Assembly: GCA_038249055.1 (NCBI GenBank)
Contig: JBBRWS010000002.1
Location: forward strand, 14,118-78,117
Reading direction: 5' to 3'
From: Minisyncoccia bacterium
GTDB lineage: Bacteria > Patescibacteriota > Minisyncoccia > Phycocordibacterales > UBA9973
Length of the DNA: 64,000 nt
Shown: positions 1 through 64,000 of the stretch, one piece after another
How positions within the stretch are numbered: the stretch's first letter is position 1
Layout of the letters: every line of letters starts with the position of its first letter
Translations under genes and position numbers: made by a program
The notes under the pieces: model-generated
What the model saw: the letters and a program-made list of their open reading frames with translations, nothing else
Databases searched by the model: none
Told to the model about the DNA's origin: nothing

Positions 1-440
1 TAAAAGAGGCAATGTTGTTTGATGTCTTGTTACCATGTCATTTTTTAATTTTTGAGTACTTTCTCCTTGCCAGAAAGCTTCCGCTAAATTATAACCTGGA
101 ACAATTAACATAACATTTTTAATGTTAATTGTATCTGAAACAATCATACAAAATAACCCACCTAAGCTTTGACCATATAAATAAAAAGAACGAGGTTTTT
201 TATCTTTTAATTTATTTAAATCCCTTATAATTGTATTAATTAAATACTTAAAATTCTCTTTTGTTTTGATTGGGTCAGAATTTAAGATTTTATCTGGATA
301 AGCATATTGGAGATACCCGTATTCATTCGGAATTGATTCTCTCATTAAGTAATAGAGAGATTCATATGATGACCAGCCATCTACTAAGATAATAATATTA
401 TCTTTATTTAATCTTTGGCTAATCTTCGTAATTTTAATCA
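1..440 (-). CDS. alpha/beta-hydrolase fold protein, N-terminal part (gene runs off the window start)
   Basis: My own minus-strand translation from the ATG at 440 gives MIKITKISQRLNKDNIIILVDGWSS...GQSLGG, a GxSxG nucleophile elbow. It is missing from the ORF track because there is no stop inside the window. Confidence 0.45.
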
Positions 441-557
441 TGTTTTATAATTATATATTCTCCTGGTTGTTTTAACAAATATAGATTTAATTTAATTGAC
501 TATGTCTACTATGAAAGGATATAATGAACGTATTAATATTAAAATCTAGTTAAAAGT

Positions 558-926
558 ATGAGTCAATTTGAAATGCATAATATGGGTAAAAAGCCTGAAG
601 CGAGTATCACTGCTGAAAATAATTCTGAAATAAATAAACAAAACTTAGAAAATAAAAAAGAAGATATTCTTTTTGAGCTCGGCTCGATTCAAAAAACGTT
701 AGAATCACTCGAAAGCAACGAAGAGGGGTATGAATATGAATATGCAGATACAGGAGATTCAATGATGACTCTCGATAGTATTCTTGGTTCTAATGAAGCA
801 TATAAAGAATCTTTAGTAATGAGAAGAGAAGCTTCTGAAAAAATTATGCAAGGTAATGCTGAAGAAAAAAAAGAAGGAATAAAAGAAGCTATGGCTTGGG
901 TTGAAAAAGTTAAAGGATTACTTTAA
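558..926 (+). CDS. hypothetical acidic protein
   Basis: 122-aa ORF rich in Glu/Lys. I see no recognisable motif. Confidence 0.35.
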   Translation: MSQFEMHNMGKKPEASITAENNSEINKQNLENKKEDILFELGSIQKTLESLESNEEGYEYEYADTGDSMMTLDSILGSNEAYKESLVMRREASEKIMQGNAEEKKEGIKEAMAWVEKVKGLL

Positions 927-1040
927 TTTTTTTAAGAAATAATTTTATTAAAATAAACCTTATAAATTAAGGTTTATTTTAATTTTTATCTATTATTTTA
1001 TATTATATTAAATTTATAACGTTGCAATAGATTATATTAT

Positions 1041-1433
1041 GTGACATCATATATTAAAATTTTAAACTTAATACATAAAAAGATGAAAAAATTAATAATT
1101 GCTATTTTTTTATTTTTTATCATTTCTGTATCAGTTTCTGCTAAAAATTCCAGTAAAATTTTTATGGAATTAACCAGAATCATGATGATTTCATACCCCG
1201 AAGGAACAATAGAATACCAAAAAGCAGTATTTCCTTGTTGGAAAATTAATAATGGTGTTTTTGTTTATATTCCTGAAAAACAGTTATTTATTGGAAAATT
1301 TAAATATTACAATTTTTCTGTAAGTAGCAAGAAGACCGGTTTGTCGTGGATGGGGGTCAACGAAAAGGCCAGTCGAAAAGAAAAAAGGCGTATTGAAAAA
1401 GAACTTTTAAGAGCTATTAAAGCCAGGAGGTAA
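1041..1433 (+). CDS. hypothetical protein with N-terminal signal/TM segment
   Basis: 130-aa ORF with a hydrophobic N-terminus (LIIAIFLFFIISVSVSA). The protein is basic. Confidence 0.35.
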   Translation: MTSYIKILNLIHKKMKKLIIAIFLFFIISVSVSAKNSSKIFMELTRIMMISYPEGTIEYQKAVFPCWKINNGVFVYIPEKQLFIGKFKYYNFSVSSKKTGLSWMGVNEKASRKEKRRIEKELLRAIKARR

Positions 1434-1455
1434 GGGTATCTTAAATACCCAAACA

Positions 1456-1490
1456 AAGGGGCCACATGACATATCATTGTGGCTCTTTTT
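1456..1490 (+). terminator. intrinsic terminator hairpin (GGGCCACA/TGTGGCTC) + T-run
   Basis: GC stem followed by TTTTT, directly after the stop at 1433. Confidence 0.6.
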
Positions 1491-1541
1491 AATTTATGTA
1501 TTTACCTAGAAACTAGTCACTAGCTGCTGTACCTAATTTTA

Positions 1542-1570
1542 TTGACACTATCAATGATAATTTATACAAT
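1542..1570 (+). promoter_or_regulatory. near-consensus sigma70-type promoter TTGACA-17-TACAAT
   Basis: TTGACA at 1542-1547, 17-nt spacer, TACAAT at 1565-1570. Confidence 0.5.
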
Positions 1571-1576
1571 TAAATT

Positions 1577-1757
1577 AAATATGTATATACGCTGTCCTGA
1601 GAGTTTTCTCAAAAAAATGAAAATTGCATGCATGCAGAAATAAATCTAGATGGAGAAACAAAACACTAACATGGATTGTTAAAGGAGCGTATCGCGTGTT
1701 GATAGTCTTCTAATAAGCAACCTCACAAGCCTGCCGCTCAACGATGCAGGTTTTTTT
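1577..1757 (+). ncRNA. candidate small non-coding RNA (about 180 nt, 6S-RNA-sized) between a consensus promoter and a strong terminator
   Basis: No ORF over 12 codons. Consensus promoter upstream. Terminator CCTGC..GCAGG + T7 at 1730-1757. Internal hairpins (GAGAGTTTTCTC). Confidence 0.3.
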
Positions 1758-1874
1758 ATTGTCGTATTTTGATTATCAATTATCTTCCAAAATCTTGTTC
1801 AAGTTAATTATAACCTTATAAATTAAGGTTTTACAAGAAAAAAGGTAAATATATATTGACAAATTGGCTTAAAT

Positions 1875-2342
1875 ATGCTATTATATAAAAACAACAGTTC
1901 TTTGATATATTTGATTTTAATTATATTTGTTAGCTGCTTCAAGGATCTTGAAGGATTTTTGAAACAGTTAACAATTTATACTAATTTAAAATCAGACGAA
2001 ATGAAATTAAAAGAAGAAGCATTTATGTTTAATCTTATAAATGCAAGTTATCGTAGAAAAATGGTTATCTTTGTTATTAATATTGTTGTTGTTGTAATTT
2101 CAGCAATAATTCTTATTAATAATTTTGGATACTTTGAACCCAAGATGCATGGTTTGAATATTATGATCCCAATAGTTATTTTTGGATTTTCTTTAGGTAG
2201 AATTCTTGTTTATGCTTTTGAAAAAGGATTACCTTGGTCTATGAAGAAAGATCAAATCAAAGCATTAAAAGAACAATCAGACGCTAAAGCAGATTTCGAA
2301 GACCTAAGGTTTAATGTTCCTCTTCATGAATATTTCCTATAA
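1875..2342 (+). CDS. hypothetical membrane protein
   Basis: 155 aa with two hydrophobic segments (MVIFVINIVVVVISAIILI; IMIPIVIFGFSLGRILV). Confidence 0.4.
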   Translation: MLLYKNNSSLIYLILIIFVSCFKDLEGFLKQLTIYTNLKSDEMKLKEEAFMFNLINASYRRKMVIFVINIVVVVISAIILINNFGYFEPKMHGLNIMIPIVIFGFSLGRILVYAFEKGLPWSMKKDQIKALKEQSDAKADFEDLRFNVPLHEYFL

Positions 2343-2367
2343 ATAAGGATATTCATCAATTTCTCAA

Positions 2368-2405
2368 ATAGAGCAAACAGTTTTACTGTTTGCTCTATTT
2401 TTTTA
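2368..2405 (+). terminator. intrinsic terminator (AGAGCAAACAG/CTGTTTGCTCT + T-run)
   Basis: 11-bp stem followed by T9. Confidence 0.65.
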
Positions 2406-2445
2406 AATTAGAACCTAGAAACTAGCCCCCTAATCACTAATTAAT

Positions 2446-2474
2446 TTGACATCTTTAAATCCATTTGCTAGTAT
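2446..2474 (+). promoter_or_regulatory. sigma70-type promoter TTGACA-17-TAGTAT for the ribosomal operon, followed by a ~145-nt leader
   Basis: TTGACA at 2446-2451, 17-nt spacer, TAGTAT at 2469-2474. The leader carries CTAG-rich repeats. Confidence 0.45.
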
Positions 2475-2618
2475 AGGGGGACATGAGTTTTAGATCCGTT
2501 TGTCTCCTTCTTTGCCCGTCTCAAAGAGATTAGGGAAGGACTAGGAAGAAAATAAACGAGATATCCTAACTTATGTCTAGTCGCTAGTATCTAGCCCCTA
2601 GAAGCTAATTATTTATAT

Positions 2619-2804
2619 ATGGCAAAAAAATCAGTAACAGCAAGACATTTAAAGAAGTCAAAATTTAGTACACGAGAAACAAATCGTTGTTTTCGTTGTT
2701 CCCGTGGACATGCTTATATGAGAGATTTCGGTCTATGTCGTATTTGTTTCCGCGAACTAGCAAACGAAGGTATGCTTCCAGGAGTACGTAAGTCATCTTG
2801 GTAA
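2619..2804 (+). CDS. rpsN: 30S ribosomal protein S14, Z-type (zinc-binding)
   Basis: 61 aa with CxxC...CxxC ([24 protein letters not shown]). It sits upstream of S8. Confidence 0.9.
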
Positions 2805-2843
2805 TCGAAAGTAATAAGTAGAATAAGATTTAAACAAAAATAT

Positions 2844-3224
2844 ATGGACCAAATAGCAAACATGATGAATATGATAAAGAACGCAGGCCGTGCAAAGCAC
2901 GAGTTTGTTGTTGTTCCTCATTCAATAATTAAATTTTCTATAGCAGAATGCTTGGTAAGAGAAGGTTATCTTAAGAGCGTTACAAAGAAAACAAAGAAAG
3001 GCTTTCCAATAATAGAAGTAGGTTTAGTATACGCTGAAGATGGAACTCCAAAGATTATCGGAGCAGATCGTATTTCAAAATCATCATGCCGAGTATATAA
3101 AGGAGTTAAAGATATCAAAAGAGCTTATGGATTAACAATTCTTTCAACATCAAAAGGTATTTTAACTGAAAAAGAAGCACGAAAAGAAATGGTCGGAGGA
3201 GAAGTATTGTTTAAAATTTGGTAA
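2844..3224 (+). CDS. rpsH: 30S ribosomal protein S8
   Basis: The N-terminus DQIANMMNMIKNAGRAKHEFVVVP is typical of S8, and the operon position fits. Confidence 0.9.
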   Translation: MDQIANMMNMIKNAGRAKHEFVVVPHSIIKFSIAECLVREGYLKSVTKKTKKGFPIIEVGLVYAEDGTPKIIGADRISKSSCRVYKGVKDIKRAYGLTILSTSKGILTEKEARKEMVGGEVLFKIW

Positions 3225-3233
3225 TTAATATAT

Positions 3234-3770
3234 ATGAGTAGAATTGGAAAACAAACAGTTATAATCCCCGCAGGTACAGAAGCTAAACTTTCTGGAACTA
3301 CTTTTTCCGTGAAAGGTCCAAAGGGCTCACTTACACGTGACTTTCCAGGAGAAGTAACTTTACATATAAATGGTAATGAAATAACTTTTACTCCCAATAA
3401 GCAAAATGACCGTACAGTAAATTCACTATGGGGTACATATGCTTCACATGTTAAAAACATGGTTATTGGAGTAAACGAAGGTTACACAAAAAAGCTTATA
3501 CTAGAAGGAGTTGGTTTCAAGTCAGAAGTTGCAGGAAACATGCTCAATCTAGCCTTAGGTTTTTCACACCCAGTTAAAATAACTATTCCAGTAGGCCTAA
3601 CTGTTACTGCAGAAAAGAACAATGTTACAGTTACAGGTATTGATAAAGAACTAGTTGGTTCATTTACCGCATCTGTGAGAGCAAACAAGAAACCAGAACC
3701 TTATAAAGGAAAAGGATTCCGTTATTCAGATGAAGTTATCCGTCGTAAGCAAGGTAAGAAAGCAGCATAG
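3234..3770 (+). CDS. rplF: 50S ribosomal protein L6
   Basis: MSRIGKQTVIIPAGTEAKLSGTTFSVKGPKGSL matches the L6 N-terminus. Confidence 0.9.
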   Translation: MSRIGKQTVIIPAGTEAKLSGTTFSVKGPKGSLTRDFPGEVTLHINGNEITFTPNKQNDRTVNSLWGTYASHVKNMVIGVNEGYTKKLILEGVGFKSEVAGNMLNLALGFSHPVKITIPVGLTVTAEKNNVTVTGIDKELVGSFTASVRANKKPEPYKGKGFRYSDEVIRRKQGKKAA

Positions 3771-3817
3771 TAATTACTAATTAAAAATTACTGATTACTA
3801 ATTTTAAATACAAAAAT

Positions 3818-4162
3818 ATGATTAATAAAAAAATAGAAAAAAGAATAAGACTAAAGAAAAAAATCCGTACAAAGATCAACGGTACAGCAGAATGTCCACG
3901 TCTTTCTGTTTTTCGTTCAAACAATTTTATGTACGCTCAAATTATTGATGATATAAATCAAGTTACTTTAGCTTCAGCTTCAGACATTAAAGTTACAAAA
4001 GGAACTAAAACAGACCGTTCAGTTGCCGTAGGGGAAGAAGTTGCAAAGAAGGCCATTGCAAAAGGTATAAAGTCTTGCGTTTTTGATCGTAATGGTTTTA
4101 AATACACAGGAAGAGTTAAGGCGCTTGCAGATTCTGCACGTTCCGCAGGTCTAAAATTTTAA
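3818..4162 (+). CDS. rplR: 50S ribosomal protein L18
   Basis: The C-terminal [26 protein letters not shown] is an L18 signature. Confidence 0.9.
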
Positions 4163-4171
4163 TATAAAAAT

Positions 4172-4795
4172 ATGGATACAACAAAACCAAAACCAAATAC
4201 AGGTAATAATAGAAGTTTTAGTAAACCAGCTTATGGAGCTAAAAGAGAAGGTAGTGATACACGTCGTTCACGTCCATCTTTCGAACGTCCAAAGCCAGAG
4301 TTTGATCAAAAAATGGTTTCAATTCGTCGCGTTACTCGTGTGGTAGCCGGTGGACGTCGTATGACATTTGCTGTCGCAATTGCTATTGGAGATAAAAAGG
4401 GTTCAGTTGGACTAGGAACTGGAAAGGGAGTTGATACTGCTATTGCAATTACAAAAGCTCTTCGCCAGGCAAAAAAGAACATGTTCAAAATAAAGACAAC
4501 AAAAGAAATGTCTATTGCTCATGAAGTTTCAGCTAAGTTTGCAAGTTCTCAATTGTCTATCATGCCTAACCGAGGAAAAGGTTTAGTGTCAGGAAGTACT
4601 GTTCGTGATATGCTAATATTAGCAGGTATAAAAAATGTAACTGCAAAGCTTCACTCAGGTAGTAAAAATAAATTAAACAACGCACGTGTCGCTTATAAGA
4701 CACTTTACATGCTTAGAGAAAAGTCATCTGCAGTAAAGTCAGTTCCTTTCGTTGCTGAAGCAGTAAAAGAGGAAGCAAAGGAAGAAGTTAAATAA
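4172..4795 (+). CDS. rpsE: 30S ribosomal protein S5 (with basic N-terminal extension)
   Basis: VTRVVAGGRRMTFAVAIAIGDKKGSVGLGTGKG is the S5 core. Confidence 0.9.
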   Translation: MDTTKPKPNTGNNRSFSKPAYGAKREGSDTRRSRPSFERPKPEFDQKMVSIRRVTRVVAGGRRMTFAVAIAIGDKKGSVGLGTGKGVDTAIAITKALRQAKKNMFKIKTTKEMSIAHEVSAKFASSQLSIMPNRGKGLVSGSTVRDMLILAGIKNVTAKLHSGSKNKLNNARVAYKTLYMLREKSSAVKSVPFVAEAVKEEAKEEVK

Positions 4796-4806
4796 ATTTA
4801 AATTAT

Positions 4807-5235
4807 ATGCAATTAGATACACTAAAAAGAAAGAATCCAAATAAAAAAGCCCAACAAGTTGGACGTGGAGGTACTCGTGGTAAGACATCTGGCCGTGGAG
4901 GTAAAGGTCAGACAGCTCGTGCTGGTAACAAACGCCGTCCACAAATCCGTGATATCATAAAGAAACTTCCAAAACTTAGAGGATATCGTTTTAATTCACC
5001 TTCAATCAAATCATCCCCAGTAAACGTAGGAGATTTAAATATTTTTGAATCAGGAGCAATCATTACTCCAGCATCATTATTTGAAAATAATTTAGTTCGT
5101 CGCGTAGGTGGAGTAGTTCCTCATGTAAAGATTCTAGCAAAAGGTGAAATAACTAAAAAACTTTCTATTACTGGCTGTACTGTCTCAGTGAGTGCTCGTA
5201 CAAAGATTGAGAAAGCTGGTGGAAGTGTAAAATAA
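4807..5235 (+). CDS. rplO: 50S ribosomal protein L15
   Basis: GRGGTRGKTSGRGGKGQTARAG glycine-rich L15 N-terminus. It follows S5 directly, so no L30 gene is present. Confidence 0.9.
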   Translation: MQLDTLKRKNPNKKAQQVGRGGTRGKTSGRGGKGQTARAGNKRRPQIRDIIKKLPKLRGYRFNSPSIKSSPVNVGDLNIFESGAIITPASLFENNLVRRVGGVVPHVKILAKGEITKKLSITGCTVSVSARTKIEKAGGSVK

Positions 5236-5343
5236 ATACTTGTCCCGTTATAAATTTAACGAAACATGTTTTATAGCTTAATTAGAAAATGCAGAATGAT
5301 TTAAGATTGTCGTTTAATTATAAAGTAATAAATTTATACTGGG

Positions 5344-6612
5344 ATGGAAATTGTTTGGAACAAAATAAAAGCAATATTTACAGATAAAACCTTAAGAAAT
5401 AGGGTTTTGTTTGTGTTTGCTGCTTTAGCTGTGTTCCGACTTTTGTCAGCTATTCCTGTCCCAGGAGTTGATGCCATAAAGCTTCAAAATTTTCTAAGTA
5501 ATAACCAATTAGCCGGTGTTTTAAATATTTTTTCTGGTGGAGGGTTATCAACTCTTTCTATAATTATGCTCGGAGTTGGTCCATACATTACATCTTCTAT
5601 TATAATGCAGCTTTTGACCATCATGTCACCTAGACTTAAGGCGATGTATCAAGAGGATGGAGAAATAGGACGCAAAAAATTTACACAATTTAGTAGAATG
5701 ATTACCGTTCCCTTGGCTATAGTTCAAGGTTTAGCTTTACTAGTTTTATTGAGACGCCAAGGTATTATTTTAGATGTTTCAGCTTTTGGTATGCTTGTAA
5801 ATCTTTCAGTTGTAGTTGCCGGTTCAATGCTTATAATGTGGATTGGTGAATTGGTTTCAGAATTTGGTATTGGAAACGGTGTTTCATTAATAATCTTTGC
5901 AGGTATTGTTGCTGCTATGCCAAAAGAAATATGGAATTTCTTTTTCACTTTTGATATTTCTAAATTACCCGTATATCTTTTATTCTTAGCAACTGGTTTA
6001 TTAATAGTTGCTGGAGTAGTTGTTGTTACAGAAGCAGAACGTCCTATTCCTGTGACTTATGCAAAACAGGTTCGCGGTGATCATGTTTCTGGAGGTACTC
6101 AAACATATCTTCCACTTCGTATCAACCAAGCAGGAGTAATTCCAATAATTTTTGCACTTTCAATATTAATGTTTCCACAATTGATTGGTAATTTCTTGGC
6201 TACTTATACTGGATTTTTGAAGTCAATTTCAGTTGGACTATTATGGTTTGTTCAAAATACATGGCTATATTCACTATTCTATTTTATCTTTGTATTTTTA
6301 TTTACTTACTTTTATACTGCTGTTACTTTCGACCCAGAACAAGTTTCAACAAACTTACAGAAGAATGGAGCATTCGTTCCAGGTATTCGTCCAGGTGCAG
6401 CTACAAGAGACTATATATCAAAGATACTAAATCGTACGACTATGATGGGGGCAGTCTTTCTTGGCTTAATAGCAGTTCTTCCTCTTATCATAAGAGCCAT
6501 AACTGGAATATCAGCCTTTGCAATTGGAGGTACAGCACTTTTGATTGTTGTGTCTGTAGTCCTGGATTTAATTAAAAAAGTTGAAGCGCAATTATCAATG
6601 AGAGAATATTAA
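5344..6612 (+). CDS. secY: preprotein translocase subunit SecY
   Basis: 422-aa polytopic membrane protein following rplO. The start codon is uncertain. Confidence 0.85.
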   Translation: MEIVWNKIKAIFTDKTLRNRVLFVFAALAVFRLLSAIPVPGVDAIKLQNFLSNNQLAGVLNIFSGGGLSTLSIIMLGVGPYITSSIIMQLLTIMSPRLKAMYQEDGEIGRKKFTQFSRMITVPLAIVQGLALLVLLRRQGIILDVSAFGMLVNLSVVVAGSMLIMWIGELVSEFGIGNGVSLIIFAGIVAAMPKEIWNFFFTFDISKLPVYLLFLATGLLIVAGVVVVTEAERPIPVTYAKQVRGDHVSGGTQTYLPLRINQAGVIPIIFALSILMFPQLIGNFLATYTGFLKSISVGLLWFVQNTWLYSLFYFIFVFLFTYFYTAVTFDPEQVSTNLQKNGAFVPGIRPGAATRDYISKILNRTTMMGAVFLGLIAVLPLIIRAITGISAFAIGGTALLIVVSVVLDLIKKVEAQLSMREY

Positions 6613-6641
6613 AAAAGACCCTGTAATTCGGGTCTTTTTTT
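6611..6641 (+). terminator. intrinsic terminator (GACCC..GGGTC + T-run)
   Basis: AAAAAAGACCCTGTAATTCGGGTCTTTTTTT. Confidence 0.7.
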
Positions 6642-6672
6642 ATGTTTAATTAATTTAGTATATAATATCAAT

Positions 6673-7275
6673 ATGAACAAACCACAAACATTTATATTTT
6701 TTGGAATAGTTGGTTCTGGAAAGGGAACCCAAGTAGATTTATTAGAAAAGTTTTTAAAAGAAAAAAATATTTCAGATGATATTTTATTTACTTCAACAGG
6801 TAATGAGTATAGAAAATTAATTAATAGTGATACTCTTACAAGTAAAATTGTTAAAGTTAATCTAGAAAAAGGATTTCTACAGCCTGACTTTTTAACAATT
6901 AGTTTATTTACTGATATTTTAATTAGAGATTTAAAGGAAACCACTACTTTAATAGCTGATGGTTTTCCTCGCACTGTTTCTCAATCAGAAGCATTTGAAG
7001 ATATGATGAAATTCTATGACCGAGATAATGTTAAAATTGTTTACATAGAACTGAGTAGAGAAGAAGCTGTTAAAAGAATGAAATTAAGAGCACGCTCAGA
7101 TGATACTGATGAAGGTATTAAAAACCGTTTTGATGAATACGTAAATAATGTTGTTCCTTCAATGGATTATTTTAAAGATAAAAATGGTTATACTATATAT
7201 ACTATAAATGGAGACCAAGAAATAATTGATGTTCATAAGGAAATTATTAATAAAATTAATTTTAATCTTCTTTAA
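6673..7275 (+). CDS. adk: adenylate kinase
   Basis: P-loop GIVGSGKGTQ. Position after secY. 200 aa. Confidence 0.7.
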   Translation: MNKPQTFIFFGIVGSGKGTQVDLLEKFLKEKNISDDILFTSTGNEYRKLINSDTLTSKIVKVNLEKGFLQPDFLTISLFTDILIRDLKETTTLIADGFPRTVSQSEAFEDMMKFYDRDNVKIVYIELSREEAVKRMKLRARSDDTDEGIKNRFDEYVNNVVPSMDYFKDKNGYTIYTINGDQEIIDVHKEIINKINFNLL

Positions 7276-7278
7276 TTT

Positions 7279-7965
7279 ATGCAAAAAAATGAGCCAATAA
7301 TTTTATCATTAGGGGGATCATTAATAATTCCTGATCAAATAGATATTAATTTTTTAAAAGATTTCAAAGAATTAATTTTGGCTCAAGTTAAAAATGGAAA
7401 GAAATTTATAATTGTTACTGGAGGAGGTAAAATTTGCAGGAATTATCAAAAAGTAGCAAAAGAAATTTCAAATCCATCAGACGAAGATTTAGACTGGATC
7501 GGAATTGCATCTTTGAAACTTAATGCTGAATTACTAAGAGTAATTTTTGGTGAATATTCACATGATAAAGTAATAGAAAATCTTTCTGATAATTTAAATT
7601 TTGAAAAACCAATTATTATTGGTTCTGCTTATAAACCAGGCCAGAGTACAGATTGGGGTGCTGTAATTGCAGCTGAAAATTTTGGTTCAAAAATGGTAAT
7701 TAATCTTTCCAATATTGATTATGTTTATGATTCAGACCCTAAACAAAATCCAAACGCTAAAAAAATAGAAAAAATTTCATGGGATGATTACAGAAACATA
7801 ATTCCTAAATATTGGAATCCAGGATTAAATTCTCCTTTTGATCCTATTGCTTCTAAAAAGGCAGAAGAGTTAGGGGTGGAAGTTCACTTTATTTTAGGTA
7901 GTGATTTGGAAAGTCTAAATAATTGCATAGAAAATTTACCTTTTACTGGAACAACAATTAATTAG
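7279..7965 (+). CDS. amino-acid-kinase family protein (UMP-kinase/isopentenyl-phosphate-kinase-like)
   Basis: N-terminal ILSLGGSLIIPD and VTGGG motifs of the carbamate/amino acid kinase fold. 228 aa. Confidence 0.5.
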   Translation: MQKNEPIILSLGGSLIIPDQIDINFLKDFKELILAQVKNGKKFIIVTGGGKICRNYQKVAKEISNPSDEDLDWIGIASLKLNAELLRVIFGEYSHDKVIENLSDNLNFEKPIIIGSAYKPGQSTDWGAVIAAENFGSKMVINLSNIDYVYDSDPKQNPNAKKIEKISWDDYRNIIPKYWNPGLNSPFDPIASKKAEELGVEVHFILGSDLESLNNCIENLPFTGTTIN

Positions 7966-8008
7966 GTTCTAGTGGATAGTGATTAGGTTATAGTAAAAAT
8001 ACATAAAT

Positions 8009-8104
8009 ATCTAGGGCCCAAAGCTACGCTTTGGGCCCTAGATTTACAGATAAATAATAAGTTTATCTTTACCATATCAACGCTATAGTGTTGATATGGT
8101 AAAG
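8009..8104. repeat. two consecutive perfect palindromes (ATCTAGGGCCCAAAGC..GCTTTGGGCCCTAGAT and CTTTACCATATCAAC..GTTGATATGGTAAAG)
   Basis: Read directly from the sequence. GC-rich stems in an AT-rich spacer upstream of map. Confidence 0.6.
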
Positions 8105-8146
8105 ATTCATTTGCTTATATCTATTATTTATTCTAATATCTTATAT

Positions 8147-8914
8147 ATGTCAGTAATAATAAAAACTCAAAAAGAAATAGATATTATTCGTGAAGGAGGT
8201 AAAATACTAGCCAAAGTTTTAGCACAAACAGCTAAACACGTTAAACCCGGTATTACCACAGGTGAGCTTGATAAGTATGCTCATGATTTAATTAAAAAAG
8301 AAGGTGGAACTCCAGCCTTTTTGAATTACAAACCAGAGGGGGCCTCACACGCTTTTCCAGCATCTATTTGTATATCCGTTAACAACGAGATAGTTCATGG
8401 TATTCCAACTAAAAACAGGATTTTAAAAGAGGGAGATATAGTTTCACTTGACCTTGGCGTGAAGTACAAGGGCCTTTTTACCGACCATGCTGTTACTGTT
8501 GCTGTAGGTAAGGTTTCAAAAAAAGATCAACAGTTAATGGCAGACACAAAAAAAGCTTTGGAAGTTGGTATCATGGCAGCACGAGGTGGAAATACTGTTG
8601 GTGATATTGGTCATGCAATTGAGTCATTTGTTAATAGGAGATATGGTATTGTGCGAGAGCTTGCAGGTCATGGAGTTGGAATAAAGATTCACGAAGATCC
8701 TTATATTCCCAATTATGGTAAAGCTGGAAAGGGACAGAAATTGATTCCTGGAATGGTTGTAGCTATTGAGCCTATGTTAAATCTCGGAAGAGATCACATT
8801 CTTAGTATGGATGATGGTTATACTATTAAAACTGCAGATGGTTCTCGAAGTGCTCACTTTGAACATACTATTCTCATCACAGAAGGTGATGCAGAAATTT
8901 TAACTATAGTATAA
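8147..8914 (+). CDS. map: methionine aminopeptidase type I
   Basis: MetAP-I fold motifs (HGIP, DxG, HGVG, EPM, EHT). I prefer the internal ATG at 8147 because the track ORF start overlaps the palindromes. Confidence 0.85.
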   Translation: MSVIIKTQKEIDIIREGGKILAKVLAQTAKHVKPGITTGELDKYAHDLIKKEGGTPAFLNYKPEGASHAFPASICISVNNEIVHGIPTKNRILKEGDIVSLDLGVKYKGLFTDHAVTVAVGKVSKKDQQLMADTKKALEVGIMAARGGNTVGDIGHAIESFVNRRYGIVRELAGHGVGIKIHEDPYIPNYGKAGKGQKLIPGMVVAIEPMLNLGRDHILSMDDGYTIKTADGSRSAHFEHTILITEGDAEILTIV

Positions 8915-8915
8915 A

Positions 8916-9012
8916 TTGTAGAGGTTGTACCTCTCAATCAGTAGATTGACCTACTCGGTACGGGAGCCCAGTAGGTGATTGTACTCAATCAAGGTCCAAC
9001 CTCTACAATTTT
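8916..9012. repeat. composite palindromic repeat element (TTGTAGAGGTTGTACCTCTCAATCAGTAGATTGACC...GGTCCAACCTCTACAA)
   Basis: Member of a family seen at 12819, 16700, 20611, 27270, 31826, 36202 and 41616. Confidence 0.7.
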
Positions 9013-9038
9013 AAAATAAGATATTAAATAGACGTTTC

Positions 9039-9110
9039 GCGGAATTGATAAAATTATTTCCTCTTTACCCCAGAGGGGCCCTACGAGATAAATAATTTTA
9101 TCAATTCCGC
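9039..9110. repeat. 21-nt perfect inverted repeat (GCGGAATTGATAAAATTATTT) flanking a CCCCAGAGGGG mini-palindrome
   Basis: Nested cruciform-capable structure 60 nt upstream of the 912-aa ATPase gene. Confidence 0.6.
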
Positions 9111-9172
9111 TTCACTAATAATTTATAGGTTTTTCCTGCTCCATTTTTATTTCTTATGGTATAATTATTCAC

Positions 9173-11911
9173 ATGATAGAAGGACTTAATTTAAATAATG
9201 CACCAAAATTTAAAACTCCTCAAGAAGAGTTAGATTTTTTACGTGCACACATAGCAGAACGTGAAAAGATTTTAGGTGACAAAGGTAAAGAAGTTAAAAA
9301 AGAAGAAATAGCTCATGATGCAATTTCTGAATATAGAAAATATAACCCTAGTGATGTTATGCACAAATCAGCTGTTATTAAAAAAAGTGAAATAGAAAAC
9401 TTGGTTTTAAGATTGCATCCAGAATCCCATGATAATAAAATGGAAGAATTACTCGGCATTTTGCTCGATAAAGGAATATCAAACACATTATCAATTATTG
9501 GTGCAATGAATAATCCGCACTTAGATGATGATTTCCATCGTTTCCTTGTTCAATATTTACATAATACACACAAGATTCCAGGGTTAAAGGAAAATACTCC
9601 GCTTTTTAAATCATTAAATATGGCACTTTTTGAAATTTCACTTCCAGATATGAATGACAATGAAGCAAATAAAAAAGGCTTAAAGGAATTACTTGGTGCT
9701 ATGGAACAGTTTTATGCTGGAATGCATTCAGTAGGAGAGGGACGGGAAAATTTTAATCGCAATCATTTTACTCTTGAAATAGCAGTAGCAGAAGGTAGTG
9801 ATAGTTTTATTTTTTATGCGGCAGTTCCATCTGAAAAATCCGATTTATTTGAAAAACAATTATTTGGAGTTCATCCTGAAGCAAAAATCCTAGAAGTTAC
9901 TGATGATTATAATATCTTTTCAGAAAATGCTTCAGTTTCTGGATCATATGCAACACTCGCCCGTCATAATATTTACCCCATAAAACTTCATGATGTTATT
10001 GATCATGATCCACTAAATATTATTTTAAATGTTTTTACCAAATTAAAGAAAAATGGTGAAGGTGCTGCAATTCAGTTTTCAATATGCCCACAAGATGATG
10101 AAATAATGAGGGAATTTCATGAAATTTTATCAAATGTGAAAAATGGTATGTCTGTTCGAACAGCTTCAAGCACTACTCGCCAAGTTGCAAAAGAATTTAA
10201 AAGCCTAGCCAGCGAATTATTTTTTGGAGCATCAAAAAAGAAAGAAGAAAAAAAAGTAAATGATAAAGCTGTAGAAAATATTACAGAAAAAATGAAAAGT
10301 ACAATAATGGCAACCAATATTCGTATTATTACTTCCGCAGAAAATCACCAAAGAGCAGAGCAAATTATTTCTGATATTGAGTCATCTTTTAATCAATTTA
10401 CAGAAGCAGATCGCAATGGATTTAACTTCAATCATCCTGAAGGTAAAAATTTAGCAAATTTAATTCATGAATTTTCATATAGAACTTTTTCAAATGAATA
10501 TTCTATGCCTCTCAATTTAAAAGAACTTGCCACAGTATTACATTTTCCATATGGTGTTGTTTCGTCTCAGCTTAAACAAGCAAAAGCAGGCTTTGCTCCA
10601 GCACCCCTTGAAATGGGGAATGAAGGAATTCTGCTTGGTATAAATAGTTATAGAGGTAAAGATACAGAGATTCGTATGTCTCGCGAAGACAGAATGCGCC
10701 ATATGTATGTTATTGGTCAAACAGGAACTGGTAAAACAACTATTTTGAAGAATATGATTGCTCAAGATATTAGAAATGGAGATGGGTGTTGTTTTATAGA
10801 TCCACACGGAAGTGATATTCAAGATATTTTGAGTTATGTACCTAAAGAACGAATTGATGATGTTGTATATTTTGATCCTGCATATACAGCGAGACCCATG
10901 GGGCTTAATATGCTTGAATTTGATCCTAGATATCCTGAACAGAAAACTCTTGTTGTAAACGAGCTTATGGGTATTTTTAATAAACTTTTTGACATGAAGG
11001 CGGGAGGAGGTGCAATGTTTGAACAGTATTTTAAAAATTCCGCCTTTCTTGTTATGGAACATCCAGAATCTGGGTGTACTTTGCTTGAAATTGGTAGAGT
11101 TCTTTCCGATAAATCATTTCGTGATATGAAACTTTCTCATTGTAAAAATCCTATCATCAAACAATTTTGGCAAGGAGCAGAAAAGACTACTGGAGATCAG
11201 GGTCTTGAAAACTTTGTTCCGTATATTACATCCAAATTTGATAACTTTATCTCTAACGATATTATGAGACCAGTTGTTCTCCAAGAGAAGTCGGTATTTA
11301 ATTTTAGAGAAATTATGGATAATAAAAAAATTCTACTTGTAAATCTTTCAAAAGGTAGACTTGGAGATATAAATGCAAACTTGATAGGTCTAGTTCTAGT
11401 AGGTAAGATACAAATGGCCGCACTTTCTCGTGTAGATATGTACGGACAAAAAATGAATGACTTCTATCTTTATATAGACGAATTCCAAAACGTGACAACT
11501 GATTCGATTTCATCAATTCTTTCAGAGGCTCGCAAATATCGTCTATCTTTAACAGTTGCCCATCAATATATATCACAACTTGAGGAAAATATTAAAAATG
11601 CAGTATTTGGAAACGTAGGTTCAATGGCTATATATCGTATAAGTACAGAGGATGCAAATTTTGTTGAACAACAATTTAAACCCACTTTTACCGCTTCTGA
11701 TATTGTAAAATTAGATAACTTTAATTCATATGTAAAAATGCTTGTGAATGGTACGCCAACAAAGCCATTTAGTATGAAATCGCACTGGAGTATGACAGAA
11801 AGAGGAGATATGGAAGTAGTAGAAAAAATAAAACAATTATCTTATCTCAAATTTGGCCGCCCACGAGAAGAAGTTGAAGATGAAATAATGGAAAAATATA
11901 AACGAGATTAA
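9173..11911 (+). CDS. P-loop ATPase of the VirD4/TraD/HerA (DUF87, T4CP-like) superfamily with an uncharacterised ~500-aa N-terminal half
   Basis: Walker A GQTGTGKTT followed by FIDPHG, Walker B LYIDEFQN, and RKYRLSLTVAHQYISQL (RK-Y..Q..QL motif of coupling/HerA ATPases). Confidence 0.55.
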   Translation: MIEGLNLNNAPKFKTPQEELDFLRAHIAEREKILGDKGKEVKKEEIAHDAISEYRKYNPSDVMHKSAVIKKSEIENLVLRLHPESHDNKMEELLGILLDKGISNTLSIIGAMNNPHLDDDFHRFLVQYLHNTHKIPGLKENTPLFKSLNMALFEISLPDMNDNEANKKGLKELLGAMEQFYAGMHSVGEGRENFNRNHFTLEIAVAEGSDSFIFYAAVPSEKSDLFEKQLFGVHPEAKILEVTDDYNIFSENASVSGSYATLARHNIYPIKLHDVIDHDPLNIILNVFTKLKKNGEGAAIQFSICPQDDEIMREFHEILSNVKNGMSVRTASSTTRQVAKEFKSLASELFFGASKKKEEKKVNDKAVENITEKMKSTIMATNIRIITSAENHQRAEQIISDIESSFNQFTEADRNGFNFNHPEGKNLANLIHEFSYRTFSNEYSMPLNLKELATVLHFPYGVVSSQLKQAKAGFAPAPLEMGNEGILLGINSYRGKDTEIRMSREDRMRHMYVIGQTGTGKTTILKNMIAQDIRNGDGCCFIDPHGSDIQDILSYVPKERIDDVVYFDPAYTARPMGLNMLEFDPRYPEQKTLVVNELMGIFNKLFDMKAGGGAMFEQYFKNSAFLVMEHPESGCTLLEIGRVLSDKSFRDMKLSHCKNPIIKQFWQGAEKTTGDQGLENFVPYITSKFDNFISNDIMRPVVLQEKSVFNFREIMDNKKILLVNLSKGRLGDINANLIGLVLVGKIQMAALSRVDMYGQKMNDFYLYIDEFQNVTTDSISSILSEARKYRLSLTVAHQYISQLEENIKNAVFGNVGSMAIYRISTEDANFVEQQFKPTFTASDIVKLDNFNSYVKMLVNGTPTKPFSMKSHWSMTERGDMEVVEKIKQLSYLKFGRPREEVEDEIMEKYKRD

Positions 11912-12006
11912 GATAAATAGAACTTAAATTTATTTAGGTCCAATTTGTTTATAGGTACTATTTCTGATATAATACCCTTATTATTCAATAACAAAATTCA
12001 AAAAAT

Positions 12007-12480
12007 ATGGAACCCATACATGAAAAATCACTCATTATTATAAAGCCAGATGCAGTTCAACGTAACCTAATTGGTGAAATAATAAGTCGTATTGAAAGAA
12101 AAGGTCTCAAGATTATCGGTATAAAAATGATAAGTATCAGTGATGCATTATTAGATGAACACTATGCACACATTAAAGATAAGCCATTTTTCCCTGGTAT
12201 TCGTGATTTTATGGAGTCATGTCCAGTTATTGTTATGGCTATTGATGGTATAAATACAGTTTCAGCACTTCGTCTCCTTGTTGGTCCAACAAAAGCTTGG
12301 GAAGCAAACGCAGGTACAATTCGTGGTGATTTTTCGTTATCAACTCAATCAAATATTGTCCATGCTTCAGATTCAATTGAAAATGGAGAAATAGAAGTTA
12401 CTCGTTTCTTTGATTTACCAGAACTATTCTCCTATAAAAAAATAGATACTGATTTTATCTACGCTGAACATAAGAAATAA
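12007..12480 (+). CDS. ndk: nucleoside diphosphate kinase
   Basis: IIKPDAVQRNLIGEIISRIE and the NIVHASDS active-site His region. Confidence 0.9.
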   Translation: MEPIHEKSLIIIKPDAVQRNLIGEIISRIERKGLKIIGIKMISISDALLDEHYAHIKDKPFFPGIRDFMESCPVIVMAIDGINTVSALRLLVGPTKAWEANAGTIRGDFSLSTQSNIVHASDSIENGEIEVTRFFDLPELFSYKKIDTDFIYAEHKK

Positions 12481-12490
12481 TTTACAAATA

Positions 12491-12517
12491 AAAAAACCTC
12501 GTTAAGAGGTTTTTTTA
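12491..12517 (+). terminator. intrinsic terminator (CCTC..GAGG + T-run)
   Basis: AAAAAAACCTCGTTAAGAGGTTTTTTT. Confidence 0.7.
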
Positions 12518-12818
12518 TTTGTATTATACATATAATTTTTTAAAAAAATTCAAAACTCAATTTGAAATACTGTCAAAAGTGTGCTCTTTTAAAAAAGTAC
12601 TTGCGCAGTTTTGTTCTAGGAGTATACTAAAAGTAGGATTATTTGAAATGTGTTACCTAGAACAATTTTTTAGGGGATAAAGAGTTTTGATAAAAAACTG
12701 CGAATAATTATTTTTACAAATTTTTATCATCCTTGGTCCCACCTAGCTTTATGCTATGGTAATACGGCCTTCGATAGTCCTAATAAACAATTCTTCCGAG
12801 AGGAAGGATTTTTTATTT

Positions 12819-12912
12819 TTAGAGGTCCAACCTTGATTGAGTACAATCACCTCACGGGTCGGGGCCAGATTTGCCCGTGAGGTCAATCTGCTGATTGAAG
12901 GTTGGACTCTAA
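12819..12912. repeat. composite palindromic repeat (TAGAGGTCCAACC...CAATCTGCTGATTGAAGGTTGGACTCTA), inverse orientation of the 8916 copy
   Basis: Lies in a 590-bp intergenic region. Preceded by a small hairpin CTTCC-GAGA-GGAAG + T-run at 12793-12816. Confidence 0.7.
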
Positions 12913-13073
12913 AAAATATAATATAAATTTCCGATTAGCAAAAATATAAGGTATAATAAGGCTTATACTTGTCCTGTAATAAATTTTTGATTTAATAATA
13001 TTAAGTTAAAAATTATACAAGAGAAGTAGGTTAGATTATAGATATACATTATTATTAAAATTTTAGTACTGGG

Positions 13074-14444
13074 ATGGTAAATGAAAAAAATTTAAAAGTC
13101 ACATTTTGTTCTGGGGCAGGAACTGTTACCGGAGCTAATTTTTTATTGGAAGGAAATGAAAAGAAATTCTTAATTGATTGTGGCTTAATTCAAGGAGAAA
13201 AACTAGCAGACGATATGAACTGGGTTACTTTTCCGTATGATGCTTCTACTATTGATATACTTTTTATTACACATGCCCATACTGATCATATCGGAAGAAT
13301 TCCTAAACTTATAAGTGAAGGATTTAACGGTAGAATTATATCAACCATCCCAACTAAGGATATAACTGCAGTAATGCTTGCAGACACAGCGCACCTTTTA
13401 TCTCGAGATGTAGAACATGAACTTGATAAAATATATTCAGCTGAAAATATTAAAAGAGCACTTAGTTTATGGGAGACTCTCGAGTATGGTCAAAAACTTA
13501 ATGTTGATCACGGGTTTCAATTTTCATTTAAAGACGCCGGGCATATTTTAGGTTCAGGAATGTTAGAAATAGTTTACAATGATAAAAAAATAATTTTTAC
13601 TGGAGACTTAGGTAATTCTCCATCGCCATTACTTCCTGATACAGAAGTTATTAATGATGCAGATTATATGATAATGGAATCATGTTATGGAGATCGTAAT
13701 CATGAAAAACGCCAAGAGAGAAAGGAGAAATTAGCTGAAGTTATGAATGATAATTATAATAGAAAGGGGACACTTATTATTCCTACATTTTCACTTGAGC
13801 GTACACAAGAATTACTTTATGAAATGGATACAATGTTGGGTGATAAAAAAATCCCTGAAATGCCAGTATTTTTAGATTCACCTTTATCAATAAAACTAAC
13901 TGATGTTTATTTGAAGTATGATAAATATTTTAATGAAGTTGCGAAAAAAATAATATCTACAGGAAATACATTGTTTACTTTTCCTGGTCTTAAGGAGACG
14001 GTGGAAACGGATGAATCAAAAGCAATATTACACGTACCAGGACCCAAAATAATTATTGCAGGTAGTGGAATGTCTAATGGTGGACGTATTCTTCATCATG
14101 AAATAAATTATCTTCCAAATAAAAATGATACCATTTTACTTACTGGATATCAGTCGTATGGTACTTTGGGGCGGTTAATTTTTGATGGAGCAAAGAAAGT
14201 ACATATAATGGGACAAGAAATTACCATACGAGCTAAGGTAGCCCTAATTAGTGGATATTCAGGACACAAAGATTCAGATCGCCTTGTAGAATTTGTTGAA
14301 AATACAGCTCATACCTTAAAGAAAGTTTTTGTTGTAATGGGCGAACCAAAAGCTTCAATGTTTTTAGCTCAGAAATTGAGAGATAATCTTGGCGTGAAAG
14401 CTTTTGTTCCCATAGCAGGGGAGTCAGTAATAATTGAATGTTAA
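13074..14444 (+). CDS. beta-CASP / metallo-beta-lactamase-fold ribonuclease (RNase J/CPSF-like)
   Basis: HAHTDH (HxHxDH) motif and a downstream His/Asp pattern. 456 aa. Confidence 0.6.
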   Translation: MVNEKNLKVTFCSGAGTVTGANFLLEGNEKKFLIDCGLIQGEKLADDMNWVTFPYDASTIDILFITHAHTDHIGRIPKLISEGFNGRIISTIPTKDITAVMLADTAHLLSRDVEHELDKIYSAENIKRALSLWETLEYGQKLNVDHGFQFSFKDAGHILGSGMLEIVYNDKKIIFTGDLGNSPSPLLPDTEVINDADYMIMESCYGDRNHEKRQERKEKLAEVMNDNYNRKGTLIIPTFSLERTQELLYEMDTMLGDKKIPEMPVFLDSPLSIKLTDVYLKYDKYFNEVAKKIISTGNTLFTFPGLKETVETDESKAILHVPGPKIIIAGSGMSNGGRILHHEINYLPNKNDTILLTGYQSYGTLGRLIFDGAKKVHIMGQEITIRAKVALISGYSGHKDSDRLVEFVENTAHTLKKVFVVMGEPKASMFLAQKLRDNLGVKAFVPIAGESVIIEC

Positions 14445-14473
14445 ATTAGGATACTTAGTATTTATTAATAAAT

Positions 14474-14959
14474 ATGAATTTTTTAAAACAAAATTCTTTT
14501 GTTGTTTTTAATCATAAAAAAGGTTTTACTTTTATAGAACTTCTCGTTGTTATTTCTATTATTGGAGTTTTATCAACTGTTGTATTGGCATCTCTAAATA
14601 GTGCTAGGGCAAAAGCTAGGGATGCTAAAAGAGAAAAAGATGCCTATGAATTAAGAACTGCACTAAGCATGTATTTTACAGATCATGGTAATTTTCCATT
14701 ATGTGATTTATATGAAGGAGTTGAGCCAGATGGAGGTTTTGTCGTTAGGTCAAACGAGGCTTTATGGAATAGTTGTTTAGGTTTAAAATTGAATCCTTAT
14801 ATAAAAGAAGTTCCACAAGATCCAAATGGTTCATCTTATTATTACTATAGTTGTAACTCCTCATCCTCGTCATCAGCAACTTGTGGAGAGAGTGGGGTAT
14901 ATTTAAATATTTATTTTAAAAAAAGAATACCAAATTTTTTAGCTTTAACTATAAATTAA
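14474..14959 (+). CDS. type IV pilin-like protein (prepilin N-terminal cleavage/methylation domain)
   Basis: KKGFTFIELLVVISIIGVLSTVVLASLNSAR class-III signal. Confidence 0.75.
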   Translation: MNFLKQNSFVVFNHKKGFTFIELLVVISIIGVLSTVVLASLNSARAKARDAKREKDAYELRTALSMYFTDHGNFPLCDLYEGVEPDGGFVVRSNEALWNSCLGLKLNPYIKEVPQDPNGSSYYYYSCNSSSSSSATCGESGVYLNIYFKKRIPNFLALTIN

Positions 14960-14988
14960 AAAACTCCCCTTAGCAGGGGAGTTTTTTA
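14958..14988. terminator. bidirectional terminator (CTCCCCT..AGGGGAG flanked by A- and T-runs)
   Basis: Sits between the convergent pilin-like gene and rplT. Confidence 0.7.
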
Positions 14989-14995
14989 ATAATAT

Positions 14996-15337
14996 TTAAA
15001 TACTTTTTACTATTCTGGCAAATGTTTCTGGATTTTTCTGAGCTAAGTCAGAAAGGATTTTTCGGTCAATTACGATGCTCTTCTTTTTAAGTCCATCTAT
15101 AAATTTACTATATGAAATTCCAAGTGGGCGAACAGCAGCATTGATACGTGTAGTCCATAGACTTCTTGCATCAGCTTTTTTATCCTTACGGTGAGCGAAT
15201 GAGTAATTACCTGAGTGTTTCAAAGCTTCTTTAGCTTGTGCTACTTTTGTACTGCGTCCAAAACGGAAGCCTTTTGTTTGTGCAAGTATATTCTTACGAC
15301 GCTTATGTTTTATTGTTCCTCTTTTTACTCTTGTCAT
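14996..15337 (-). CDS. rplT: 50S ribosomal protein L20
   Basis: MTRVKRGTIKHKRRKNILAQTKGFRFGR matches the L20 N-terminus. Confidence 0.9.
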   Translation of the reverse strand: MTRVKRGTIKHKRRKNILAQTKGFRFGRSTKVAQAKEALKHSGNYSFAHRKDKKADARSLWTTRINAAVRPLGISYSKFIDGLKKKSIVIDRKILSDLAQKNPETFARIVKSI

Positions 15338-15378
15338 ATTATTCTATTTGTAATTAGTAATTCTTAATTAGTAATTAT

Positions 15379-15570
15379 TTACGCGTTTGGTAAATAAGTT
15401 CTAGTAACTTTATTTGAAAAATTTTGTTGATTCATTTTTCTTCCACCCAATTGCTTTGTTCGTGATTGTTTTGCGTTAAAATGGTTGAATCCCGGAGCAC
15501 GAGATAGGATTTTACCATTTTTTGTAACCTTTAAACGTTTTGTTAATGATTTATTTGTTTTGATACTCAT
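15379..15570 (-). CDS. rpmI: 50S ribosomal protein L35
   Basis: 63-aa basic protein with the KTNKSLTKRLKVTKNGK pattern, between infC and rplT. Confidence 0.85.
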   Translation of the reverse strand: MSIKTNKSLTKRLKVTKNGKILSRAPGFNHFNAKQSRTKQLGGRKMNQQNFSNKVTRTYLPNA

Positions 15571-15574
15571 AAAA

Positions 15575-16177
15575 TTATTCTATGTTTTTTGATATTGGGG
15601 GAGCTATAATCCCTTTATCTTTTTCTATTGTAATGGTTGGACCTTTTGGACCCTTTTTATAATCTTCTGCTATTTTATAATTTTCAGTGATGAGGTGAAG
15701 AACACGATCTAGACGTTCTTTTAAGAATGGATCTGGCATATATTTCGAACGTCCTGATAAGAATAATTCTACTTTAATGCGATGACCCTCTTTAAGCCAT
15801 TCTGAAGCTTTTCTTGCCTTTAGAGCGAGGTCATTATCTCCAGTACCAATCTTTATTTGAATAGATTTGGTTTCTGTCGTTTTAGAGCCTGCTTTGGCTT
15901 TCTTTAACTTCTTATTTTGTTCGTATTTGTACTTACCGTATTCTGCTATTTTTGCTATTGGAGGGTTAGTATTGGGAGAAATTTCAATCAAATCAAGACC
16001 CAGGGCACTTGCCTGTGCCAAAGCTTCCTTAATACTCAAAACACCCAGATTAACTCCTTCGTTTGAGATTACACGAACCTCTGACGCTCTTATTTGATTG
16101 TTTATTCTTTCTCTCAATGTTGTGTCCGATAGAAATAAAAGGTATAAGGCCTTTTGTCCCGACTTCGACTCGGACAT
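15575..16177 (-). CDS. infC: translation initiation factor IF-3
   Basis: INNQIRASEVRVISNEGVNLGVLSIKEAL...DLIEISPNTNPP. The true start may be an internal TTG or other non-AUG codon, as is usual for infC. Confidence 0.85.
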   Translation of the reverse strand: MSESKSGQKALYLLFLSDTTLRERINNQIRASEVRVISNEGVNLGVLSIKEALAQASALGLDLIEISPNTNPPIAKIAEYGKYKYEQNKKLKKAKAGSKTTETKSIQIKIGTGDNDLALKARKASEWLKEGHRIKVELFLSGRSKYMPDPFLKERLDRVLHLITENYKIAEDYKKGPKGPTITIEKDKGIIAPPISKNIE

Positions 16178-16399
16178 TATGTATGAGAATACTCATCCAT
16201 ATGCTCCTCGCTTGTCGTGAAAAATAGATTACCTACCTAAGGCGAATATTATCATATTTATGTTAATATGGCAATACTTGTCCCGTTAGAAGCCGTGGTC
16301 ATAGTTTGTAATGGGAAATTGATATATTATTGTTAATTATTAACTAAAAATCCGCAAATTGGTATTTATTAATTATGAACACGATTTGCTTTTAATGGG

Positions 16400-17434
16400 A
16401 TGCAAGAGAAGATAAAGATAGTTTATAAAAAGAGTGGACAAACACCCCTAGATTGTATAAATGAAGCCAAAAAAGCAAATTCAGATTTACTTCGTTTACC
16501 TTTAACTTATGCTGGCCGTTTAGACCCTCTAGCAGAGGGTGTTCTTGTTCTTTTAATTGGAGATGAATGTCTAAAAAAGGATGAATATTTAAAACTACCA
16601 AAAGAATATGAGGTTACTATTTTATTTGGTTTTTCTACTGATACATATGATTTAATGGGGAAGGTTATAGATATTAGCACTACGTCGGAATTGTTATTTA
16701 AAAGGTCCTCGGACGAGGGGGTAGAGGTCCAACCTTCAATCAGCAGATTGACCTCACGGGCAAATGTGACCCCAGAGGTTGTACCTCTACTAAGAAAAAA
16801 CGATGAAGCTTTAAATAATCATATTAATTTTGTTGCATCAAGTAAACAAGTGGAATCAAAAGATTCATTTAAAATGGTCTGGCCGAGCCTTAGAGGTACA
16901 ACATCCGAAGTCAGCTTGATGTTGGACCTCTTGGCGAGGAAATCCGAGGACCTTTTAAATGAATCTTTTGATGGAACGACTAAACAAATTAATAAATTTC
17001 TTCCACAATTTACAGGACGTATAACACAATCATATCCACCGTATTCTTCTCGTACGGTAAATGGTAAACCTCTTTATAAATGGGCAAGGGAAGGAAAGTT
17101 AAATGAAATTATAATTCCTTCTCATGATGTATTTGTTGAAAGTATTGAAATAATTAATGAAGGTCTTATTTCTGGAGAAGAATTTTTAAATAAAATAAAA
17201 AAAGATATAGCTCTTGTTTCTGGAGATTTTCGTCAAGAAGAAATTATTAATTTATGGAAAGAAACATTAAAAGACAAAAAAGAAGAACAATATAAAACTA
17301 TAACTTTAAAAATATCTTGTGGTAGTGGAGTGTATGTAAGGGGTATAGCTCACGAACTAGGCATAGCTTTAGGTGTTCCAGCTCTTGCTCTACATATAAA
17401 AAGAACAAAAGTAGGAGAATATAAAAATCAATAA
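16400..17434 (+). CDS. truB: tRNA pseudouridine(55) synthase TruB-like, carrying a ~85-aa in-frame insertion encoded by palindromic repeat elements
   Basis: The TruB motif AGRLDPLAEGVLVLLIG and ILFGFSTDTYD come before the insertion. QSYPPYSSRTVNGKPLYKWAREG comes after it. Confidence 0.75.
   Translation: MQEKIKIVYKKSGQTPLDCINEAKKANSDLLRLPLTYAGRLDPLAEGVLVLLIGDECLKKDEYLKLPKEYEVTILFGFSTDTYDLMGKVIDISTTSELLFKRSSDEGVEVQPSISRLTSRANVTPEVVPLLRKNDEALNNHINFVASSKQVESKDSFKMVWPSLRGTTSEVSLMLDLLARKSEDLLNESFDGTTKQINKFLPQFTGRITQSYPPYSSRTVNGKPLYKWAREGKLNEIIIPSHDVFVESIEIINEGLISGEEFLNKIKKDIALVSGDFRQEEIINLWKETLKDKKEEQYKTITLKISCGSGVYVRGIAHELGIALGVPALALHIKRTKVGEYKNQ
16700..16956. mobile_element. composite palindromic repeat element inserted in frame within truB (13-bp perfect terminal inverted repeat AAAAGGTCCTCGG)
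   Basis: AAAAGGTCCTCGGACGAGGGGG...TAGAGGTCCAACC...CAATCAGCAGATTGACCTCACGGG...TTAGAGGTACAAC..GTTGGACCTCT...CCGAGGACCTTTT. Confidence 0.7.
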
Positions 17435-17461
17435 AATAATCTTTGAAAAAATAGATAAGTA

Positions 17462-17580
17462 AAAAGTGGAATCAAAATAAGTATTTAAAATGGTCTGGCA
17501 TTGGTTCCCGTTCCCCTCGTCCGAGGACCTTTTAAATACTTATTTTGATGGAACGATTGATTAACTTATTAATTTCTTAG
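17462..17580. repeat. degenerate duplicate of truB-internal sequence (16848-17005) carrying a short copy of the AAAATGGTCTGG...CCGAGGACCTTTT element
   Basis: GTGGAATCAAAA..ATTTAAAATGGTCTGGC and TTTTGATGGAACGA occur both inside truB and downstream of its stop. Confidence 0.6.
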
Positions 17581-19009
17581 TTTCTTCAAAAAGTTCATCT
17601 ATTCTTTCTTTTGTTTTTGCTTCGCCTATTAGTCTTATAATGGGCTCAGTATTTGATGGACGTAAATGAATCCATGAACTATCAGAAAAATCTAAACGAA
17701 GTCCATCCAGTTCATTTATTTTTATTTCTTTAAAATGATTTTTTAATTTCTCATATATATCTTCAAGTTTTCCTCGTAGCTCGAGTTTATCTTTTCTAAC
17801 TTCATATTTAGGTAAAGAATTTACACATTCACTTATTGTTTGATTCCTTTCCGCTAATAATTCTAATATTAAAGACAAGCTCACAAAACTATCGCGTGCC
17901 ATATTAATAGTAGGGTATATAATTCCACCTCCACCTTCGCCTCCTATAATTGCATTATTTTCTATCATTCCAGCAACAACATTTGCTTCTCCAACTTTTG
18001 TTCTCACACACTCACTTTCATGTTTTGTTGCAATATCTTTGTTCATTTGAGATGTAGACATATTTATTACAACTTTATTTTTGGGATTTTTTGATAATAT
18101 TGCTTCTACTCCTAAAGCAACTGTATATTCTTCAGATATTACTTCACCATTCTCGTTTATTACCACTAGTCTGTCAGCATCAGGGTCATGAGCAAATCCA
18201 ATATCACATTTTTTTTCTTTTACTAGATTTGCGATATCTTGTAAATTTTCTTTAACGGGTTCTGGTTTATGAGCAAATTTACCATTTGGAATATTATTGA
18301 GTGGAATAAGTTCCACTCCTAGGTGTTCAAATAAATACGGGTCTAAAACACAAGCTGAAGCATTTATCATATCAACAGCAACTTTGAATTTGCGAAGACC
18401 AATAGCCTCTATATTTATATTTTGAAGAATTTGGTCCGCGTGTTCTTTTGGGAGATTAGAAATATTTCTTTTGAAGAGATAAGGTAAAATATCTCTTATC
18501 GAGGTCCTGCGCATGCTATTTAGTCGAGACGCAAAAATTTTTGCTAAAAAATAATTTGGTCCTAAATTAGAATTATACTTTTCAAGTTTTTGTTCATTAA
18601 TTTTTTTATAATTCTCTTTAATTATTTCAACTTCAGCCTCGCTCGTAAAAAGTGCTTTGTTAGTTACGAATTTTAACCCATTATATTCTCTAGGATTATG
18701 ACTTGCAGTTATTATTATTGCACTATCATATTTGTGTTTATGAACAGCAAAAAGAACTGTAGGGGTAGGTAATATATCTCCATCAATAAAATCTATACCC
18801 AGATCAACAAGTGTTTTTATTATATTTTTTTTTATTTCTGGCCCACTTTCTCGTCCATCACGACCAATAAGAATGGTTGGATTTTCATTTATATTTTCCT
18901 TAACAAATATTATAAAAGCTTTTGTATAATTTTTAACAATTTCGTGATTTAAACTTTCCCCCCATATACCTCTATATCCTGAAACTGTAAGTTTTGGTTC
19001 ATTTTGCAT
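17561..19009 (-). CDS. phosphohexomutase (phosphoglucomutase/phosphomannomutase/GlmM family)
   Basis: Active-site TASHNPREYNG and the metal-binding DPDADR motif. Confidence 0.8.
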   Translation of the reverse strand: MQNEPKLTVSGYRGIWGESLNHEIVKNYTKAFIIFVKENINENPTILIGRDGRESGPEIKKNIIKTLVDLGIDFIDGDILPTPTVLFAVHKHKYDSAIIITASHNPREYNGLKFVTNKALFTSEAEVEIIKENYKKINEQKLEKYNSNLGPNYFLAKIFASRLNSMRRTSIRDILPYLFKRNISNLPKEHADQILQNINIEAIGLRKFKVAVDMINASACVLDPYLFEHLGVELIPLNNIPNGKFAHKPEPVKENLQDIANLVKEKKCDIGFAHDPDADRLVVINENGEVISEEYTVALGVEAILSKNPKNKVVINMSTSQMNKDIATKHESECVRTKVGEANVVAGMIENNAIIGGEGGGGIIYPTINMARDSFVSLSLILELLAERNQTISECVNSLPKYEVRKDKLELRGKLEDIYEKLKNHFKEIKINELDGLRLDFSDSSWIHLRPSNTEPIIRLIGEAKTKERIDELFEETKKLIS

Positions 19010-19199
19010 AAATATATTTTATCATAAACAACAGTCCAATACCTCTTTTAATAAAATAATCAATTGTTTACGGTTCTATAATTTATTCCATTATTGGGTA
19101 AGTTATGATATTGCTAAATAATCTTTACTTTTGATATAATAAAGTAGCATAAGTTCTATGTGTCGAGTTATTAATTATTAATTTATTAGTTAAAAAATA

Positions 19200-19451
19200 A
19201 TGAAAATATTACACACAATTGCGTTTATATTAGTTATAGTTGGAGGTTTAAATTGGTTATTAGTTGGTTTGGTGGGTTGGGATGTAGGTATGATTTTTGG
19301 AGGACAAGGTGCTCTTATTTCAAAAATTGTATATATTCTAGTTGGTTTATCATCCGTATTTTTAGTTTTTTCTCACAAGAAAGATTGTAAGCAGTGTGAA
19401 GTATCAACACCTATGGCTGCTCCTAGTACTCCAGCAAGTACACCCATGTAA
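19200..19451 (+). CDS. small membrane protein, DUF378-like
   Basis: FILVIVGGLNWLLVGLVGWDVG pattern. 83 aa with two TM segments. Confidence 0.5.
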   Translation: MKILHTIAFILVIVGGLNWLLVGLVGWDVGMIFGGQGALISKIVYILVGLSSVFLVFSHKKDCKQCEVSTPMAAPSTPASTPM

Positions 19452-19463
19452 TTTGTTTTTTAT

Positions 19464-19498
19464 AAAACACCCGAAAGTTTTACTCTCGGGTGTTTTTA
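19464..19498 (+). terminator. intrinsic terminator (CACCCGAAAG..CTCTCGGGTG + T-run)
   Basis: Seen directly in the sequence. Confidence 0.7.
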
Positions 19499-19553
19499 AT
19501 TGTGATTAGTATTTTAAATATATTTTTTTTGTTATTTATAGTATAATTAGAAT

Positions 19554-20315
19554 ATGGAAACATTAATAATACCGTTAGCAATTTTAGTTTTTTTTATTAT
19601 AATTATTGGTTTGAGAGTTGTGAATCAGTATGATCGTGGAGTTGTTCTTACGTTTGGAAAATTTACAGGGACAAAAGGTCCTGGATTAACATGGATTTTT
19701 CCTGGAATTCAAAACATGACAAAGGTTGATTTACGTATAACTACCACAGATATTCCCCAGCAAGAAGTTATTACAAAAGATAACGTTCCTGTAGGAATAA
19801 ATGCGGTTGTATATTTTCAAGTTCAATCAGCAGAGAAAGCAATATTAAATATTAAAGATTATACTTTGGCTGTTTCTCAGTATGCTCAAGCCGCACTCAG
19901 AGATGTTATTGGTGGTATCGAACTTGATAAATTACTTTCAGAGAGAGAGCAGATTTCAGAAGAAATTCAAAAAATAGTTGTACCTGCTACAGAAACTTGG
20001 GGTATTTCAGTAACTGATATAAAAATTCAAGACATAGAACTTCCAGCAGATATGAAGAGAGTTATGGCTAAACAAGCTGAGTCCGAGCGTGAACGCAGAG
20101 CTATCATTATCCGAGCTCAAGGTGAATTTGAGGCTTCACAGAAGCTTGCTGAAGCCGCTGGTGTTCTTGCCGGAACTCCTGGAGGAATGTCTATGCGTAC
20201 ATTGCAAACTATTGAAAAAATAAATCCAGACCCATCAAAGACTGTTATTTTTGCTTTACCAGTTGAGTTTTTTGAAGGTGTAAAAAGTCTTACAAATTAT
20301 CTAGACAAGAAGTAA
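19554..20315 (+). CDS. SPFH/band-7 (stomatin/prohibitin-like) membrane protein
   Basis: N-terminal TM followed by the SPFH core (NAVVYFQV...RAQGEFEASQKLAEAA). Confidence 0.8.
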   Translation: METLIIPLAILVFFIIIIGLRVVNQYDRGVVLTFGKFTGTKGPGLTWIFPGIQNMTKVDLRITTTDIPQQEVITKDNVPVGINAVVYFQVQSAEKAILNIKDYTLAVSQYAQAALRDVIGGIELDKLLSEREQISEEIQKIVVPATETWGISVTDIKIQDIELPADMKRVMAKQAESERERRAIIIRAQGEFEASQKLAEAAGVLAGTPGGMSMRTLQTIEKINPDPSKTVIFALPVEFFEGVKSLTNYLDKK

Positions 20316-20321
20316 TAATAT

Positions 20322-20585
20322 ATGAAAGATGAGGCGACTTTTCTAGTTGAAGATGTATTTTTTATACCAAGTAAAGGTACTATAGTTGTAGGTAAATTAA
20401 CTGATGGTTTTCTTAAAAAAGGAATGAAAACCAATATTAATGGAAAAGAAAGTGAATTATTTTCAATTGAATCACAAAATAAATTACTTGAATCTCTAAA
20501 TTCAATTGGAGTAATTGCAGGATTACTTTTAAGTAATATTGATATAAATGATGTGAAAAAAGGTGATAGTTACTTTTTTGAGTAG
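20322..20585 (+). CDS. small beta-barrel protein resembling EF-Tu domain 2 / NfeD-type OB-fold, partner of the SPFH gene
   Basis: VEDVFFIPSKGTIVVGKLTDGFLKKG resembles the EF-Tu domain-II signature. It is translationally coupled to the stomatin gene. Confidence 0.35.
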   Translation: MKDEATFLVEDVFFIPSKGTIVVGKLTDGFLKKGMKTNINGKESELFSIESQNKLLESLNSIGVIAGLLLSNIDINDVKKGDSYFFE

Positions 20586-20610
20586 AAAAAACGACTCCCT
20601 GTTAGATAAT

Positions 20611-20668
20611 AAAAAAAATAGTAGAGGTTGGACGTCTTCCGTAGATGTACAACCTCTACTATTTTTTT
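20611..20668. terminator. repeat-family hairpin acting as a bidirectional terminator (A-run, TAGAGGTTGGACGTC..GTACAACCTCTA, T-run)
   Basis: Lies between convergent genes. Confidence 0.65.
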
Positions 20669-21482
20669 ATTTCATTTCTTTTAAAAATCCTTCTACTAAG
20701 GCGATTGTGTCAGTACTTTTTTGTAATACTGATTTCCAAACTACAACAATATCAGCATCATTAAAAATTGAACGCTGTACTTCGCGTACAGTATCACCTC
20801 CAGCAATAGATATCATTATGTTGTTGTAGCTTCCTTTTATTCGCCTGATTTCATGAAGGGGGATTTGTTTTTCTTTATTGAATTTTTCCTCGTCTACTCC
20901 TCTGTGGATTATAACAACTGAAGGGGCTTTTTTTAGTGAACGTAGTACAGAGAGAGGATATTCAACATTCATCATATCTATCATTGCATCCATTCCGTAC
21001 TCATCACATTTTTGAATAAAAGAATTTAATGTTTCTATCGGAGCAGTTCCTAGGGCGATGGCAGCACTTGCTCCACCACGATATGCAATCCCTACTTCGG
21101 TTTCACCTCTATCCATTGTTTTCAAATCAGCTACGATATAAGGAAATATCCCCGAATTATTTGGAATAATTATATTTTGATTTTCAGTTGTTTCTACCTG
21201 CAGATTAGATAGTCCTTTAAAAAGTAATGATAATATTCCAGTTGGATTGGGGGTTGCGATATTGGTTCCTAGTCCAAATAAATGCATTTCATAATATTGT
21301 CTTATCTGTCTTATTCCTTCTTCACCATATCTTTTTATAAATGGGGTACCTGCTTCTATTATAATACGGTCACTTTTTGGAAGACTAAAAATTATTTCAC
21401 GAGCATCAGAAAGTGTTCCGTTTAAGGCTACTTGTAAATAATGTTTTTTCGGATTTAATTTATGATTATTTATCTTTTTCAT
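20667..21482 (-). CDS. OMP-decarboxylase/3-hexulose-6-phosphate-synthase family TIM-barrel protein
   Basis: LQVALNG...EAGTPFIKRYG resembles the HPS/KGPDC N-terminal motif. 271 aa, longer than a canonical HPS. Confidence 0.4.
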   Translation of the reverse strand: MKKINNHKLNPKKHYLQVALNGTLSDAREIIFSLPKSDRIIIEAGTPFIKRYGEEGIRQIRQYYEMHLFGLGTNIATPNPTGILSLLFKGLSNLQVETTENQNIIIPNNSGIFPYIVADLKTMDRGETEVGIAYRGGASAAIALGTAPIETLNSFIQKCDEYGMDAMIDMMNVEYPLSVLRSLKKAPSVVIIHRGVDEEKFNKEKQIPLHEIRRIKGSYNNIMISIAGGDTVREVQRSIFNDADIVVVWKSVLQKSTDTIALVEGFLKEMK

Positions 21483-21537
21483 ATACTTAAACAGTATACT
21501 AAATTTTTATGTTTTAGATAAGATAAAATTCCTCATG

Positions 21538-21566
21538 ATTGACAATTCGTGCATCTATGGTAATAT
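21538..21566 (+). promoter_or_regulatory. sigma70-type promoter TTGACA-17-TAATAT
   Basis: TTGACAATTCGTGCATCTATGGTAATAT. The -10 box abuts the first ATG of the track ORF. Confidence 0.5.
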
Positions 21567-21602
21567 ATGAAGAAGTGCTCTAAATCAATAAAATCTATTA
21601 AG

Positions 21603-22121
21603 ATGAAAAAAGGTAATGCATTGCAGTTCTCTGCAGATGGAACTGAGTTTGTTTTTTTGTTTTCAAGTGGCATCGAGAGTGCTGCTTTCACATCAAAAAA
21701 AACGGGATTCGCTGCTGTAACGGATTTAGCCCAAAAAGGCAAAATCAGTGTTGAAGAATTTTCTAAATTCAGAGACGAAATTCTGGATGCAGAAAATTTG
21801 GTTTGGGAAGATTCTGAGCCAGAAAGAATTAGTTTTCTCGGTCTTCTCATTGGGATGGCGATGTCTTCCTCGGGCTCTTCCATTTTGGATCAAATGCACG
21901 CACCAGAAGAACCTGTAACGATTGCATATTTAAAGATGTGTGATTGTGGTGGTTCTCACGGGAGAATTTATTGCAAGACGGCGTATACCGGCCGACTTGA
22001 TTCAAAAGGAGAGGCCTCTGTCTATCTTAATGAATTGAAAAAAAAAGGGCTTGTTGATGACGTTGAATTCGAAAAAGTAAAATCCGAAATTGAAAATTCC
22101 GGATTGGACTTGGATGAATAA
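21603..22121 (+). CDS. hypothetical protein (start moved to second ATG downstream of the promoter)
   Basis: ORF 21567..22121 in the track. The first ATG overlaps the -10 box. Confidence 0.4.
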   Translation: MKKGNALQFSADGTEFVFLFSSGIESAAFTSKKTGFAAVTDLAQKGKISVEEFSKFRDEILDAENLVWEDSEPERISFLGLLIGMAMSSSGSSILDQMHAPEEPVTIAYLKMCDCGGSHGRIYCKTAYTGRLDSKGEASVYLNELKKKGLVDDVEFEKVKSEIENSGLDLDE

Positions 22122-22260
22122 TCTAATTTACGAAATCCCTTTCTAACTAAAATGAGCAGCTCCATAATTTGGGGCTGCTTTTTTTATGCGGGGAGACAAA
22201 ATAAAATCCACAATCTCTTTCGAAATTATGGATTCTAGTTATAACGCCCTATTAATTAAT

Positions 22261-22647
22261 TTAAGCGTGTTTAGGGTTTTTGTAGATAAGTATGTTCATT
22301 CCCTGTACATATATTGGAATTACTAAAGCAAATAAAATATAACTGTTAGCTCCGAATATATTGAAGCACATGTTTACTTTATCAGGATTAAATAATTCAT
22401 CAATTCCGTAAATTCTTGCCCATACTAATTCAGTGATAGGGGTAAGAAATGCGAGGAATGACAATGGATAGCTCAAGTTGAACTTATCTTTGTCTTTTAG
22501 GACAATTAATACTCCACTAAATAGTGGTAAAAGGTACATGAACCAACCAAAATGGTAGTCCAAATAGGGGAATATTAAAGCTAGTGAAATCCACACAGCT
22601 ATAATTGTTAAGTAATACCCCTTAAAGGCTAATAATTTTTTCGTCAT
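22261..22647 (-). CDS. hypothetical membrane protein
   Basis: 128 aa, multi-TM. Confidence 0.4.
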   Translation of the reverse strand: MTKKLLAFKGYYLTIIAVWISLALIFPYLDYHFGWFMYLLPLFSGVLIVLKDKDKFNLSYPLSFLAFLTPITELVWARIYGIDELFNPDKVNMCFNIFGANSYILFALVIPIYVQGMNILIYKNPKHA

Positions 22648-22859
22648 CTATTAATGATTTATCCCGAATAGGCGGGGACCTGTTTTTAGAAACTTTAAAT
22701 TAAATTGATAAATAAGTCAATATCATTTTTAATATATGAAAATTTATATTTAACTCAACAAAAAAGTTCCCGTCAAAATTTTGACGGGAACCTCTGCAAT
22801 AATTTAATTTGCTATTTTTTACTGGTAGTACAAGAGGTTTTTTAAATTTAAGACGAAAA

Positions 22860-23126
22860 TTATTTTAAAACAATTGAGGTTAAAAAATAAAAAATCGAAT
22901 ATACTACAAGCATTGAAATCATAACACTCAGTTTTTGAATAAAGTTTAAAAATTTTACTTTATCCGAAAAAAGGATGATCATGACTCCAAAGCAAAATGC
23001 TGTGAAATCAAAAAATGAAAACAATGAGCCGTTGGCTCCTATTATTTCTGGTGAATGTTTCAAAAATGAAAGAATACCAGAAATTGAAATAAGCAGAAAA
23101 CCAAAATAGAAATAAAAATTTTTCAT
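22860..23126 (-). CDS. hypothetical membrane protein
   Basis: 88 aa with two or three TM segments. A minus-strand terminator GTTCCCGTCAAAATTTTGACGGGAAC + T-run lies at 22765-22795. Confidence 0.35.
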   Translation of the reverse strand: MKNFYFYFGFLLISISGILSFLKHSPEIIGANGSLFSFFDFTAFCFGVMIILFSDKVKFLNFIQKLSVMISMLVVYSIFYFLTSIVLK

Positions 23127-23158
23127 ATCAGAAAATTTAATAAATGTTTAAAAAAATT

Positions 23159-23761
23159 TTACTTTTTACTTTTTACATTAGCTTCAAGTTCATCAAGAAT
23201 TTTCTTTTTAGCAAGCACTTCTCCTTTAGCTTTAATAAGAGTTTCTTCAATTTCTAAAACTCTTTTAATACCTTGTAAAAAAAAGGGATCAAATATCAAG
23301 ACTACTGAAACAGAATCTATGCAATACTTACCTAATGCGAATTCTTTTCTTTCATAAAATGTTTTTTCCAAATCATATTTTATATACCCCTCTAGAGATT
23401 CCTCTAATGATTTTGATCTTTTGTAAACATCGAAAGAATTTAATTCAATGAGCGTCATTGAAGGGGGAAGTAAAGATCGACTTAAAATAATTCGTTTTAC
23501 TTTTTCACTTTCAGGTAAATAGTATAATCCAAGCCAAAATTTTTCAGGTGGATTAATTCCAAAAAATTCATCAACAGAGATTCCTTTTTTTGAGTAGAAT
23601 ACATTTATTGATGCCGTAATTATATGGGCATCATTTGTTTTATAGCAATCCATCCTTCCAATCTCTTGTGTTCTGCCTAAATATTTTACTCTAATTACAA
23701 TCAGAGTAATAATTGAAATTGCTAAAACAATCAATAAAAAGTAACTGATAATTTTTTTCAT
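23159..23761 (-). CDS. hypothetical protein with N-terminal TM anchor
   Basis: 200 aa. I see no motif. Confidence 0.4.
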   Translation of the reverse strand: MKKIISYFLLIVLAISIITLIVIRVKYLGRTQEIGRMDCYKTNDAHIITASINVFYSKKGISVDEFFGINPPEKFWLGLYYLPESEKVKRIILSRSLLPPSMTLIELNSFDVYKRSKSLEESLEGYIKYDLEKTFYERKEFALGKYCIDSVSVVLIFDPFFLQGIKRVLEIEETLIKAKGEVLAKKKILDELEANVKSKK

Positions 23762-23993
23762 AATGATTTTGTTTTTAAGTGTATATAAGATTTTCTAAAC
23801 ATCCATTTTAATAGAGGCTTAGAAAATCTTATATATTTAAATTCAAAATTCTGTATTTCAAAGAACTATCTTTATATTATAGCATATTATAGTTAAAAGT
23901 CAATGAATCTAAATTAGATAAAAGATTTTAAAAATAACAAAACCCATCTTTTTCAAGACAGGTTTTATTTTATTAGTGCGTATATTGTTTATC

Positions 23994-25406
23994 CTAGAAT
24001 TTATATTCCGGAATATCTTTTAGTTCCCCACGCAAAAAGGGAAATAAGAGACCATTGTCGTATGCCAACAAGAGTTTGTCGGCAAATTTTTCTAAGCCAT
24101 TGTTTCCTTCATTACTGGAAAGCATTGTGTTGCTATTTTTTCCTTTATACCAATAGGTATTATAGGAAAAATTTTTCAACAAGTGCTTATTGAGTTTCAG
24201 GTGATTGGCTGTATCGGCGATACAGTCCAATAACATAGGGAATACCCCAGTTCCAGACCACCTGCCGAGCACAAACATATGGGGCAGTCCTTTCAAGAAT
24301 CCGACCATAATTGGGTCGATGTTACGGAGCCAATTTTGGTCGCTCCATTCCTTTGAAGCTGCGTCATGATATGGGGTCATAATGACCACATAATCAAACA
24401 GCTCTTTTGCCTGTCTCATTATCCTCACCAAGTTGGGAGGCATAATGTCCTTACCACGAAACTGTGATAAAGGTCGGGTTCTCCTGTTGTATGTCTGGTA
24501 AAACCAGGCGTACTCAGTTGATCCGATAGAATCAGCAAAAAAATTCACTGCACTGTCCGGGGAAGGATCCTCGGCTCTGGTATTGTCCGCTATTTCTTCT
24601 TTGGCACTTACGTACCAAACTGGAAAAGCAAAACTCAACTCAGGTAAATGCCTGATGTCAATCACTGAACTGTGATTAAGCAGACCATTTTTGTGCATTA
24701 AGGTAAAAGCTTCTCTTACGCTTAAGAACTGCGAGTATTCCTTTTTCAATGAATCGCTCTGGCCAGAAAGGCCATTTTCATTGTACAAAGCAATTGTCTC
24801 ATCAATCATAGCCTGTTCTGCAACCTTATCAACATCGTCCATAATGGAGCATTTAACTCCTAACGGGCTTAACATTGAGAACGTTTTCTCCACGAAAGTT
24901 TCAGCCATCCGGTTTATATCTTCCGGATTGTAGCCACCACCCTGACTCAATACCCAACCAATCTGCTGAATAAATTCAGCAAGGGGTTTGTTTTCGAGAG
25001 CTTTAGAGATATCACCTTCAGCGATAATCTTTTTCAACTGGTGGTAAGGGCTAATTGCCCTGGAGAGTCCAGCTATTGCTGTGGTACGCCCTTCTGGTGT
25101 ATTCACATCAAGACCGGTTTCAATCATTACAATTTTTTCTGTTCTGAACTTCCCAACTCTCTGAGGGTCGTGGTTTAATTCTGAAAATTGGACCAACTGT
25201 CCAACTTTGAATTCGGAACTTTCGGAAACTGGGCAAAAAATGTCCCCATTGGTTCCGATGCTTTCATAAGCACGTTTAACCATTCCGATAAATACATATC
25301 CAGTATGTACTGAGACAATCTCACCAGTGTACACGGTTCCAACTATTACTTCTGGATTTTCAATAACTAGAATTTCTTCTTGGTCATTCTTTAAATCATT
25401 TGTCAT
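23994..25406 (-). CDS. hypothetical 470-aa protein, GC content visibly higher than neighbours
   Basis: Long ORF with distinct composition. No recognisable catalytic motif. Confidence 0.5.
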   Translation of the reverse strand: MTNDLKNDQEEILVIENPEVIVGTVYTGEIVSVHTGYVFIGMVKRAYESIGTNGDIFCPVSESSEFKVGQLVQFSELNHDPQRVGKFRTEKIVMIETGLDVNTPEGRTTAIAGLSRAISPYHQLKKIIAEGDISKALENKPLAEFIQQIGWVLSQGGGYNPEDINRMAETFVEKTFSMLSPLGVKCSIMDDVDKVAEQAMIDETIALYNENGLSGQSDSLKKEYSQFLSVREAFTLMHKNGLLNHSSVIDIRHLPELSFAFPVWYVSAKEEIADNTRAEDPSPDSAVNFFADSIGSTEYAWFYQTYNRRTRPLSQFRGKDIMPPNLVRIMRQAKELFDYVVIMTPYHDAASKEWSDQNWLRNIDPIMVGFLKGLPHMFVLGRWSGTGVFPMLLDCIADTANHLKLNKHLLKNFSYNTYWYKGKNSNTMLSSNEGNNGLEKFADKLLLAYDNGLLFPFLRGELKDIPEYKF

Positions 25407-25674
25407 TTTCAGCAGTTTTAAATTTTTACAGTTAATTAAAATACAGTTTATTTATGAATCGGTTTTTACTAGGGGAATAACAGCAACTCTTTTAGAAGTT
25501 ATTCTTTTACCTTGTAATTTGTCAAACAACGATTTCATGTATATTATACATCATTAATATAATAAAGTCAATAGTCTATATTAAAATTTAATTTAACATA
25601 GTAAAAAATATTTAAGCTTATAATTTAAAAGACTGAATAATGATTGTCATTATTCAGTCTTTTTTGCTTATTTT

Positions 25675-26064
25675 TTAGCCTCTATCTTTTTCTTCTGCCA
25701 TTTTTTCAAGTTTAACTTGAAAGCTACTTTTTTTAACGTCCTCTTTTTTAGCTGAATTTTCTTCTGCCATTTTTTGTAATCTGGATTGAAAATTACTTTG
25801 CGTTTTATCTATATCTAGTTCGTTTCTCTCTTTGAGTTGTTTTGGAAGATTAACACAAACAAAATATAGAATATAAGGCCAGAGGAAGAAAAATAAATAT
25901 CTCAAATTTGCTGGGACTCCAGCAGGAAAATTGGCATTCACTTTGTCTCTAGTGATGTAGTTCCTTTTCAATATTGATATTACAAGTTCGAATATCAAAA
26001 GAAGAAAAAAACCAATTACCATATACCAACCGATACAGGATAATACAATTTTGATTGTTTCCAT
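25675..26064 (-). CDS. hypothetical membrane protein with C-terminal tandem repeat (FQSRLQKMAEEN / FQVKLEKMAEEK)
   Basis: 129 aa. Confidence 0.4.
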   Translation of the reverse strand: METIKIVLSCIGWYMVIGFFLLLIFELVISILKRNYITRDKVNANFPAGVPANLRYLFFFLWPYILYFVCVNLPKQLKERNELDIDKTQSNFQSRLQKMAEENSAKKEDVKKSSFQVKLEKMAEEKDRG

Positions 26065-26213
26065 TATTGTGATATTAACCCTGAAAGGCGGGTCACCTAT
26101 GTTTAATTTAAGGTTACCATGAACGGGGAGGAAGTCAATGAGAGATATTTATCGATAAACATAAAGAGGGGTCTTTGATATAAAGACCCCTCTTTTACAA
26201 ATTTGGAAAATTT

Positions 26214-26681
26214 TTAATTAAGACCAGACAATGTCTCGCCAGGGATAAAAGTGTCTTCTGAATTTTGCAACGCAATTATTTTGAATAGAGGGCGAATTGC
26301 CAAGACTGACCTTTGTTGAGGGAAACGTAGATGTATTAAAATCCACATTAATTCTTTGCATGCGTCGGCTTCTTTTTCAAGACGATTGAATTTTTCAAAA
26401 TAATGAAAGTTTTGTTCAGTTGAAATAATTTTAGATAGTGGTTTAATCCAATCCACATTATGTTCATCTTCAAGATTTTTTCCAATGATATTTTCAAACA
26501 TCATTCTTATTTCTTGGTTTTTTAGGATAGATAAAGTATGCAGTCTTTTTTCAAGCTCTGACATTTCACCTATTTCTATTCCGGATAGAATTTCATCTGT
26601 GTCTGGTACAACCTCAAGTTCATCACAGTAAGCCAAGGCTTCCTCAATGATTGTTCCGCTTATTAATTCAATATTTTCCAT
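26214..26681 (-). CDS. hypothetical protein
   Basis: 155 aa. A terminator hairpin AAAGAGGGGTCTTTGATATAAAGACCCCTCTTTT lies at 26162-26196. Confidence 0.4.
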   Translation of the reverse strand: MENIELISGTIIEEALAYCDELEVVPDTDEILSGIEIGEMSELEKRLHTLSILKNQEIRMMFENIIGKNLEDEHNVDWIKPLSKIISTEQNFHYFEKFNRLEKEADACKELMWILIHLRFPQQRSVLAIRPLFKIIALQNSEDTFIPGETLSGLN

Positions 26682-26798
26682 GTATTCTGTTTTTAGTACG
26701 TATTTAATTTGAGATTAACATAAGAGGGGGAGAAGTCAAATAGAGAGGTTTTGAGACAGTAAAAAGAAAACCCGCAAGCGAGTTTCTTCGCGTGCGGG

Positions 26799-27062
26799 TT
26801 ATGCCTTTAAGCTTTTGTAATATTTATAGAAACCTTTTAATCTTATAAAGTAAAAAATTTCTACAAAACACAGTATTATTATCATTACAACAAAGGGAAT
26901 ATTGAAACCCACTTTGTTGTTTGAACTAAAGACGACGATTAATGGTACTGTAATTATCCCAATACTGTATAAAATCATTAAACCCAGATTCCATCTTTTT
27001 TGGGTTTCTTTTGATACATTGTCGTCTGTTAAACAATCCGAAATACTTTTTTTATTTTTCAT
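26799..27062 (-). CDS. hypothetical small membrane protein
   Basis: 87 aa with two TM segments. Confidence 0.35.
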   Translation of the reverse strand: MKNKKSISDCLTDDNVSKETQKRWNLGLMILYSIGIITVPLIVVFSSNNKVGFNIPFVVMIIILCFVEIFYFIRLKGFYKYYKSLKA

Positions 27063-27504
27063 GATCTAATTTTAGTTTATTGAATTTTCTTTACCACTCT
27101 AAATAGGGGAACAAAGAAAATTCAATAAATTAAATTTAACCAAAATTTTAAAGAGCGCACTCCTTATATGATAGCATGTTTTGTGGTAAAAGTCAAGGGA
27201 GAGGTGGCGGGATATCTTCCTCTACGAATGCGGGAACCACGAGTACGTGTTCGGTCACTCATAATTTTCTGGTGAAAATTTGTGCGACCCTCAATCAGTA
27301 GATTGACCTCACGGGCGACTCGCACCGTCTTTCGATTCCCGCGGGACCGCGAGTACGCTTATCGAACACTACGTTTTCAGGTACTTTTCGATTTGGTTAA
27401 CACCAAATAGCGAAAAGTCTTTCGATTTCCGCACTCGAGCAAAGCAGTTTGCTCGCTCATCTCCACATATGAAAAAACATCCTGTAAAGGATGTTTTTTC
27501 ATAT

Positions 27505-27896
27505 GTGGAGATGGCGGGAATCGAACCCGCGTGCAAAGAGAACTCTTATAGAAATCTACATGTTTAGTATATCCAATTGGGTTTAAATGTTTATTCTAGA
27601 GGACATACAAGAAAAATAAACACCGAGCTTTTAATTGTCGGACTTTACATCAAGCGGTTGTAAAATCGTAACCAGATAAATTATGCCCACTCTTTATATC
27701 TGATGTCAAAAGAGTAGACACCCGCGAGGCCTAATTAGGCGAATGCGGGAGCAAAATTACCGAACCCAAAAGAGTAAGGTGATTTTACTGAAGCGACTTT
27801 GTTTGCACTTAGTCTTTTCCAAGAAGTTTTAAAAGATTCCTGAGTACTTTACATGCATATATAAGAGGATTCACCTTGTCGAAGCCGATCATCCCC
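27505..27896 (-). ncRNA. ssrA: tmRNA (SsrA)
   Basis: Minus-strand 5' end GGGGAUGAUCGGCUUCGACAAGG with a G3-U pair in the acceptor stem. 3' tRNA-like domain GCGGGUUCGAUUCCCGCCAUCUCCA. Candidate tag reading frame GCA AAC AAA GUC GCU UCA ... GCA UUC GCC UAA (ANKVASVKSPYSFGFGNFAPAFA). Adjacent to smpB. Confidence 0.8.
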
Positions 27897-27989
27897 CTAT
27901 GAAATTTTTAAGAAAAATTTCAATTAATAATTACTGATTACCAATGACTAATTAAGAATTCAAAATTAGTAATCAGTAATTGTTAATTA

Positions 27990-28436
27990 TTAATTAATTT
28001 TATACTCTCTTCTTATTTCTCTATCAACATCTCGTTTTTTGATAGTTTCTCTTTTATCAAAAACTTTTTTTCCTCTTGCGACTGCGACAGATACTTTAAT
28101 ATAACGACCCTTACTATACAATGAAATAGGGATAAGAGTCAAACCTTTGATATCGTCCTTCTCTGCTAGCTTCTTGATTTCTTTTTTAGACAAAAGAAGT
28201 CTTCTATTTCTATCTGGGTCATACCCAGGGTTGGTGTTATTTTGTTGGTATGGAGGTATATGCATTCCTATAATAAATGCTTCTCCTCCACGAATAACGC
28301 AAAAGGCTGCGGTGATACTTCCTTGCCCTTTCTTTATTGATTTCACTTCAAATCCAGAAAGTTCGATACCTGCTTCAAAGGTTTCTTCTATACTGTAATT
28401 GAAATGTGCTTTTCTATTATCTATATATGTTGTCAC
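27990..28436 (-). CDS. smpB: SsrA-binding protein SmpB
   Basis: FNYSIEETFEAGIELSGFEVKS...RRLLLSKKEI. Sits immediately 5' of ssrA on the same strand. Confidence 0.9.
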   Translation of the reverse strand: MTTYIDNRKAHFNYSIEETFEAGIELSGFEVKSIKKGQGSITAAFCVIRGGEAFIIGMHIPPYQQNNTNPGYDPDRNRRLLLSKKEIKKLAEKDDIKGLTLIPISLYSKGRYIKVSVAVARGKKVFDKRETIKKRDVDREIRREYKIN

Positions 28437-28465
28437 GTGTATATTCTAACATACTATTATAAAAT

Positions 28466-29041
28466 ATGGTTTTAGAAATAAAACAAATTGACTATTTATT
28501 CCAAAGTAGTAATCTAAAAGAAAAACTTAACACTTGTACTATGAATTTAGAAACAGTTATCACAACAAGTGGCAAAACCATTGAAGTTGATATTTCAGAT
28601 GATGTTTGTCTCAAGTATGGATTTATCCATGATGATATCGGAATCTCTTTTACGGGATTGGATATCAGAATAAAAGGTGTTGGCCCTGATAATAACGGAG
28701 AAAAAGTTTTGTACTATGAAGTTCTTGCTCCTAAACTCGAAGGAAAAGTTTGCTGTTTTGAAAAGAAAGGGAACTTGCTCGACCTAGGTTTCAAGTTCAG
28801 CCGGCATCTTTTTCCGATTGAAAAAAGGTTCAAAAAAATTCCTGAAATTTTAATAAGGGATTGGAGAATCGAAATGGCCAAAAGAAATGCGATAAAAATA
28901 ATTGTATTTTATTGCAGTGATGAATTTAATTTTTTTCCTCATTATCTTCTTCCAGATGAAGATGAAGAAAAAATTAAAAAAATAATATCCCACACGGCAC
29001 CATGTTCTAGCCAGGGAGAAATAATTGAGCTAATTAATTAG
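28466..29041 (+). CDS. hypothetical protein
   Basis: 191 aa, Cys-containing. A terminator GCCCGCAAA..CGTTTGCGGG + T-run follows at 29042-29085. Confidence 0.4.
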   Translation: MVLEIKQIDYLFQSSNLKEKLNTCTMNLETVITTSGKTIEVDISDDVCLKYGFIHDDIGISFTGLDIRIKGVGPDNNGEKVLYYEVLAPKLEGKVCCFEKKGNLLDLGFKFSRHLFPIEKRFKKIPEILIRDWRIEMAKRNAIKIIVFYCSDEFNFFPHYLLPDEDEEKIKKIISHTAPCSSQGEIIELIN

Positions 29042-29376
29042 CCCGCAAATGAAAGAGACCCTCTCGTTTGCGGGTTTTCTTTTATCTAATTTTATCCTTT
29101 ATTTTTATATATTCGTGTGCGTGCCCTGTAGTGAAATTTTATAGAAAAATAATATTAATAATAAAAATAAATTTAAAATTAATCTAAAAAGTCATAAATT
29201 ATCATGTTTGAAAAATTTCTACTACGGGGTATAATGCAAAGTACTATGGATCCCGTAGTAGAAAATGGCATAGTTATTAAAACGGGATATACATATATAG
29301 AAACATTTTTTTACTAAAAGATTATTAAAATTAAAATAATAAATGGCTAACAAATAATGCCATTTTTCACTACTGG

Positions 29377-31266
29377 ATGGATAATAATAAACAAGAAAAA
29401 AAGCCAATACAACCAAAAACACCAAACCTCATGAATCAAATCATGATAGCGATATTTATATTTATGTGTATTACAGTTGCTTATACATATTTATCAAAAT
29501 CACCAGAAGATATTAAAAATTTAACTATTTCAGATGTTGCAAAAGGTATTACCTCAGGAACAATTGAAAAGATAGAAGTCGCTGGAAGTGAAGTAAATGT
29601 TACTTTTAAAGATAAGACGATAGGTAAAGCAAAAAAAGAAGTGGAGAGCTCTTTGTCGGAAACTCTTTTTAATTACGGAGTAACACCAACAGAACTTTCA
29701 TCTGCTCCAATTGAGATTAAAAATGAATCTGGTATTTCATACTGGCTTTTAAACTTGTTGCCATTTCTTTTGCCTCTCATAATTATTGGATTTTTTGTGT
29801 GGATGCTGACTCGACAAGTTAAAGGTGCAGGAATGCAAGCATTTACTTTTGGACAATCAAAAGCACGAATCACAGACCCAAATGATAAAAATTCAAAAGT
29901 TACTTTTAAAGATGTTGCTGGTTCAAAAGAAGCAAAAGAAGAATTAAAAGAAATTGTAGACTTTCTAAAAAATCCTAAAAAGTTTTTGGATATTGGTGCT
30001 CGTATTCCGAAAGGAGTTATCTTGACTGGCGCTCCAGGAACAGGAAAAACTTTGCTTGCTCGTGCTGTAGCAGGGGAAGCATCAGTTCCATTTTTTCATT
30101 TATCAGGAAGTGAATTCGTGGAAATGTTTGTGGGAGTAGGAGCATCACGAGTTCGTGATTTATTTAAAATGGCTAAAAAAGCCGCACCATCAATAGTTTT
30201 TATTGATGAAATAGATGCAGTGGGGCGTGTTCGTGGCACTGGAGTTGGCGGAGGAAATGATGAACGTGAACAAACTCTAAACCAAATTCTAGTTGAAATG
30301 GATGGATTTGAACCAAATGAAAAAGTAATAGTTATGGCTGCAACAAATAGAGCAGATGTACTTGATCCAGCACTTCTTCGCCCTGGTCGTTTTGATCGAA
30401 AGATTATTTTGGATTTACCTGACAGATCAGACCGTGAAGAAATTCTTGTAATTCATTCAAAGAAAAAACCTTTTGCTGAAGATGTAGATTTGAAAGTTAT
30501 TGCAGAGAGAACACCAGGATTTTCTGGCGCAGATTTATATTCTCTTATGAATGAAGGGGCAATACTTGCAGCCCGTGAAGACAGAAAAAAGGTTGCACAG
30601 TTTGATTTGATACGCTCTATTGAAAAAGTAATGATGGGCCCAGAGAGAAAGAGTCATTTACTTTCAAAGAAAGAAAAAGAAATTACTGCATATCATGAAG
30701 CGGGGCATGCACTCATTGCATCAATACTTCCATACGCAGACCCAGTTCATAAAGTTTCAATTGTTTCTCGTGGGCGTGCAGGTGGTTACACGTTAAAACT
30801 TCCACTTGAAGAGAGAAGACTGCAAAGTAAAAAAGAATTTTTAGATGACATTACAATGTCTCTTGGAGGTTATGTTGCAGAAGAAATGGTTTTTGGAGAT
30901 ATTACTACAGGTCCATCAAATGACTTACAAGTTGCGACCAACTTAGCTCGCGCTATGGTTACGAGATGGGGAATGAGCACTGAGATAGGACCTATTGCAC
31001 TTGAGAGTGATGGCGGACATGTAATGTTTGGACAAGGTGTGAATGAAAAAGAATATTCTGAAAAAGTAAGTTCTCTTATTGATTCTGAAGTTTCAAAGAT
31101 TATGAATGGCTCATTTGCTGAAGCAAAGAAAATTCTTTTAGAGAAAAGAAATGTTCTTGATATAATTGCAAAGAAATTAATAGAAGTAGAAACCCTTGAG
31201 CAAGCTGAATACAATGCATTAATAATTGCCAATGGTATTTTACCGAAGAAGAAAGAAGTAGAATAA
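29377..31266 (+). CDS. ftsH: ATP-dependent zinc metalloprotease FtsH
   Basis: AAA+ Walker [18 protein letters not shown], Walker [10 protein letters not shown], and the zinc motif HEAGHAL. The true start may be an internal Met. Confidence 0.95.
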
Positions 31267-31310
31267 AAATAATTACTGATTATCAGTTACTAGTTAATAA
31301 TTTTAAATCA

Positions 31311-31343
31311 AACAACCCCGAAGCTTCGCTTCGGGGTTGTTTG
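31311..31343 (+). terminator. intrinsic terminator (AACCCCGAAGC..GCTTCGGGGTT)
   Basis: Long GC-rich stem + TTT. Confidence 0.7.
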
Positions 31344-31464
31344 CAAATATAGTGTTTTTTCTGTAATATATGAATACCAACATATCCGCCCTTAGCTGTC
31401 TTGGTTCCTAAACAGTGGGTTTGATTGGTAAAAGAAAATTTTATTGTATTGTGAGTTTAACCAT

Positions 31465-31538
31465 CCGCCCTTAGCTCAGTTGGTTAGAGCACAGAGCTTA
31501 TACCTCTGGGGTCCTAGGTTCGAATCCTAGAGGGCGGA
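31465..31538 (+). tRNA. tRNA-Ile (anticodon UAU)
   Basis: Folded manually. Acceptor CCGCCCU/AGGGCGG, D-arm GCUC..GAGC, anticodon stem CAGAG/CUCUG with loop CUUAUAC, T-arm CUAGG-UUCGAAU-CCUAG, discriminator A. Terminator CAGGGGTTACCCTG + T7 at 31544-31572. Confidence 0.8.
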
Positions 31539-31574
31539 CAATTAAAAAAATCAGGGGTTACCCTGGTTTTTTTA

Positions 31575-32000
31575 ATTGTCCGCCCTAGCAAGCAAACTAC
31601 TTTGCTTGCGTCTAGGATTCGAAGACCTTGAGCATGTATCATGAAATTTTAATTTCAGGATACGCGAAAGGTGTACAGAATCTGTAAGATTCGAAAAGCG
31701 TAATCGCGGTCCTAGAGGGCCAGAGCGTCTAGGATTCGAAAGACTTTTCATTATCAGCTTTGCTGATTGAAAAGTACCTGGCTACGTGGTAGCCGAAAAA
31801 TGTACTCATGGTCCTAGAGTATTATAAAAATAGAGGTTGGACGTCTCCCGTAGACGTACAACCTCTATTTTTATATGGTCCGCCCTAGCAAGCAAACTAC
31901 TTTGCTTGCGTCTAGGATTCGAAAACCTTTTCCTTGTGAGTGTACTCGCGAACGGAAAAGGTGTACTGGTCCAGTAAGGACCGAAAAGTGTACTCACGGT
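31575..32000. repeat. tRNA-Ile-adjacent repeat array: two copies of GTCCGCCCTAGCAAGCAAACTACTTTGCTTGCGTCTAGGATTCGAA plus GATTCGAAAGACTTTTC..GAAAAGT(G)TACTCAYGGTCCTAG modules
   Basis: Copies at 31575-31625 and 31868-31925. GGTCCTAGAG and GTCCGCCCT are inverted or partial copies of the tRNA 3' end (TCCTAGAGGGCGGAC). Confidence 0.7.
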
Positions 32001-32150
32001 CCTAGTGCATTTTATAAATTAGACTGCGAGGCGATTTAACCATTGACAATATGCATATAATTATGGTATAATAAAAATACAGTTTTATTACTTTGTATAT
32101 AAAGTATATAATCAAGGTAATTAAAAATTAATAATTAACTCATCTTATTT

Positions 32151-32468
32151 ATGAATGAAGAAACAAAAAATGGTTTAGATTTACAAATGTTTGTTGACCG
32201 TTTAGTTGAAGAGAAAAAATATCCAGCAAATTTAGAAAAGGAAGTTGTTGATCAGATAAAAAAAGATTTATTAAGCCAAGTAGAGGATGTAGTAAATATG
32301 GTTATCATTAGTAATCTCTCAGAAGAGAAGCTTGGAGAATTTAATGAATTACTAGATAAAGATATTTCAGATGCTGACATGCAAAAGTTTTGCTCAGATA
32401 GTATCCCTGGATTAGCTCAACTAATAGCAACAGAACTTATTGTTTTTAAACAAACATATCTTTCATAA
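32151..32468 (+). CDS. hypothetical small acidic protein
   Basis: 105 aa. Confidence 0.4.
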   Translation: MNEETKNGLDLQMFVDRLVEEKKYPANLEKEVVDQIKKDLLSQVEDVVNMVIISNLSEEKLGEFNELLDKDISDADMQKFCSDSIPGLAQLIATELIVFKQTYLS

Positions 32469-32501
32469 TTTTATTATTATTTATTAATTAAAATTTCAAA
32501 T

Positions 32502-35500
32502 ATGGATAATCCTCCTAAAAAAACTATAGATAACGAAAAGGACGAAAAGACCGATATGGTTGATACTGCTGATAAAACCGAGACATCAGTTAATACTGAA
32601 AAGACTGAAGACCAAATAAGAGAAGATATAAAAAAGAGTGCTTTAGAAAAAGCAAAAAAAACAGTTACAGTTGTAAATGTTGAAGAATTAGCCGAAAATG
32701 AAGCTCGTAAGGCTGCAGATGCAAACATGGCCGAGTCACATGGAAGCAAAAAAATTGGTTTTTTTAAAAAAATGTGGAAGCATACATTTTTTGATGAATA
32801 TTACAGACAAAAAGAAGTAAATAAAGTTCGTGAGGATATAAAAAATACAGGTAACATTTATACAGGAAGATTAGAAAATAAAGATAAAGTAGCTCACGAG
32901 ACTACAATGAAGGCGATTTCTGATCGCTTTACTTCCGAATATGAAGGGACACTTGCTGACGGAGAAGCTAAAAAAATGCTAGATGAAAAGGACCCAGAGA
33001 CTATACAAGCAAAAACTGACATAAAAAATTTACTTGATAGCTATGCTATGGGTAAAATAGATGATGAAGCTTTTAATACTGAAAAAAATAAAATTATAGG
33101 AGGTTTAAAGAAAGAAGATTTACTAGAAGGAGCAAATAATTATGCAGACAATCTTTTTGAGATTGCTCAAAATGCACGTCTAGCGGTAGAACACGGAGCA
33201 AAGATTGAAGAGTTAGAATACGACTTAGCGATTGTTGTAGGTAAAGCAAAAAGCAGTCTAAAAACAGAGGCTCATTTCAACTGGGTAGATCAAGGTATTG
33301 ATAAAATGAAAAAATCATACGTTGGTAGATTTATAAGCCCAGCCGTTCTATCTCTTGGTGTTGGTCTTGCTTATTCTATATCAGTTGGAGCAAGTAAAAA
33401 ATTAATGGCAAGTAAAGCAGCTGCATGGATATCACTAGGAGGTTCAGTTGCGATTTCTGCAGCATTTGCTGGAATGAACGAGAGTCAGCGTGTTGCACTT
33501 GAGAGAAAACAACATGGTATTGAAATGGCTGAAGGAGGTATTATTGAAGAAGGAGATAAACGTAGAGAGCAATTGGAAAAATATCAATATACAATGGAAA
33601 GTTCAAATGTTCTTGCTCAAAATTTGCGTGATTTAATGTTTGAAAAAGATAAAGATGGTAATGAAATAGTTAAAGATATTAAACCAGAAGATTTACAGAA
33701 AATCATGGCAAGTCTAAGTGAAATAGATGCACGTAAATCTCTTAACACAAGAAAGAAGATAGATCTTATTTCATATACAAATATTAGTAGTGTAGAAAAA
33801 GAAAGTACAGATCTTACTATTTTGACAGCCAGAGCTAAAGTGGAATTAAAGAAAAGACTTGATGGTGGTCTAAAAAGTGGATTACCAGAGGGTAAAGATT
33901 TTGATTCTTATTTGAAAGAACAAACTCAAACCATAGAAGATACTCTTCTTGGTGGTGAAAAAGGAATAAATTCTCATGATAAAGCTTTCAGAAGATACAA
34001 GGCAGGTCGTATTGCTAAAAAAATGGCACAAACTGCAGTCGCAGGTTTGATCATTGGAGGAACGATTCAAGAAGTATTTGCTTTCTTTAAAGATGATGTA
34101 CAGGGTCTTGCAGAAAGTATGTTCCATCAAGATGCTCATGCAACTATGCAGACACCCTTTGAAAGTATTAGAGGTTGGATTTTAGGCAATCCTTCTCATA
34201 TGGAAATGGGGAATGCGGTCCACGCTGTTTTCAATGGACATGATATAAATATTCCAGAAGGTACAAGTCTGGTTAATAATGCTGACGGAACTTTTGATTT
34301 ATTAAGAGGTGGTCATGTTGTAACAAGTCATTTTCTTCCAACATTTAATGCTGATGGTGGCTTAGATGCGGCTTCTGTTGCAAAATTAGGGCAAGATGGA
34401 ATTATTGCAACGGCTACTCATCAAATAATTGATTCTACAAAAGAAGTAACTGGTAATTCTCAAGAATGGTTATTGAATCATCCAGGAGAAACTATTAAAG
34501 TTGATCACAATGCATTTATGGATCAAAATACATCTATGACTCCCGACCAATTTCATCCTGGTCATTTAGTAGGAGCTGATGGTAATGAACCTCTTACTCA
34601 GTGGGGAGGTATAAATGGAACAGGTGTAAATGAAAATGGAGACACTGTAATGAATATTTCTCAAATGATAAAAGAGGGTTCATATCACGGAAATATTTCC
34701 GTGGATGTTCCAAAAGAATTAAATGATGGTAATTTGATGGCATTAATATTTCTTAATTCCACTCATGGTGCTGGTATACCAGTACCAATAGATGCAAGTG
34801 GAAATATTATTTTTGATCATAACAATCCGATAATGCAGCAAATATTTAGTCCTGGTCCTGATGGCCATATGGTGTCACATGCTAGAGTTATTGAAATTGT
34901 TCAAAAAATGGGGACAGATGCAAATGGAGTTGAGCATGTCCGTGCTCTTAGTGCTGTGGTTGGTGAAGGTCTAGATAAAATAAAAGATATTGTCCCTTCG
35001 CATCTTGATATTGCAATAAATAATTTAACTCCAACTCGAGGTACAGAAATGCCATTATTTGTCCCATTGGTTGCTCGCAGACCACTTGGAAAAATAATTT
35101 ATGGTCCAGATGGTAAACCAATTAAGCCAAGTCCTGAAGGTGACAAAGAGAAAAAATCTACTATTCAAACTGAAGGAGATAAAGATTTAAATACAATTCC
35201 AGGAGCTCCGATTGGAGGTGAAGAAAATAAAGATTTAAATACTGTAGCGGCTATTCCAGTAGGAGTAGGAGAGACAATTGAAAAACAAAAAACAATGAAT
35301 GAAATGAGCAAGGAGGAATACGACGCAATGTATGATGATTTAAAGATGATTAATTTGAGAATTCAATCAGCACAAGGAATTATTACCTTAGAAGAATCAG
35401 ATTTAAAATCCGCATACGGTAAAAAGAGATATATGGATTTAAAATCTATTGCTCCGGGTGTTCCTGTTCGTTTCAATAAAGATGAGCTAGAAATTATGGG

Positions 35501-36182
35501 TAAAGAAATTGAAGGTCTTTTAAGTAGTGCAAAAATAGTTGAAAAAGAAAAAGAGCTGACCGTAGAAGAAAAAGGAGGTATTAAATCAGACATAGAAATG
35601 TTAAATAAAGCGATTCAAAATTCACAAGGAATTATTGCTTTAAATGAGTCTTCATTTCAATCTGAATATGGAAAGAAAAGATATAGAGAACTTAAATCTA
35701 TTGCAGAAGGTAAGGGTATAACATTTAATAAAAATGAATTACCCCAAATAGCTACTGAAATGGAAGCCGTACTTCGAGGTCCCAGAAAAATAGAACAAAC
35801 AGAAGTTGTAAAAGCTCCAGAAGAAACTATTGTTGAAAAAGTAGTAGAACAAGCACCTTCAGAAAAAGTTGAAGAAAAAGTAGTAGAACAAACCGAAGTT
35901 AAAAAAGCTCCAGAGCAAGCACCTGCAGAAGAAGTTGCAAAAAATCTAGAAACAGAAAAATTATATAAGATTGAAGATTTATCAAAAATAGGAACAGTTT
36001 TTGAAGATAAAAACAATAGTTTTAAAGTTCTAGGGGTTACTAGTTTTTTAGGGATGAATAAAAAAATAAAAATTGAATACACTAATAAAATAACAGGAGA
36101 AAAGAAAACAGACTTCTATCCTAAGAAAGATTTAATAAAAGACTTTAATAATGGAGTTGTTAAGATAAAATCAGTAGAATAA
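32502..36182 (+). CDS. giant (1226 aa) hypothetical protein with central transmembrane segments, Glu/Lys-rich N-terminus, C-terminal ~60-aa tandem repeats and an EKVVEQ low-complexity tract
   Basis: Hydrophobic stretches (ISPAVLSLGVGLAYSISVGA, AAWISLGGSVAISAAFAG, AVAGLIIGGTIQEVFAFF). Repeats MINLRIQSAQGIITLEESDLKSAYGKKRYMDLKSIA / MLNKAIQNSQGIIALNESSFQSEYGKKRYRELKSIA. Confidence 0.6.
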   Translation: MDNPPKKTIDNEKDEKTDMVDTADKTETSVNTEKTEDQIREDIKKSALEKAKKTVTVVNVEELAENEARKAADANMAESHGSKKIGFFKKMWKHTFFDEYYRQKEVNKVREDIKNTGNIYTGRLENKDKVAHETTMKAISDRFTSEYEGTLADGEAKKMLDEKDPETIQAKTDIKNLLDSYAMGKIDDEAFNTEKNKIIGGLKKEDLLEGANNYADNLFEIAQNARLAVEHGAKIEELEYDLAIVVGKAKSSLKTEAHFNWVDQGIDKMKKSYVGRFISPAVLSLGVGLAYSISVGASKKLMASKAAAWISLGGSVAISAAFAGMNESQRVALERKQHGIEMAEGGIIEEGDKRREQLEKYQYTMESSNVLAQNLRDLMFEKDKDGNEIVKDIKPEDLQKIMASLSEIDARKSLNTRKKIDLISYTNISSVEKESTDLTILTARAKVELKKRLDGGLKSGLPEGKDFDSYLKEQTQTIEDTLLGGEKGINSHDKAFRRYKAGRIAKKMAQTAVAGLIIGGTIQEVFAFFKDDVQGLAESMFHQDAHATMQTPFESIRGWILGNPSHMEMGNAVHAVFNGHDINIPEGTSLVNNADGTFDLLRGGHVVTSHFLPTFNADGGLDAASVAKLGQDGIIATATHQIIDSTKEVTGNSQEWLLNHPGETIKVDHNAFMDQNTSMTPDQFHPGHLVGADGNEPLTQWGGINGTGVNENGDTVMNISQMIKEGSYHGNISVDVPKELNDGNLMALIFLNSTHGAGIPVPIDASGNIIFDHNNPIMQQIFSPGPDGHMVSHARVIEIVQKMGTDANGVEHVRALSAVVGEGLDKIKDIVPSHLDIAINNLTPTRGTEMPLFVPLVARRPLGKIIYGPDGKPIKPSPEGDKEKKSTIQTEGDKDLNTIPGAPIGGEENKDLNTVAAIPVGVGETIEKQKTMNEMSKEEYDAMYDDLKMINLRIQSAQGIITLEESDLKSAYGKKRYMDLKSIAPGVPVRFNKDELEIMGKEIEGLLSSAKIVEKEKELTVEEKGGIKSDIEMLNKAIQNSQGIIALNESSFQSEYGKKRYRELKSIAEGKGITFNKNELPQIATEMEAVLRGPRKIEQTEVVKAPEETIVEKVVEQAPSEKVEEKVVEQTEVKKAPEQAPAEEVAKNLETEKLYKIEDLSKIGTVFEDKNNSFKVLGVTSFLGMNKKIKIEYTNKITGEKKTDFYPKKDLIKDFNNGVVKIKSVE

Positions 36183-36201
36183 GAATAAATTAATAAAAAA
36201 T

Positions 36202-36274
36202 AAAAATAGAGGTTGGACGTCTCAATCAGTAAGTTGACTTACTGGGTAAGGGGGACGTACAACCTCTATTTTTG
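36202..36274. terminator. repeat-family hairpin/terminator (TAGAGGTTGGACGTC-TCAATCAGTAAGTTGACTTACTGGG-..GACGTACAACCTCTA) with flanking A/T runs
   Basis: Directly after the stop of the 1226-aa gene. Confidence 0.65.
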
Positions 36275-36336
36275 TTATCCAAATTATATTAATTGACAGT
36301 AAATATTGATTAAAGGTATCATGGGTATATAAATTA

Positions 36337-36498
36337 TGACACCACAAGAAAAAGCAAAAAAAATTGAAGAGATATATAACGAAGCTATTAAAAAGCTTGA
36401 AGAACTTAATAAGGAACGTAAAGGGATTGTAGTGAATTATATAAAAGAGCTTGAAGTTCAAAAAATAAATGCGATTCGGGCATCTATGGGATTATAAA
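36337..36498 (+). CDS. possible small protein (53 aa, MTPQEKAKKIEEIYNEAIKKLEEL...)
   Basis: Short ORF I found myself. It is below the track threshold and fills the gap before the 510-aa gene. Coordinates are within about 1 nt. Confidence 0.25.
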
Positions 36499-36512
36499 TT
36501 AATTAACTTATT

Positions 36513-38045
36513 ATGAAGGAACAGTTCAACGAAAAAGATTCTCTGCAAAAAGATATAGAAAGTCAGACAACAGCAGAAGGTATAAAAAGTTTTATAGATG
36601 ATACCGAGGCATGGGGTGGTCATGAAGATATAGTTCTGTTTGCTAAAAAAAAGCTCGAAGATATTTCATTGAAGGCTAATGCAGCAGAACAAACAAGTGA
36701 ATCTCATATTGTTCAAATAAATGAGATGGAGGGAAGTGTGGTAGCAGTAGCAGAAAGAACAAAAAATATTGATAAACAAATAGAAGAGGTTAAAGCAAAT
36801 GCAGCAGCAGAAATTGGAAAAGTTGAGGCTATTGGAGCTGAGATAGGAGAGAAAAGCCCAGAAATAATAATAGATAAAAGATTACAAGAATATACCGAAG
36901 GTAATATTATAAAATTTGCAGAAGAAGGAAGACCTTACAAAGTAACAAAAACAGCAGAAGATAAAGGTTCTTATTATTTAGCGGAAATAGAAGCTATTTT
37001 AGAACCAGGAGAAGATTCTAAACACAAAGATCATAATTTTGTTGAATTAGAGAAAACAGAAAATGGATCAATTGGGAAAATACTTGCAAGACCTGATTAC
37101 TTATATAAACCTAGAGAAACACAAAAAGTAGAAGGAGAAAAAAATGCAGGAGAAGTAATAGAAAATAATATAAATAATAATGTTGCAGAACCAGAGAAGG
37201 TAGCAGAAGTTCAAAATGAAACAACTGCTGAGTCTGTTGTAGCTCCAGAGACTAAAGTTGAAAGCCCTGTTGTTTCAAAACCAGAAGCTGGACCAGAAAA
37301 AGTAATTAGTAAAGGGGAAGAAAGGTATAATAAAATTTCAGATACAATAACTACTCAAAAGAATAAATTTACAGGTTGGATAAGTAGAGGAACTGAAGGT
37401 CTTGGAAAATTTATTAAAAAGGGATTAATAGGAGCTTTGGAAGCACCAGAAGATATAACTCATGGTGTAAAAGTTGTTGGAAATAAAATAGTAGAAGAAT
37501 CAGGCTATATAAAAGATAGCATTGTAGCAGGAGCTACCATTGTTGGTAAAACAACAGTTGAAGGATTTAAATCTATGGGAAATGATTATAATAAATTTGA
37601 TAAATATAGAGGTGAAAAAGTTGAACAAATAGGAGAATGGGTAGGATTCAGTGCAGCTCAGGCTTATGAGTCAAGTTCAAATTGGATAAAAGAAAAGAAA
37701 ACAAAAACAGAAAATATTATTAATGGAGTTTCTCTTGCTACAGAAACAGTTTATGAATTAGCAAAAGATAAATCGATTGAAAAATTGGAGAATACAAGAG
37801 ATAGCATTAAAAAATCTTTAAAAGAACTTAAAAAACATGGTGAAAGCGCATTGGATACAGCTCGATTATGGGCTTGGTATAAAAAAGATGACTACAATAA
37901 AAAGAAGAATGCTATAAAAGAAGCATATCTTAAAAAGAAAGGAGAAATAGAATATAGTAAAATGCAGAAAATATTAGAAAAAAATGCTCAATTAAATCAA
38001 ATTGGGAAGAAAGGAGAAAAACTAGAATATAAAATAGCCGCATAA
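36513..38045 (+). CDS. hypothetical 510-aa Lys/Glu-rich, predicted coiled-coil protein
   Basis: Long ORF, no motif. Confidence 0.5.
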   Translation: MKEQFNEKDSLQKDIESQTTAEGIKSFIDDTEAWGGHEDIVLFAKKKLEDISLKANAAEQTSESHIVQINEMEGSVVAVAERTKNIDKQIEEVKANAAAEIGKVEAIGAEIGEKSPEIIIDKRLQEYTEGNIIKFAEEGRPYKVTKTAEDKGSYYLAEIEAILEPGEDSKHKDHNFVELEKTENGSIGKILARPDYLYKPRETQKVEGEKNAGEVIENNINNNVAEPEKVAEVQNETTAESVVAPETKVESPVVSKPEAGPEKVISKGEERYNKISDTITTQKNKFTGWISRGTEGLGKFIKKGLIGALEAPEDITHGVKVVGNKIVEESGYIKDSIVAGATIVGKTTVEGFKSMGNDYNKFDKYRGEKVEQIGEWVGFSAAQAYESSSNWIKEKKTKTENIINGVSLATETVYELAKDKSIEKLENTRDSIKKSLKELKKHGESALDTARLWAWYKKDDYNKKKNAIKEAYLKKKGEIEYSKMQKILEKNAQLNQIGKKGEKLEYKIAA

Positions 38046-38049
38046 TATT

Positions 38050-38409
38050 ATGAATATACAAGAACTAAAAGATTTTTTTATAGCTAGTGAATATTCTGAT
38101 GAGACAAAGAAAATAATAGCTGCTATTTTATCTGACAAAGTAGAAGCAACCCCCGAGATGATTTTTCAAATCAAGGAAATATTACAAAATGAACTCGATG
38201 CTGATTTTAAAGAAGCAGGAGTTGATATAACAGGTGATCCTGAAGCAGAAATAATTGAAAAAGAGTATGCAGAGGAATTGGATTTGATAGAAAAAGATTT
38301 AAATAGTGATATGGAATTTGTAGAGAAGGAATTAAATGAGTTAGATGAACTAAATACAAAAGTACAAGAAATTTCAGATGAAATGGAGGCAGGAGAAATA
38401 AAAAAATAA
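38050..38409 (+). CDS. hypothetical small highly acidic protein
   Basis: 119 aa, about 30% Asp/Glu. Confidence 0.4.
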   Translation: MNIQELKDFFIASEYSDETKKIIAAILSDKVEATPEMIFQIKEILQNELDADFKEAGVDITGDPEAEIIEKEYAEELDLIEKDLNSDMEFVEKELNELDELNTKVQEISDEMEAGEIKK

Positions 38410-38420
38410 ATATAAAATTT

Positions 38421-38453
38421 AAAAGCGCCCCGATGAAAGTCGGGGCGCTTTTA
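38421..38453. terminator. bidirectional terminator (AAAAGCGCCCCGA..TCGGGGCGCTTTT)
   Basis: Sits between the convergent 38050 gene and recG. Confidence 0.75.
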
Positions 38454-38458
38454 AATTA

Positions 38459-40693
38459 TTATTCAAAATGAAGTTTAATATTTTTACTTATAAGTGTTTT
38501 AGCTAAAAGAGGGGATAGTTTTAAATCAATATCATTTTGTATTATTGCTATTGCCTCTGTTCGTGCAGCTTCTACCATTTTTATATTTTTCATTGCTTCC
38601 ATCCCAAGATCAGTGATACCCCATTGTTTATCACCACCGAGAAGTCCAGCTCCACGAAGAGATAAATCTAGTTCAGCAAGTTCAAAACCATTAGCTGCTT
38701 TAGTTAGAGCTTTCAATCTGTCTATTGTTTTATCAGTTTTAGCATCAGCAAAGAGGTAACAATAAGATTGATAAGTAGAGCGTATAACTCTACCACGAAG
38801 TTGATGGAGTTGAGCAAGGCCAAATCTTTCTGCTCCCTCTATTATAATAACAGTTGAATTTGGAATATTTACTCCTACCTCTATTACGGAGGTAGAAACT
38901 AATATATCAACTTTATGCTCAGCAAATTCTCTCATTACCTGCTCTTTTTTTTGCTTAGTCATTTTGCTATGCATTATATCAATACGATAATCTTGGAACA
39001 CTTCTTTCTTTAATCTTTTTGCTTCACTGGTTACCGATTTTACATCGAGTTTTATTTTGTCTTCTTCATCTGTTGTCTCATCTATTTTAGGACAGATTAT
39101 ATATAATTGTCTTCCTGCCCCTAGTTCTTTTTTAATCTTTTCATAAGCATCCAATCTTTTATTTTCACCAACTATTTCAGTAATAACTTCTTTTCTCCCT
39201 TCGGGCATTTGGTCAATTATAGATAAATCTAAATCCCCATAAATAGTAAGCGCGAGAGTTCGTGGGATAGGTGTAGCAGTCATAGATAAATAGTGAGGGG
39301 AGTGACCTTCTTTCTTAGCCAGTTTCATTCTCTGGTTGGTTCCAAATCGGTGTTGTTCATCTATCACCACAAGTCCTAAATCTTCAAATTCTACAGACTT
39401 TGATATTAAAGAATGAGTACCAATAACTATTGGTATTTCGCCGTTTTTAATCCATTTGAGAAGTTGGTTTTTTGCTATAGGGGTCCAAGTTTTAATTTGT
39501 TCTCCATCTTTCCATCCTCCTGATTTACTTGGAAATTTACGGCAACCAGAAGAAGTAATAAGGGCAATTGAAATACCTGTGTGTTCAAAATATTTAGTAA
39601 AGTTTTCAAAAAGCTGAGTAGCTAAAACTTCTGTTGGTGCCATATAGGCAACTTGTAAATTGCCAAAAGATTGACCAATTGGTCTATTTTTAATAACAGC
39701 ATATGCAATAGTTGCTGCAACAAATGTTTTACCACTTCCTACATCTCCTTCAACTAAACGCGACATTGGTTTATCCTTTTTTAAATCTTCAAGAATAGTA
39801 TGTATTGTAGATGTTTGAGCAGGAGTTGGTTTGAAAGGAAATCTAGAAACGAAATCTTTAATATCACTATCTTTAACAATAAGTTTATATGAAAAAAGTT
39901 CCTCATATTTTTTACGTTCTTGTTGGCGAGCAAGTTGTATAAAAAATACTTCTTCGAAGGCAAATCTTTTTCGAGCAATCTCTGCGTGTTCTTTCTTTTG
40001 GGGGGAGTGTATCCAAACAAGAGCAGTATGTAGAGAGGGTAATTTGTATTTATTTAAAATTTCTTTGTCTAAATAATCTGGAATATTTTTAATACAATCT
40101 GACTTTAGAATTTTTTTGATTGCATGGTACATCCATTTTGAAGTAATACCTTTTGATTCTGGATAAATTGGATAACCATATTGGCTACCCCCTTCCGCTT
40201 TTTGAAAAAGTGAATCATGTAAATCAATTGGAAGAATATCCTCTTTATTTATTTCAGGGTTTGTAAGTGTTAGTCCATATGTTTTACTTTCTGAAACTTT
40301 ACCAGTAACACGAACCGTGGAACCTTCTTTTAGCATTTTTGCTAAGTATGGTTGATGAAACCAAACAATATTTATCTTTCCAGTAAGATCAGTGATAGTA
40401 GCTTGACCCATAGGAATTTTACTTTTAAAACCTTTTTTTGTTTGTAATTTAGATATGATTCCTATAATTGTAACTTGTTCACCGTCTTGTAAAGTATTTA
40501 TATAGCGGAACTCACTTATGTCTGTATATCGAGAGGGAAAATAATATAAAAGATCTCGAACCTCCATTATTCCAAGTCGAGTTAATGCCTTTTTTTGATT
40601 TATATCTATTCTAAATTGAGATTCTATTTTATCAGTTAATAACATAATCAAGAGGAGAAAAATTATTTTTTGTTTTATCTCCGTAAAGAACAA
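38459..40693 (-). CDS. recG: ATP-dependent DNA helicase RecG
   Basis: Wedge-domain N-terminus, Walker A GDVGSGKT, DEQHRFG, TATPIPRTLAL and QLRGRVIR motifs. The true start is probably an internal Met. Confidence 0.9.
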   Translation of the reverse strand: MFFTEIKQKIIFLLLIMLLTDKIESQFRIDINQKKALTRLGIMEVRDLLYYFPSRYTDISEFRYINTLQDGEQVTIIGIISKLQTKKGFKSKIPMGQATITDLTGKINIVWFHQPYLAKMLKEGSTVRVTGKVSESKTYGLTLTNPEINKEDILPIDLHDSLFQKAEGGSQYGYPIYPESKGITSKWMYHAIKKILKSDCIKNIPDYLDKEILNKYKLPSLHTALVWIHSPQKKEHAEIARKRFAFEEVFFIQLARQQERKKYEELFSYKLIVKDSDIKDFVSRFPFKPTPAQTSTIHTILEDLKKDKPMSRLVEGDVGSGKTFVAATIAYAVIKNRPIGQSFGNLQVAYMAPTEVLATQLFENFTKYFEHTGISIALITSSGCRKFPSKSGGWKDGEQIKTWTPIAKNQLLKWIKNGEIPIVIGTHSLISKSVEFEDLGLVVIDEQHRFGTNQRMKLAKKEGHSPHYLSMTATPIPRTLALTIYGDLDLSIIDQMPEGRKEVITEIVGENKRLDAYEKIKKELGAGRQLYIICPKIDETTDEEDKIKLDVKSVTSEAKRLKKEVFQDYRIDIMHSKMTKQKKEQVMREFAEHKVDILVSTSVIEVGVNIPNSTVIIIEGAERFGLAQLHQLRGRVIRSTYQSYCYLFADAKTDKTIDRLKALTKAANGFELAELDLSLRGAGLLGGDKQWGITDLGMEAMKNIKMVEAARTEAIAIIQNDIDLKLSPLLAKTLISKNIKLHFE

Positions 40694-40790
40694 TACCGCC
40701 TATAGCTATAAATATAATTAGTAAAATTATAGTTCTTGTTTTACTTAATTCTTTTTTCATGTAAATATTATATCAGAATATTTTATATTG

Positions 40791-40879
40791 CGGAGACGGC
40801 GAGATTCGAACTCGCGAGGGGGTTTGAAGCCCCTGCCTCTTTAGCAAAGAGGTACGTTAGACCACTCTGACACGTCTCC
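40791..40879 (-). tRNA. tRNA-Ser (anticodon GCU), type II
   Basis: Minus strand GGAGACG..anticodon stem CCUCU/AGAGG with loop UUGCUAA, a long variable arm, T-arm GCGAG-UUCGAAU-CUCGC, discriminator G. Confidence 0.8.
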
Positions 40880-41110
40880 TTAATATACAAAGTAACACAA
40901 TTATGCTTATTTCTCAATAATATTTTATTATTAAAAATAAATGTGTTAGTATATTGAGGTTAGTAAAAATGAAATACGGAGGCGTGGATATGAAATATAA
41001 ACTGCTTTATATTTCATCCGTTCAGTTCAAAACTGACAATCTTATGTGCGAAGCACAAGATTGAGGGAAGGGTCCGGTAGGACACGAAGACACGCCGACG
41101 AGCTACGCGA

Positions 41111-41196
41111 GGAGGCGTGGATGAGTGGCTTAAATCAACGGTTTACTAAACCGTCGTCCCCTTAAAGGACCGTGAGTTCGAATCTCACCGCCTCCG
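41111..41196 (+). tRNA. type-II tRNA, Ser-like (G73, long variable arm) with atypical anticodon loop UUACUAA (formal anticodon ACU)
   Basis: Acceptor GGAGGCG/CGCCUCC, 3-bp D-stem, anticodon stem ACGGU/ACCGU, variable hairpin GUCC-CCUUAAA-GGAC, T-arm GUGAG-UUCGAAU-CUCAC. Confidence 0.65.
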
Positions 41197-41229
41197 CATG
41201 TTGAAAAAATTGCCCTTTTATGGGGCATT

Positions 41230-41612
41230 TTTTCTTATGCGGAGGTGAACAAATGAACTGCTTCATTTGTGTGTGAGATTCGAAAGACTTTTCCTTGTTG
41301 TAGACGGAAAAGTACCCGCCGCAGTATCGGCGAATCTCACCGCCTCCGCAAAAAACAGAAAACCCGAAAGGGTTTTTCTTTTTGCGGGCGAAAGAGCAAA
41401 CTGCTTTGCTCTTGTGTGAGATTCGAAAGACTTTTCGTTCTCTGGTGTTAACCAGAGCGAAAAGTACCTGGCTATGTAGTAGCCGAAAAATGTACTCATG
41501 GTCTCACTGCTACATTCGAAAGACTTTTTTTTATTGAAGATAGAAATACCTCAATTAACAAATTGACCTACTGGGCGCCGCAGTATCGGCGAATCTCACC
41601 GCCTCCGCAAAT
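41230..41612. repeat. tRNA-adjacent repeat array: TGTGTGAGATTCGAAAGACTTTTC..GAAAAGTACC modules plus two direct copies of the tRNA 3' end (CGCAGTATCGGCGAATCTCACCGCCTCCGCA)
   Basis: The tRNA 3' end GAATCTCACCGCCTCCGCA recurs at 41335-41358 and 41590-41612. GTGAGATTCGAA is the inverted T-arm. Confidence 0.7.
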
Positions 41613-41615
41613 AAT

Positions 41616-41664
41616 AAAAATAGAGGTTGTACGTCTACGGGAGACGTCCAACCTCTATTTTTAT
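41616..41664. terminator. repeat-family hairpin/terminator, inverse orientation (TAGAGGTTGTACGTC..GACGTCCAACCTCTA)
   Basis: Downstream of the minus-strand gene 41673..42179. Its orientation is flipped relative to the copies after plus-strand genes. Confidence 0.65.
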
Positions 41665-41672
41665 TATTTTTT

Positions 41673-42179
41673 TTATTTTAAACTTTCTGCAAGTTTTTCG
41701 AGAGAGCTTTCCCAGCCTTCCTTCATACCACTTTTAATCATAGCTTCAAGTGCCGTGTCAGATTCTGGTGCATAGAGGATTGTAAGTTTTGTTTTACCCG
41801 CTTCTTTTTCTTCAAAAGTTACCGTTGCTATATTTTCTGATGGAAAATTTGGAGACATGCCGTAGTCGGCTGGTGTTATCATTTCACCGTCTTCATTTGA
41901 AAAATAATCAGTAACTACAAGTTTTTCCATTGGTATAATTTCTTTATAAATACCCGCGCTATACATAACTTTGTCCCATTGCGAACCCGCCGGTCCTTGC
42001 ATGGCAAAAATATATTTTCCGCCAACCCTTAAATCGATTTTTATTGATGGTGCAGTAAATCCCTTTGGCCCCCACCATTTCATAGCCATCTCAGGTATTG
42101 TCCATGCTTTCCAAACCAACTCCCTGGGAACATTAAAAGTTTTTTCTATTCTTATTTCTCTTTTATTTGTATTTTCCAT
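41673..42179 (-). CDS. SRPBCC-superfamily protein, Aha1/AHSA1-domain-like
   Basis: VWKAWTIPEMAMKWWGPKGFT...DLRVGGKY pattern of the AHSA1 family. GC content higher than the surroundings. Confidence 0.6.
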   Translation of the reverse strand: MENTNKREIRIEKTFNVPRELVWKAWTIPEMAMKWWGPKGFTAPSIKIDLRVGGKYIFAMQGPAGSQWDKVMYSAGIYKEIIPMEKLVVTDYFSNEDGEMITPADYGMSPNFPSENIATVTFEEKEAGKTKLTILYAPESDTALEAMIKSGMKEGWESSLEKLAESLK

Positions 42180-42307
42180 ATTATTTATTTTTTCAATTAA
42201 TTAATAATATAAACCTGTAATAATATTTTATCATATATAAATCAATTTAAAACTGAAGTTAAGTTACAATAAACATGCAATTTTGTTGATAACTATTTTA
42301 ATCTCAA

Positions 42308-42856
42308 ATGAACAGTAGTATAATTAATGTATTATTAATTGTTAATATAATTTATATGGAAAAATCAAATACATTTTGGATTGTTGCAGTTGTAATAGTT
42401 TTTATTTTGGGAGGATGGTATTTTATGTCGATGAAGTCTACACAAACAAACTTATATCCATCTAAAAATGTGGATTCAAATAGTTCAATAGAACAAAATA
42501 ATGTTGAGCAAAAAAGTGCTACGCGTACCATTAATGTTTCTTCGGATCCAAATTTAGGTAATTATTTAGTAGCATCAAATGGGATGACACTTTATATGTT
42601 TACTAAAGATGCACCTAGTGTAAGTAATTGCTATGACGCATGTGCTGTTAATTGGCCTGTTTATTCTGTTCCTATTAACGAGCCTCTAACACTTGGAGAT
42701 GGTATTACTGGTCAGTTAGCCACAATTACTCGTACTGATGGTTCTTCTCAGCTTACGTATAATGGCACACCTCTTTATTTTTGGAAAAATGATTTAAAAA
42801 TTGGTGATGTAACAGGACAAAATGTTGGGGGTGTTTGGTTCGTTGTTAAGCCATAA
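42308..42856 (+). CDS. secreted/lipoprotein-like repeat protein (COG4315-type, Yx[FWY]xxD motifs)
   Basis: N-terminal TM, then TLYMFTKD and PLYFWKND repeats and GDVTGQNVGGVWFVV. Confidence 0.5.
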   Translation: MNSSIINVLLIVNIIYMEKSNTFWIVAVVIVFILGGWYFMSMKSTQTNLYPSKNVDSNSSIEQNNVEQKSATRTINVSSDPNLGNYLVASNGMTLYMFTKDAPSVSNCYDACAVNWPVYSVPINEPLTLGDGITGQLATITRTDGSSQLTYNGTPLYFWKNDLKIGDVTGQNVGGVWFVVKP

Positions 42857-43054
42857 TTTTTTAATATATAATTGTATAAGCAAAAGAACCTGAAGTTTTT
42901 TAAAATTTCAGGTTCTTTTCTATATTTATGTCTCATTTTTTTACCCAGCCAAAATATGCTAGAATGCTTTTATCAGAGTTGTAATCGTGGATATTTATTT
43001 CATATTGTCCGCACATAAAAATATAAAAAGGACTCACATTACAAAAATATATTA

Positions 43055-45410
<2,356 letters not shown>

Positions 45411-45433
45411 TATTTTAAATTTATAGATTAAAC

Positions 45434-45459
45434 AAAAAAGACCCTAAGGGTCTTTTTTG
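45434..45459 (+). terminator. intrinsic terminator (AAAGACCCTAAGGGTCTTTTTT)
   Basis: Seen directly in the sequence. Confidence 0.7.
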
Positions 45460-45534
45460 TTTGGCATGTAATTATTTGACAATTTCATAAATAAATGTAT
45501 AATTAATCTAAACTTATTTTATAAATAAAAAGTT

Positions 45535-45972
45535 ATGACGAAGAGAAAAGTAGAAAAAGGTACGGTTGCTGTTAATAGGTATTCACCCGAAAAACTCGCA
45601 ATGTTTAAGAAAAATATTTTACTTAAACTCGAGGAAACGATTAAAAGTCGGGATTACCACTTAGGGATGATGAGGGGTAACGAAAACGGGACTGATGATA
45701 CCTCATCTAGTTTTAATGATTTGGAAGACGGGAAATTAACCCTAACAAAAAAAGAGGCAGAAATCTTTTGGAAAAGGGATGTAGCCCTGATTCCATTTTT
45801 AAAAAATGCCTTAGTTCGCATCGAAAACAAAAATTACGGAATTTGCTATGAGACCGGTAAATTTATTCCGGAAGAACGCTTAATCGCCGTTCCTCATGCT
45901 ACTCGTAGTATTGAAGGAAAAGGTATTGAAGAAAAACGTAATTTTTCTAAACACGTAGTTATTAATCGCTAA
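45535..45972 (+). CDS. DksA/TraR-family C4-type zinc-finger protein
   Basis: C-terminal YGICYETGKFIPEERLIAVPHATRSIE. GC-elevated codon usage. A terminator GGTCACTTCAAACAAATGAAGTGACC + T-run follows. Confidence 0.6.
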   Translation: MTKRKVEKGTVAVNRYSPEKLAMFKKNILLKLEETIKSRDYHLGMMRGNENGTDDTSSSFNDLEDGKLTLTKKEAEIFWKRDVALIPFLKNALVRIENKNYGICYETGKFIPEERLIAVPHATRSIEGKGIEEKRNFSKHVVINR

Positions 45973-46226
45973 CTTTATCTTCTTAACTTTAACTAAAAAT
46001 GTAAAACTGGTCACTTCAAACAAATGAAGTGACCTTTTTTAATAATTATTGAATTAATGTTATAATTCAATAATGAAATTCGATTTTAATAAATATTGGA
46101 TTATAGTTTCATTTTTAATTATTATAAATATTATTTTATTTATAAATATGTCTAAAATGATGGAAACTTTCGTTATAAACCATATTGTAGATACACAAGT
46201 AATAAATTAATTAATTTAAAATAAAA

Positions 46227-46769
46227 ATGATAGATAAGACACAATTAACATTCGGACAGAAGATAAAAAAAAATATTTGGAAACACTTATATTTTGTATT
46301 TCCTTGGGTTCAAGCTCACTTTTTAAAATGGCATTTAGCTTGGCATGAAAAAGGACGTCAGCCATATCACATAGGATGGCTTGCCCCGGGTAAAACTCTA
46401 CAAGAATTAGAGCATCATCTTCATAGTGAATGGGGATTTGGAAACCATTTCGTAGCTTGGAAAGACAATGGTCAAGTTCTTTCTTGGCGTAAGCTTGAAA
46501 ATTTTGATGATCAATATCATATTCGTGTATTTAAAGATGGTGAAATAAGAGGTCACCACGAATATACTCCAGAAAGTAAACCATTTGAACATTTTGGAGA
46601 AATAAACGAACAGCCTCGAATTGAAGAATTCAGAAAATTTCTTGGAAATTATATCGTTCAAAGAAAATATATCTCACATCTTAGACCTGATGTGAATATA
46701 GCTCCCGATTCAGAAATAACTGTTGATGATAAAAACTATACAAAAAATGGAAGAAAACACAAGAATTAG
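46227..46769 (+). CDS. hypothetical His/Trp-rich protein
   Basis: 180 aa. Confidence 0.4.
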   Translation: MIDKTQLTFGQKIKKNIWKHLYFVFPWVQAHFLKWHLAWHEKGRQPYHIGWLAPGKTLQELEHHLHSEWGFGNHFVAWKDNGQVLSWRKLENFDDQYHIRVFKDGEIRGHHEYTPESKPFEHFGEINEQPRIEEFRKFLGNYIVQRKYISHLRPDVNIAPDSEITVDDKNYTKNGRKHKN

Positions 46770-46838
46770 TGGCTAGGTTCTAGAAAATAATTAGTTTCTA
46801 GTAGATAGTGACTAGGTTCTAGAAAAAATGCAAATATA

Positions 46839-46868
46839 AAATGCCCCGATGTTACATCGGGGCATTTT
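46839..46868. terminator. bidirectional terminator (ATGCCCCGATG..CATCGGGGCAT)
   Basis: Sits between convergent genes and is preceded by CTAG-rich repeats at 46770-46830. Confidence 0.7.
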
Positions 46869-46891
46869 AACTAATCACTAATCACTAAAAA

Positions 46892-48088
46892 CTATTCACT
46901 AATTTTCGTCTCCGGATAAACTATATCCCATAAAGCACTCGCTACATTATGTGGTTTACCTACGAGGGGGAAGTGATGAAGATCTATAAATGGAGCACTG
47001 TTACATTCGATAACCCCACATCTTGGTTGGTCCTTCCATGAAATAGATACATCATCCATTATAAAATCTACTCCTATAAGAGGGTCATCAAGTACTTCTG
47101 CTACTTTTTCAAGCATTTCTTTATTGTCAGGATGTACAATATCAGTCATATCAGTAATTCCACCTCCTACAGCTCTACTTGTTTTTTGTCCGAGAGTTAT
47201 TAGCTCATCTTTTTTTGGAATGGTATTTTCATTATGATTCCAGTTTTTTAATTCTTTTATTGCTTCATCATCTAGTTTTAGTTGGTGAAATATTGGTCCT
47301 TGTCTGAGAGGATTTTTATTTTCAATTTCTATGAGTTCTTTTATGTTATGAATTCCATCTCCTATTACATATGCTGGTTCACGGCGAAGGCAAGCGATAA
47401 GTTTTCCTCCAATTAGAGTTCCTCTAAAAACGTAACCAGAAAGTTCTTCTTCTATCATTACCCAAGGGGAAAGTTGACGAGCTATTTTAAAGGCAGTTAA
47501 AAATTCATCCGCACTATTTAAATGAGTTCTAGTATGGCGACTTCGTGAACCAAGATTTGGTTTTGTAATTACAGGTTTATCTAAAGAATTAAAAATCTTT
47601 AAAGCGTTCTTTGTAGAATGAGTCACTCCACCACGCGCTACTTTTATTCCAGCTTTTTCAAAGTGTTTTTTCATCTCACCTTTATTATCCATCCATTCCA
47701 ATCCTTTTGGATTATATATTTTTGGACGAGGTAAAACATCAAAAAATCTTTTATCTTTATTAAATTCTGATACGAAAATATCATGACCAATATTAAAAAG
47801 TCTAAATTCGTACATATTTATTCCTCTTTTTATAGCTTCTTCCCAAAGGACCTGTGCTCTACCACTATCATCTTTTTGAGGTTCGTATGTTATTTTGCCG
47901 AGTTTTAAAAAAGTTAAAGTTTTTGTTAATCCAGTACCCATCCAATCAAATGATGATTCGGGAATTAATTTACCCATCCAATTTGTCCAAGGTTCAATCA
48001 AAACACCCATTAAAATTGAGGTATAAACAATACCATGATTTACCTGACTCCCTCCACAATCAACACAATATTTTTTTGTTTTTTTCAT
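46892..48088 (-). CDS. ATP-grasp domain protein (RimK/cyanophycin-synthetase-like ligase) with N-terminal Cys cluster
   Basis: ATP-grasp pattern (KPNLGSRSRH...MIEEELSGYVFRGTLIGGKLIA...GVDFIMD) and an N-terminal YCVDCGGS. Confidence 0.55.
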   Translation of the reverse strand: MKKTKKYCVDCGGSQVNHGIVYTSILMGVLIEPWTNWMGKLIPESSFDWMGTGLTKTLTFLKLGKITYEPQKDDSGRAQVLWEEAIKRGINMYEFRLFNIGHDIFVSEFNKDKRFFDVLPRPKIYNPKGLEWMDNKGEMKKHFEKAGIKVARGGVTHSTKNALKIFNSLDKPVITKPNLGSRSRHTRTHLNSADEFLTAFKIARQLSPWVMIEEELSGYVFRGTLIGGKLIACLRREPAYVIGDGIHNIKELIEIENKNPLRQGPIFHQLKLDDEAIKELKNWNHNENTIPKKDELITLGQKTSRAVGGGITDMTDIVHPDNKEMLEKVAEVLDDPLIGVDFIMDDVSISWKDQPRCGVIECNSAPFIDLHHFPLVGKPHNVASALWDIVYPETKISE

Positions 48089-48218
48089 TATCCGATACTA
48101 AAATTTATTAATATATTATTATTCTGACTATTAGTATAATAGCATGAAAATTTTTTATTATAAATTTTCAGAGGTCCAACCCCTACTGACAACTAGAAAC
48201 TATCTACTAGAACCTAAT

Positions 48219-48890
48219 CTAGTGTGCAATTGTAAATCCAAAAACTCTCTTAGCTCCAGCTTTTTTAAGAATTCTCATCATTTCTTTTATGGTTCCACCT
48301 GTCGTTACCACATCATCTATCACAATAATGGTTCTACCTTTTAATATTTCTTTATTTTTTATTTCAAAAACATTTTTTACGTTTTCAAGCCTCATTTTTT
48401 TATTTGTTATTTTTGCCTGAGGAATAGTATCTACTTTTTTTACAATAATTTCATTTTTTAATTCAAAGACTGCTTTTCCTCCGGAATTACAAAACCCTTT
48501 TGCAATCATTAGAGCTTGATTATATCCGCGCAGTTTAGTTTTATTCCTTGAAATTGGAATAGGAATGATATATAAGGTTCTACCAGAAATATCCATTTTT
48601 ATATCCGAAATATCCTCCAATAGATATTCATACAATAATTTACCGAGTTTTTCTCCCAAATAGCGTTTATTGTGATATTTTAATTCCCATATAACTTTTT
48701 TTATTATTGGGTCTTTGTAAGAAAAAATAGTTTTTATATTTTCATCTAATTCTTTATCATTTAGACTTATTTTTGCAATACAATTATCACATAAAATTTC
48801 GTTTTTTATCTGACATCCGGTACACTTAATAGGGAACATTATATCTAATAAAAAATTCTTGATTTTATTGGTATAAAAATAGATTTTCAT
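48219..48890 (-). CDS. comF: ComF-family phosphoribosyltransferase-domain protein
   Basis: N-terminal CxxC..CxxC zinc finger (FPIKCTGCQI..CDNC) and the C-terminal PRTase motif IIVIDDVVTTGGT. Confidence 0.75.
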   Translation of the reverse strand: MKIYFYTNKIKNFLLDIMFPIKCTGCQIKNEILCDNCIAKISLNDKELDENIKTIFSYKDPIIKKVIWELKYHNKRYLGEKLGKLLYEYLLEDISDIKMDISGRTLYIIPIPISRNKTKLRGYNQALMIAKGFCNSGGKAVFELKNEIIVKKVDTIPQAKITNKKMRLENVKNVFEIKNKEILKGRTIIVIDDVVTTGGTIKEMMRILKKAGAKRVFGFTIAH

Positions 48891-48935
48891 TTTCTTATTT
48901 TACAGTAGATATGTTATAATAGATACTGATTAATC

Positions 48936-50072
48936 ATGGATAATTCACTTAAAAAAATTTTTTCTGAAGGGCTAACTAATCTTTCGAATGTTTTCAATTC
49001 GGATAAGAATAAAGATGAGGCACTCGGGATTGATATTGGTTCTTCTGCAATAAAAGTTGTACAACTAAAAAAGAAAGGAGGAAAGGCCATACTTGAAACG
49101 TATGGAATTCTTTCGCTAGGACCTTATGGTAAAGCAGATATAGGAGCAGTTACAAATTTACCAACGGAAGATATTTCTCGTGCTTTATTAGATGTAATCA
49201 AAGAGTCAAACGTCACTACAAATTCAGCTGTAATTGCTATTCCTTCTCTCTCAAGTTTGATTTTCACTCTTTCTTTACCAGGTAATATATCTGAAAACCA
49301 AATTGCAAAAATTGTTCCAATTGAGGCTCGTAAATATATCCCAGTTCCTATTTCAGAAGTTGCGCTCGATTGGTTTGTAATTCCACAAGAAGCAGAGTCC
49401 TTTGAAACAGATGGAACAGAACAAAGCACCACACAATCAAAAATAGAAGTTTTAGTTGTGGCAATTCACAATGATACATTGTCAAAGTATCAAGACATTC
49501 TAAAAAAAACTGATTTACACTCTCAATCTTTTGAAATGGAAATTTTTAGTAATATTCGGTCTTCATTTAATCATGACTTAGCCCCAGTATTGCTTGTTGA
49601 TTTTGGAGCTTCAAAAACAAAAGTTTCAATTGTTGAAGCTGGAATAGTTCGCGTGTTCCACGTGGTTAATCGTGGTTCTCAAGATATAAGTAAAAACATA
49701 TCACAATCCATGGGTATTACATTTGAGGAAGCAGAGAAATTAAAAAGAACAATAGGTCTTGATGCTAGAATGGACCCAAAAGTAGAGAATATAGTTCGTT
49801 TATCCGTTGACTATATCTTTTCAGATATCAACAGTGTTGTGCTTGCGTACGAGAAGAAGTATAATAAAAACATTAGTAAAGTTATTTTAGTTGGAGGGGG
49901 TTCTTTATTAAGAGGGCTACTCGATCGTGCTAAAGAAAATTTTAAAACCGAAGTTACTTACAGTAATCCTTTTTTGAAAACAGAAGCTCCTGCGTTCCTC
50001 GGACCGATATTAGAAATTAGTGGACCTGAGTTTGCTGTAGCCGTTGGTCTAGCGCTACGACAATTATCATAA
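48936..50072 (+). CDS. pilM: type IV pilus assembly protein PilM (actin-like ATPase fold)
   Basis: ALGIDIGSSAIKVVQLKK...DFGASKTKVSIV...ILVGGGSLLRGL. Confidence 0.8.
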   Translation: MDNSLKKIFSEGLTNLSNVFNSDKNKDEALGIDIGSSAIKVVQLKKKGGKAILETYGILSLGPYGKADIGAVTNLPTEDISRALLDVIKESNVTTNSAVIAIPSLSSLIFTLSLPGNISENQIAKIVPIEARKYIPVPISEVALDWFVIPQEAESFETDGTEQSTTQSKIEVLVVAIHNDTLSKYQDILKKTDLHSQSFEMEIFSNIRSSFNHDLAPVLLVDFGASKTKVSIVEAGIVRVFHVVNRGSQDISKNISQSMGITFEEAEKLKRTIGLDARMDPKVENIVRLSVDYIFSDINSVVLAYEKKYNKNISKVILVGGGSLLRGLLDRAKENFKTEVTYSNPFLKTEAPAFLGPILEISGPEFAVAVGLALRQLS

Positions 50073-50082
50073 ATATATAATT

Positions 50083-50739
50083 ATGGAGAATAATTCATTT
50101 CAAACATCTTTTATACCTAAGAAGCCAATAACTTCTGGAATATCAGATAAAGAGCCAAAAAGTCTTTTTACAATAATATCTACTTTTTTGTTAGTAGTTT
50201 CAATAATAATACCTACAGGATTATTTTTTTATAGATCTTATTTAGAAAAACAAAAAGTTTCCCTTGCTGCTTCTCTTCTGGTAGGCCGTGATAGTTTTGA
50301 AAAGGGAACAATAGACGAATTAAGTTTATTTGATAAACGCATAGAGGTATCAAAACAAGTTCTAAGTAAACATATTATTTTATCCCCGCTATTTACTTTA
50401 TTGGGAGAAATCACAATACCCGCAATTCAATATACAAATTTTGTACAACAAACAAATGATAAAGGTTTTTCTGTTAGCATAGAAGGTTTAGCCCGTGATT
50501 ATAAATCTATTGCAATTCAATCAAATGTATTCAGTAGTGCCAAGGGTAACTTTTTAAAAAATGTTTTATTTTATAATCTGACAAAAGATAAAAATAATAA
50601 TATTAGTTTTAATCTTAAATTTGAAATAGATCCAAGTCTTCTTTCTTATCAAAATAGTATTACACCAAATAGTCTCCAAGTTTTAAATAATTCCGCAACA
50701 AATCCATTATCACTAGGGTTAAATAATAAAACACAATAA
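50083..50739 (+). CDS. pilN: PilN-like type IV pilus assembly protein (single N-terminal TM)
   Basis: Position after pilM and bitopic topology. Confidence 0.5.
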   Translation: MENNSFQTSFIPKKPITSGISDKEPKSLFTIISTFLLVVSIIIPTGLFFYRSYLEKQKVSLAASLLVGRDSFEKGTIDELSLFDKRIEVSKQVLSKHIILSPLFTLLGEITIPAIQYTNFVQQTNDKGFSVSIEGLARDYKSIAIQSNVFSSAKGNFLKNVLFYNLTKDKNNNISFNLKFEIDPSLLSYQNSITPNSLQVLNNSATNPLSLGLNNKTQ

Positions 50740-50742
50740 TTT

Positions 50743-51339
50743 ATGAGATTAATCTTTTCAATTTCATTCATAATAATATCAGTAGCTTTATTTTTTGTCT
50801 TTACAGACCCTATTTATGGTGATGTAAGAAAGTTAAATACAGAAGTATCCACTTATAATACAGCTCTAAGTAATTCAACTGAATTACAAAAAACCAGAGA
50901 TACTCTAGTAAATGTATATAAAAACGTAACAAAAGAAGACAAGGATAACTTAGCTCATTTTTTGCCTACTACTATTGGGAATATTGAATTAATCCTTGAA
51001 ATAGAAAAAATTGCCAATTTATATGGTATGCCTATCAAAGATATCAAATTTGAAACTAAAAGCTTAGAGCAAGGTATAGTAAACAAAGACAATATTGTTG
51101 TTGCGGAAAAAGATCCATCTGATTATTTACCATATGGTGTTTTTCCTTTAGAATTTGTGATAGAAGGAAGATATGATACTTTTGTAACTTTTTTGAAAGA
51201 TTTAGAGCATAACCTACGTTTGGTTGATGTAAAATCTATTTCTTTTTCAGTTCCTCCTCCAACAGCGGGTGGTGCAAATACAACAAACCCAAATATATAC
51301 ACCTTCACATTAAAAATTGAGATTTATTGGCTAAAATAA
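50743..51339 (+). CDS. pilO: PilO-like type IV pilus assembly protein
   Basis: N-terminal TM plus a coiled segment, in the pilMNO gene order. Confidence 0.5.
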   Translation: MRLIFSISFIIISVALFFVFTDPIYGDVRKLNTEVSTYNTALSNSTELQKTRDTLVNVYKNVTKEDKDNLAHFLPTTIGNIELILEIEKIANLYGMPIKDIKFETKSLEQGIVNKDNIVVAEKDPSDYLPYGVFPLEFVIEGRYDTFVTFLKDLEHNLRLVDVKSISFSVPPPTAGGANTTNPNIYTFTLKIEIYWLK

Positions 51340-51340
51340 T

Positions 51341-52006
51341 ATGAAAAAAAAATATAACAAATTCTTAATAGTGTCCACAGTATTTCTTTTTATAGGAGGT
51401 GTATATTTATATTCATCAAACGATTTAATTTCTGGAGATATTGTTCCTGTAGCTTTTGGTAGCTCTTTAGAATCATCTGTTTTAGCTGAATCAGCTTTAG
51501 TTTCATCACCTGTAATGGCGGAAGAGGTTAATTCTGACATATCTTTTCTTGCAACTTTAGTTTCTCTTAAAAATATTAAAATGGATACATCTATTTTTAA
51601 TTTAGACACATTTAAGGCACTTAAAAATAATGCTGTTCAAATAGAATTAGTTCCAAGTAAACCAGGAAGAGTCAATCCGTTTGCCCCAATAACTGTAACC
51701 GAATCAGTTGGGGTTAGTGCAGCTCCCGTTGTTGCTACAAACCAACCAACTGAAGTTACAGACAAAACAGCTATATTTAATGGAACAGTTAATACGGATA
51801 GTGTAGTTACTGATACCTATTTTGAATATGGAATAAGTGCACAAGGAGTAAATAATAAAATAGAAATAGCAAAACTTTCACTTGTTGGGAATTTTGTTAA
51901 GAATATTGTAGGGTTAACTCCCCAAACAACTTATTTTTATAAAGCATGCGCAAGGATTAATAATATAGCAAGTTGTGGAGATGTAGTTTCGTTTACTACA
52001 AAATAA
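51341..52006 (+). CDS. pilus-assembly-associated protein with N-terminal TM and C-terminal beta-sandwich-like domain (PilP-like position)
   Basis: Gene order only. No conserved motif. Confidence 0.3.
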   Translation: MKKKYNKFLIVSTVFLFIGGVYLYSSNDLISGDIVPVAFGSSLESSVLAESALVSSPVMAEEVNSDISFLATLVSLKNIKMDTSIFNLDTFKALKNNAVQIELVPSKPGRVNPFAPITVTESVGVSAAPVVATNQPTEVTDKTAIFNGTVNTDSVVTDTYFEYGISAQGVNNKIEIAKLSLVGNFVKNIVGLTPQTTYFYKACARINNIASCGDVVSFTTK

Positions 52007-52010
52007 ACCT

Positions 52011-53750
52011 ATGGTACTTTTAGAAGAGCTTATAAAACGTGGACTTCTTAAAGAAGAGCAGGTATCTAATGTTACAAAGGTTGCTGAGGAAAAATATAAT
52101 GGCAACATAGATGAGGCCTTACTCGACTTTAATCTAGATGAAGAAAAAATACTTGAGATAAAGGGTGAAATTTTTGGTATTCCAATCAAAATTGTTGACC
52201 CTAAAACTGTGCCAGTTTCAGTTCTTCAGTTAATACCTATTGATGCTGCTAAAATATATCACTTTGTTCCTTTAGATTTAACAGACAGTTTTCTTGAAGT
52301 TGGAATAGTTGATCCGGACAATATTCAGGCAGTAGATGCTCTTACTTTTATTACAGCCAAATTAAATAAACCATTTAAGTTATTTTTAATCACTACTACC
52401 ACCTATAATAAACTAGTAGAAAGATATATAGGGGATACTAGTCAAGAAGTTGATCAAGCTTTAAATGAGCTCGATACTGAAATTGCTGGAGCAACGGATG
52501 GAGGTGTAACTATTGAATCAAGTACTAAAACATCAGATAGTCTCAAGCCAGGAGAAGAAGAAAAAATTGTGGAAGATGCCCCTATTATTAAAATAGTGGC
52601 TGTTATTCTTCGTAGTGCTACAGAAGGATTCGCTTCCGATATACACATTGAAAATACTGGAGATAAAGTCAAAGTCCGTTTTCGTGTTGATGGAATTCTG
52701 CATACATCACTTTTCTTGCCTATCAGTGTTTATAATGGAGTAGTGGCTCGTATTAAAATTCTTTCCAAGCTTAGATTAGATGAAAAACGTAAACCACAAG
52801 ATGGAGGTTTTTCTGCAAAGATTGATAATCGTAAAATAGACTTTCGTGTTTCTACAATGCCTGCTTATTTTGGAGAGAAAGTCGTTATGCGTATTTTGGA
52901 TTCCCAAAAAGGTATTCATAAAATAGATGACATCGGTTTGTCAGATGAGAATTTAGCTCTTATCAGAGAAGCCCTAGCTCGCCCTTATGGTTTGATATTA
53001 ATGACGGGTCCTACAGGTTCCGGTAAAACGACTTCCTTGTATTCTATGTTGGGTGAACTCAACAAAGAAGATAAAAATATTGTTTCACTTGAAGATCCTG
53101 TTGAATACAAGATTGATGGAGTAAATCAATCTCAGGTAATGCCAGAAATCGGATACACTTTTGCTTCAGGATTACGCTCCATACTTCGTCAGGACCCAAA
53201 TATTATTTTGGTGGGAGAAATCCGTGATAAAGAAACAGCGGAACTAGCAATTCAAGCCGCCCTTACTGGTCACTTGGTTTTATCTACTCTCCACACAAAC
53301 AATGCCATCGGCGCTATTCCACGTTTAATAGATATGGGAATAGACCCTTATCTTATAGCGCCTACTCTTATTCTTTGTATGGCCCAACGTTTGGCTCGTA
53401 GAATTCATCCAAATTCTAAACACGAAATTCCTATTGATGAGTCAACTATGCAAATGTTTAATAAACAATTTGCCGATTTACCAGAACCATATAAATCCAG
53501 ATTAAATTTAGGAAAAACCCTCTATGAAGCAGTTCCTTCTGCGGAAAGTGCCAATGGTCTAAGTGGACGTATTGCTTTGTTTGAAATGTTTAAGATAGAT
53601 AAAGAAATGCAGGGAATAATTTTGAAAGATCCTGAAGAGATAACTATTTACAATCATGCACGTTCAAAAGGTATGCTCACACTTAAAGAAGACGCAATTA
53701 TAAAAAGCATAAGAGGAGATATCCCTATACAAGAAGTTTATAATACTTAA
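52011..53750 (+). CDS. pilB: type IV pilus assembly ATPase PilB (GspE family)
   Basis: N-terminal T2SSE_N-like domain, Walker A GPTGSGKTTSLYSML, Asp box, Walker B ILVGEIRD. Confidence 0.9.
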   Translation: MVLLEELIKRGLLKEEQVSNVTKVAEEKYNGNIDEALLDFNLDEEKILEIKGEIFGIPIKIVDPKTVPVSVLQLIPIDAAKIYHFVPLDLTDSFLEVGIVDPDNIQAVDALTFITAKLNKPFKLFLITTTTYNKLVERYIGDTSQEVDQALNELDTEIAGATDGGVTIESSTKTSDSLKPGEEEKIVEDAPIIKIVAVILRSATEGFASDIHIENTGDKVKVRFRVDGILHTSLFLPISVYNGVVARIKILSKLRLDEKRKPQDGGFSAKIDNRKIDFRVSTMPAYFGEKVVMRILDSQKGIHKIDDIGLSDENLALIREALARPYGLILMTGPTGSGKTTSLYSMLGELNKEDKNIVSLEDPVEYKIDGVNQSQVMPEIGYTFASGLRSILRQDPNIILVGEIRDKETAELAIQAALTGHLVLSTLHTNNAIGAIPRLIDMGIDPYLIAPTLILCMAQRLARRIHPNSKHEIPIDESTMQMFNKQFADLPEPYKSRLNLGKTLYEAVPSAESANGLSGRIALFEMFKIDKEMQGIILKDPEEITIYNHARSKGMLTLKEDAIIKSIRGDIPIQEVYNT

Positions 53751-53800
53751 TTATAAATTAGCTGTAGTAAAACATTTACAATTGTATTATATCGATTACG

Positions 53801-53960
53801 ATAGAACAACGGCTCTCGGACGTCATGCAAACAAATTTATATTTATTTGCATACGCTCCTCGTTTGTTGTTATGTAGGGTACTATAGAACAACGGCATTC
53901 GGACATGATGCAAATAAATTGATATTTATTTGCAAATGCTCCTCACTTGTTGTTATAATA
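53801..53960. repeat. tandem ~83-bp direct repeat (2 units) containing internal palindromes, ending in an extended -10 box TGTTATAAT
   Basis: ATAGAACAACGGC..TCGGAC..ATGCAAA..AAAT..ATATTTATTTGCA..GCTCCTC..TTGTTGTTAT repeated twice. A related box lies at 58500-58612 upstream of pilD. Confidence 0.7.
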
Positions 53961-53966
53961 AAAGAT

Positions 53967-54362
53967 ATGGAAACAGATCTAAAAAATATTTTAATAATAG
54001 ATGATGACAGTTTTTTGCTTGATATGTATGCATTGAAATTTATTAAATCAAATTTTAATGTTTCTACTGCTCTTGGTTCAGAAATAGCGCTAGAAAAATT
54101 ACGAGGTGGACTTAAGCCTGAAATTATTCTTCTAGATATTATGATGCCAGTAATGGATGGATTTGAATTATTAGAAAAAATTAAAGAAGAAGACTTAGCT
54201 CCAAATGCAGTAGTTATTTTTCTTTCCAATCGAGGCCAACCATCAGATGTAACTCGAGCAGAAGAACTCGGTGCTTCCGGTTATATTGTAAAAGCATCAT
54301 GTATTCCTTCCGAAGTCATTGAAAAAGTAATTAAAATAGTTAATAGCAAAAAGAAACAATAA
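53967..54362 (+). CDS. single-domain response regulator (CheY/PilH-like receiver)
   Basis: ILIIDDDSFLLDM...ILLDIMMPVMDGFELLEKIK...VIFLSNRG. I chose the start at METDLK. Confidence 0.8.
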   Translation: METDLKNILIIDDDSFLLDMYALKFIKSNFNVSTALGSEIALEKLRGGLKPEIILLDIMMPVMDGFELLEKIKEEDLAPNAVVIFLSNRGQPSDVTRAEELGASGYIVKASCIPSEVIEKVIKIVNSKKKQ

Positions 54363-54446
54363 TACCTGTCCCGTTAGAAGCCGCGATTGTAATTTATATA
54401 ATAAAAATAACATGAAATCAAACATTGAAAATATTAACAGTTTAAC

Positions 54447-55550
54447 ATGTCAGATACGCGAGTTAATCGCGATCTGCTTCTAATCGGGATGGATTATAAA
54501 AATTTTATTCATGGATTAATTGAAAATCTAATAGACCAAGATGGGTCTGATTTACATTTGGGAGTAGGTAGAAAGCCCGCCATAAGAATAAACGGACAGC
54601 TTATATTTCTTGTAAATAATAATGTTTTAACAGATGTTGATATGACAGGAATTTTGACTGCGCTTATTGGCCCTGATAGATATAAAAAGTTTTTAGAATC
54701 TAAGAACTCAGATTTTTCTAGTAACCTAAATGATGGCAAAGTTCAGTTGCGTGGAAATGCTTTTTTTCAACGTGGAATGATTTGTATTGCTATACGTTTA
54801 GTTCCAAAACCAAAATCATTTGAGACCTTAAATTTACCACCAATTCTTAAAGATTTTTCTAGAAAAAAACAAGGATTTTTCCTTGTAGTAGGACCAGTGG
54901 GTCAAGGTAAATCCACAACTCTATCTACAATGATAAATATGATAAATTCTGAGACAGCTGCTCATATTATGACGATAGAAGACCCAATAGAATTTATATA
55001 TCAACCAGATAGGTCTATTATAGACCAGAGAGAAATAGGCGTTGACACTGACGATTTTGTCAAAGCTCTAAAATCAGCTTTTCGTGAAGATGCCAATGTT
55101 TTGCTTATTGGAGAAATGCGTGATGCTGATACTATTTCTGCTGCAGTTACAGCTGCCGAGACCGGTCATTTGGTATTATCTACTCTACATACAAACAATG
55201 CCTCTCAAACTATCGACCGTATTATTGATTCATTTGAAGCAAATCAACAAGGACAAATTCGCTTGCAACTAGCATCAAGTTTGCTCGGTATTTTTTCACA
55301 GCGTTTAATTCCTCGTATTTCTGGTGGACGTATCCCAGCATATGAACTTCTTATTAATAATAAAGCTATAGCAAACCTTATTAGAGAGAAGAGAACTCAC
55401 GAGATTGATACAGTAATAGAAACTTCTTCCCATGAAGGAATGGTAGATATGAATAGATGTCTTATCGATTTAGTTCAGAGAGGGGAAATAAGCCTAGAAA
55501 CAGCTTATGAATATTCTATTAATCCTAAGGCCTTAGAGCAAATGTTTTAA
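54447..55550 (+). CDS. pilT: type IV pilus retraction ATPase PilT
   Basis: Walker A GPVGQGKSTTLSTMIN, HIMTIEDPIEF, LIGEMRD, GHLVLSTLHTNNA. Confidence 0.85.
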   Translation: MSDTRVNRDLLLIGMDYKNFIHGLIENLIDQDGSDLHLGVGRKPAIRINGQLIFLVNNNVLTDVDMTGILTALIGPDRYKKFLESKNSDFSSNLNDGKVQLRGNAFFQRGMICIAIRLVPKPKSFETLNLPPILKDFSRKKQGFFLVVGPVGQGKSTTLSTMINMINSETAAHIMTIEDPIEFIYQPDRSIIDQREIGVDTDDFVKALKSAFREDANVLLIGEMRDADTISAAVTAAETGHLVLSTLHTNNASQTIDRIIDSFEANQQGQIRLQLASSLLGIFSQRLIPRISGGRIPAYELLINNKAIANLIREKRTHEIDTVIETSSHEGMVDMNRCLIDLVQRGEISLETAYEYSINPKALEQMF

Positions 55551-55553
55551 TAT

Positions 55554-56765
55554 ATGATATTTAATTATGAAGCAATAACAAGTACTGGAGAGAAGAAAGT
55601 TGGAACTATTGAAACAACTTCCAAGGATTTAGCCATTGCCGCAATTCAGCGTCGAGGTTTAATCTTGTCTTCTATTGGCGAAACTGTTCCCAAAAAGAGT
55701 ATTTTTAGTATGTCATTCTTTAATACTGGTAGTGTCCCCATGAAGGATGTTGTGATTATGTCACGACAAATGTCCACACTCTTTGAATCACAAGTAGCAG
55801 CTTTGAAAGCATTCAATTTGCTTGCCGAAAATACAGAGAATAAAGAATTGGCTAGAATTCTAAACGAAGTTTCTGAAGATATTAAATCCGGAGTATATAT
55901 TTCTGTAGCTTTATCAAAACATCCAAAAGTATTTTCTGACTTTTATGTAAATATGGTCAAGTCAGGGGAAGAGTCAGGTAAACTCACTCAAACATTTTCT
56001 TATCTAGCCGATTATCTTGATCGTCAGTATCAGCTTTCTTCCAAAACCAAAAATGCCCTCATTTATCCAGGGTTCGTTATTGGAGTTTTTCTTATTGTTA
56101 TGACTCTGATGTTTGTTTTTATTATTCCTAAACTTACAATGATTATTAAAGAGTCTGGAATGGAAGTACCATTTTTCACAAAAATAATAATGACAGTAAG
56201 TGACATTCTTATTAACTACGGGGTTTTCTTGCTAATAGCAATAGTATTATTTATTATTTATTTAGCTCGATACTCTAGATCTGTTTCAGGAAAATTATAT
56301 TTTGATAGACTAAAAATTTCACTTCCTATTTTTAAAAACATTTATTCAAAACTGTACCTTGCTCGTATAGCTGATAACATGGACACAATGCTTTCATCAA
56401 GTATTCCTATTGTTCGTGCAATTGAGCTTACGAGTGCTGTTACTGGTAATCTTGTTTATGAACATATATTAAAAGATGTTGCAGAATCAGTAAAATCAGG
56501 AAGTTCTTTGTCTGAATCATTTTCCAAACACAAAGAAATCCCAACAATAATGTCAGGTATGATTCGTGTCGGAGAGGAGACAGGTTCTATCGGGAATATT
56601 TTAAAAACCCTCGGACACTTCTATACTCGCGAAGTGAATGAAGCAGTTGATACTATGGTGAGTTTGATTGAGCCTATCATGATTATTATGTTAGGTTTAG
56701 GTGTTGGAATTTTGTTGGCATCAATCTTAATGCCAATCTACAACATCGCAGGTGGTATCGGTTAA
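55554..56765 (+). CDS. pilC: type IV pilus inner-membrane platform protein PilC (GspF family)
   Basis: Duplicated GspF domain architecture with three TM segments and the GEESG / GEETG motifs. Confidence 0.85.
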   Translation: MIFNYEAITSTGEKKVGTIETTSKDLAIAAIQRRGLILSSIGETVPKKSIFSMSFFNTGSVPMKDVVIMSRQMSTLFESQVAALKAFNLLAENTENKELARILNEVSEDIKSGVYISVALSKHPKVFSDFYVNMVKSGEESGKLTQTFSYLADYLDRQYQLSSKTKNALIYPGFVIGVFLIVMTLMFVFIIPKLTMIIKESGMEVPFFTKIIMTVSDILINYGVFLLIAIVLFIIYLARYSRSVSGKLYFDRLKISLPIFKNIYSKLYLARIADNMDTMLSSSIPIVRAIELTSAVTGNLVYEHILKDVAESVKSGSSLSESFSKHKEIPTIMSGMIRVGEETGSIGNILKTLGHFYTREVNEAVDTMVSLIEPIMIIMLGLGVGILLASILMPIYNIAGGIG

Positions 56766-56894
56766 AATAAAAATAGATATCCACAGCATATACTTATTAT
56801 ATTGTTTAATTGATTCTATGATATAATAACTATAGTTTTATTATTAAAAGTCGCGTCTTTCGCAAAAGACAAATTATTAACGTTAAATTTTATT

Positions 56895-57335
56895 ATGAAT
56901 AAAAATAAAGGTTTTACACTCATCGAATTGTTGGTCGTTATCGCAATCATTGGTATTTTGTCTTCAGTTGTTTTGGCTTCACTTAATACTGCTAGAAGCA
57001 AAGGAGCAGATGCCGCTATAAAGTCAAACATTAACAATGCTCGTTCACAAGCAGAAATATTTTACAGTTATAATGATACAAATAGCTATGCGGGTGTTTG
57101 CGCAGCAGAAGCATCAGCTACAAGAGGAGGTATTCTTACTATGAAGACCGGTGCAACATCTGCTGGTTCAACTGCTGTTAAATGTGGAGATATTGCTGGA
57201 GGCTGGGCTATGGAAGCATTACTAAAAGGAGATAGTACACACTATTACTGTGTTGATTCAACGGGTGCTGCTAAATCAACTGGTACCGCTTCTGCTATTG
57301 TAGATGGTGCTTCATCGACTGATGTAACTTGTTAA
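56895..57335 (+). CDS. type IV pilin (paralog 1 of 3)
   Basis: MNKNKGFTLIELLVVIAIIGILSSVVLASLNTAR leader/N-terminal helix. C-terminal Cys pair. Confidence 0.85.
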   Translation: MNKNKGFTLIELLVVIAIIGILSSVVLASLNTARSKGADAAIKSNINNARSQAEIFYSYNDTNSYAGVCAAEASATRGGILTMKTGATSAGSTAVKCGDIAGGWAMEALLKGDSTHYYCVDSTGAAKSTGTASAIVDGASSTDVTC

Positions 57336-57389
57336 TATAAATTATCTCATGTCTCTCGAAAAGACAAATTATAAGAATTAAATATTATT

Positions 57390-57839
57390 ATGAATAAAAA
57401 TAAAGGTTTTACACTCATCGAATTGTTGGTCGTTATCGCAATCATTGGTATTTTGTCTTCAGTTGTTTTAGCTTCATTAAACTCAGCTCGTAACAAAGGA
57501 TCAGATGCTGCTATAAAATCAAACTTATCTAATCTTAGGCCACAAGCAGAAATTTATTATGACGATGCAGCAAAAGGTAATGGTACTTATGGAACAGCTG
57601 CAAATTGTAATGTAACATCTGCAGGGGTTGCTTCTGCTGGTTGTACAGGTATTCATCTTGACCTTTTAAATGGTCTTAAGGCTGCTGCTTCAGCTTCTGG
57701 AGCTACTGTTTACGCAAATAATACTACTACAGCATGGGCCGCATTTGCTACACTAAAGGCAACTGGAAATTGGTGTGTTGATTCAACTGGTGCCTCAAAA
57801 GTTTCTGCAGCAGCTGTTGCAACTGCAACTGCTTGTTAA
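57390..57839 (+). CDS. type IV pilin (paralog 2 of 3)
   Basis: The first 38 codons are nearly identical to paralog 1. The C-terminal domain is divergent. Confidence 0.85.
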   Translation: MNKNKGFTLIELLVVIAIIGILSSVVLASLNSARNKGSDAAIKSNLSNLRPQAEIYYDDAAKGNGTYGTAANCNVTSAGVASAGCTGIHLDLLNGLKAAASASGATVYANNTTTAWAAFATLKATGNWCVDSTGASKVSAAAVATATAC

Positions 57840-57904
57840 TAAATATTTTTTTATTAACGAAAATATATTTTTGAAAAGACAAATTATAAGAATTAAATAT
57901 TATT

Positions 57905-58357
57905 ATGAATAAAAATAAAGGTTTTACACTTATCGAATTGTTGGTCGTTATCGCAATCATTGGTATTTTGTCTTCAGTTGTTTTAGCTTCACTTAATACT
58001 GCTCGTAATAAAGGTAATGATGCTGCGGTTAAGGCAACTCTAAATAATTTACGAGGACAAGCTGCTATTTATTTTGATGACAGCAGTGGTGCATATAGTA
58101 CTGTTACTTTTACTTTTCCTCTCACAGCTAGTTGTCTCACAGCAAATAGTTTCTTTGCTAATGGAACAGTTGTAAATGCTTTAGCAGCTGTAACTACAGC
58201 TGGAGGTACTCCGGTTTGTGTGCTTGGAGGAACTACTGGTCAAAAAGCTGATAAATGGGCAATATCTGTACCATTAAAAGGTGGAGGTAACTGGTGTGTT
58301 GATTCAGCGGGTTCTTCAAAATCTGGACTAACTGCTGCAACGGGTGTTTGTGCATAA
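57905..58357 (+). CDS. type IV pilin (paralog 3 of 3)
   Basis: As above. A terminator at 58379-58412 (CTACCCCATGGGTAG + T-run) follows. Confidence 0.85.
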   Translation: MNKNKGFTLIELLVVIAIIGILSSVVLASLNTARNKGNDAAVKATLNNLRGQAAIYFDDSSGAYSTVTFTFPLTASCLTANSFFANGTVVNALAAVTTAGGTPVCVLGGTTGQKADKWAISVPLKGGGNWCVDSAGSSKSGLTAATGVCA

Positions 58358-58613
58358 TTAAATTTTTATAGTTTAAACAAAAAACTACCCCATGGGTAGT
58401 TTTTTGTTTTTTTTATTAAATTTTATGGGTTTTTTATTATAGATTAATATAATTGTAATAGTGCTAAAAGACTAAGTAAATAAAATTAATTCATTTATTA
58501 CTGCTCTTCACTTATTGTTATGTCGGGTACGATATAACAACAATCCTAGGGCACTAAAAAAATAAAAAATATTCAATTTGCTTGTACTCCTTGTTTGTTG
58601 TTATAATACACTT

Positions 58614-59426
58614 ATGTACATACTAATATTTATTTTTATTTTTTTGATGGGGACGATTATCGGAAGTTTTTTGAACGTAGTTATTTACAGATTTAATACT
58701 GGTATGACAATAGTGAAAGGGAGGTCTATTTGTATGACCTGCAACCGTAATTTGAGATGGTATGAACTTATTCCAGTATTTAGTTTTCTTATTCAGTCAG
58801 GTAAGTGTCGTCGTTGCGCAAGTTCTATATCTCATCAGTATCCTCTTGTTGAACTTGTAACAGGAATTATCTTTGCGCTTATTGCTTATAAGTTTTTACC
58901 AATTCTTTATTTTTCTAACGCGATGTTTCTTTTCTTTATAGTTTTGTACATGTTTATTTTTTCACTATTGATAGTAATATCGGTATATGATTTACGTCAC
59001 AAAATTATTCCAGATAGATTGGTTGCTGTTTTTATTATTGTTTCTTTCCTATCTATCTTTATAAATTCTTCCCCATTTGGATCTTTGTTTGCAGTGCCAA
59101 ACTACACTGCTTTGATTGCAGGTCCTGTACTTGCTCTACCATTTGCTCTTCTTTGGTTATTTTCAAAAGGACGACTTATGGGATTAGGGGATGGCAAGTT
59201 AGTTCTTGGTATCGGATGGTTACTTGGACTCTCCTCTGGTATTGCTATGGTAATACTTTCATTTTGGATAGGTACCGTTATAAGTCTAATAGTAATGTTT
59301 TTATCTAAAAATAAAATGAGTATGAAATCAGAAATACCTTTTGCGCCATTTCTTATTGCAAGTGCACTCGTTGTTTTCTTGTTTGAGTTAGATATTTTTT
59401 CTTTAATAAATTTATTTAGTATATAA
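58614..59426 (+). CDS. pilD: prepilin peptidase PilD (A24 family)
   Basis: Cytoplasmic CxxC...CxxC (CMTC..CRRC), polytopic membrane, and a DGK-like motif. I chose the start downstream of the TTGTTATAAT promoter box. Confidence 0.8.
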   Translation: MYILIFIFIFLMGTIIGSFLNVVIYRFNTGMTIVKGRSICMTCNRNLRWYELIPVFSFLIQSGKCRRCASSISHQYPLVELVTGIIFALIAYKFLPILYFSNAMFLFFIVLYMFIFSLLIVISVYDLRHKIIPDRLVAVFIIVSFLSIFINSSPFGSLFAVPNYTALIAGPVLALPFALLWLFSKGRLMGLGDGKLVLGIGWLLGLSSGIAMVILSFWIGTVISLIVMFLSKNKMSMKSEIPFAPFLIASALVVFLFELDIFSLINLFSI

Positions 59427-59442
59427 TTATTAAATATTTATA

Positions 59443-60135
59443 ATGTTTAAGAATTTTCATAAAAATAAATATAATGGAGGTGTAACCATGATAGAACTTC
59501 TTGTTGTTATTTTTATTTTTATGGTTATTTCAGGAATAACAATTTTTGATTATGGTAAATTTAAATCATCTCAATCAGTACAAAATGTAGCTGATGACAT
59601 TGCTTTATCTGTTCGAAAAGCTCAAGGTTATGCCATTGGTGTTCATAGTGCGACAACTGGTTCTTTTGACGTTGGTTACGGAGCCCACTTTACTTTAAAG
59701 ACTACAGCTGTTGGTAATCAGTATTCTGGGACAAATAAATCTTTTGTTTTATTCGCCGATATGGGAGATGCTTCAACTACCACACAAGATAAAATGTATA
59801 ATTATAACAATGCAACTTGTGGGACTTCTTCAATTGGAAATGAGTGTATTGAATCATTAACTATTTCGGGGACAGATAAAATAAAAGGAATGAGGTATTA
59901 TGTAAGTGGGGCTTGGGTTGATGTAACAAGTACAGTAGATGGGACTTTGGATATTGTTTTTAAACGTCCAAATCCCGAGCCTATTTTTTGCTATAAAACA
60001 ACTGTGTCAAAGACTTCTTGTGATGCGAAAGCAGGTATTTCTGCAGTAGAAATTATAATATCAAGTGGTACTGTTCCTGAAACAAACAAAACGATAACTA
60101 TTTCTAATAGTGGACAAATAAGTGTTACTAATTAA
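59443..60135 (+). CDS. minor pilin / pseudopilin (prepilin N-terminal domain)
   Basis: GGVTMIELLVVIFIFMVISGITIF. Confidence 0.6.
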   Translation: MFKNFHKNKYNGGVTMIELLVVIFIFMVISGITIFDYGKFKSSQSVQNVADDIALSVRKAQGYAIGVHSATTGSFDVGYGAHFTLKTTAVGNQYSGTNKSFVLFADMGDASTTTQDKMYNYNNATCGTSSIGNECIESLTISGTDKIKGMRYYVSGAWVDVTSTVDGTLDIVFKRPNPEPIFCYKTTVSKTSCDAKAGISAVEIIISSGTVPETNKTITISNSGQISVTN

Positions 60136-60179
60136 AATACCTGTCCCGTTAGAAGCCGCAATCGCAAAGTAAATAAATT

Positions 60180-60773
60180 ATGAAAACAAGTTACACAAAA
60201 ATAAATAAAGGATTTACACTCGTAGAGTTAATGGTAGCGACTTCTATTTTTGTTATTATTATGCTTGCTTCTATGGGTTCTTTGTTTACTCTTTTAGATG
60301 CATCAAAAAGTTCAAGAGCTTTACGTTTTGCCATGGATAATGTCAACTTTGCGATGGAAAGTATGACTCGCTCTATTCGAATGGGCACTAATTATATATG
60401 TATCATAGGAGAAACAGGCATTCCTATGACTAATAATCCAGATAGTACAGCGAATTGCCCAAGTGGTGGGAATTTTATTGCTTTTATTCCTCAGCCATAT
60501 ACAGGGTATGTTGCTGGTACTCGAATTGGTTATAAATTAAGTTTAAGAGCTGATGGTGTTACAAATACAATAAATCGATGTGAAGGTTCAACTTGTGTTC
60601 CTATCGTTTCTCCTGATGTTGATATAAAAAATCTAAAATTTATTGTAAAAGGTTCAGACCCTGTTGATGGATTACAAGCAAATGTTTTTATGATTATTAA
60701 AGGTTCAGTTATGGTTAAAGGAGTTGAAACTTCATTTTCTATACAAACTTTAGCATCTCAGCGTAATTTCTAA
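60180..60773 (+). CDS. minor pilin / pseudopilin
   Basis: KGFTLVELMVATSIFVIIMLASMGSLF. Confidence 0.6.
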   Translation: MKTSYTKINKGFTLVELMVATSIFVIIMLASMGSLFTLLDASKSSRALRFAMDNVNFAMESMTRSIRMGTNYICIIGETGIPMTNNPDSTANCPSGGNFIAFIPQPYTGYVAGTRIGYKLSLRADGVTNTINRCEGSTCVPIVSPDVDIKNLKFIVKGSDPVDGLQANVFMIIKGSVMVKGVETSFSIQTLASQRNF

Positions 60774-60828
60774 ATAAATATACCTGTCCCGTTAGAAGTC
60801 GCAATCATAAAGTAAATAAAAATAAATT

Positions 60829-61488
60829 ATGAAAACAATTTACACAAAAATAAATAATATAATAAATCTGACAAGTGGATTGCGAGCGGTTACTTCTAAT
60901 GGGATGATAAATAATATTTATAAAAAAAATAATAAAATGTCTGGTTTTACTCTCGTTGAAACAATGGTTGCAGTTTTAATACTGACTCTCACTATTGTTA
61001 GTTTAATGACAGTTGTTGCCAACAGTTTATTTGCGGCTAGGTATGCAAGAGATGAGATTACTTCAGGCTATCTTTTACAAGAAGTAATCGACTTTATTAG
61101 AAATGACCGGGACACAAGTGTTTTCCTTCAAAATGCAGCAACTACAGATGCCGCTTGGGCTACTTTTACATCTCGTTATAATGTTTGTAAAGCATCTACT
61201 GGTGGTTGTTATTTTGACGTATTTGGTGGTGGTATATCAACTCCAACTTCATGCTCCGGTGTTACCAATTGTCGAGATTTATATTATGATGCAGCTGCAG
61301 ATATTACACCATATTATGTGAATGATAATACGACTACAGGAGGGAAGGTAAGATCTGGCTATCAGAGAAAAATAGTAGTTGAAACGACAGGAGATGAAAT
61401 GGTTATTACTGTTACAGTTTTTTGGAAAAATGGAGGTTTATCTAAATCAAGAACTCTCGTTAATACTTTAATGAAATGGCAGTCATAA
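60829..61488 (+). CDS. minor pilin / pseudopilin with unusually long leader (27-aa insertion relative to the 60180 paralog)
   Basis: Its leader MKTIYTKINN and upstream promoter motif match the 60180 gene. SGFTLVETMVAVLILT follows the insertion. The alternative start is ATG 60937. Confidence 0.55.
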   Translation: MKTIYTKINNIINLTSGLRAVTSNGMINNIYKKNNKMSGFTLVETMVAVLILTLTIVSLMTVVANSLFAARYARDEITSGYLLQEVIDFIRNDRDTSVFLQNAATTDAAWATFTSRYNVCKASTGGCYFDVFGGGISTPTSCSGVTNCRDLYYDAAADITPYYVNDNTTTGGKVRSGYQRKIVVETTGDEMVITVTVFWKNGGLSKSRTLVNTLMKWQS

Positions 61489-61492
61489 AAAA

Positions 61493-61981
61493 ATGATAAA
61501 AACTTTTTTAAAAAATAAAAAGAAGGGAGGTTATGCTATTTTATTTACAGTGGTAATAGTTAGTGCTATTTCTGTTATTACTGCTGGTTTATCAAATACA
61601 GCCTATAAACAGCTCATACTTTCTTCTTTAGCAAAAGATTCACAGGCTGCATTTTATGAGGCAGATACTGCTTCAGATTGTGCTTTATATGTAGATAGAA
61701 TAGTGGGTTCAACTCCACCAAACATTACTACCACTGGCGGGGATTGGAGTTGTGGAGGTATCGATTTAGTTATAATTAATGCTTCAGCAAATGGTTATAC
61801 AATAAATCCAAAATCACCCGCTGATACTTCTACAGATCCTTGTTTTAGAATAAAGGTTACAAAGACTGTTATAGCTGGACCGCTTACACAAACTACTATA
61901 TCAGCAAAAGGATACAATATTTGTAATTTAACTAATTTAAGAACGGTTGAGCGTGAGGTTCTAATTAATTTTTCAGAATAA
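61493..61981 (+). CDS. minor pilin-like protein (hydrophobic N-terminus, PilX/GspK-like position)
   Basis: GGYAILFTVVIVSAISVITAGL. Confidence 0.4.
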   Translation: MIKTFLKNKKKGGYAILFTVVIVSAISVITAGLSNTAYKQLILSSLAKDSQAAFYEADTASDCALYVDRIVGSTPPNITTTGGDWSCGGIDLVIINASANGYTINPKSPADTSTDPCFRIKVTKTVIAGPLTQTTISAKGYNICNLTNLRTVEREVLINFSE

Positions 61982-61994
61982 TTTATTTTATGAA

Positions 61995-64000
<2,006 letters not shown>

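Follow-up and report, generated by a model that had tools for sequence, protein, structure and literature searches.

Which process is served by a VirD4/HerA-like ATPase that is encoded directly behind map, in a housekeeping-type neighbourhood of a CPR genome, is the question raised by the locus described here. CPR bacteria (Patescibacteria) depend on host cells. A T4SS-like machine is essential in the one CPR member tested genetically, and homologues of type IV coupling proteins (T4CPs) were found by a 2025 survey in 2,918 of 3,035 CPR genomes (96%), VirB4 in only 2,417. The same survey already counted the ATPase family treated here, defined by the domain DUF8128, among orphan VirD4-type "T4CP" homologues of unassigned function, and a full-text search retrieved no paper naming DUF8128. 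The survey further reported that relaxases are nearly absent from CPR and that in Southlakia epibionticum the t4cp homologue, a possible DUF8128 protein, is not essential, while the other T4SS genes are; an exaptation of T4CP homologues was raised by the survey authors themselves. The window, i.e. the whole stretch of DNA analysed, comprises 64,000 nucleotides of contig JBBRWS010000002.1 from a Minisyncoccia bacterium. The ATPase gene and its parts are located as follows:

9173..11911, plus strand: ATPase open reading frame, 912 aa, ATG start, complete (ORF list, profiles, structure model)
9173..9607, plus strand: helical N-terminal extension, residues 1-145 (HMM of residues 1-148)
9608..10612, plus strand: DUF8128 (PF26449), tandem alpha/beta, residues 146-480 (precomputed Pfam annotation, AF2 model)
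10613..11782, plus strand: RecA-like ATPase core of the FtsK/HerA superfamily, T4CP type, residues 481-870 (Pfam/NCBIfam profiles, Foldseek, PDB profile search)
10715..10738, plus strand: Walker A, GQTGTGKT, residues 515-522 (motif reading)
10925..11272, plus strand: all-alpha insert, placed like the all-alpha domain of TrwB, residues 585-700 (structure model, Foldseek)
11477..11491, plus strand: Walker B region, DEFQN, residues 769-773 (motif reading)
11531..11581, plus strand: RKYRLSLTVAHQYISQL, residues 787-803, candidate arginine-finger/sensor stretch (motif reading)

Coordinates and length of this reading frame are exactly those of the original prediction, which had described a coupling-protein/HerA-type P-loop ATPase in the C-terminal half and an N-terminal half matching nothing. 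The protein is in fact composed of three parts, a helical module (about residues 1-145), DUF8128 (about 146-480) and a T4CP-type motor (about 481-870). For the motor, profiles and fold agree with what had been proposed (TrwB, TM 0.65 over about 430 columns). The gathering cutoffs of Pfam are exceeded by three families, in each case over a short stretch only, namely TrwB_AAD_bind with 28.7 bits (cutoff 20.5; together with TraG-D_C the pair PF10412/PF12696), DUF87 with 28.9 bits (cutoff 23.2) and TraG-D_C with 24.3 bits (cutoff 22), whereas FtsK_SpoIIIE stays below its cutoff (16.4 vs 24 bits) and HerA_C reaches an E-value of just 0.32. The best NCBIfam matches are likewise TraD/VirD4-type coupling proteins, far under the respective equivalog cutoffs (SXT_TraD, 50.9 vs 366 bits; TOL TraD, 46.2 vs 647; CD1115 family, 27.4 vs 250). 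TrwB and DotL rank first in a profile search of the PDB, and Foldseek aligns the motor with TrwB over about 410-460 columns (TM 0.61-0.66, normalised to TrwB); HerA (PDB 4D2I; E 2.5e-11) and VirB4 match the motor as well. For the full-length model, the best Foldseek matches are full-length VirB4 proteins (about 900 columns, E 1.6e-14).

All P-loop motifs that had been read from the sequence before are present, i.e. GQTGTGKT at residue 515, FIDPHG at 541, DEFQN at 769 and RKYRLS...AHQY at 787-799. In a set of 75 sequences, G515, Q516, T517, G518, G520 and K521 of Walker A as well as D769, E770, F771, Q772 and N773 of Walker B are kept in at least 97%. Within the RKYRLSLTVAHQYISQL stretch, R787, K788, Y789, A796, H797, Q798 and Q802 are conserved; by analogy, it represents a T4CP-typical candidate for the arginine finger and sensor. 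The insert consists of six helices (residues 590-693) in the predicted model and was placed via the TrwB alignments as a whole. No transmembrane helix is predicted in the 912 residues by Kyte-Doolittle analysis in 19-residue windows: the highest mean, 1.54, falls within the ATPase core, and no such peak occurs in residues 1-480.

The N-terminal half does match something after all. By precomputed annotation, PF26449 is assigned to all 120 top homologues and also to P0001, a protein identical to that of the window. An AF2 model of residues 1-480 (pLDDT 86.4, pTM 0.81) resembles only the N-domains of TrwK/VirB4, as all 14 PDB matches at E<1e-3 are TrwK/VirB4 chains (best 1.7e-6), with modest TM-scores of 0.31-0.38 over about 400 columns. 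Hence, the DUF8128 region is predicted to adopt a fold like that of the VirB4 N-terminal domain, a likeness to one solved family only. A HAS-barrel N-domain was not matched, the N-domain model resembling VirB4 and not HerA, and the VirB4 sequence families CagE_TrbE_VirB and AAA_10 gave no match in Pfam, NCBIfam or the PDB profile search.

The remaining N-terminal residues correspond to a small partner module, characterised by the motif KGI.N.L....NNPH..DDFHRFLV. In other CPR lineages, this module is a separate protein of 128-167 aa whose gene lies directly upstream of a short-form ATPase; the HMM built from residues 1-148 matches such upstream small ORFs in L085, L086/L087, L090, L091 and L092 with E-values of 4e-13 to 8e-7. 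The module has only 18 detectable relatives, is matched by no Pfam family and, as a separate protein, has no predicted transmembrane helix (highest Kyte-Doolittle means 0.07-0.75). This fusion/split relationship indicates that the lineage of the window has absorbed the small partner by gene fusion. The short forms (about 800-830 aa) occur in Roizman-, Portnoy-, Pace- and Sungbacteria and in Minisyncoccales, share DUF8128 and the motor with the window protein and are 26-32% identical to it in the N-terminal part; they are either orthologues or paralogues of the long form. Like the gene described here, they are chromosomal and lie in housekeeping-type neighbourhoods, but the partner is unfused and the neighbours differ, with PMT, GtrA, DnaX, EF-P or MacB genes instead of ndk and beta-CASP, so that the small partner is the sole universal neighbour of the ATPase in these lineages. 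An additional 496-aa protein of L020 consists of the motor domain alone.

Orthologues of the long form were found in 80 species-level Paceibacteria genomes at 44-85% identity. The loci compared are those of relatives, as the contig index contained no exact entry for the window protein. Among 74 of them, the ATPase domain is 58-92% identical (mean 71%), and the all-alpha insert is 53-90% identical among orthologues. Most share the locus order secY-adk-map, ATPase gene, ndk-beta-CASP; where enough flanking sequence is available, 36 of 59 loci have map before the ATPase gene and 31 of 57 have ndk behind it. Both genes are at the expected places in the window, where adk, an amino-acid-kinase-fold gene and the beta-CASP nuclease gene are also neighbours, and the usual continuation after map is interrupted as had been noticed: no infA, rpmJ or rpoA block was detected by Pfam in the ORFs scanned to about 27 kb downstream. 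A map-ATPase fusion ORF in L063 proved to be an artefact of an N run. More than 85 loci were examined over 8-10 kb, and none has a gene for a relaxase, an integrase or a T4SS component at this distance; a NurA-like nuclease partner is missing near the ATPase, too. The GC content of the gene equals that of the window. Conservation and synteny thus mark the ATPase as a strongly constrained, vertically inherited chromosomal gene of Paceibacteria. The thought that it could prove to be a universal CPR housekeeping protein of known role is borne out in its first half only, in that the gene is of housekeeping type and near lineage-wide. A functional link to the pilus and comF genes of the window, suggested earlier, found no evidence, as that locus is about 37 kb away and no conserved neighbour. 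The proximity of ndk and the beta-CASP gene likewise counts for little as a functional clue, because this neighbourhood is specific to the lineage.

Between map and the ATPase gene, the following elements were distinguished:

8913..9011, plus strand: composite hairpin whose first base is also the final one of the map ORF (repeat search, RNA folding)
9039..9110, plus strand: hairpin of the map-ATPase spacer, perfect 21-bp stem and 30-nt loop (arms 9039-9059 and 9090-9110)
9157..9165, plus strand: extended -10 element TGGTATAAT, 7 nt before the ATG (read from sequence)

Both upstream palindromes of the original prediction, a composite repeat and a perfect 21-nt inverted repeat, are therefore real, yet the gene is not bracketed by them, since no repeat occurs downstream. 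In the composite hairpin, an outer stem of 15-20 bp (arms 8913-8932 and 8992-9011, 20 nt, 95% complementary) encloses three small hairpins, including the inner pair 8940-8958/8967-8985, and is followed by TTTT. Its stem arms TAGAGGTTGnAC recur at 20616-20664 as a bidirectional terminator of the type A-run/stem/T-run between convergent genes. The element looks like the terminator of the spc-operon transcript, where transcription would end. A homologue of the perfect hairpin lies upstream of the orthologue in L006 and, in part, in L008; the loop is nearly identical, and base changes on both arms leave most of the stem paired. Folded as RNA, positions 8905-9175 reach -86.3 kcal/mol (z = -8.9 vs shuffles). 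Rfam yielded no family for the palindromes, neither over the whole window at gathering scores nor for 8850-9200 at permissive E-values, and ARAGORN no tRNA. The extended -10 box and the long-loop hairpins fall outside the rules of the promoter/terminator scanner and were read by eye. At least 12 orthologous loci (among them L001, L005, L006, L011-L015, L018, L020 and L021) have a box of the type TGnTATAAT at 6-8 nt from the predicted start, on its upstream side, with starts in the relatives taken from mechanical ORF calling. Hence, the gene is predicted to have its own promoter just past the spc-operon terminator and a leaderless or near-leaderless mRNA.

Outside CPR, distant homologues (about 20-26% identity) are found on plasmids (279 records) and in Bacillus phages (50 records). 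These uncharacterised DUF8128/DUF87 ATPases, whose plasmid members come from Firmicutes, actinobacteria and archaea, resemble the window protein end to end over DUF8128 and motor, but lack the 145-aa partner module, reside on mobile elements, in some cases beside relaxase-type, TcpD/E or VirB2 genes, and are distributed patchily and not lineage-wide. PHROG 5156 matches residues 147-908 with E 2e-84; named phage members are gp156 of phage G, a 913-aa protein of phage JL (TM 0.59/0.59 against the ATPase) and a 754-aa protein of TP-84. Homologues of Bacillus and Geobacillus phages are encoded in early or replication-proximal regions of phages without a T4SS. In hhalign, a 913-aa Bacillus subtilis plasmid protein, the one plasmid homologue that was checked for transmembrane helices and which has none, as here, aligns over 645 columns (probability 99.9%, E 2e-34). 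Its gene is followed directly by a replication-relaxation gene, and TcpD/TcpE and a VirB4-like ATPase are encoded nearby; against this VirB4-like ATPase, the profile of the window protein reaches a probability of only about 1% (1.1%). An identification of the Bacillus plasmid homologue with the T4CP of pLS20 was ruled out, as the T4CP of pLS20 is a canonical one and contains two transmembrane helices. Plasmid pRSJ10_1 of Clostridium botulinum encodes an 800-aa homologue whose gene overlaps a TrbC/VirB2 gene at the 3' end of the latter, while the contexts on Streptomyces and Haladaptatus plasmids are uninformative due to missing or anonymous annotation.

With T4CPs (VirD4, TrwB of R388, TraD, DotL), the protein shares the RecA-like motor, Walker A, the DE-F Walker B, the R...Q..QL stretch, the all-alpha insert in TrwB position and matches to PF10412 and PF12696 above cutoffs. 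It differs by the lack of an N-terminal transmembrane anchor, which is present in most, though not all, T4CPs. Further differences are the roughly 480 additional N-terminal residues (partner module plus DUF8128), scores under every NCBIfam T4CP equivalog cutoff, a position never beside T4SS or relaxase genes in the CPR loci examined, and the high conservation of an insert that is variable and substrate-specific in conjugative T4CPs. TraJ/TraI of pIP501 provide a precedent for a T4CP without transmembrane helices that needs a small partner (PMC12857230). VirB4/TrwK (R388; PDB 7O42, 8RTD) also combines an N-domain of about 350 residues with a C-terminal motor; in contrast, the window protein matches no VirB4 family profile, its TM-scores against VirB4/TrwK are just 0.3-0.4 with a predicted model, its small partner is non-membrane, unlike VirB3, and related CPR genomes possess a separate, genuine VirB4 with TrsD and VirB3. 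HerA (PDB 4D2I) and FtsK/SpoIIIE have a motor of the same superfamily, but no HAS-barrel match, no NurA or other nuclease partner and no transmembrane or gamma domain was found here, and related genomes have separate FtsK-like proteins ("t4cp2"). Genome GCA_000991405.1, which carries the 82%-identical orthologue L006, contains exactly one VirD4-type "t4cp1" match, from which a VirB3/VirB4/VirB2 cluster is about 90 genes away (Table S3, PMC12102498). The virb4 assignments made by CONJScan fall on other genes in the related genomes. Some Nomurabacteria list two t4cp1 matches.

The reading that we favour tentatively, at somewhat less than an even chance, is that the protein serves as soluble coupling or energising ATPase of a distantly encoded CPR type IV secretion-like machine. 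It would be a cytoplasmic ring-type NTPase of the FtsK/HerA superfamily with a motor of T4CP kind, for which we infer a hexameric assembly. DUF8128 and the partner module, instead of transmembrane helices, would dock it on an inner-membrane platform of VirB3/VirB4/VirB6/VirB8-like proteins encoded elsewhere in the genome, and ATP hydrolysis would move a conserved substrate, be it DNA or protein, into the channel or out of it. What speaks against coupling to a T4SS is that none of the more than 85 loci has an adjoining T4SS gene, that T4CP homologues occur in more CPR genomes than VirB4 (2,918 vs 2,417), that the t4cp homologue of S. epibionticum, which may belong to the DUF8128 family, is non-essential, that the insert, with its 53-90% conservation, suggests a constant housekeeping substrate more than the cargo of a mobile element, that relaxases are nearly absent, and that the likeness to VirB4 N-domains is modest (TM 0.31-0.38, a predicted model against a single solved family). 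A bolder version, which we consider unlikely, would see in the ATPase and its partner the missing, universally conserved motor on the cytoplasmic side of the essential type IV machine, which would be run without a relaxase, importing host nucleic acid in a Ced-like manner or exporting effectors; the protein would then be a surviving intermediate between VirB4 and VirD4, with a VirB4-type N-domain and a T4CP-type motor. The coupling ATPase has a serious, if less likely, rival in a T4CP-derived motor exapted for secretion-independent housekeeping on nucleic acids, such as DNA import or processing for nucleotide salvage (with type IV pili/ComEC or by analogy with Ced import in archaea), DNA repair, or the segregation or resolution of chromosomes. 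The constant separation from T4SS genes, the excess of T4CP homologues over VirB4, the mention of exaptation by the survey authors themselves, the housekeeping-like conservation of the motor domain, the nucleotide kinases and nuclease next to the gene in the window lineage and the homologues in T4SS-free phages are all in line with it. However, adk and map belong to the normal complement of the spc operon, short-form lineages lack the ndk/beta-CASP surroundings and have only the small partner as a universal neighbour, segregation is already provided for in the same genomes by FtsK-like "t4cp2" proteins, ComEC is non-essential in the one CPR tested, and the closest non-CPR homologues with interpretable context adjoin conjugation genes.

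Two further explanations carry less weight than exaptation. That the protein is a second VirB4-type assembly ATPase, powering for instance the extraction or assembly of VirB2-like pilins and not acting as substrate receptor, is quite improbable: the whole architecture and the N-domain fold fit VirB4/TrwK best, the pRSJ10_1 homologue overlaps a pilin gene, and a small protein fused to the ATPase or encoded just upstream echoes the virB3-virB4 arrangement, but no VirB4 sequence family is matched, hhalign gives the plasmid VirB4-like ATPase a probability of 1%, the partner lacks the transmembrane helix of VirB3, a true VirB4, accompanied by TrsD and VirB3 of its own, is present in the genomes, and CONJScan assigns t4cp1, not virb4. 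VirB2-like pilins as such are abundant in CPR. The proposal of the original prediction that the gene could be a remnant of a conjugative or defence element, here extended to remnants or cargo of any integrated conjugative, phage or defence element (e.g. a HerA-type defence ATPase), is very improbable and contradicted by its conservation in 80 genomes with synteny and native GC content, by strong sequence constraint and by the lack of a flanking integrase, relaxase, T4SS gene, nuclease partner or direct repeats. It could draw on the plasmid and Bacillus phage homologues, the PHROG 5156 match and weak PADLOC hits; the latter are partial and restricted to the P-loop region (mad8, E 3e-14, residues 507-810; HerA around the P-loop only), and the PADLOC test revealed no defence-system partner genes at the locus. 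A scan of 2.9 million viral contigs returned only 5 partial matches, to the motor domain, which argues against a phage origin, and the palindromes, which could also be counted in favour of a remnant, lie upstream only and resemble a terminator and a conserved hairpin.

For CPR biology, the DUF8128 ATPase offers a concrete target for the question of which substrate the CPR T4SS handles and which ATPase energises or couples it, being the sole VirD4-type homologue in a closely related genome, conserved at housekeeping level and free of a membrane anchor. Its VirB4-like N-domain and dedicated small partner provide a protein-protein interaction ready for study. If the ATPase works with the T4SS, it would give a handle on what CPR bacteria send into their hosts or take from them. 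A protein not linked to a T4SS would still be DNA-motor-like and widely conserved across a very large radiation of bacteria. The mixed VirB4-like and T4CP-like architecture also bears on the kinship of both T4SS ATPases and, should the protein indeed be an intermediate between them, on the origin of coupling proteins from VirB4.

The gene at 9173-11911 is intact and strongly conserved; its product belongs to a known superfamily, in which its architecture is non-canonical. The 912-aa open reading frame and every P-loop ATPase motif named in the original prediction were located in the translation (GQTGTGKT at residue 515, FIDPHG at 541, DEFQN at 769 and RKYRLS...AHQY at 787-799), and the coupling-protein/HerA-type core proposed there was supported by profile HMMs: Pfam TrwB_AAD_bind, DUF87 and TraG-D_C passed their cutoffs, each over short stretches only (P-loop and Walker B/sensor region). 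Top matches in NCBIfam were TraD/VirD4-type coupling proteins, far under their equivalog cutoffs. In PDB searches, TrwB was found by the single sequence and by family profiles and DotL by profiles, while HerA matched more weakly and in the P-loop surroundings only. No transmembrane segment is predicted in the protein. In the full-length AlphaFold2 model (27-sequence alignment, pLDDT 83.7), residues ~481-870 fold into a RecA-like core that carries an insert of six helices (590-693). Foldseek aligned this model to TrwB with TM 0.61-0.66 (TrwB-normalised) over ~410-460 columns and also to HerA and Cag-beta; the lowest E value (1.6e-14) belonged to full-length TrwK, the VirB4 of R388, over ~900 columns.

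Within the N-terminal ~500 residues, earlier thought to match nothing, residues ~146-480 are annotated as Pfam DUF8128 (PF26449) in precomputed records. Modelled separately, residues 1-480 (pLDDT 86.4, pTM 0.81) gave 14 TrwK/VirB4 chains as their only significant PDB matches (E 1.7e-6 to 9e-4), followed, at E > 2e-3, by unrelated enzymes of a tandem ferredoxin-like kind; since no other fold matched significantly, this half is predicted to hold a VirB4-N-domain-like fold. The query-normalised TM of 0.31-0.38 over 390-427 columns probably understates the core match, because the first ~145 residues constitute a partner module and the alignments are shorter than the 480-residue query.

When 1.84 billion cluster representatives were searched with residues 1-480, 1,037 clusters matched, some of them shorter proteins whose alignment begins at query residue ~144. 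Such short forms (~800-840 aa) abound in other CPR groups, among them Roizman-, Portnoy-, Pace- and Sungbacteria and Minisyncoccales. At all five short-form loci inspected, a helical protein of 128-167 aa is encoded directly upstream (one gene removed at locus L092). All these small proteins match an HMM of target residues 1-148 (E 4e-13 to 8e-7) and have the motif KG[LIV]..A[LIV]....N.P[HY]..D..H..L in common; no Pfam family matched them and no transmembrane helix was found in them. Because the HMM matches separate genes upstream of the short forms, the 912-aa form is, judged from sequence comparison, a dedicated small partner fused to a DUF8128 ATPase. At two short-form loci (L090, 6967-7605; L091, 6931-7581), a protein of 212-216 aa with one N-terminal transmembrane helix lies directly upstream of the partner gene and may be a third operon member. 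Outside the map-ndk context, a charged/low-complexity, poorly conserved protein of 570-1,200 aa (800-1,200 aa at several long-form loci) often follows the ATPase, as directly downstream of the orthologue at L060, L061, L065, L072, L074 and L081, with a counterpart at L092 10457-12166; several appear from sequence alone to hold hydrophobic stretches, and this protein may be a membrane partner of the ATPase. One further locus carries, 4 kb upstream of its long-form gene, a 496-aa paralogue (L020, 2798-4288) made up of the motor domain alone; it lacks transmembrane helices and has 34% identity to residues 502-870. A 1,164-aa map-ATPase fusion (L063, 2484-5978) was rejected as an assembly artefact, in which an N run translated as X joins two ORFs.

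The window is a CPR-type chromosome segment with 32.5% GC. Upstream of the target lies rplO-secY-adk-(amino-acid-kinase-fold gene)-map, and downstream ndk, a beta-CASP metallo-beta-lactamase gene, a pilin-like gene and rplT/rpmI/infC. The type IV pilus locus (PilM, a weak PilO-like gene, PilB, PilT, PilC and prepilin peptidase) and the ComFC-like gene, ~37 kb away, are not conserved neighbours of the ATPase. The principal features are:

7279-7965, amino-acid-kinase-fold gene (PF00696), between adk and map in a Nomurabacteria-type spc operon
9173-11911, plus strand, target gene, 912 aa
23994-25406, minus strand, large ORF, 470 aa, no Pfam family at E<=1e-3
31465-31539, plus strand, tRNA gene
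32502-36182, plus strand, large ORF, 1226 aa, no Pfam family at E<=1e-3
36513-38045, plus strand, large ORF, 510 aa, no Pfam family at E<=1e-3
40790-40879, minus strand, tRNA gene
41111-41197, plus strand, tRNA gene
46892-48088, minus strand, large ORF, 398 aa, no Pfam family at E<=1e-3
48219-59426, ComFC-like phosphoribosyltransferase gene (minus strand), then type IV pilus locus

The amino-acid-kinase-fold gene was found in 18 of 82 loci holding relatives of the target (L001-L082, grouped by ORF family). At L003, L007, L009, L013, L015 and L020, 1-3 copies of a cysteine-rich family (560-590 aa, many CxxC pairs), absent from the window, sit between this gene and map at the spc operon end of Nomurabacteria relatives. 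A type-II tRNA with the 7-nt anticodon loop TTACTAA, giving anticodon ACT (Ser), adjoins a normal tRNA-Ser(GCT); a serine tRNA with A34 is unusual. The window also contains a tRNA-Ile with anticodon TAT.

The spacer between map and the target folds far more stably than shuffled sequence (z = -8.9) and holds both palindromes of the original prediction. These, the promoter-like box and a terminator elsewhere in the window are:

8913-8932 / 8992-9011, inverted repeat, 20-nt arms, 95% complementary, inner pair present
9039-9059 / 9090-9110, inverted repeat, 21-nt arms, perfect
9157-9165, promoter-like box TGGTATAAT, 7 nt upstream of the ATG
20616-20664, textbook intrinsic terminator, bidirectional (A-run, stem, T-run), separating convergent genes

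Contrary to the earlier claim, palindromes do not bracket the gene, because no comparable inverted repeat lies downstream. The outer stem (8913-9011) begins at the final base of the map ORF, is followed by TTTT and has the stem sequence TAGAGGTTGnAC in its outer arms in common with the 20616-20664 terminator; it is read as a putative spc-operon terminator. The 9039-9110 hairpin, with a 21-bp stem and a conserved 30-nt loop (CCTCTTTACCCCAGAGGGG...CTACGAG), matched no Rfam family and recurs in the spacer of the 82%-identical orthologue L006, where both arms are changed and most of the stem still pairs. Since a TGnTATAAT-type box lies so near the start, also 6-8 nt before the predicted start at 12 or more orthologous loci, the gene is predicted to have its own promoter and a leaderless mRNA.

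Homologues number in the thousands. The top 120, all full-length at ~910 aa, come from Paceibacterota/Nomurabacteria MAGs and are 78-85% identical. With each GTDB species represented by a single genome, a pattern scan gave at least 373 relatives; the best 80 of these, which were analysed, have 44-85% identity and come from Nomura-, Yonath-, Taylor-, Zambryski-, Campbell- and Kaiserbacteria and other Parcubacteria. Among loci with enough flank, map lies upstream on the same strand in 36/59, ndk downstream in 31/57 and both in 22/41. Over 74 full-length orthologues, mean identity is 71% (range 58-92%) for the ATPase domain, 69% (53-90%) for the helical insert, 46% (30-80%) for DUF8128 and 43% (24-79%) for the N-terminal extension. 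The GC content of the gene is native to its surroundings, the window holds no paralogue, no relaxase, integrase or T4SS gene was found within 8-10 kb at any locus examined, and 2.9 million viral contigs gave five partial matches only. With synteny and conservation, these data exclude a recent origin from a mobile element or a defence island.

Outside CPR, distant homologues (~20-26% identity over DUF8128 and motor) occur on 279 plasmids, from Streptomyces, Bacillus, Clostridium, haloarchaea and Sulfolobus, and in 50 Bacillus-group phage records. PHROG 5156 matches target residues 147-908 (E 2e-84), and phage G gp156 and a phage JL protein have the whole architecture in common with the target (TM 0.59 for JL). 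On the Bacillus subtilis plasmid NZ_OX419581, a TM-less 913-aa homologue lies immediately 5' of a replication-relaxation gene, with TcpD, TcpE and a VirB4-like ATPase a few kb away; in hhalign, the CPR family matched this homologue with 99.9% probability (E 2e-34, 645 columns), in contrast to 1% for the VirB4-like ATPase. On Clostridium botulinum plasmid pRSJ10_1, the homologue and the end of a TrbC/VirB2 gene overlap. Given these two contexts, the non-CPR relatives with readable context are conjugation-associated, at least once in the usual position of a type IV coupling protein (T4CP). None of them appears to have been characterised, and a full-text literature search for DUF8128 returned nothing. 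Identity of the Bacillus plasmid homologue with the pLS20 T4CP was rejected, the latter being canonical, with two transmembrane helices, and distinct from the homologue.

A recent survey counted 5,713 T4CP homologues, of which only 148 lie near virB4; 2,918 of the 3,035 Patescibacteria genomes carried such homologues, VirB4 was present in 2,417 and relaxases were almost absent (Quinonero-Coronel et al. 2025, PMC12102498). For GCA_000991405.1, the genome of L006, its Table S3 lists exactly one t4cp1 (gene 596), two FtsK-like t4cp2 and VirB3/VirB4/VirB2 at genes 683-688. Because of this single t4cp1, the target family is the survey's VirD4-type T4CP of Nomurabacteria and is thus already counted in the literature as an orphan T4CP homologue with no assigned role; the L020 paralogue may be the second 't4cp1' of some Nomurabacteria in the same table. 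No published description was found of the DUF8128/VirB4-like N-domain, of the absence of a membrane anchor, of the fusion with the partner or of the conserved place of the gene behind the spc operon.

Several functions can be weighed on this basis. A mobile or defence remnant, as earlier suggested, is contradicted by synteny and conservation and highly improbable; the coupling-type ATPase part of that interpretation is supported. A second VirB4-type assembly ATPase is also improbable. The main rival, somewhat unlikely in our view, is a T4CP-type motor exapted for a T4SS-independent nucleic-acid task; it is favoured by the consistent separation of the gene from T4SS genes, a spread wider than that of VirB4, the unusual conservation of the helical insert and phage homologues without any T4SS. 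The survey authors likewise state that t4cp exaptation 'cannot be ruled out', as the Southlakia homologue is not essential (PMC12102498). We tentatively favour a T4CP-type motor serving a CPR T4SS: the protein would form a soluble hexamer that docks via DUF8128 and the partner module on an inner-membrane platform encoded elsewhere, and the docked motor would power the transfer of a conserved substrate.

Follow-up and report, generated by a model that had tools for sequence, protein, structure and literature searches.

The window, the whole 64,000-nt stretch of DNA analyzed here, carries an intact truB gene whose product retains the TruB catalytic domain. Pfam TruB_N (PF01509) was detected in the protein with an E-value of 1.5e-25, the match being split into two stretches, and the GRLDP aspartate motif is unchanged in 120 TruB orthologs. 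AlphaFold2 modeled the protein with a mean pLDDT of 81.5, with values above 90 everywhere outside an inserted segment, and the best Foldseek matches for this model are the TruB structures 2ab4, 1r3e and 1k8w (probability 1.00). The C-terminal PUA domain of E. coli and T. maritima TruB was not found in the window protein, and its model contains no extra domain. The chain terminates at a position aligned to residue ~200 of the 309 residues of T. maritima TruB, and TruB without PUA is a property of the whole clade.

The limits of the inserted segment were set by phmmer comparison with the PDB. Residues 3–91 of the window TruB align with residues 3–88 of the T. maritima enzyme, and residues 193–240 align with 95–140. 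The residues in between take the place of a short turn (Table 1), for a net gain of ~95 codons. The original prediction had put an insertion of ~85 aa at 16700–16956; the region was right, but the insertion is longer, and a unit of 257 nt is not a multiple of 3. Its account of an open reading frame with TruB motifs on either side of the segment holds, and the ORF is intact, with every conserved motif in place. Across 16673–16975 there is no stop codon in the truB frame, whereas the five other frames contain 7, 10, 10, 1 and 8, and 162 of 200,000 shuffles of the segment (8e-4) are stop-free. Within the segment, residues 94–163 have pLDDT values below 50, while residues 168–187 are modeled as a helix with moderate confidence. 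The insert models as a disordered excursion from a confidently predicted TruB fold and maps to a loop by alignment to T. maritima TruB, as had been anticipated. Its predicted placement, replacing a 6-residue turn with pLDDT <50 inside a core >90, is compatible with a surface position and with the fold. From the preserved frame, we infer that the insert would be translated, for example as the peptide SSDEGVEVQPSISR.

Table 1. Coordinates of truB, its inserted modules and related hairpins in the window
Feature	Position	Strand	Details
truB ORF, 344 aa, intact	16400–17434	+	ORF list, Pfam, AlphaFold2, Foldseek
Extra truB segment, 101 codons (residues 92–192; 303 nt) in place of 6-residue turn	16673–16975	+	phmmer against PDB
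Element 1, core hairpin family, orientation A, left half only	16685–16721	+	Arm TCGGAATTGTTATTTAAAA; core GGTCCTCGG at 16704–16712; loop start ACGAGGGGG
TAGAGG-type hairpin 1, with module CAATCAGCAGATTGACCTCACGGG (16737–16760)	16722–16789	+	Read VEVQPS..PEVVPL; DNA fold z = −3.3
AT-rich spacer (..NDEALNNHINFVASSKQ..)	16790–16850	+	Aligns with L099 ortholog
Element 2, complete core hairpin, orientation B relative to truB	16851–16976	−	Palindrome 16856–16971
TAGAGG-type hairpin 2, nested in Element 2 loop	16891–16931	+	Net +30 nt compared with L099
Complete core hairpin between convergent truB and phosphoglucomutase gene	17467–17553	−	Palindrome 17472–17548; flanking TGGAA repeats; fold z = −4.6
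Core hairpin in frame in ligA, zinc-finger loop	63393–63472	+	Read as 27 protein letters; 91–96% identical to copies in L225, L226, L227
Intergenic TAGAGG-family element	8921–9003	.	
Intergenic TAGAGG-family element, multi-branched hairpin	12820–12912	.	Fold z = −8.7
Intergenic TAGAGG hairpin between convergent genes	20624–20656	.	A and T runs flank
Intergenic TAGAGG hairpin 3' of tRNA-Ile	31833–31865	.	Fold z = −11.8
Intergenic TAGAGG hairpin 3' of 1226-aa ORF	36209–36266	.	
Intergenic TAGAGG hairpin	41623–41655	.	

Four hairpin modules, drawn from two dispersed repeat families, make up the nested truB insert. Members of the first, the core hairpin family, are 75–120 nt long and have in common only an internal, imperfect GC core (GGTCCTCGG/GCCAGACC), in which two C and one A are bulged. 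Arms of ~20 bp, rich in A and T, extend the core into composite stems of ~30 bp, which carry an exchangeable loop of 15–30 nt. The arms vary by locus yet remain complementary, with 86% paired compared to 59% in shuffles. Arm cells changed on both sides number 185 against 49.6 expected, a count that none of 500 shuffles reached, and G·T pairs make up 5 of the 49 non-Watson–Crick arm cells. Arm and loop types combine freely. Core and loop are open in all six frames, and depending on the protein, translation of the core DNA gives KRSSDEG, LGPRMRED or KVLGRG in three frames and MVWPS..SEDL in the opposite orientation. Of the 30 exact cores present in 1.08 Mb of AT-rich loci, 29 are paired, and the exception is that of the truncated Element 1 in the window.

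Element 1 reads as SELLFKRSSDEG in the truB frame. Element 2 has cores at 16876–16883 and 16944–16952 and perfect arms of 20 bp, and is bracketed by TGGAA direct repeats (16851–16855 and 16972–16976). It reads as SKDSFKMVWPS..ARKSEDLLNESFD, and its DNA fold reaches −36.5 kcal/mol (z = −9.4 relative to shuffles); the RNA fold of the whole insert region gives z = −5.9. The two remaining modules belong to the second family, the TAGAGG hairpins, which outside truB are located at gene 3' ends. The region of TAGAGG-type hairpin 1 is 96% complementary to 12861–12907. Searches of the window confirmed the earlier claim that a conserved enzyme contains, in frame, an insert built of the window's own dispersed palindromic repeats. 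Copies of the 13-mer AAAAGGTCCTCGG lie at 16700(+), 16944(−) and 17521(−), three matches where 0.03 would be expected; TAGAGGTCCAAC-type arms lie at 16722, 16778(−), 16891 and 16921(−), plus 12820 and 48169; and CAATCAGCAGATTGACCTCACGGG is present at 16737, 12874(−) and 27292. A degenerate copy had also been described just past the truB stop (17462–17580). This copy is real but proved to be a complete element, and its L100 ortholog has identical arms with a different loop.

Most core-hairpin copies are bracketed by 5-nt direct repeats (YTYCR, e.g. TTCCA..TTCCA) that resemble target-site duplications and can equally be taken for an internal mismatch of 3 nt in a longer palindrome. The unit lengths implied by the repeats, 76, 82, 91 and 121 nt, are all 1 mod 3, which is at odds with a simple insertion in an open frame. 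A Pfam scan of 20 window ORFs detected neither a transposase nor a RAYT. Rfam returned no gathering-score match in the window and nothing relevant at E ≤ 5 in 16600–17650. When viral contigs were scanned with the core pattern, only chance matches appeared, none with complementary arms. Six-frame translations of the elements gave one match, UvrC, in a set of 5.8 billion proteins, a search in which short matches cannot reach E ≤ 10. The hairpins at 17467–17553, 20624, 31833, 36209 and 41623 are terminator-like in position and flanking A/T runs, but a terminator consensus scan called only a fragment of the 36209–36266 hairpin (5 pairs, 36250–36267), probably owing to mismatches in the stems or to the length of the loops.

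Comparison with related genomes separates the layers of the nest. L099, L100 and L084 have a complete Element 1 at the same truB position, and orthologous copies of Element 2 are found in L099, L102 and L085. The truB of L099 thus holds both elements, each complete, while that of L100 has only the first and that of L102 only the second. TAGAGG-type hairpin 1 is missing from L099 and L100, and in the truB of the closest genome (L100/L225) neither Element 2 nor either TAGAGG hairpin is present. In the alignment of the window with L099, the right half of the window Element 1 has been replaced. Net differences between the two genes are +30 and +33 nt, and they represent replacements rather than clean insertions. 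Relatives gain and lose individual copies, and one loop has been swapped within conserved arms.

We propose that Elements 1 and 2 were present in the ancestor of the window truB. A TAGAGG hairpin would later have replaced the right half of Element 1, and another would have entered the loop of Element 2, each with a net change that is a multiple of three. Further insertions or loop exchanges may use an existing hairpin as their landing pad, through re-insertion or gene conversion anchored on the conserved core, and such behavior would account for both hot spots and nesting. Survivors would be only the stop-free, in-frame outcomes in tolerant loops. Hairpin integrity would be under selection in the DNA, or in DNA and RNA alike, in the service of a REP-like function. 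We also considered whether the arms are copied from flanking host sequence, as hinted at by ligA of L078 and of the window and by TCGGAA and TCAAAAG in element-free truB orthologs. Deletion footprints could also explain these hints, for example in P0030 via GAAG direct repeats.

The in-frame hairpins are a clade-wide phenomenon in Paceibacteria and not peculiar to one genome. Among the nearest TruB and LigA clusters, about half have a core hairpin in the same loop, where it occurs in both orientations and more than one frame. The TruB loop spans 30–125 aa (median 53) and is expanded in 83 of the 113 nearest clusters; at least 55 of the 113 show paired core signatures of the same family. In LigA, the zinc-finger loop spans 23–87 aa; 83 of 108 clusters are expanded and 52 carry core signatures, with none in the 69,081 LigA residues outside this loop. 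Elements also occur in pheT, at one site in two genomes, and in uvrC, where two copies were verified at the DNA level. Other hairpin families were found at the same sites. Per gene, 21–25 cluster representatives have minimal loops without any element.

These observations point to the truB insert being, with good confidence, a nest of small non-coding hairpin repeats of the REP/RPE kind, lodged in a permissive TruB loop and presumably translated as a disordered excursion. Compared by behavior with described systems, the phenomenon is that of Rickettsia palindromic elements (RPEs) and intragenic REPs, as the original prediction had proposed for RPEs; in keeping with its claim of novelty, we found no report of in-frame hairpin insertion for CPR in the literature searched. 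RPEs are small palindromic repeats located between genes and in frame in conserved housekeeping genes (PMC10969869), and their host proteins are thought to be functional because the elements insert at the surface (PMC10969869; PMC3733652). A truB case exists outside CPR, namely RPE-1 in R. conorii truB (PMC3733652). The repeats of the window are likewise both intergenic and in frame in conserved genes, but differ from RPEs in several respects. Their host phylum is CPR/Paceibacteria, and their short, imperfect core is conserved, with covarying arms specific to each locus and loops that can be swapped. In about half of relatives one and the same gene loop is occupied, in several frames, orientations and families, and the host gene evolves faster than the copies retained in it.

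Intragenic REPs (GTAG/CGTC-tagged; Di Nocera et al. 2013) are short stem-loops found mostly 3' of genes and in some cases in frame, and their hosts include uvr genes, DNA ligase, tRNA synthetases and tRNA pseudouridine synthase B (PMC3733652), a set close to the truB, ligA, uvrC and pheT described here. Recurrence at a site also has a precedent, in that two Xanthomonas species have different REPs at about the same recB site (PMC3733652). The S. maltophilia truB REP was rejected as a same-loop precedent; it lies at residues 10–16, in a different loop. REPs are defined by a GTAG or CGTC tag at one end of a 20–40 bp imperfect palindrome (PMC3733652), whereas the core family has no one-sided or outer GTAG/CGTC tag. 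TAGAGG hairpins have GTAG..CTAC at both ends at 16721–16790, 8921 and 20624, and ATAG or TTAG elsewhere. The Paceibacteria elements are also longer, with composite stems, and the window ORFs scanned include no RAYT.

Pneumococcal BOX, RUP and SPRITE are clustering small repeats inserted into one another, SPRITE being similar to rho-independent terminators (PMC10969869). The hairpins described here also nest, and their intergenic copies lie at gene 3' ends. They differ in being in frame inside essential genes, whereas pneumococcal clusters are intergenic (PMC10969869), and in largely escaping the terminator scan. They resemble MITEs in being small, non-coding and dispersed, with inverted repeats at the ends and short direct repeats on either side, and in being gained and lost between relatives. 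However, the conserved part of a MITE is its terminal repeats, while here the center is conserved and the ends vary without a shared terminal inverted repeat. No parent insertion sequence was found in the 64 kb window or in 20-kb neighborhoods of relatives, and the implied insertion lengths misfit the reading frame.

Nowhere else in ligA or in the truB locus are nucleotides as well conserved as in the retained copies. In six genome pairs, the ligA element is 91–96% identical, compared to 72–80% for the rest of the gene and 50–58% at its third positions. Conservation of the elements extends to third codon positions, the locus-specific 20-bp arms and the loop, and the imperfect core with its fixed bulges is kept among genomes whose TruB proteins are only about 40–45% identical. 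Conservation this high does not fit passive selfish DNA. The hairpins could instead be mainly host-functional cis elements (REP-like protein sites, mRNA stabilizers or terminators), kept by selection rather than selfish spread in the tolerant loops of a gene-dense genome. We regard this as a serious possibility, though short of an even chance. Both the sequence conservation and the compensated arm changes argue for it, as does the location of intergenic copies at gene 3' ends. Against it stand the several frames and both orientations at one site, the absence of individual copies from close relatives, the element-free minimal loops and the lack of an Rfam match. A wider reading, which we advance more tentatively still, is that the in-frame hairpins of Paceibacteria are selectively maintained nucleic-acid elements with a bulged core, compensated arms and exchanged loops, occupying landing-pad loops of truB, ligA, pheT and uvrC. 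A putative trans-acting factor would recognize the elements. A genome with almost no intergenic space would in this way house a REP-like system in its essential proteins.

Far less probable is a single composite miniature transposon (16700–16956) with 13-bp terminal inverted repeats and TTTAAA flanks, inserted as a unit, as the original prediction had it. The 13-mers are exact inverted copies and pair with each other when the whole region is folded as RNA at minimum free energy. However, one 13-mer is the left arm of a hairpin and the other the right arm of a second hairpin of that family in opposite orientation, and 257 nt is 2 mod 3. Moreover, in L099 the two elements are separate and complete, each having a 20-bp arm pair of its own, with the same spacer between them, L100 and L102 have one element each, and the window contains no second copy of the composite.

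Equally improbable in our estimation is that the core is a motif similar to a DNA-uptake signal, kept by biased uptake and recombination, with inverted pairs in terminators and enrichment in genome-maintenance genes. Uptake sequences of Neisseria and Haemophilus are enriched in such genes. The presence of ligA and uvrC among the hosts, a type IV pilus system encoded in the window and the identity of the core across genomes are consistent with this idea, but the near-universal pairing of exact cores, a density of only ~1 per 16 kb in the window and conservation that reaches beyond a short motif into locus-specific arms and loop all oppose it.

We find it hardly credible that the segment is a lineage-specific protein domain selected for a role of its peptide. 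The frame is preserved, peptide modules recur in orthologs and part of the segment is modeled as a helix, but the same DNA occurs in three frames, in both orientations and between genes, most of the segment has low pLDDT, the loop varies greatly in length among close relatives and third codon positions are conserved too. Just as implausible is an artefact or decay, whether a truB pseudogene, a repeat mis-assembly or intron-like removal: the DNA presumably comes from a metagenome-assembled genome, as its nearest relatives do, and repeats can confuse assembly, but the same architecture appears in independent assemblies from different samples, the ORF is intact, the gene differs from that of L099 by a net +30 and +33 nt, there is no match to an intron or ribozyme family, and an excised sequence would need no stop-free frame.

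The preferred reading, REP/RPE-like hairpin repeats in permissive loops, bears on how CPR genomes are viewed. These genomes are tiny, tightly packed and usually called streamlined, yet in about half of a large clade hairpin repeats fill the same surface loops of essential enzymes. The slower evolution of retained copies relative to host genes makes it testable whether REPs and RPEs are only selfish or serve the host. As a natural, highly replicated series of examples, the clade also bears on the origin of new protein loop sequence. Annotation is affected, with the ligase zinc-finger domain going undetected in many ligase clusters with expanded loops, as are structure prediction and comparisons of CPR protein length. 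Separately, IF3 shows an N-terminal extension (200 compared to 165 aa), which more probably reflects the choice of start codon in the ORF list than an insert.

The truB gene encodes a TruB enzyme with an in-frame extra segment, as originally predicted. The ORF is intact, with TruB_N matched on either side of the segment, and phmmer searches against solved structures aligned residues 3-91 to T. maritima TruB 3-88 and residues 193-240 to T. maritima TruB 95-140. An AlphaFold2 model, for which 120 orthologs were the input, showed pLDDT above 90 almost throughout and below 50 at residues 94-163, and its closest structural matches are TruB structures. The 303-nt insert contains no stops in the truB frame compared to 7, 10, 10, 1 and 8 in the other five frames, and only 0.08% of its shuffles are stop-free. 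The gene looks functional, and we infer that the insert is translated. TruB of this clade, the Paceibacteria, lacks the PUA domain at the C-terminus and has a second insertion (residues ~241-298) that is well folded and clade-specific, with an invariant GDFRQ motif.

Hairpins of the core and TAGAGG families and their host genes in the window (L099 is the truB locus of a related genome)
Feature	Position	Strand	Details
truB ORF	16400-17434	+	344 aa; Pfam TruB_N E = 1.5e-25, match split into two stretches
Extra segment of TruB	16673-16975		101 residues vs six in solved enzyme (phmmer)
Element 1, left half only	16685-16721		Window vs L099 alignment
TAGAGG-type hairpin 1	16722-16789		In place of Element 1 right half; net +33 nt vs L099
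Element 2, complete	16856-16971		Palindrome; comparison with L099
TAGAGG-type hairpin 2	16891-16931		Inside Element 2 loop; net +30 nt vs L099
Further complete core hairpin	17467-17553		Element-2-type arms; between truB and convergent downstream gene
In-frame core hairpin in ligA	63393-63472		Gene 62115-64000; zinc-finger loop of NAD-dependent DNA ligase
TAGAGG hairpins	8921, 12820, 20624, 31833, 36209, 41623		At gene 3' ends

The repeats named in the original prediction are all where it placed them. There are three copies of the 13-mer AAAAGGTCCTCGG in the 64 kb, at 16700(+), 16944(-) and 17521(-), against 0.03 expected, and further copies of the 24-mer CAATCAGCAGATTGACCTCACGGG and of TAGAGGTCCAAC-type arms lie elsewhere in the window. 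Their arrangement was derived by comparing truB loop DNA among orthologs, in which the gene order rplT-rpmI-infC / truB / phosphoglucomutase is kept. The core hairpin has three layers: an imperfect GC core (GGTCCTCGG ... GCCAGACC-A), a variable loop of 15-30 nt and AT-rich arms of ~20 bp. L099, whose TruB protein is 70% identical, contains two complete core hairpins, Elements 1 and 2, in opposite orientations, and the spacer between them is the same in the window. By this comparison, the window insert is four modules from two hairpin families, not one element. A single element with terminal inverted repeats is ruled out by the two separate complete elements in L099 and by the proposed unit (16700-16956), whose 257 nt are not a whole number of codons. 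The "terminal repeat" of 13-mers is thus the left arm of Element 1 paired with the right arm of Element 2, which belong to separate hairpins. The phosphoglucomutase-family gene beside truB in L099 (1247-2914) encodes 555 aa compared to 473-482 aa in relatives and may hold another in-frame insertion.

The element is not peculiar to truB, since the same core hairpin lies in ligA, pheT, uvrC and spacers. Within ~1.5 Mb of related loci, core sites lay in frame in ligA and pheT as well as in truB loops, and others were upstream of rplT or in spacers 3' of genes; two copies, verified in DNA, are present in a UvrC that comes from another metagenome. One orientation is read as KRSSDEG, LGPRMRED or KVLGRG, its three frames, and the other as MVWPS..SEDL. 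Core and loop are open in all six frames, with stops only in the AT-rich arms. TAGAGG hairpins of relatives again occupy the truB loop and the truB-downstream spacer. Folding of both families exceeded shuffled controls in five of six copies (z -3.3 to -11.8), and the excess was weaker for the window ligA copy (z = -2.2).

These sites turn over between relatives. In the closest genome (L100/L101 and L225, from one sample; LigA 85% identical to that of the window), truB has a complete Element 1 and lacks Element 2 and the TAGAGG hairpins. Large loop deletions set apart two relatives, L081 and L086, whose TruB is ~82% identical to that of the window, and half-element footprints are frequent. The truB-downstream spacer copies of the window and L100 have near identical arms and cores, with unrelated loops of 21 nt and 17 nt. 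Across loci, arm and loop types combine freely: c-type arms carry loop type ii in L004 and a type iii-like loop in L002, a-type arms carry loop type i or iii, and L004 and L078 each have two copies with near identical core and loop and unrelated arms. The core may serve as an anchor for loop exchange via re-insertion or gene conversion, and hairpins already present could attract more hairpins. The adenylate kinase of another relative (L102, 5813-6892) is 359 aa long compared to 202 aa in L101, a candidate for a further insertion.

Covariation was assessed in 24 copies aligned in register, which are not independent because some are orthologous. Arm and core cells were paired in 86%, compared to 59% in shuffles, and 185 cells had changed on both sides against 49.6 expected; none of 500 shuffles reached the observed values. 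With 5 of 49 non-Watson-Crick arm cells, wobble pairs showed no enrichment, which fits palindromy being maintained in DNA, as opposed to a single RNA strand alone. Arms pair over 19-20 bp, followed by three unpaired positions and two more pairs. The outer positions can equally be 5-nt direct repeats, YTYCR (e.g. TTCCA...TTCCA); if these were target duplications, the implied lengths would all be 1 mod 3.

The strongest result on constraint is the identity of the orthologous ligA element, which is 91-96% in all six pairs among four genomes, compared to 72-80% for the remainder of ligA and 50-58% for its third codon positions. By binomial test, P is 1e-12 to 1e-18 when the third-position rate is the expectation and 2e-7 to 3e-4 when it is the overall rate. 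This element also has one compensated arm change. At the truB locus, 96 of 103 element positions are identical compared to 69% at third positions. Arm-to-arm self-correction would keep pairing, but not identity between lineages, and slow change of retained copies is not what selfish DNA in neutral decay would show. A recombination tract is rejected because the coding DNA directly flanking the ligA element has the usual ~83% identity. Since neither neutral decay nor self-correction predicts this conservation, we conclude from the sequence comparisons that the hairpin is probably under nucleotide-level selection.

The elements recur at the same loops across the clade. Among the 120 nearest TruB cluster representatives, the loop between TDTYD and QxYPPYS spans 30-125 aa (median 53), that of the window being the longest. 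It is expanded in 83 of 113, and in 55 of 113 a left core signature is paired with a right one (39 loops in one orientation, 15 in the opposite one and 1 in both), compared to 0 of 21 baseline loops with any signature. In LigA, the 120 nearest representatives were surveyed for the zinc-finger loop between cysteines, which is 23-87 aa compared to 27-33 in the baseline. This loop is expanded in 83 of 108 (~77%), with core signatures in 52 of 108, in several frames and both orientations; no core signature lies outside it in 69,081 LigA residues. The ligA and truB loops also hold hairpins of other families, as do the same pheT site and a second site in ligA. Signatures and other families at the same loops therefore indicate many insertions there, or repeated rewriting of an occupied site.

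Palindromes unrelated to the window families also lie in conserved genes of other Paceibacteria. One locus (L050, 11907-11940 and 16595-16636) has the same SAKGGSASGG-coding perfect palindrome in frame in two different proteins, and a primase-like ORF (L020) contains two in-frame GC hairpins (2227-2269 and 2376-2427). One hairpin peptide is common to a PheT (L068, 6182-6264) and a TruB (P0106), and a 23-bp perfect palindrome is in frame at a second ligA site (L054, 7135-7182).

The finding is real, and the general reading of in-frame palindromes akin to Rickettsia palindromic elements (RPEs) was right; this kind of phenomenon is already known, from RPEs (PMC10969869) and GTAG/CGTC REPs (PMC3733652). 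REP hosts include uvr genes, a DNA ligase, tRNA synthetases and tRNA pseudouridine synthase B, R. conorii truB contains RPE-1, and in two Xanthomonas species distinct REPs occupy approximately the same position in recB (PMC3733652). The hosts found here (truB, ligA, uvrC, pheT) closely match the published REP list; however, the S. maltophilia truB REP is at residues 10-16, hence outside the loop used here, and neither GTAG nor CGTC tags the ends of core-family elements. A Pfam search of 20 window ORFs did not find a RAYT transposase. The elements resemble RPEs in behavior and are not assigned to any known family, and the core hairpins lack the conserved termini of MITEs. The closest relatives are labeled Candidatus Nomurabacteria or Paceibacterota, and the lineage is therefore CPR (Patescibacteria), for which we found no such elements described in the literature. 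New here are the lineage and the architecture, in which an imperfect core stays constant, the arms are specific to each locus and covary, and loops can be swapped. The extreme degree to which the elements recur at the same loops is also new, as is the evidence for stronger conservation of retained copies than of their host genes.

Several other features were observed in the window. ARAGORN identified tRNA-Ile (anticodon TAT, 31465-31539) and tRNA-Ser (anticodon ACT, 41111-41197), both anticodons being unusual for bacteria. GC-rich repeat-module arrays lie directly 3' of the tmRNA, tRNA-Ile and tRNA-Ser genes (27190-27480, 31568-32000 and 41217-41620), with two partial tRNA 3'-end copies within them (41317-41361 and 41576-41620); they may be integration remnants or a further repeat family. 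The motif AATAC(C/T)TGTCCCGTTAGAAGCCG has four copies (16273-16310, 54361-54398, 60136-60173 and 60779-60816), each a short way upstream of a gene start and one in the infC-truB divergent spacer, and could act as a promoter or leader. Pfam gave no match for several sizeable ORFs of up to 1226 aa (in 21567-26678, 32502-36179, 36513-38042, 43055-44020 and 46892-48085), and a 469-aa ORF (23994-25403) has GC-rich islands. A type IV pilus gene cluster (48936-59426; PilM, PilB/T-like ATPase, PilC, prepilin peptidase) includes three tandem pilin-like genes (56863-58080), and an 83-nt repeat has three copies, two in tandem (53787-53952 and 58518-58600).

Follow-up and report, generated by a model that had tools for sequence, protein, structure and literature searches.

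A lineage-specific family of interspersed palindromic repeats in a Paceibacteria-type bacterium and the probable role of some of its members as two-way terminators

Our analysis of a 64-kb stretch of bacterial DNA, which is referred to as the window throughout and always means the stretch at its full length, identified short palindromic repeats that lie interspersed and form a family specific to this lineage. The copies of one sub-family, here termed Type I, probably serve as two-way transcription terminators, lie in arbitrary orientation and undergo ongoing turnover between related genomes, a reading to which we assign a probability of roughly 0.7. The family represents a known type of element (REP/MITE/SPRITE-like) that is found here in a new lineage, and it reveals no new mechanism.

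The genomes of CPR bacteria (Patescibacteria) are small and are usually called streamlined; one Paceibacteria-like lineage bears several interacting palindromic repeat families. These repeats would supply or replace terminators; they lengthen conserved proteins of the TruB type by tens of residues and differ among close relatives. For annotation, this implies that repeats may be the source of terminators and of "extra" segments of proteins in such genomes, and for strain typing that element sites vary between close relatives. In addition, the family bears on the question of how repeats persist in reduced genomes.

Sequences and searches

The gene map of the window, which has a G+C content of 32.5%, was built from Pfam. 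Genes for a type IV pilus form a cluster in the window, whose RNA genes are a tmRNA, a tRNA-Ile(TAT) and two tRNA-Ser. Since the nearest named TruB homologues come from Candidatus Nomurabacteria and Paceibacterota, the host is, as judged from these homologues, a CPR bacterium of the Paceibacteria type (Nomurabacteria-like).

Relatives were collected by a two-arm pattern scan of metagenome contigs, which yielded 21 loci with a total of about 107 kb; five pairs among these loci are identical in sequence. The exact two-arm pattern was present in only these 21 of the metagenome contigs, all of them with a G+C content of 28–37%. Four more relatives (L142, L143/L144, L145 and L146; all loci from relatives are designated by L and a number) were added through syntenic loci that the TruB homologues supplied. 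Of the scanned loci, L139 is syntenic with positions 12.5–18.3 kb of the window and L131 with positions 27.5–31.3 kb. The total sequence surveyed amounts to about 235 kb. Neither the hairpin nor the core of the tRNA-linked units was present in the viral contigs searched. A scan of genome contigs with a single arm of 14 bases was discarded, as its 118 matches in unrelated genomes were due to chance and the second arm accompanied none of them.

A modular family of hairpin repeats

The hairpin repeat family in the window is real and not a product of chance: the arm TAGAGGTTGGACGTC is found 11 times when up to two mismatches are allowed, where 0.07 matches are expected, and its partner arm GACGTACAACCTCTA 10 times, where 0.03 are expected. 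At the core of the family is a stem box of 7 bp in which GTTGGAC faces GTACAAC, in most cases with a single mismatch. Across diverged sub-families, which differ in their outer and inner stems, this box is the most conserved part.

Sub-families were split by a pair search over all sequences, including both the window and the relatives. Type I follows the pattern AGAG-GTTGKAC-sTCT-loop-AGAs-GTMCAAC-CTCT and is laid out as an A-run, AGAGG-box-sTCT, a loop of 5 nt, AGAs-box-CCTCT and a T-run. With a flank criterion of at least five A among the ten bases on the left and at least six T among the ten on the right, 18 of the 21 unique Type I copies are A-rich on the left and T-rich on the right. Type II follows the pattern AGAG-GTCCAAC-ATC-AGGCTGGCTTCG-GAT-GTTGTAC-CTCT; here the box halves are exchanged between the arms when compared to Type I and the T-run is missing, as it is from all ten Type II or other copies (0/10). 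Type II copies are found inside ORFs (in truB of the window, in truB of L142 and, as a single copy, in the uvrC ORF of L137), at the tip of another palindrome and in intergenic DNA. Taken singly, an arm forms a 15-mer close to a palindrome, AGAGGT-N3-ACsTCT; both the window and L120 contain solo arms. Two-armed and solo copies together number about nine in the 64 kb, and more are found in the related contigs.

An inner module, TCAATCAGYAGATTGA(CCTCACGGG), is located at 8934, 12883 (minus strand), 16736 and 27291 and, with two mismatches, at 36222, so that a preliminary description of this DNA was right in placing it both in the longer copies and near the tmRNA. Inner modules are found in either orientation relative to the outer box. 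When the module is read forward, the box on its left is GTTGGAC in copy 36207, GTTGTAC in copy 8919 and in L144, and GTCCAAC in copy 16721 and, reversed, in copy 12820; the presence of three different left boxes beside the same module shows that modules combine freely. The modular character proposed in the preliminary description is supported by these data, and all the more so by the relatives, which hold short, medium, long or no copy, and on reading the sites every copy location that it had listed was confirmed. Our analysis adds the second truB copy (16892), the solo arm (48169) and the diverged inner module (41551), which it had missed. All elements of the window are listed in Table 1, and hairpins are named in the text by their first base.

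Table 1. Elements of the repeat family in the window. Positions are those of the window; the state of the box refers to the plus strand unless the mRNA is given.
Element	Positions	Hairpin (core)	State of the box	Features and surroundings
Type I, long	8919–9005		U.C	Weak T-run; begins 5 nt past the stop (8914) of the plus-strand Peptidase_M24 gene; outer box stem around three hairpins (TCAATC/GATTGA, CCTACT..AGTAGG, GATTG/CAATC), giving a four-way junction
Long	12820–12911		Perfect, GTCCAAC/GTTGGAC	T-run left, A-run right; directly after another terminator (12789–12819)
In-frame truB copy	16721–16790		GTCCAAC..GTTGTAC, C.U on mRNA	No T-run; encodes VEVQPSISRLTSRANVTPEVVPL; carries the module TCAATCAGCAGATTGA-CCTCACGGG
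Type II 40-mer	16892–16931		A.G on mRNA	Inside truB, in frame; fills precisely the apical loop of a palindrome from a second repeat family (~16860–16990)
Type I, short	20611–20668	20622–20658 (20623–20657, AGAGG..CCTCT)	G.A	A-run 20611–20619, T-run 20660–20668; between convergent genes, an 87-aa ORF (stop 20585) and an OMP-decarboxylase-family gene on the minus strand (stop 20667); G.U wobble in inner stem
Lone inner module, TCAATCAGTAGATTGA-CCTCACGGG	27291–27315 (+)			In the GTGCGA/TCGCAC stem of a repeat unit downstream of the tmRNA
Type I, short	31822–31876	31831–31867 (31832–31866)	G.A	Between two tRNA-Ile-linked repeat units; followed by a consensus promoter (32043–32072)
Type I, medium	36195–36278	36207–36268 (36208–36267)	G.A	Inner module TCAATCAGTAAGTTGA-CTTACTGGGTAAG; 25 nt past the stop of a 1226-aa gene; followed by a promoter-like site (36293–36322)
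Diverged inner module, TCAATTAACAAATTGA-CCTACTGGG	41551–41575 (+)			Inside the second tRNA-Ser-linked unit
Type I, short, inverse orientation	41612–41672	41621–41657 (41622–41656)	U.C	Exact inverse of the short copies, including the loop (TACGGGA vs TCCCGTA); between the last tRNA-Ser 3'-end copy (ends 41609) and the stop of a minus-strand AHSA1-like gene (41673)
Solo arm, near-palindromic 15-mer AGAGGTCCAACCCCT	48169–48188			~30 nt downstream of a phosphoribosyltransferase gene (minus strand)

Folding and conservation of the stem

The folding of the copies agrees with the hairpin form given in the preliminary description. Each short copy gives a hairpin of some 25 bp that contains a single mismatch and has -28 to -32 kcal/mol on either strand; the long copies form a four-way junction with three inner hairpins, again on both strands. 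The two orientations of the hairpin have nearly equal folding energies. Although the mismatch costs about 7 kcal/mol, the hairpins, at -27 to -32 kcal/mol, are as stable as or more stable than the unique terminators of the same genome (-20 to -30 kcal/mol; examples are found at 14955–14990, 38416–38457 and 46837–46869).

Conservation was analysed in an alignment (A5) of 16 distinct Type I copies. In this alignment 89.5% of the cells are paired, compared to 79.6% in shuffles and to at most 54% when the partners are slid, and two-sided changes occur at 11 of the 25 stem pairs. Beside AGAGG..CCTCT the sequence differs between copies (c/g, t/a, gt/ac, tc/ga), and every such base is paired. In 14 of these 16 copies the box pair is a mismatch; in two it is G-C and in none U-A. 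The invariance of the stem columns is partly given by construction, as the search pattern fixed most columns of the box and the outer stem; variation was possible solely in the flanks, at the K/M position and in one inner-stem pair. When all forms are counted, the mismatch is present in about 28 of 40 unique hairpins, while about ten have G-C and two have U-A. Both U-A copies lie in L120, and a rule by which the G arm is invariant and U-A never occurs was dropped because of them.

The asymmetry of the box is thus real and frequent but not universal. The preliminary description had it in every copy, which goes too far in view of the perfectly paired copy 12820 and of the perfect G-C and U-A hairpins among the relatives. 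The sequence of the loop always inverts along with the mismatch. Retention of the mismatch would be explained equally well by descent from a master copy, by constraints on a DNA palindrome or a single-stranded hairpin, or by selection on the RNA form. A restriction site (GGWCC, GACGTC) as the cause of the G-to-T difference between the arms was rejected, since by inspection the inner-stem variants do not fit it.

Location at gene ends and the probable role as terminators

Twenty unique Type I copies could be classified by their neighbouring genes. Fourteen of them lie between convergent and six between co-directional genes, and the distance to the nearest stop codon is 3–67 nt (3–37 nt in 18 of the 20). 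Compared to the frequency of convergent junctions in the window (7 of 64), from which alone the baseline was taken, this excess corresponds to p = 7e-10 in a binomial and p = 2e-7 in a Fisher test. The seven convergent junctions of the window hold four unique palindromes of the A-run/stem/T-run kind, two Type I copies and one different palindromic repeat. Promoter-like sites follow copies 31831 and 36207.

From their anatomy, their position at gene ends and their interchange with unique terminators at orthologous junctions (see below) we infer that Type I copies occupy the slot of two-way intrinsic terminators and probably serve as such. When transcribed from either side, a Type I copy would yield a stem-loop (about -28 kcal/mol) with a U-tract behind it, at which RNA polymerase would be expected to stop in both directions. 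A bias towards convergent junctions would, however, also be expected of a parasite that is found where its insertion is harmless, an argument that has been made for SPRITE by Croucher et al. (PMC3049150).

For the whole family, to which the preliminary description had applied it, the terminator role is not supported: the anatomy of a bidirectional intrinsic terminator is absent from copy 12820, from copy 8919 with its weak T-run and from every Type II copy, including those inside genes. Copy 12820 is not terminator-like on either strand, which follows from its T-run on the left and its A-run on the right. On the reading preferred here, this long copy and the Type II copies would be neutral insertions without a terminator role.

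Orientation of the copies

According to the preliminary description the use of the elements is orientation-specific, with the copies being flipped after minus-strand genes, a rule that rested on four copies. We found no evidence for such a use. Copy 8919 is flipped after a plus-strand gene, copy 20622 is unflipped although it lies 9 nt from the stop of a minus-strand gene, and the truB mRNA bears one copy of each orientation. Since most copies are located between convergent genes, an upstream strand cannot be defined there. The informative cases, in which one gene is clearly nearer, are mixed: the mRNA of that gene would bear U.C in seven of them and G.A in two to three (p = 0.18–0.34), a non-significant trend that leans opposite to the claim. 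On the plus strand of the window the ratio is 2 U.C to 3 G.A. Rules based on the upstream gene, on the nearest gene at convergent junctions or on the plus strand of the window were tried, and none of them holds. The orientation would rather be effectively arbitrary, as the element is nearly symmetric.

Orthologous sites and copies inside genes

Relatives differ from the window in the presence or the size of the element at orthologous sites, namely after Peptidase_M24, downstream of ndk, in truB and at the betaCASP/L20 and OMPdecase junctions. In detail, the long copy after Peptidase_M24 is matched at the same spot by a medium copy in L144, by nothing in L145 and by another palindrome in L142. 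The long copy 12820, which comes after the terminator belonging to a conserved non-coding segment that lies downstream of ndk, is matched by a 40-nt Type II copy in L143 and by no copy in L139 and L145. The convergent betaCASP/L20 junction holds unique terminators in the window, L142, L143 and L145 and a Type I hairpin in L139, the latter within the same AAATAAAAAA(C)..(G)TTTTTTATT frame as the unique terminators of the relatives. Conversely, the junction of the 87-aa ORF and OMPdecase holds copy 20622 in the window and a unique terminator in L143/L144. At both of these junctions, unique terminators and the family hairpin alternate within one AAATAAAAAA..TTTTTTATTT frame.

Inside truB, the window contains about 300 nt that are absent from L139. 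The closest relative, L146, has the same outer truB palindrome with the loop TTCCAAAAAATT in place of the 40-nt Type II copy. The TruB protein has 344 aa, compared to about 250–290 aa in its homologues. Some of these have the peptides EVQP..PEVVPL that the elements encode, some lack them and some have them at a different size; the in-frame truB copies are absent from close homologues.

As orthologous sites are empty, resized or occupied by a unique terminator, the elements must have been gained, lost and exchanged. At the best pair of an empty and a filled site no direct target-site duplication is visible, and the flanks are inverted rather than direct repeats. Turnover would comprise gain, loss, resizing by nested hairpin modules and swapping for the G+C core of resident terminators. 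Type II copies lie in frame in tolerant loops of proteins or at the apex of other palindromes.

Comparison with known repeats

In the literature searched, no paper was found that ties CPR bacteria to REP-, MITE- or RPE-like repeats. One of the closest known elements is SPRITE of S. pneumoniae, half of whose copies (15 of 30) are flanked by convergent genes and for which co-option as a terminator has been proposed (PMC3049150). Like the family described here, SPRITE is an interspersed repeat with AAAA/TTTT termini whose transcript would form a long stem followed by a U-rich tract; no other pneumococcal repeat is as strongly enriched between convergent genes and near 3' ends, and neither an empty site nor a target-site duplication could be defined for it (PMC3049150). 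Unlike our family, it has an unrelated sequence and a Firmicute host, is about 105 nt long with an 18-bp duplex and a long U-rich tract, and is not described as a two-way symmetric palindrome. Nested modules, a sub-family without terminator features and a conserved stem mismatch are unreported for SPRITE.

At convergent junctions the distance of REPs from the two ORF ends is less than 20 bp, and REP/BIME elements with RAYT transposases comprise super-families with a GTAG or a CGTC tag (Di Nocera et al. 2013, PMC3733652). These elements resemble ours in being imperfect palindromes of 20–40 nt with sub-families that show compensatory stem variants, in lying between convergent as well as co-directional genes, in the occurrence of intragenic units and, in some families, in an invariant stem mismatch, such as the unpaired G/A of P. 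aeruginosa GTAG-24 (PMC3733652). In contrast to them, the box hairpins have no unpaired GTAG/CGTC tag at their ends (CGTC occurs only within the stem), no RAYT was found in the sequence surveyed, and the terminator frame of A-run and T-run is absent from REPs.

The copies inside genes have a parallel in the RPEs of Rickettsia, palindromic repeats that are inserted in frame in conserved genes of a reduced genome (Ogata et al. 2000, as summarised in PMC3184786) and that share with our family the creation of lineage-specific extra peptide segments, in our case in truB and uvrC. RPEs have a length of about 105–146 nt and an unrelated sequence, and no role as terminator cassettes is described for them (PMC3184786).

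Finally, the Type I copies match ordinary bidirectional terminators in having an A-run, a G+C-rich stem, a short loop and a T-run and also in position and stability. They differ from these in that the stem is repeated at many loci in several related genomes with a recurrent mismatch, and in that the family accepts nested modules and has relatives inside ORFs.

Possible modes of spread and alternative explanations

Within the reading that we prefer, new copies would arise either by a trans-acting enzyme that recognises the hairpin or by short-homology recombination via the shared A/T-run flanks; each of the two can also be extended to an explanation of the family in its own right. A non-autonomous mobile DNA of the REP kind, whose folded single-stranded hairpin would be recognised by a trans-acting RAYT/IS200-type HUH transposase or an analogue, is a possible but less probable explanation; the mismatch would then mark the strand, and terminator activity would be a by-product or a later co-option. 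Presence and absence at orthologous sites, the precise placement of a copy within another palindrome's apical loop and the nesting of modules in either orientation all fit such an element, as do the conserved mismatch and the intragenic units, for which REPs provide precedents (PMC3733652). The ends of the palindrome, however, lack the unpaired GTAG/CGTC tag, and a Pfam scan of 40 ORFs (window, L120, L126 and L137; part of one genome) detected no Y1_Tnp, transposase, integrase or HUH domain; likewise, neither the window nor the surroundings of the element clusters yielded a parent element or IS. Moreover, the flanks outside the core are always self-complementary, a feature that would not be expected from simple insertion. 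This covariation of the flanks on both sides is what would be expected if no transposition were involved and the terminator sequence spread by short-homology recombination or gene conversion via its A/T-run flanks, possibly helped by natural DNA uptake, with template switching at hairpins keeping arms and flanks symmetric. The exchange of the core at orthologous junctions, with the AAATAAAAAA(C)..(G)TTTTTTATTT frame around it being conserved, the flanks TAAAAAT..ATTTTTAT shared by three copies of the window, the tRNA 3' ends that are also mirrored across their terminators and the type IV pilus cluster point in the same direction. Such a process would nevertheless leave the copies in ORFs and in the loop of another palindrome unexplained, as no A/T-run frame exists there, and a mechanism that restores symmetry should erase the conserved mismatch too. 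Recombination as the sole explanation is slightly less probable than the mobile element.

An orientation-specific RNA element, in which G.A is selected in the transcript and which is placed so as to yield a given form from the upstream gene, is very unlikely in view of the orientation data. It would account for a mismatch retained in 14 of 16 Type I copies though other stem pairs change on both sides, for the inversion of the loop together with the mismatch, and for the common plus-strand orientation of copies 20622, 31831 and 36207 with copy 41621 beside a minus-strand gene being inverted. Against it stand the behaviour of copies 8919, 20622 and the truB pair, the location of 14 of 20 copies between convergent genes, where both forms would be transcribed, the non-significant trend in the opposite direction on the nearest gene, the near-equal folding energy of the two forms and the existence of perfect G-C and U-A copies. 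Even less probable, to the point of being remote, is that the box constitutes a recognition motif for a protein binding double-stranded DNA, for example a DNA-uptake sequence of the Neisseria/Haemophilus type, with inverted pairs doubling as terminators. Pairs of uptake sequences act as terminators, and the conservation of the box across diverged sub-families, the near-palindromic arm with its solo copies, and the occurrence of copies in the DNA-repair gene uvrC and in truB with pilus genes in the window would be in line with this. Uptake sequences of the DUS/USS kind, however, number about one motif per kb with many solo copies in ORFs, whereas the 64 kb contain only 10 box 8-mers (about one per 6 kb), almost all of which belong to hairpin pairs, and the isolated box-like 8–10-mers in ORFs, of which two are exact and the others differ at one position, look like chance matches. 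The intragenic copies are, in addition, insertions that change the length and not motifs that arise by point mutation, and L120 has U-A variants. A more far-reaching reading, which we put forward as speculative and unlikely, regards the elements as self-propagating terminator cassettes, whose nearly invariant box, together with its recurrent mismatch of two purines or two pyrimidines, would form the site of a candidate CPR enzyme acting on folded single-stranded DNA and homing the element and its nested modules into the apical loops of hairpins. The targets would include resident terminators, palindromic repeats, tRNA- and tmRNA-linked units and tolerant loops of housekeeping genes; if true, genomes regarded as streamlined would harbour a mobilome that targets the apex of hairpins.

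Matches to RNA families and terminator models

Rfam 15 contains no family that matches the hairpins, the four-way form, the tRNA-linked units or the region downstream of ndk at gathering or E-value thresholds. Only the tmRNA and three tRNAs pass, and the hairpins give weak matches of the miRNA type that are due to chance. ARAGORN does not call the cloverleaf-like long copies tRNA-like. As a minor observation, a simple consensus scan for terminators passes over the copies of the family, since such a scan permits no mismatch in the stem.

Repeat units linked to tmRNA and tRNA genes

The genes for tmRNA, tRNA-Ile and tRNA-Ser are followed on their 3' side by structured repeats that come in units of 115-260 nt. 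Past a terminator hairpin, each unit starts with the reverse complement of the T-arm and acceptor 3' end of the adjacent RNA, this segment being split by a small hairpin, and the units share the conserved core TTCGAAAGACTTTTC .. GAAAAGTACCTGGCTAYGTRGTAGCCGAAAAATGTACTCATGGTC. Those linked to tRNA-Ser each terminate with an exact copy of the last 19 nt of the tRNA (41332-41350 and 41591-41609), and the fold of one of them, Ser1, has an energy of -50.8 kcal/mol with both ends paired together. In the relative L131 the corresponding tRNA-Ile and tmRNA genes have no such units beside them, and searches with the units gave no match in Rfam or among viral sequences. In appearance they resemble very small elements integrating at the 3' ends of tRNAs, or else a novel structured RNA.

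For bacteria, ACT is an unusual tRNA-Ser anticodon. The tRNA-Ile with the anticodon TAT was also found in L131.

Coordinates of repeats, RNA genes and gene clusters (window positions, except those marked L120)
Feature	Position	Remark
Units 3' of tmRNA, tRNA-Ile and tRNA-Ser	27200-27470 (- strand), 31540-32010, 41198-41620	structured
tRNA-Ser, anticodon ACT	41111-41197	ARAGORN call
tRNA-Ser(GCT)	40790-40879	normal; beside tRNA-Ser with anticodon ACT
tRNA-Ile, anticodon TAT	31465-31539	ARAGORN call
Second palindromic family	16860-16990, 17465-17560, about 16685-16720	last site a half copy
Box copies of relative L120	L120 760-960, 4620-4720, 6880-6960, 8110-8200, 9080-9170
Non-coding region	about 12525-12819	about 300 nt; flanked by ndk and beta-CASP RNase gene
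38-nt motif AATACCTGTCCCGTTAGAAGCCG..	16273-16310, 54361-54398, 60136-60173, 60779-60816	repeated
AT-rich repeats, form TAATTACTGATTACTAATT	3771-3816, 15337-15379, 27921-27994, 31270-31315
Type IV pilus / competence-like cluster	48936-61981	large

Palindromic repeats and insertions in truB

The members of a second palindromic repeat family, which has the layout GTGGAATCAAAA..TTTAAAATGGTCTGGCC-loop-CCGAGGACCTTTTAAA..TTTTGATGGAAC and also occurs in the relatives L142, L143 and L146, are found in the stretch from truB to the phosphoglucomutase-family (PGM_PMM) gene as well as in frame within truB, and the family is host to the nested Type II hairpin, i.e. a copy of the main family without a T-run. 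A single TruB loop (16690-16990, about codons 97-197 of truB) is a hot spot of repeat insertion: the lengths of TruB homologues span about 250 to 344 aa, and the repeat-encoded peptides TSELLFKRSSDEG, EVQP..PEVVPL, RMREDEEPDHKNW and VWPS..LARKSEDL are found in them in differing combinations.

The box of the main family (GTTGGAC opposite GTACAAC) is shared by the more distant relative L120, there in other frames (GCGGTCCAACCGC, GATGTTGTACCGC) and at a density of approximately one copy per kb. Nearly every gene is flanked by copies, which also run into the 5'-terminal part of an O-antigen-ligase-like ORF. Perfect U-A box copies were found in the L120 contig only.

Non-coding region and possible leader repeats

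The non-coding region that separates ndk from the beta-CASP RNase gene is conserved in four relatives (L139, L142, L143 and L145) and contains complementary segments at long range and its own terminator (12789-12819). It had no Rfam match and may represent an undescribed small RNA gene.

The type IV pilus / competence-like cluster encodes PilM together with a prepilin peptidase; its pilin-like genes with the N-methyl motif number eight or more, three of them being tandem paralogues (56895-58357). At 14474-14959 lies a further pilin gene, which the relatives lack at that junction. The 38-nt motif precedes truB and several genes of pilin-like type. Related to this observation is a repeat of 83 nt, located at 53787-53952 and 58518-58600. 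Both may be common leader or regulatory sequences. The AT-rich repeats occupy several intergenic regions, some of them arranged as inverted pairs.

What the first reader, a model, noticed from the sequence alone, without database searches (positions are those of the whole stretch)
22200..27500. ssrA-adjacent block of seven uncharacterised minus-strand genes, including a GC-elevated gene for a 470-aa protein
The tmRNA gene is on the minus strand with its 3' end at 27505. Immediately beyond that end lie degenerate tmRNA 3'-end repeats.

A run of seven minus-strand hypothetical genes follows, from 26799 back to 22261. Most encode small membrane proteins.

One of them, 23994..25406, encodes a 470-aa protein with clearly higher GC and no motif I can place.

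tmRNA 3' ends are classic integration sites for genomic islands, so this is the most likely place in the window for an accessory system of unknown function. A defence or host-interaction role is an open possibility.

A GGGGAG(G)AAGTCAA(A)TGAGAGA motif recurs upstream of two of these genes (26125 and 26722).
Basis: partly seen in the sequence, partly recalled or inferred. Interest (0 to 1): 0.7.

Follow-up and report, generated by a model that had tools for sequence, protein, structure and literature searches.

The report
Gene-shuffling hotspot beside the tmRNA gene
The seven unknown genes next to the tmRNA gene are not one system but a patchwork of independently transcribed, swapped-in genes at a recombination hotspot of an uncultured ultra-small (CPR) bacterium, and the "tmRNA repeats" at its edge belong to a previously undescribed tRNA-like element that follows tRNA and tmRNA genes across this lineage.

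Summary
tmRNA is at 27505-27896 (-). Seven minus-strand ORFs lie at the stated coordinates, and five have TM-like segments. None matches Pfam, NCBIfam, PHROGs or PADLOC.

In relatives, the interval between ssrA and a conserved DUF378-phosphoglucomutase backbone varies from 0.4 to more than 8 kb with mostly unique content. It holds R-M islands, a serine recombinase and a GIY-YIG islet. This window's block has no integrase, no distal att repeat and no defence signature.

The block is about six monocistronic promoter-ORF-terminator cassettes of mixed origin. The 155- and 129-aa cassettes recur, rearranged, in the closest relatives. The 200-aa protein is an orphan.

The 470-aa gene has foreign codon usage (GC3 0.42 against 0.20, z 4.8). 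It belongs to a solitary, repeatedly transferred Patescibacteria family. It has an N-terminal cold-shock-like barrel and a conserved C-terminal domain with no structural match.

The "tmRNA 3'-end repeats" are tRNA-like trailer units copied from the upstream gene's own 3' end. They follow tmRNA, tRNA-Ser and tRNA-Ile in many Paceibacteria, show strong covariation, and bracket island insertions in relatives.

The parts
27505..27896 (-). ssrA (tmRNA) gene. CCA is not encoded.
   Evidence: ARAGORN; Rfam RF00023, 126.8 bits.
27458..27513 (.). Perfect 26-bp palindrome with a 4-nt loop. One arm contains the tmRNA acceptor 3' strand (CATCTCCAC). The core is an A-tract/stem/T-tract bidirectional terminator. 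The distal arm is the 'anti-acceptor' start of trailer unit 1.
   Evidence: the repeat finder I4, 100% complementary. The same design follows tRNA-Ile and tRNA-Ser and RNA genes in relatives.
27341..27468 (-). Trailer unit 1. In order: anti-acceptor GTGGAGATG, AGC, 9-bp hairpin with CTGC loop, GAGT, anti-T-arm GCGGAAATCGAA, AGAC, variable hairpin, GTACTCGCGGT, CCCGC.
   Evidence: Covariance model R1 hit at 27421-27468, 67.1 bits. 86% identical over 77 nt to a unit after tRNA-Ser at 41394-41470.
27198..27342 (-). Trailer unit 2, without the CTGC hairpin. In order: GCGGGAATCGAAAGAC, a long hairpin that shares a 26-nt module with dispersed palindromes, GTACTCGTGGT, then the degenerate direct copy ATCCCGCCACCTCTCC.
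   Evidence: Exact inverted 12-mer of the tmRNA T-loop/T-stem. Homologous units occur in L010, L011, L039, L016 and L036.
27054..27196 (-). Promoter (TTGACT, 17 nt, TATCAT) and AT-rich hairpin leader of the 87-aa gene. This is a portable module that precedes unrelated ORFs in relatives.
   Evidence: Promoter scan. 73-85% nucleotide matches upstream of a 199-aa ORF (L095), a 73-aa ORF (L093) and a 141-aa ORF (L088).
26799..27062 (-). 87-aa protein with two TM segments. Singleton. Own terminator at 26786-26767.
26155..26746 (-).
   Evidence: Motif. Small family of 9 clusters. 91% nucleotide identity to L093 over exactly 26739-26155.
25618..26145 (-).
   Evidence: Motif is conserved at the cassette start in L093, L095 and L096. 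84% nucleotide identity over 26144-25618.
23936..25571 (-). 470-aa cassette: promoter at 25571-25543 (TTGACT, 17 nt, TATAAT), ORF at 23994-25406, terminator at 23969-23936. Domains: N-terminal cold-shock-like barrel (about residues 25-95), helical domain (104-240), conserved alpha/beta domain (248-470).
22860..23903 (-). Promoter at 23903-23876, then the 200-aa orphan (23159-23761, N-terminal anchor) and the 88-aa multi-TM ORF (22860-23126) 32 nt downstream. Probably one transcript.
   Evidence: (the only hit is itself).
22202..22720 (-). Promoter-like site at 22720-22692, the 128-aa ORF with four TM segments (22261-22647, GC3 0.344, z 3.2) and the terminator at 22237-22202.

Best explanation
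The stretch between the ssrA trailer (about 27200) and the semi-conserved genes that start with the 184-aa gene at 22121 is a recombination and insertion hotspot in a Paceibacteria (Patescibacteria/CPR) genome. It is not a single island or a multi-gene system.

Shown:
- It holds about six independent transcription units, each with a sigma-70-type promoter and a hairpin terminator.
- The units have different histories. The 155- and 129-aa cassettes are shared with the closest relatives but sit in another order there. The 87-, 200-, 88- and 128-aa genes are orphans or singletons.
- The 470-aa gene has foreign codon usage. It belongs to a solitary gene family found only in Patescibacteria (where organisms are named) that has moved repeatedly between genomes of different GC content.

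Inferred:
- The 470-aa protein is a cytoplasmic enzyme that binds nucleic acid. Its N-terminal cold-shock-like OB barrel (motifs GYVFIG and DIFCP) would hold single-stranded RNA or DNA.
- Its conserved C-terminal alpha/beta domain, rich in invariant D/H/E/R/T residues (FD..TPYHD..E.W..RNIDP..GRWSGTG..ADT..H), would carry out a hydrolytic or modifying reaction.
- The small membrane proteins are lineage-specific envelope accessories.

Shown for the edge of the block:
- The tmRNA-like repeats are two copies of a lineage-wide, structurally constrained tRNA-like 'trailer unit'. Each unit is built from the complement and a direct copy of the upstream RNA gene's own T-stem and acceptor 3' end.

Inferred from two relatives: integrative elements insert next to or between these units, so the essential RNA gene stays intact.
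For: Hotspot:
- ftsH-smpB-ssrA synteny is conserved, but none of the seven genes appears downstream of ssrA in any of the SmpB-anchored relatives.
- The ssrA-to-backbone distance runs from 357 nt (L026) to 8054 nt (window), with mostly unique ORFs.

Cassettes:
- Promoters and terminators are found per gene, with 19 terminator-like sites against 4.1 expected.
- Nucleotide similarity to L093, L095 and L096 is cassette-wise and starts at the promoter motif.
- Those relatives lack the 470-, 200-, 88-, 128- and 87-aa genes and carry a different gene set instead.

470-aa gene:
- 58 full-length homologs down to 32% identity, and 214 clusters at 50% identity.
- No conserved neighbour in 28 loci.
- GC3 z = +4.8 with normal GC at positions 1+2, while the GC-richest background genes, which have high GC1+2, have low GC3.
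- Family GC3 deviates from host neighbours in both directions (+5.6 in L110, -5.2 in L004) and matches the host elsewhere.
- AF2 model has pLDDT 82.6 and pTM 0.72.

Trailer units:
- 41 model hits in 1.43 Mb, all in Paceibacteria loci.
- 28 of 38 lie 16-43 nt after a same-strand tmRNA or tRNA gene.
- The hairpin is 99.4% paired in 36 distinct sequences, with 9 of 9 pairs showing double changes and a covariation score of 1.01 against 0.22.
- Unit flanks match the unit's own gene (score 18.8 against 10.6, own better in 33 of 34).
- The L016 and L036 islands are bracketed by units.
Against: - No recombination mechanism for shuffling the cassettes inside the block was identified, and no repeats flank the cassettes.
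- All comparison genomes are metagenome assemblies, often fragmentary, so absence of a gene is shown only for the locus, not for the whole genome.
- The enzymatic role of the 470-aa C-terminal domain rests only on the conservation pattern. No fold or family match supports it.
- In some genomes the 470-aa gene sits among housekeeping genes with matched codon usage (L002, L091). That is also compatible with an old, vertically kept gene.
- Whether the trailer units act as DNA sites or as RNA is unresolved. The sense/antisense stability test gave n = 8, p = 0.31.
Confidence: 0.7

Rival explanations
1. The block is one genomic island that integrated at the tmRNA 3' end through an integrase, and it has since lost the integrase and its distal att site.
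For: It sits directly 3' of ssrA. Integrase-type elements use this site in relatives: a serine recombinase in L023, LSR-type junctions in L036, and an 18-nt direct repeat around a GIY-YIG islet in L049. Several block genes have raised GC3.
Against: There is no recombinase domain in any ORF. No same-orientation tmRNA 3' copy exceeds chance between 15000 and 27504. Composition within the block is heterogeneous, with GC3 from 0.18 to 0.42. The 155- and 129-aa cassettes occur in relatives without the other genes and in a different order, which means piecemeal assembly.
Confidence: 0.12
2. The seven genes form one co-functional accessory system, for example a membrane-associated defence or host-interaction module with the 470-aa protein as effector.
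For: The genes share a strand and are close together. Five are membrane proteins and one is a large soluble protein. The locus type carries R-M systems in relatives.
Against: Promoters and terminators are separate. None of the other six genes accompanies the 470-aa family in any of the 28 loci carrying a member. The 155-aa family occurs with different neighbours. There are no PADLOC hits for the block or for 50 family members. The 200-aa protein has no homolog at all.
Confidence: 0.04
3. The 470-aa protein is a lineage-specific housekeeping factor, for example in RNA metabolism, inherited vertically. Its GC here would be a local quirk.
For: It is conserved at full length with 21 invariant residues. 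In L002, L089, L091 and L004 it sits among housekeeping and DNA-repair genes (polA, uvrB, RF-1, aspS, recO), with host-like GC3 in L002, L091 and L007. A 71% homolog lies in the same ssrA-DUF378 interval in L088.
Against: It is absent from that interval in every SmpB-anchored relative and from the sampled parts of that interval in L093, L095 and L096, whose records do not reach ssrA. There are only 214 clusters at 50% identity among 1.84 billion representatives. Context differs in nearly every genome. GC3 departs from the host by +5.6 to -5.2 sd in different genomes, and the GC-richest background genes here (high GC1+2) have low GC3.
Confidence: 0.14
4. The tmRNA-like repeats and trailer units are functionless scars (decayed att sites) left by past integrations.
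For: Direct copies of tRNA or tmRNA 3' ends are the expected displaced fragments of island integration (PMC4383910). Islands in L016, L036 and L049 are bounded by such copies.
Against: Scars would not keep a 9-bp hairpin with a conserved CTGC loop through 13 or more different compensated stem sequences. They would not keep a fixed position 16-43 nt after the gene in about 28 loci, or fold with z scores from -3 to -9. The inverted copy is not predicted by simple att duplication. No unit was found in 70 viral contigs that carry the same tmRNA 3' end.
Confidence: 0.2

Closest known systems
Genomic islands integrated in tRNA/tmRNA genes (Islander/TIGER type)
   Same: The position is immediately 3' of ssrA. 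Content varies between related genomes and composition is partly foreign. Relatives show genuine integrative elements at the same site, with a recombinase (L023) or 18-nt direct repeats of the tmRNA 3' end (L049). The principle that the regenerated target and a displaced fragment mark the island ends is described in PMC4383910.
   Different: This window's block has no integrase and no displaced tmRNA fragment at its far end. It is a mosaic of single-gene cassettes with different histories. Insertions in relatives lie next to or between trailer units downstream of the gene, not inside ssrA.
Integron-like gene-cassette arrays and defence-island hotspots
   Same: It is a row of short single-gene units in one orientation at a fixed chromosomal site. 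The units are reshuffled between close relatives, and R-M systems occupy the same site in other genomes.
   Different: No attC-like repeats lie between the cassettes and there is no integron integrase. Every cassette has its own promoter and terminator, whereas integron cassettes are typically promoterless (from established knowledge).
E. coli tyrT operon trailer repeats (rtT RNA; Bosl and Kersten 1991, cited in PMC2965389; the repeat structure is from my own knowledge)
   Same: Repeated units downstream of a tRNA gene each contain a copy of that tRNA's 3'-terminal nucleotides.
   Different: There is no sequence or Rfam match. The units here also carry an inverted copy of the 3' end and a covarying CTGC-loop hairpin. 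They occur after tmRNA, tRNA-Ser and tRNA-Ile, and they are conserved across a whole CPR lineage.
Cold-shock domain / S1-like OB-fold nucleic-acid-binding proteins (CspA/CspB, Unr, Lin28, CRHSP-24)
   Different: The Pfam CSD/S1 models do not match. About 375 further residues (a helical and an alpha/beta domain) have no relative in the PDB, BFVD, Pfam, NCBIfam, PHROGs or PADLOC. One subfamily lacks the barrel altogether.

Membership tests
tRNA/tmRNA-integrated genomic island | Lies directly at the 3' end of a tRNA or tmRNA gene | tested here: met
   The block starts about 300 nt after the ssrA 3' end at 27505.
tRNA/tmRNA-integrated genomic island | Encodes an integrase or recombinase | tested here: not met
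   No recombinase domain in any of the seven ORFs or the flanking ORFs (Pfam, NCBIfam, PHROGs).
tRNA/tmRNA-integrated genomic island | A displaced 3' fragment of the target gene (direct repeat) marks the distal end | tested here: not met
   Local alignment of the last 41 nt of tmRNA against 15000-27504 found no same-orientation hit above the shuffled maximum.
tRNA/tmRNA-integrated genomic island | Variable presence among related genomes, with atypical composition | tested here: met
   Absent from the ssrA flank of every SmpB-anchored relative. GC3 z scores are up to 4.8.
Known anti-phage defence systems (PADLOC-DB v2) | At least one protein matches a defence-system HMM | tested here: not met
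   No hit for any of the seven block proteins or the 184-aa flanking ORF; the only weak match (E 0.022) was to the separate 191-aa ORF at 28466-29041, outside the block. Among 50 members of the 470-aa family there were only isolated hits at E of 0.03 or weaker in single members.
Prophage or phage remnant | Matches to phage protein families | tested here: not met
   PHROGs gave no hit better than E = 0.002, and those were to unknown-function families. BFVD fold search gave no hit at E <= 0.001.
Integron cassette array | attC-like imperfect palindromes of a common type between cassettes, plus an integron integrase | tested here: not met
   The inter-cassette hairpins are unrelated terminators and no shared repeat family was found. 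No integrase was found.
Cold-shock domain proteins | Five-stranded OB barrel structurally superposable on CSD | tested here: met
Cold-shock domain proteins | Sequence match to the Pfam CSD or S1 models | tested here: not met
   No Pfam hit at E <= 1 for the window protein, and none among 50 family members at E <= 0.1.
Rfam RNA families (including tRNA-like and rtT) | Covariance-model match to the trailer units | tested here: not met
   At E <= 10 (tmRNA trailer) and E <= 1 (tRNA-Ile and tRNA-Ser trailers), only tmRNA or tRNA and spurious, far-below-cut-off matches (mostly hairpin/miRNA families) appear in 26900-28000, 31400-32100 and 41050-41720.
   TTGACT, 16 nt, TGn-TAAYCT lies about 60-80 nt upstream of the 155- and 129-aa start codons and is conserved in relatives. 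Activity was not tested.

The most novel reading that the evidence does not exclude
The trailer units are a new class of structured genetic element. Each is a tRNA-like minihelix mimic copied from the 3' end of the tRNA or tmRNA gene it follows: an acceptor-like stem, a covarying CTGC-loop hairpin, and a T-stem-like helix that encloses variable hairpins. In this reading the units serve as surrogate attachment sites. Together with the gene end they form a long palindrome, and integrative elements (serine-recombinase islands, R-M islands, small islets) land there and not inside the essential RNA gene. That would create and maintain the hypervariable hotspot in which this seven-gene block sits. 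A related possibility is that the units are processed, tRNA-like RNAs.
Probability: 0.3. Interest if true: 0.75.

Novelty: new variant of a known kind. Interest (0 to 1): 0.55.

Why it matters
CPR/Patescibacteria have tiny genomes and are uncultured, and very little is known about how they gain and lose accessory genes. This locus shows three things.

1. There is a defined, lineage-wide hotspot next to ssrA where single-gene cassettes and R-M islands turn over between close relatives.
2. A solitary protein family that appears restricted to Patescibacteria (about 214 clusters at 50% identity) moves between genomes on its own. It combines a cold-shock-like domain with a conserved domain of unknown fold, which makes it a clear target for biochemical work.
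3. A structured element not found in Rfam or in my literature searches copies the 3' end of the adjacent tRNA or tmRNA gene and brackets insertions. If it acts as a landing pad or as a processed RNA, it would be a new way of linking RNA genes to genome plasticity. It would also help annotate island boundaries in CPR metagenome assemblies.

Tried and rejected
1. Same-orientation att repeat of the tmRNA 3' end at the far side of the block: none above chance.
2. The GC-rich 27160-27460 stretch as an integrase pseudogene: tblastn with the C5 'proteins' matched only because a conserved noncoding sequence was being translated.
3. Known RNA family for the GC-rich trailers: none.
4. Conserved partner genes of the 470-aa family: none in 28 loci.
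5. Remote family signal: Pfam and PADLOC on all 50 aligned members gave only isolated weak hits. A profile search against PDB sequences gave only weak matches to helical repeats and FliG.
7. Trailer units as phage attP: the exact-pattern scan of IMG/VR found 0, and the unit model found 0 hits in 70 viral loci carrying the same tmRNA 3' end. One search was an accidental reverse-complement duplicate.
8. RNA-level against DNA-level role by sense/antisense stability and G-U counts: inconclusive, n = 8.
9. A bias check on the hairpin harvest failed because the anchor pattern was too strict, giving 1 match. The later model-based set of 36 sequences replaces it, but an alignment fitted to a model leans towards that model's structure.
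10. DDE-transposase, PD-(D/E)xK, HEPN, NTase and Walker-A readings of the 470-aa motifs were considered by eye and dropped, because motif order and residues do not fit (inference only). No terminal inverted repeats flank the gene.
11. The 87-aa gene's terminator (26780-26800) resembles an inverted tmRNA segment (21 of 22 positions with one gap), but the score equals the shuffled maximum and is treated as chance.

Full report
**Observation.** The window is AT-rich (about 32% GC). It comes from a Patescibacteria/CPR bacterium close to metagenome-assembled genomes labelled Paceibacterota or Nomurabacteria, with SmpB 89-92% identical. ARAGORN and Rfam place ssrA at 27505-27896 on the minus strand. 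Five have TM-like segments, and the 155- and 470-aa proteins are soluble and acidic. None of the seven has a significant (at or above cut-off) Pfam, NCBIfam, PHROGs or PADLOC hit.

The 470-aa gene is GC-elevated. The excess sits at third codon positions: GC3 is 0.421 against 0.196 +/- 0.047 in 57 other ORFs (z 4.8), with normal GC at positions 1+2 and a codon-usage score at z -4.9. The GC-richest background genes, which have high GC1+2, have low GC3. So the elevation reflects foreign codon usage, not amino-acid conservation or expression level. The 128-aa gene (z 3.2) and the 87-aa gene (z 2.0) are also raised, while the 200-aa gene is not. The block is therefore compositionally heterogeneous.

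**The motif.** GGGGAG(G)AAGTCAA(A)TGAGAGA, read on the coding strand, is TCTCTCATTGACTTCCTCCCC at 26145 and TCTCTATTTGACTTCTCCCCC at 26746. That is 3 hits in the window, counting a weaker one at 27202, against 0.02 in shuffles. Each copy has a TTGACT -35 box, a 16-nt C-rich spacer and an extended -10 (TGG-TAACCT or TGT-TAATCT), about 60-80 nt upstream of the 129- and 155-aa start codons. It is retained at the start of the 129-aa cassette in L093, L095 and L096. It is a sigma-70-type promoter, and the two copies are about 74% identical over 47 nt (my count from the sequences).

Similar TTGACT promoters precede the 87-, 470-, 200- and 128-aa genes. Hairpin terminators follow most genes, with 19 terminator-like sites against 4.1 expected. 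Only the 88-aa ORF lacks its own promoter; it starts 32 nt after the 200-aa stop. The block is therefore about six separate transcription units.

**Comparative context.** Using SmpB as an anchor I fetched 80 loci. In the Paceibacteria among them, the upstream order tRNA-Ser, tRNA-Ser, tRNA-Ile, ftsH, smpB, ssrA is conserved. Downstream there is a conserved backbone: DUF378, phosphoglucomutase, TruB, IF3, L35, L20 and a beta-CASP RNase. The distance from ssrA to that backbone is very variable:
- 357-490 nt in L026, L038 and L039
- 1.1-3.7 kb in L010, L008, L029 and L024
- 6.6-8.1 kb in L015, L036, L056 and the window

The ORFs in between are almost all unique to one locus. None of the seven block genes occurs there in any SmpB-anchored relative.

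Relatives carry the following at this site:
- a large serine recombinase whose ORF overlaps the ssrA 3' end (L023)
- a C5-cytosine methylase plus a GHKL ATPase (L016)
- an island with an XRE-type HTH protein, two DNA methylases and a LexA-like repressor (L036)
- an AAA_15/AAA_21 ATPase (L037)
- a 540-nt islet encoding a GIY-YIG protein, flanked by an exact 18-nt direct repeat of the tmRNA 3' end (L049)

**History of the block's genes.** The 200-aa protein has no homolog among 5.8 billion clusters. The 87- and 128-aa proteins are singletons at 90% identity, and the exact 88-aa sequence is not in the collection. The 155-aa protein has a family of nine clusters.

Its closest members lie in genomes (L093, L095, L096) that also have the 129-aa gene (78%), the 184-aa gene (70%), the OMP-decarboxylase-like gene (83%) and Band_7 (91%). 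The order there differs, and a Pkinase-like/adenylosuccinate-synthetase gene set takes the place of the 470-, 200-, 88-, 128- and 87-aa genes.

Nucleotide similarity is cassette-wise. Window 26739-26155 is 91% identical to L093, and 26144-25618 is 84% identical to L093, L095 and L096. Both stretches run from the promoter motif to the terminator. The promoter and leader of the 87-aa gene (27196-27054) precedes unrelated ORFs in L095, L093 and L088. The block is thus assembled piecemeal from promoter-ORF-terminator cassettes. No repeats that could mediate this were found between the cassettes.

**The 470-aa protein: distribution.** It has 58 full-length homologs down to 32% identity, all from CPR assemblies where a name exists (Falkowbacteria, Paceibacterota) and none with a Pfam domain. 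A profile search of 1.84 billion representatives finds 214 clusters, including a subfamily of about 370-400 aa that lacks the N-terminal domain.

In 28 loci that carry a member there is no recurrent neighbour. Contexts range from polA/uvrABC (L002), polA (L089), aspS and a giant kinase (L004) and RF-1 (L091) to hypothetical-gene regions. In L088 a 71% homolog sits in the same ssrA-side interval just before DUF378-PGM, but with other neighbours.

The family's GC3 deviates from its local neighbours by +5.6 sd (L110), +2.3 to +2.5 sd (L006, L089, L109, L116) and -5.2 sd (L004), and matches them in L002, L091 and L007. Deviation in both directions indicates repeated horizontal transfer, not a property of the gene itself.

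My committed reading, which is an inference, is a solitary, mobile, cytoplasmic enzyme that binds single-stranded nucleic acid through the barrel and acts on it with the C-terminal domain. I put about 0.35 on that. Whether it serves defence, addiction or RNA metabolism cannot be decided from these data.

**The 'tmRNA 3'-end repeats'.** No same-orientation copy of the tmRNA 3' end beats chance anywhere in 15000-27504, so nothing bounds the block as an island. The GC-rich 27198-27505 stretch does, however, contain inverted copies of the tmRNA 3' end:
- the distal arm of a perfect 26-bp palindrome that includes the acceptor 3' strand
- GCGGAAATCGAA and GCGGGAATCGAA, which are complements of the T-loop plus T-stem

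Pieces of this stretch recur after tRNA-Ser(ACT) at 41237-41610 and tRNA-Ile(TAT) at 31576-32010 in the same orientation as the gene, and after ssrA in many relatives.

Reading these regions side by side gives a common unit, in this order:
1. the gene's 3' end
2. a bidirectional terminator
3. the complement of the acceptor 3' strand
4. AGC
5. a 9-bp hairpin with a CTGC loop
6. GYGT
7. the complement of the T-stem 3' strand plus T-loop
8. AGAC
9. one or two variable hairpins
10. GTACTCNNGGT
11. a direct copy of the T-stem 3' strand and, often, the acceptor 3' strand

The gene-specific parts follow the adjacent gene: GCGGG/CCCGC for tmRNA, GTGAG/CTCAC for tRNA-Ser and CTAGG/CCTAG for tRNA-Ile.

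**Tests of the trailer unit.**
- A covariance model of the 5' half finds 41 hits in 1.43 Mb. All are in Paceibacteria loci, with none in the non-CPR controls or in other CPR lineages.
- 34 of 38 have a same-strand RNA gene upstream, and 28 of those lie 16-43 nt from its end. The other four sit where ARAGORN missed a tmRNA.
- Unit flanks match the unit's own gene far better than genes of another type (18.8 against 10.6, own better in 33 of 34).
- In 36 distinct sequences the hairpin is 99.4% paired, all nine pairs show double changes, and the covariation score is 1.01 against 0.22 in shuffles and 0.07-0.25 when the register is slid (seed set). The caveat is that the seed was chosen for pairing and the larger alignment is fitted to the model.
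- Whole units fold with z scores from -3 to -9 into an acceptor-like closing stem, the CUGC hairpin and a T-stem-like helix that encloses the variable hairpins.
- No Rfam family matches, and I found no description in the literature.

The nearest known analogue is the rtT repeat region of the E. coli tyrT operon, mentioned in PMC2965389. Its repeat structure is from my own knowledge.

**Link between the units and insertions.**
- In L016 the 5.2-kb methylase/ATPase island lies between a complete unit ending GGTCCCGCCA and a second unit ending GGTCCCGCCACC.
- In L036 the 7-kb island abuts the tmRNA 3' end on one side, with the same GC-rich sequence that forms the recombinase gene end in L023. On the other side it abuts the host's inverted copy, GAGATGGCGGAAATCGAA.

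Elements therefore insert next to or between these copies, and ssrA stays intact. Whether the units act as DNA sites, for example as half-sites of a long palindromic attB, or as RNA is open. A strand-asymmetry test was inconclusive, and the units were not found in viral contigs.

**Verdict.** The finding is real, and its locus-level interpretation is partly right. It is an ssrA-adjacent hypervariable accessory region containing a horizontally acquired gene of unknown function. It is not a single island or a recognisable defence system. It is a mosaic of independent cassettes. The motif is a promoter. The tmRNA-like repeats belong to a conserved, apparently undescribed tRNA-like trailer element, which is the most novel feature in the interval. 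Overall this is a new variant of a known kind, and I score its interest at 0.55.

Noticed in passing
window 31540-32010 (+) and 41198-41610 (+): tRNA-Ile(TAT) and tRNA-Ser(ACT) are each followed by two or three trailer units of the same design as those after ssrA. After tRNA-Ser there are two exact 20-22-nt direct copies of its 3' end, at about 41329-41349 and 41588-41609. tRNA-Ser(GCT) at 40790-40879 (-) has none.
   Followed up: yes
window about 8912-9006 (-), 12821-12908 (+), 16720-16792 (-); also 31822-31878 and 41612-41668: A dispersed family of palindromic GC-rich repeats of about 70-90 nt. The ends are TAGAGGTTGGAC...GTCCAACCTCTA and the core is GCCCGTGAGGTCAATCTRCTGATTGA. They look REP- or MITE-like. 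A core fragment is embedded in tmRNA trailer unit 2 (27316-27291), and short versions form the terminators after the tRNA trailers.
   Followed up: partly
window 28466-29041 (+): An orphan 191-aa ORF (a singleton with no family hit) fills a 940-nt gap between smpB and ftsH. In most relatives these two genes are only about 90-420 nt apart, so this is a second small variable insertion.
   Followed up: partly
window 41111-41197 (+), and L011, L018, L019, L024 and others: A tRNA-Ser with anticodon ACT (A34) sits divergently next to tRNA-Ser(GCT) and is conserved across the relatives. Unmodified A34 is unusual in bacterial tRNAs other than tRNA-Arg(ACG) (my own knowledge).
   Followed up: no
window 27054-27196 (-); L095 9253-9408; L093 9104-9234; L088 2827-2881: The promoter and hairpin-containing leader of the 87-aa gene is a portable module found in front of unrelated small ORFs in other genomes. 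It may be a shared regulatory 5' UTR or a substrate for recombination.
   Followed up: partly
window 25688-25799 (-): The 129-aa gene contains a 43-nt direct repeat (79% identical, 69 nt apart). It encodes a repeated ..Q.(R/K)L(Q/E)KMAEE.. segment in the C-terminal tail.
   Followed up: no
L049 10875-11410; L016 11025-16180; L036 9820-16790; L023 10801-12183: Relatives carry distinct elements at the ssrA 3' end. L049 has a GIY-YIG islet between exact 18-nt tmRNA repeats. L016 has a Dcm plus GHKL-ATPase island. L036 has an island with an HTH protein, two methylases and a LexA-like repressor, plus remnants of a serine-recombinase-type junction. L023 has a large serine recombinase gene that overlaps the tmRNA end.
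   Followed up: yes
window 26780-26800: The terminator of the 87-aa gene resembles, in inverted orientation, the tmRNA segment just 5' of the T-loop (21 of 22 positions with one gap). The score equals the best shuffled score, so this may be chance.
   Followed up: partly
L007 1521-2864 and L104: In two loci a serine-recombinase-like ORF (Pfam Recombinase, weak) lies a few kb from a 470-aa family member. This is the only recurrent mobility-related neighbour seen.
   Followed up: no
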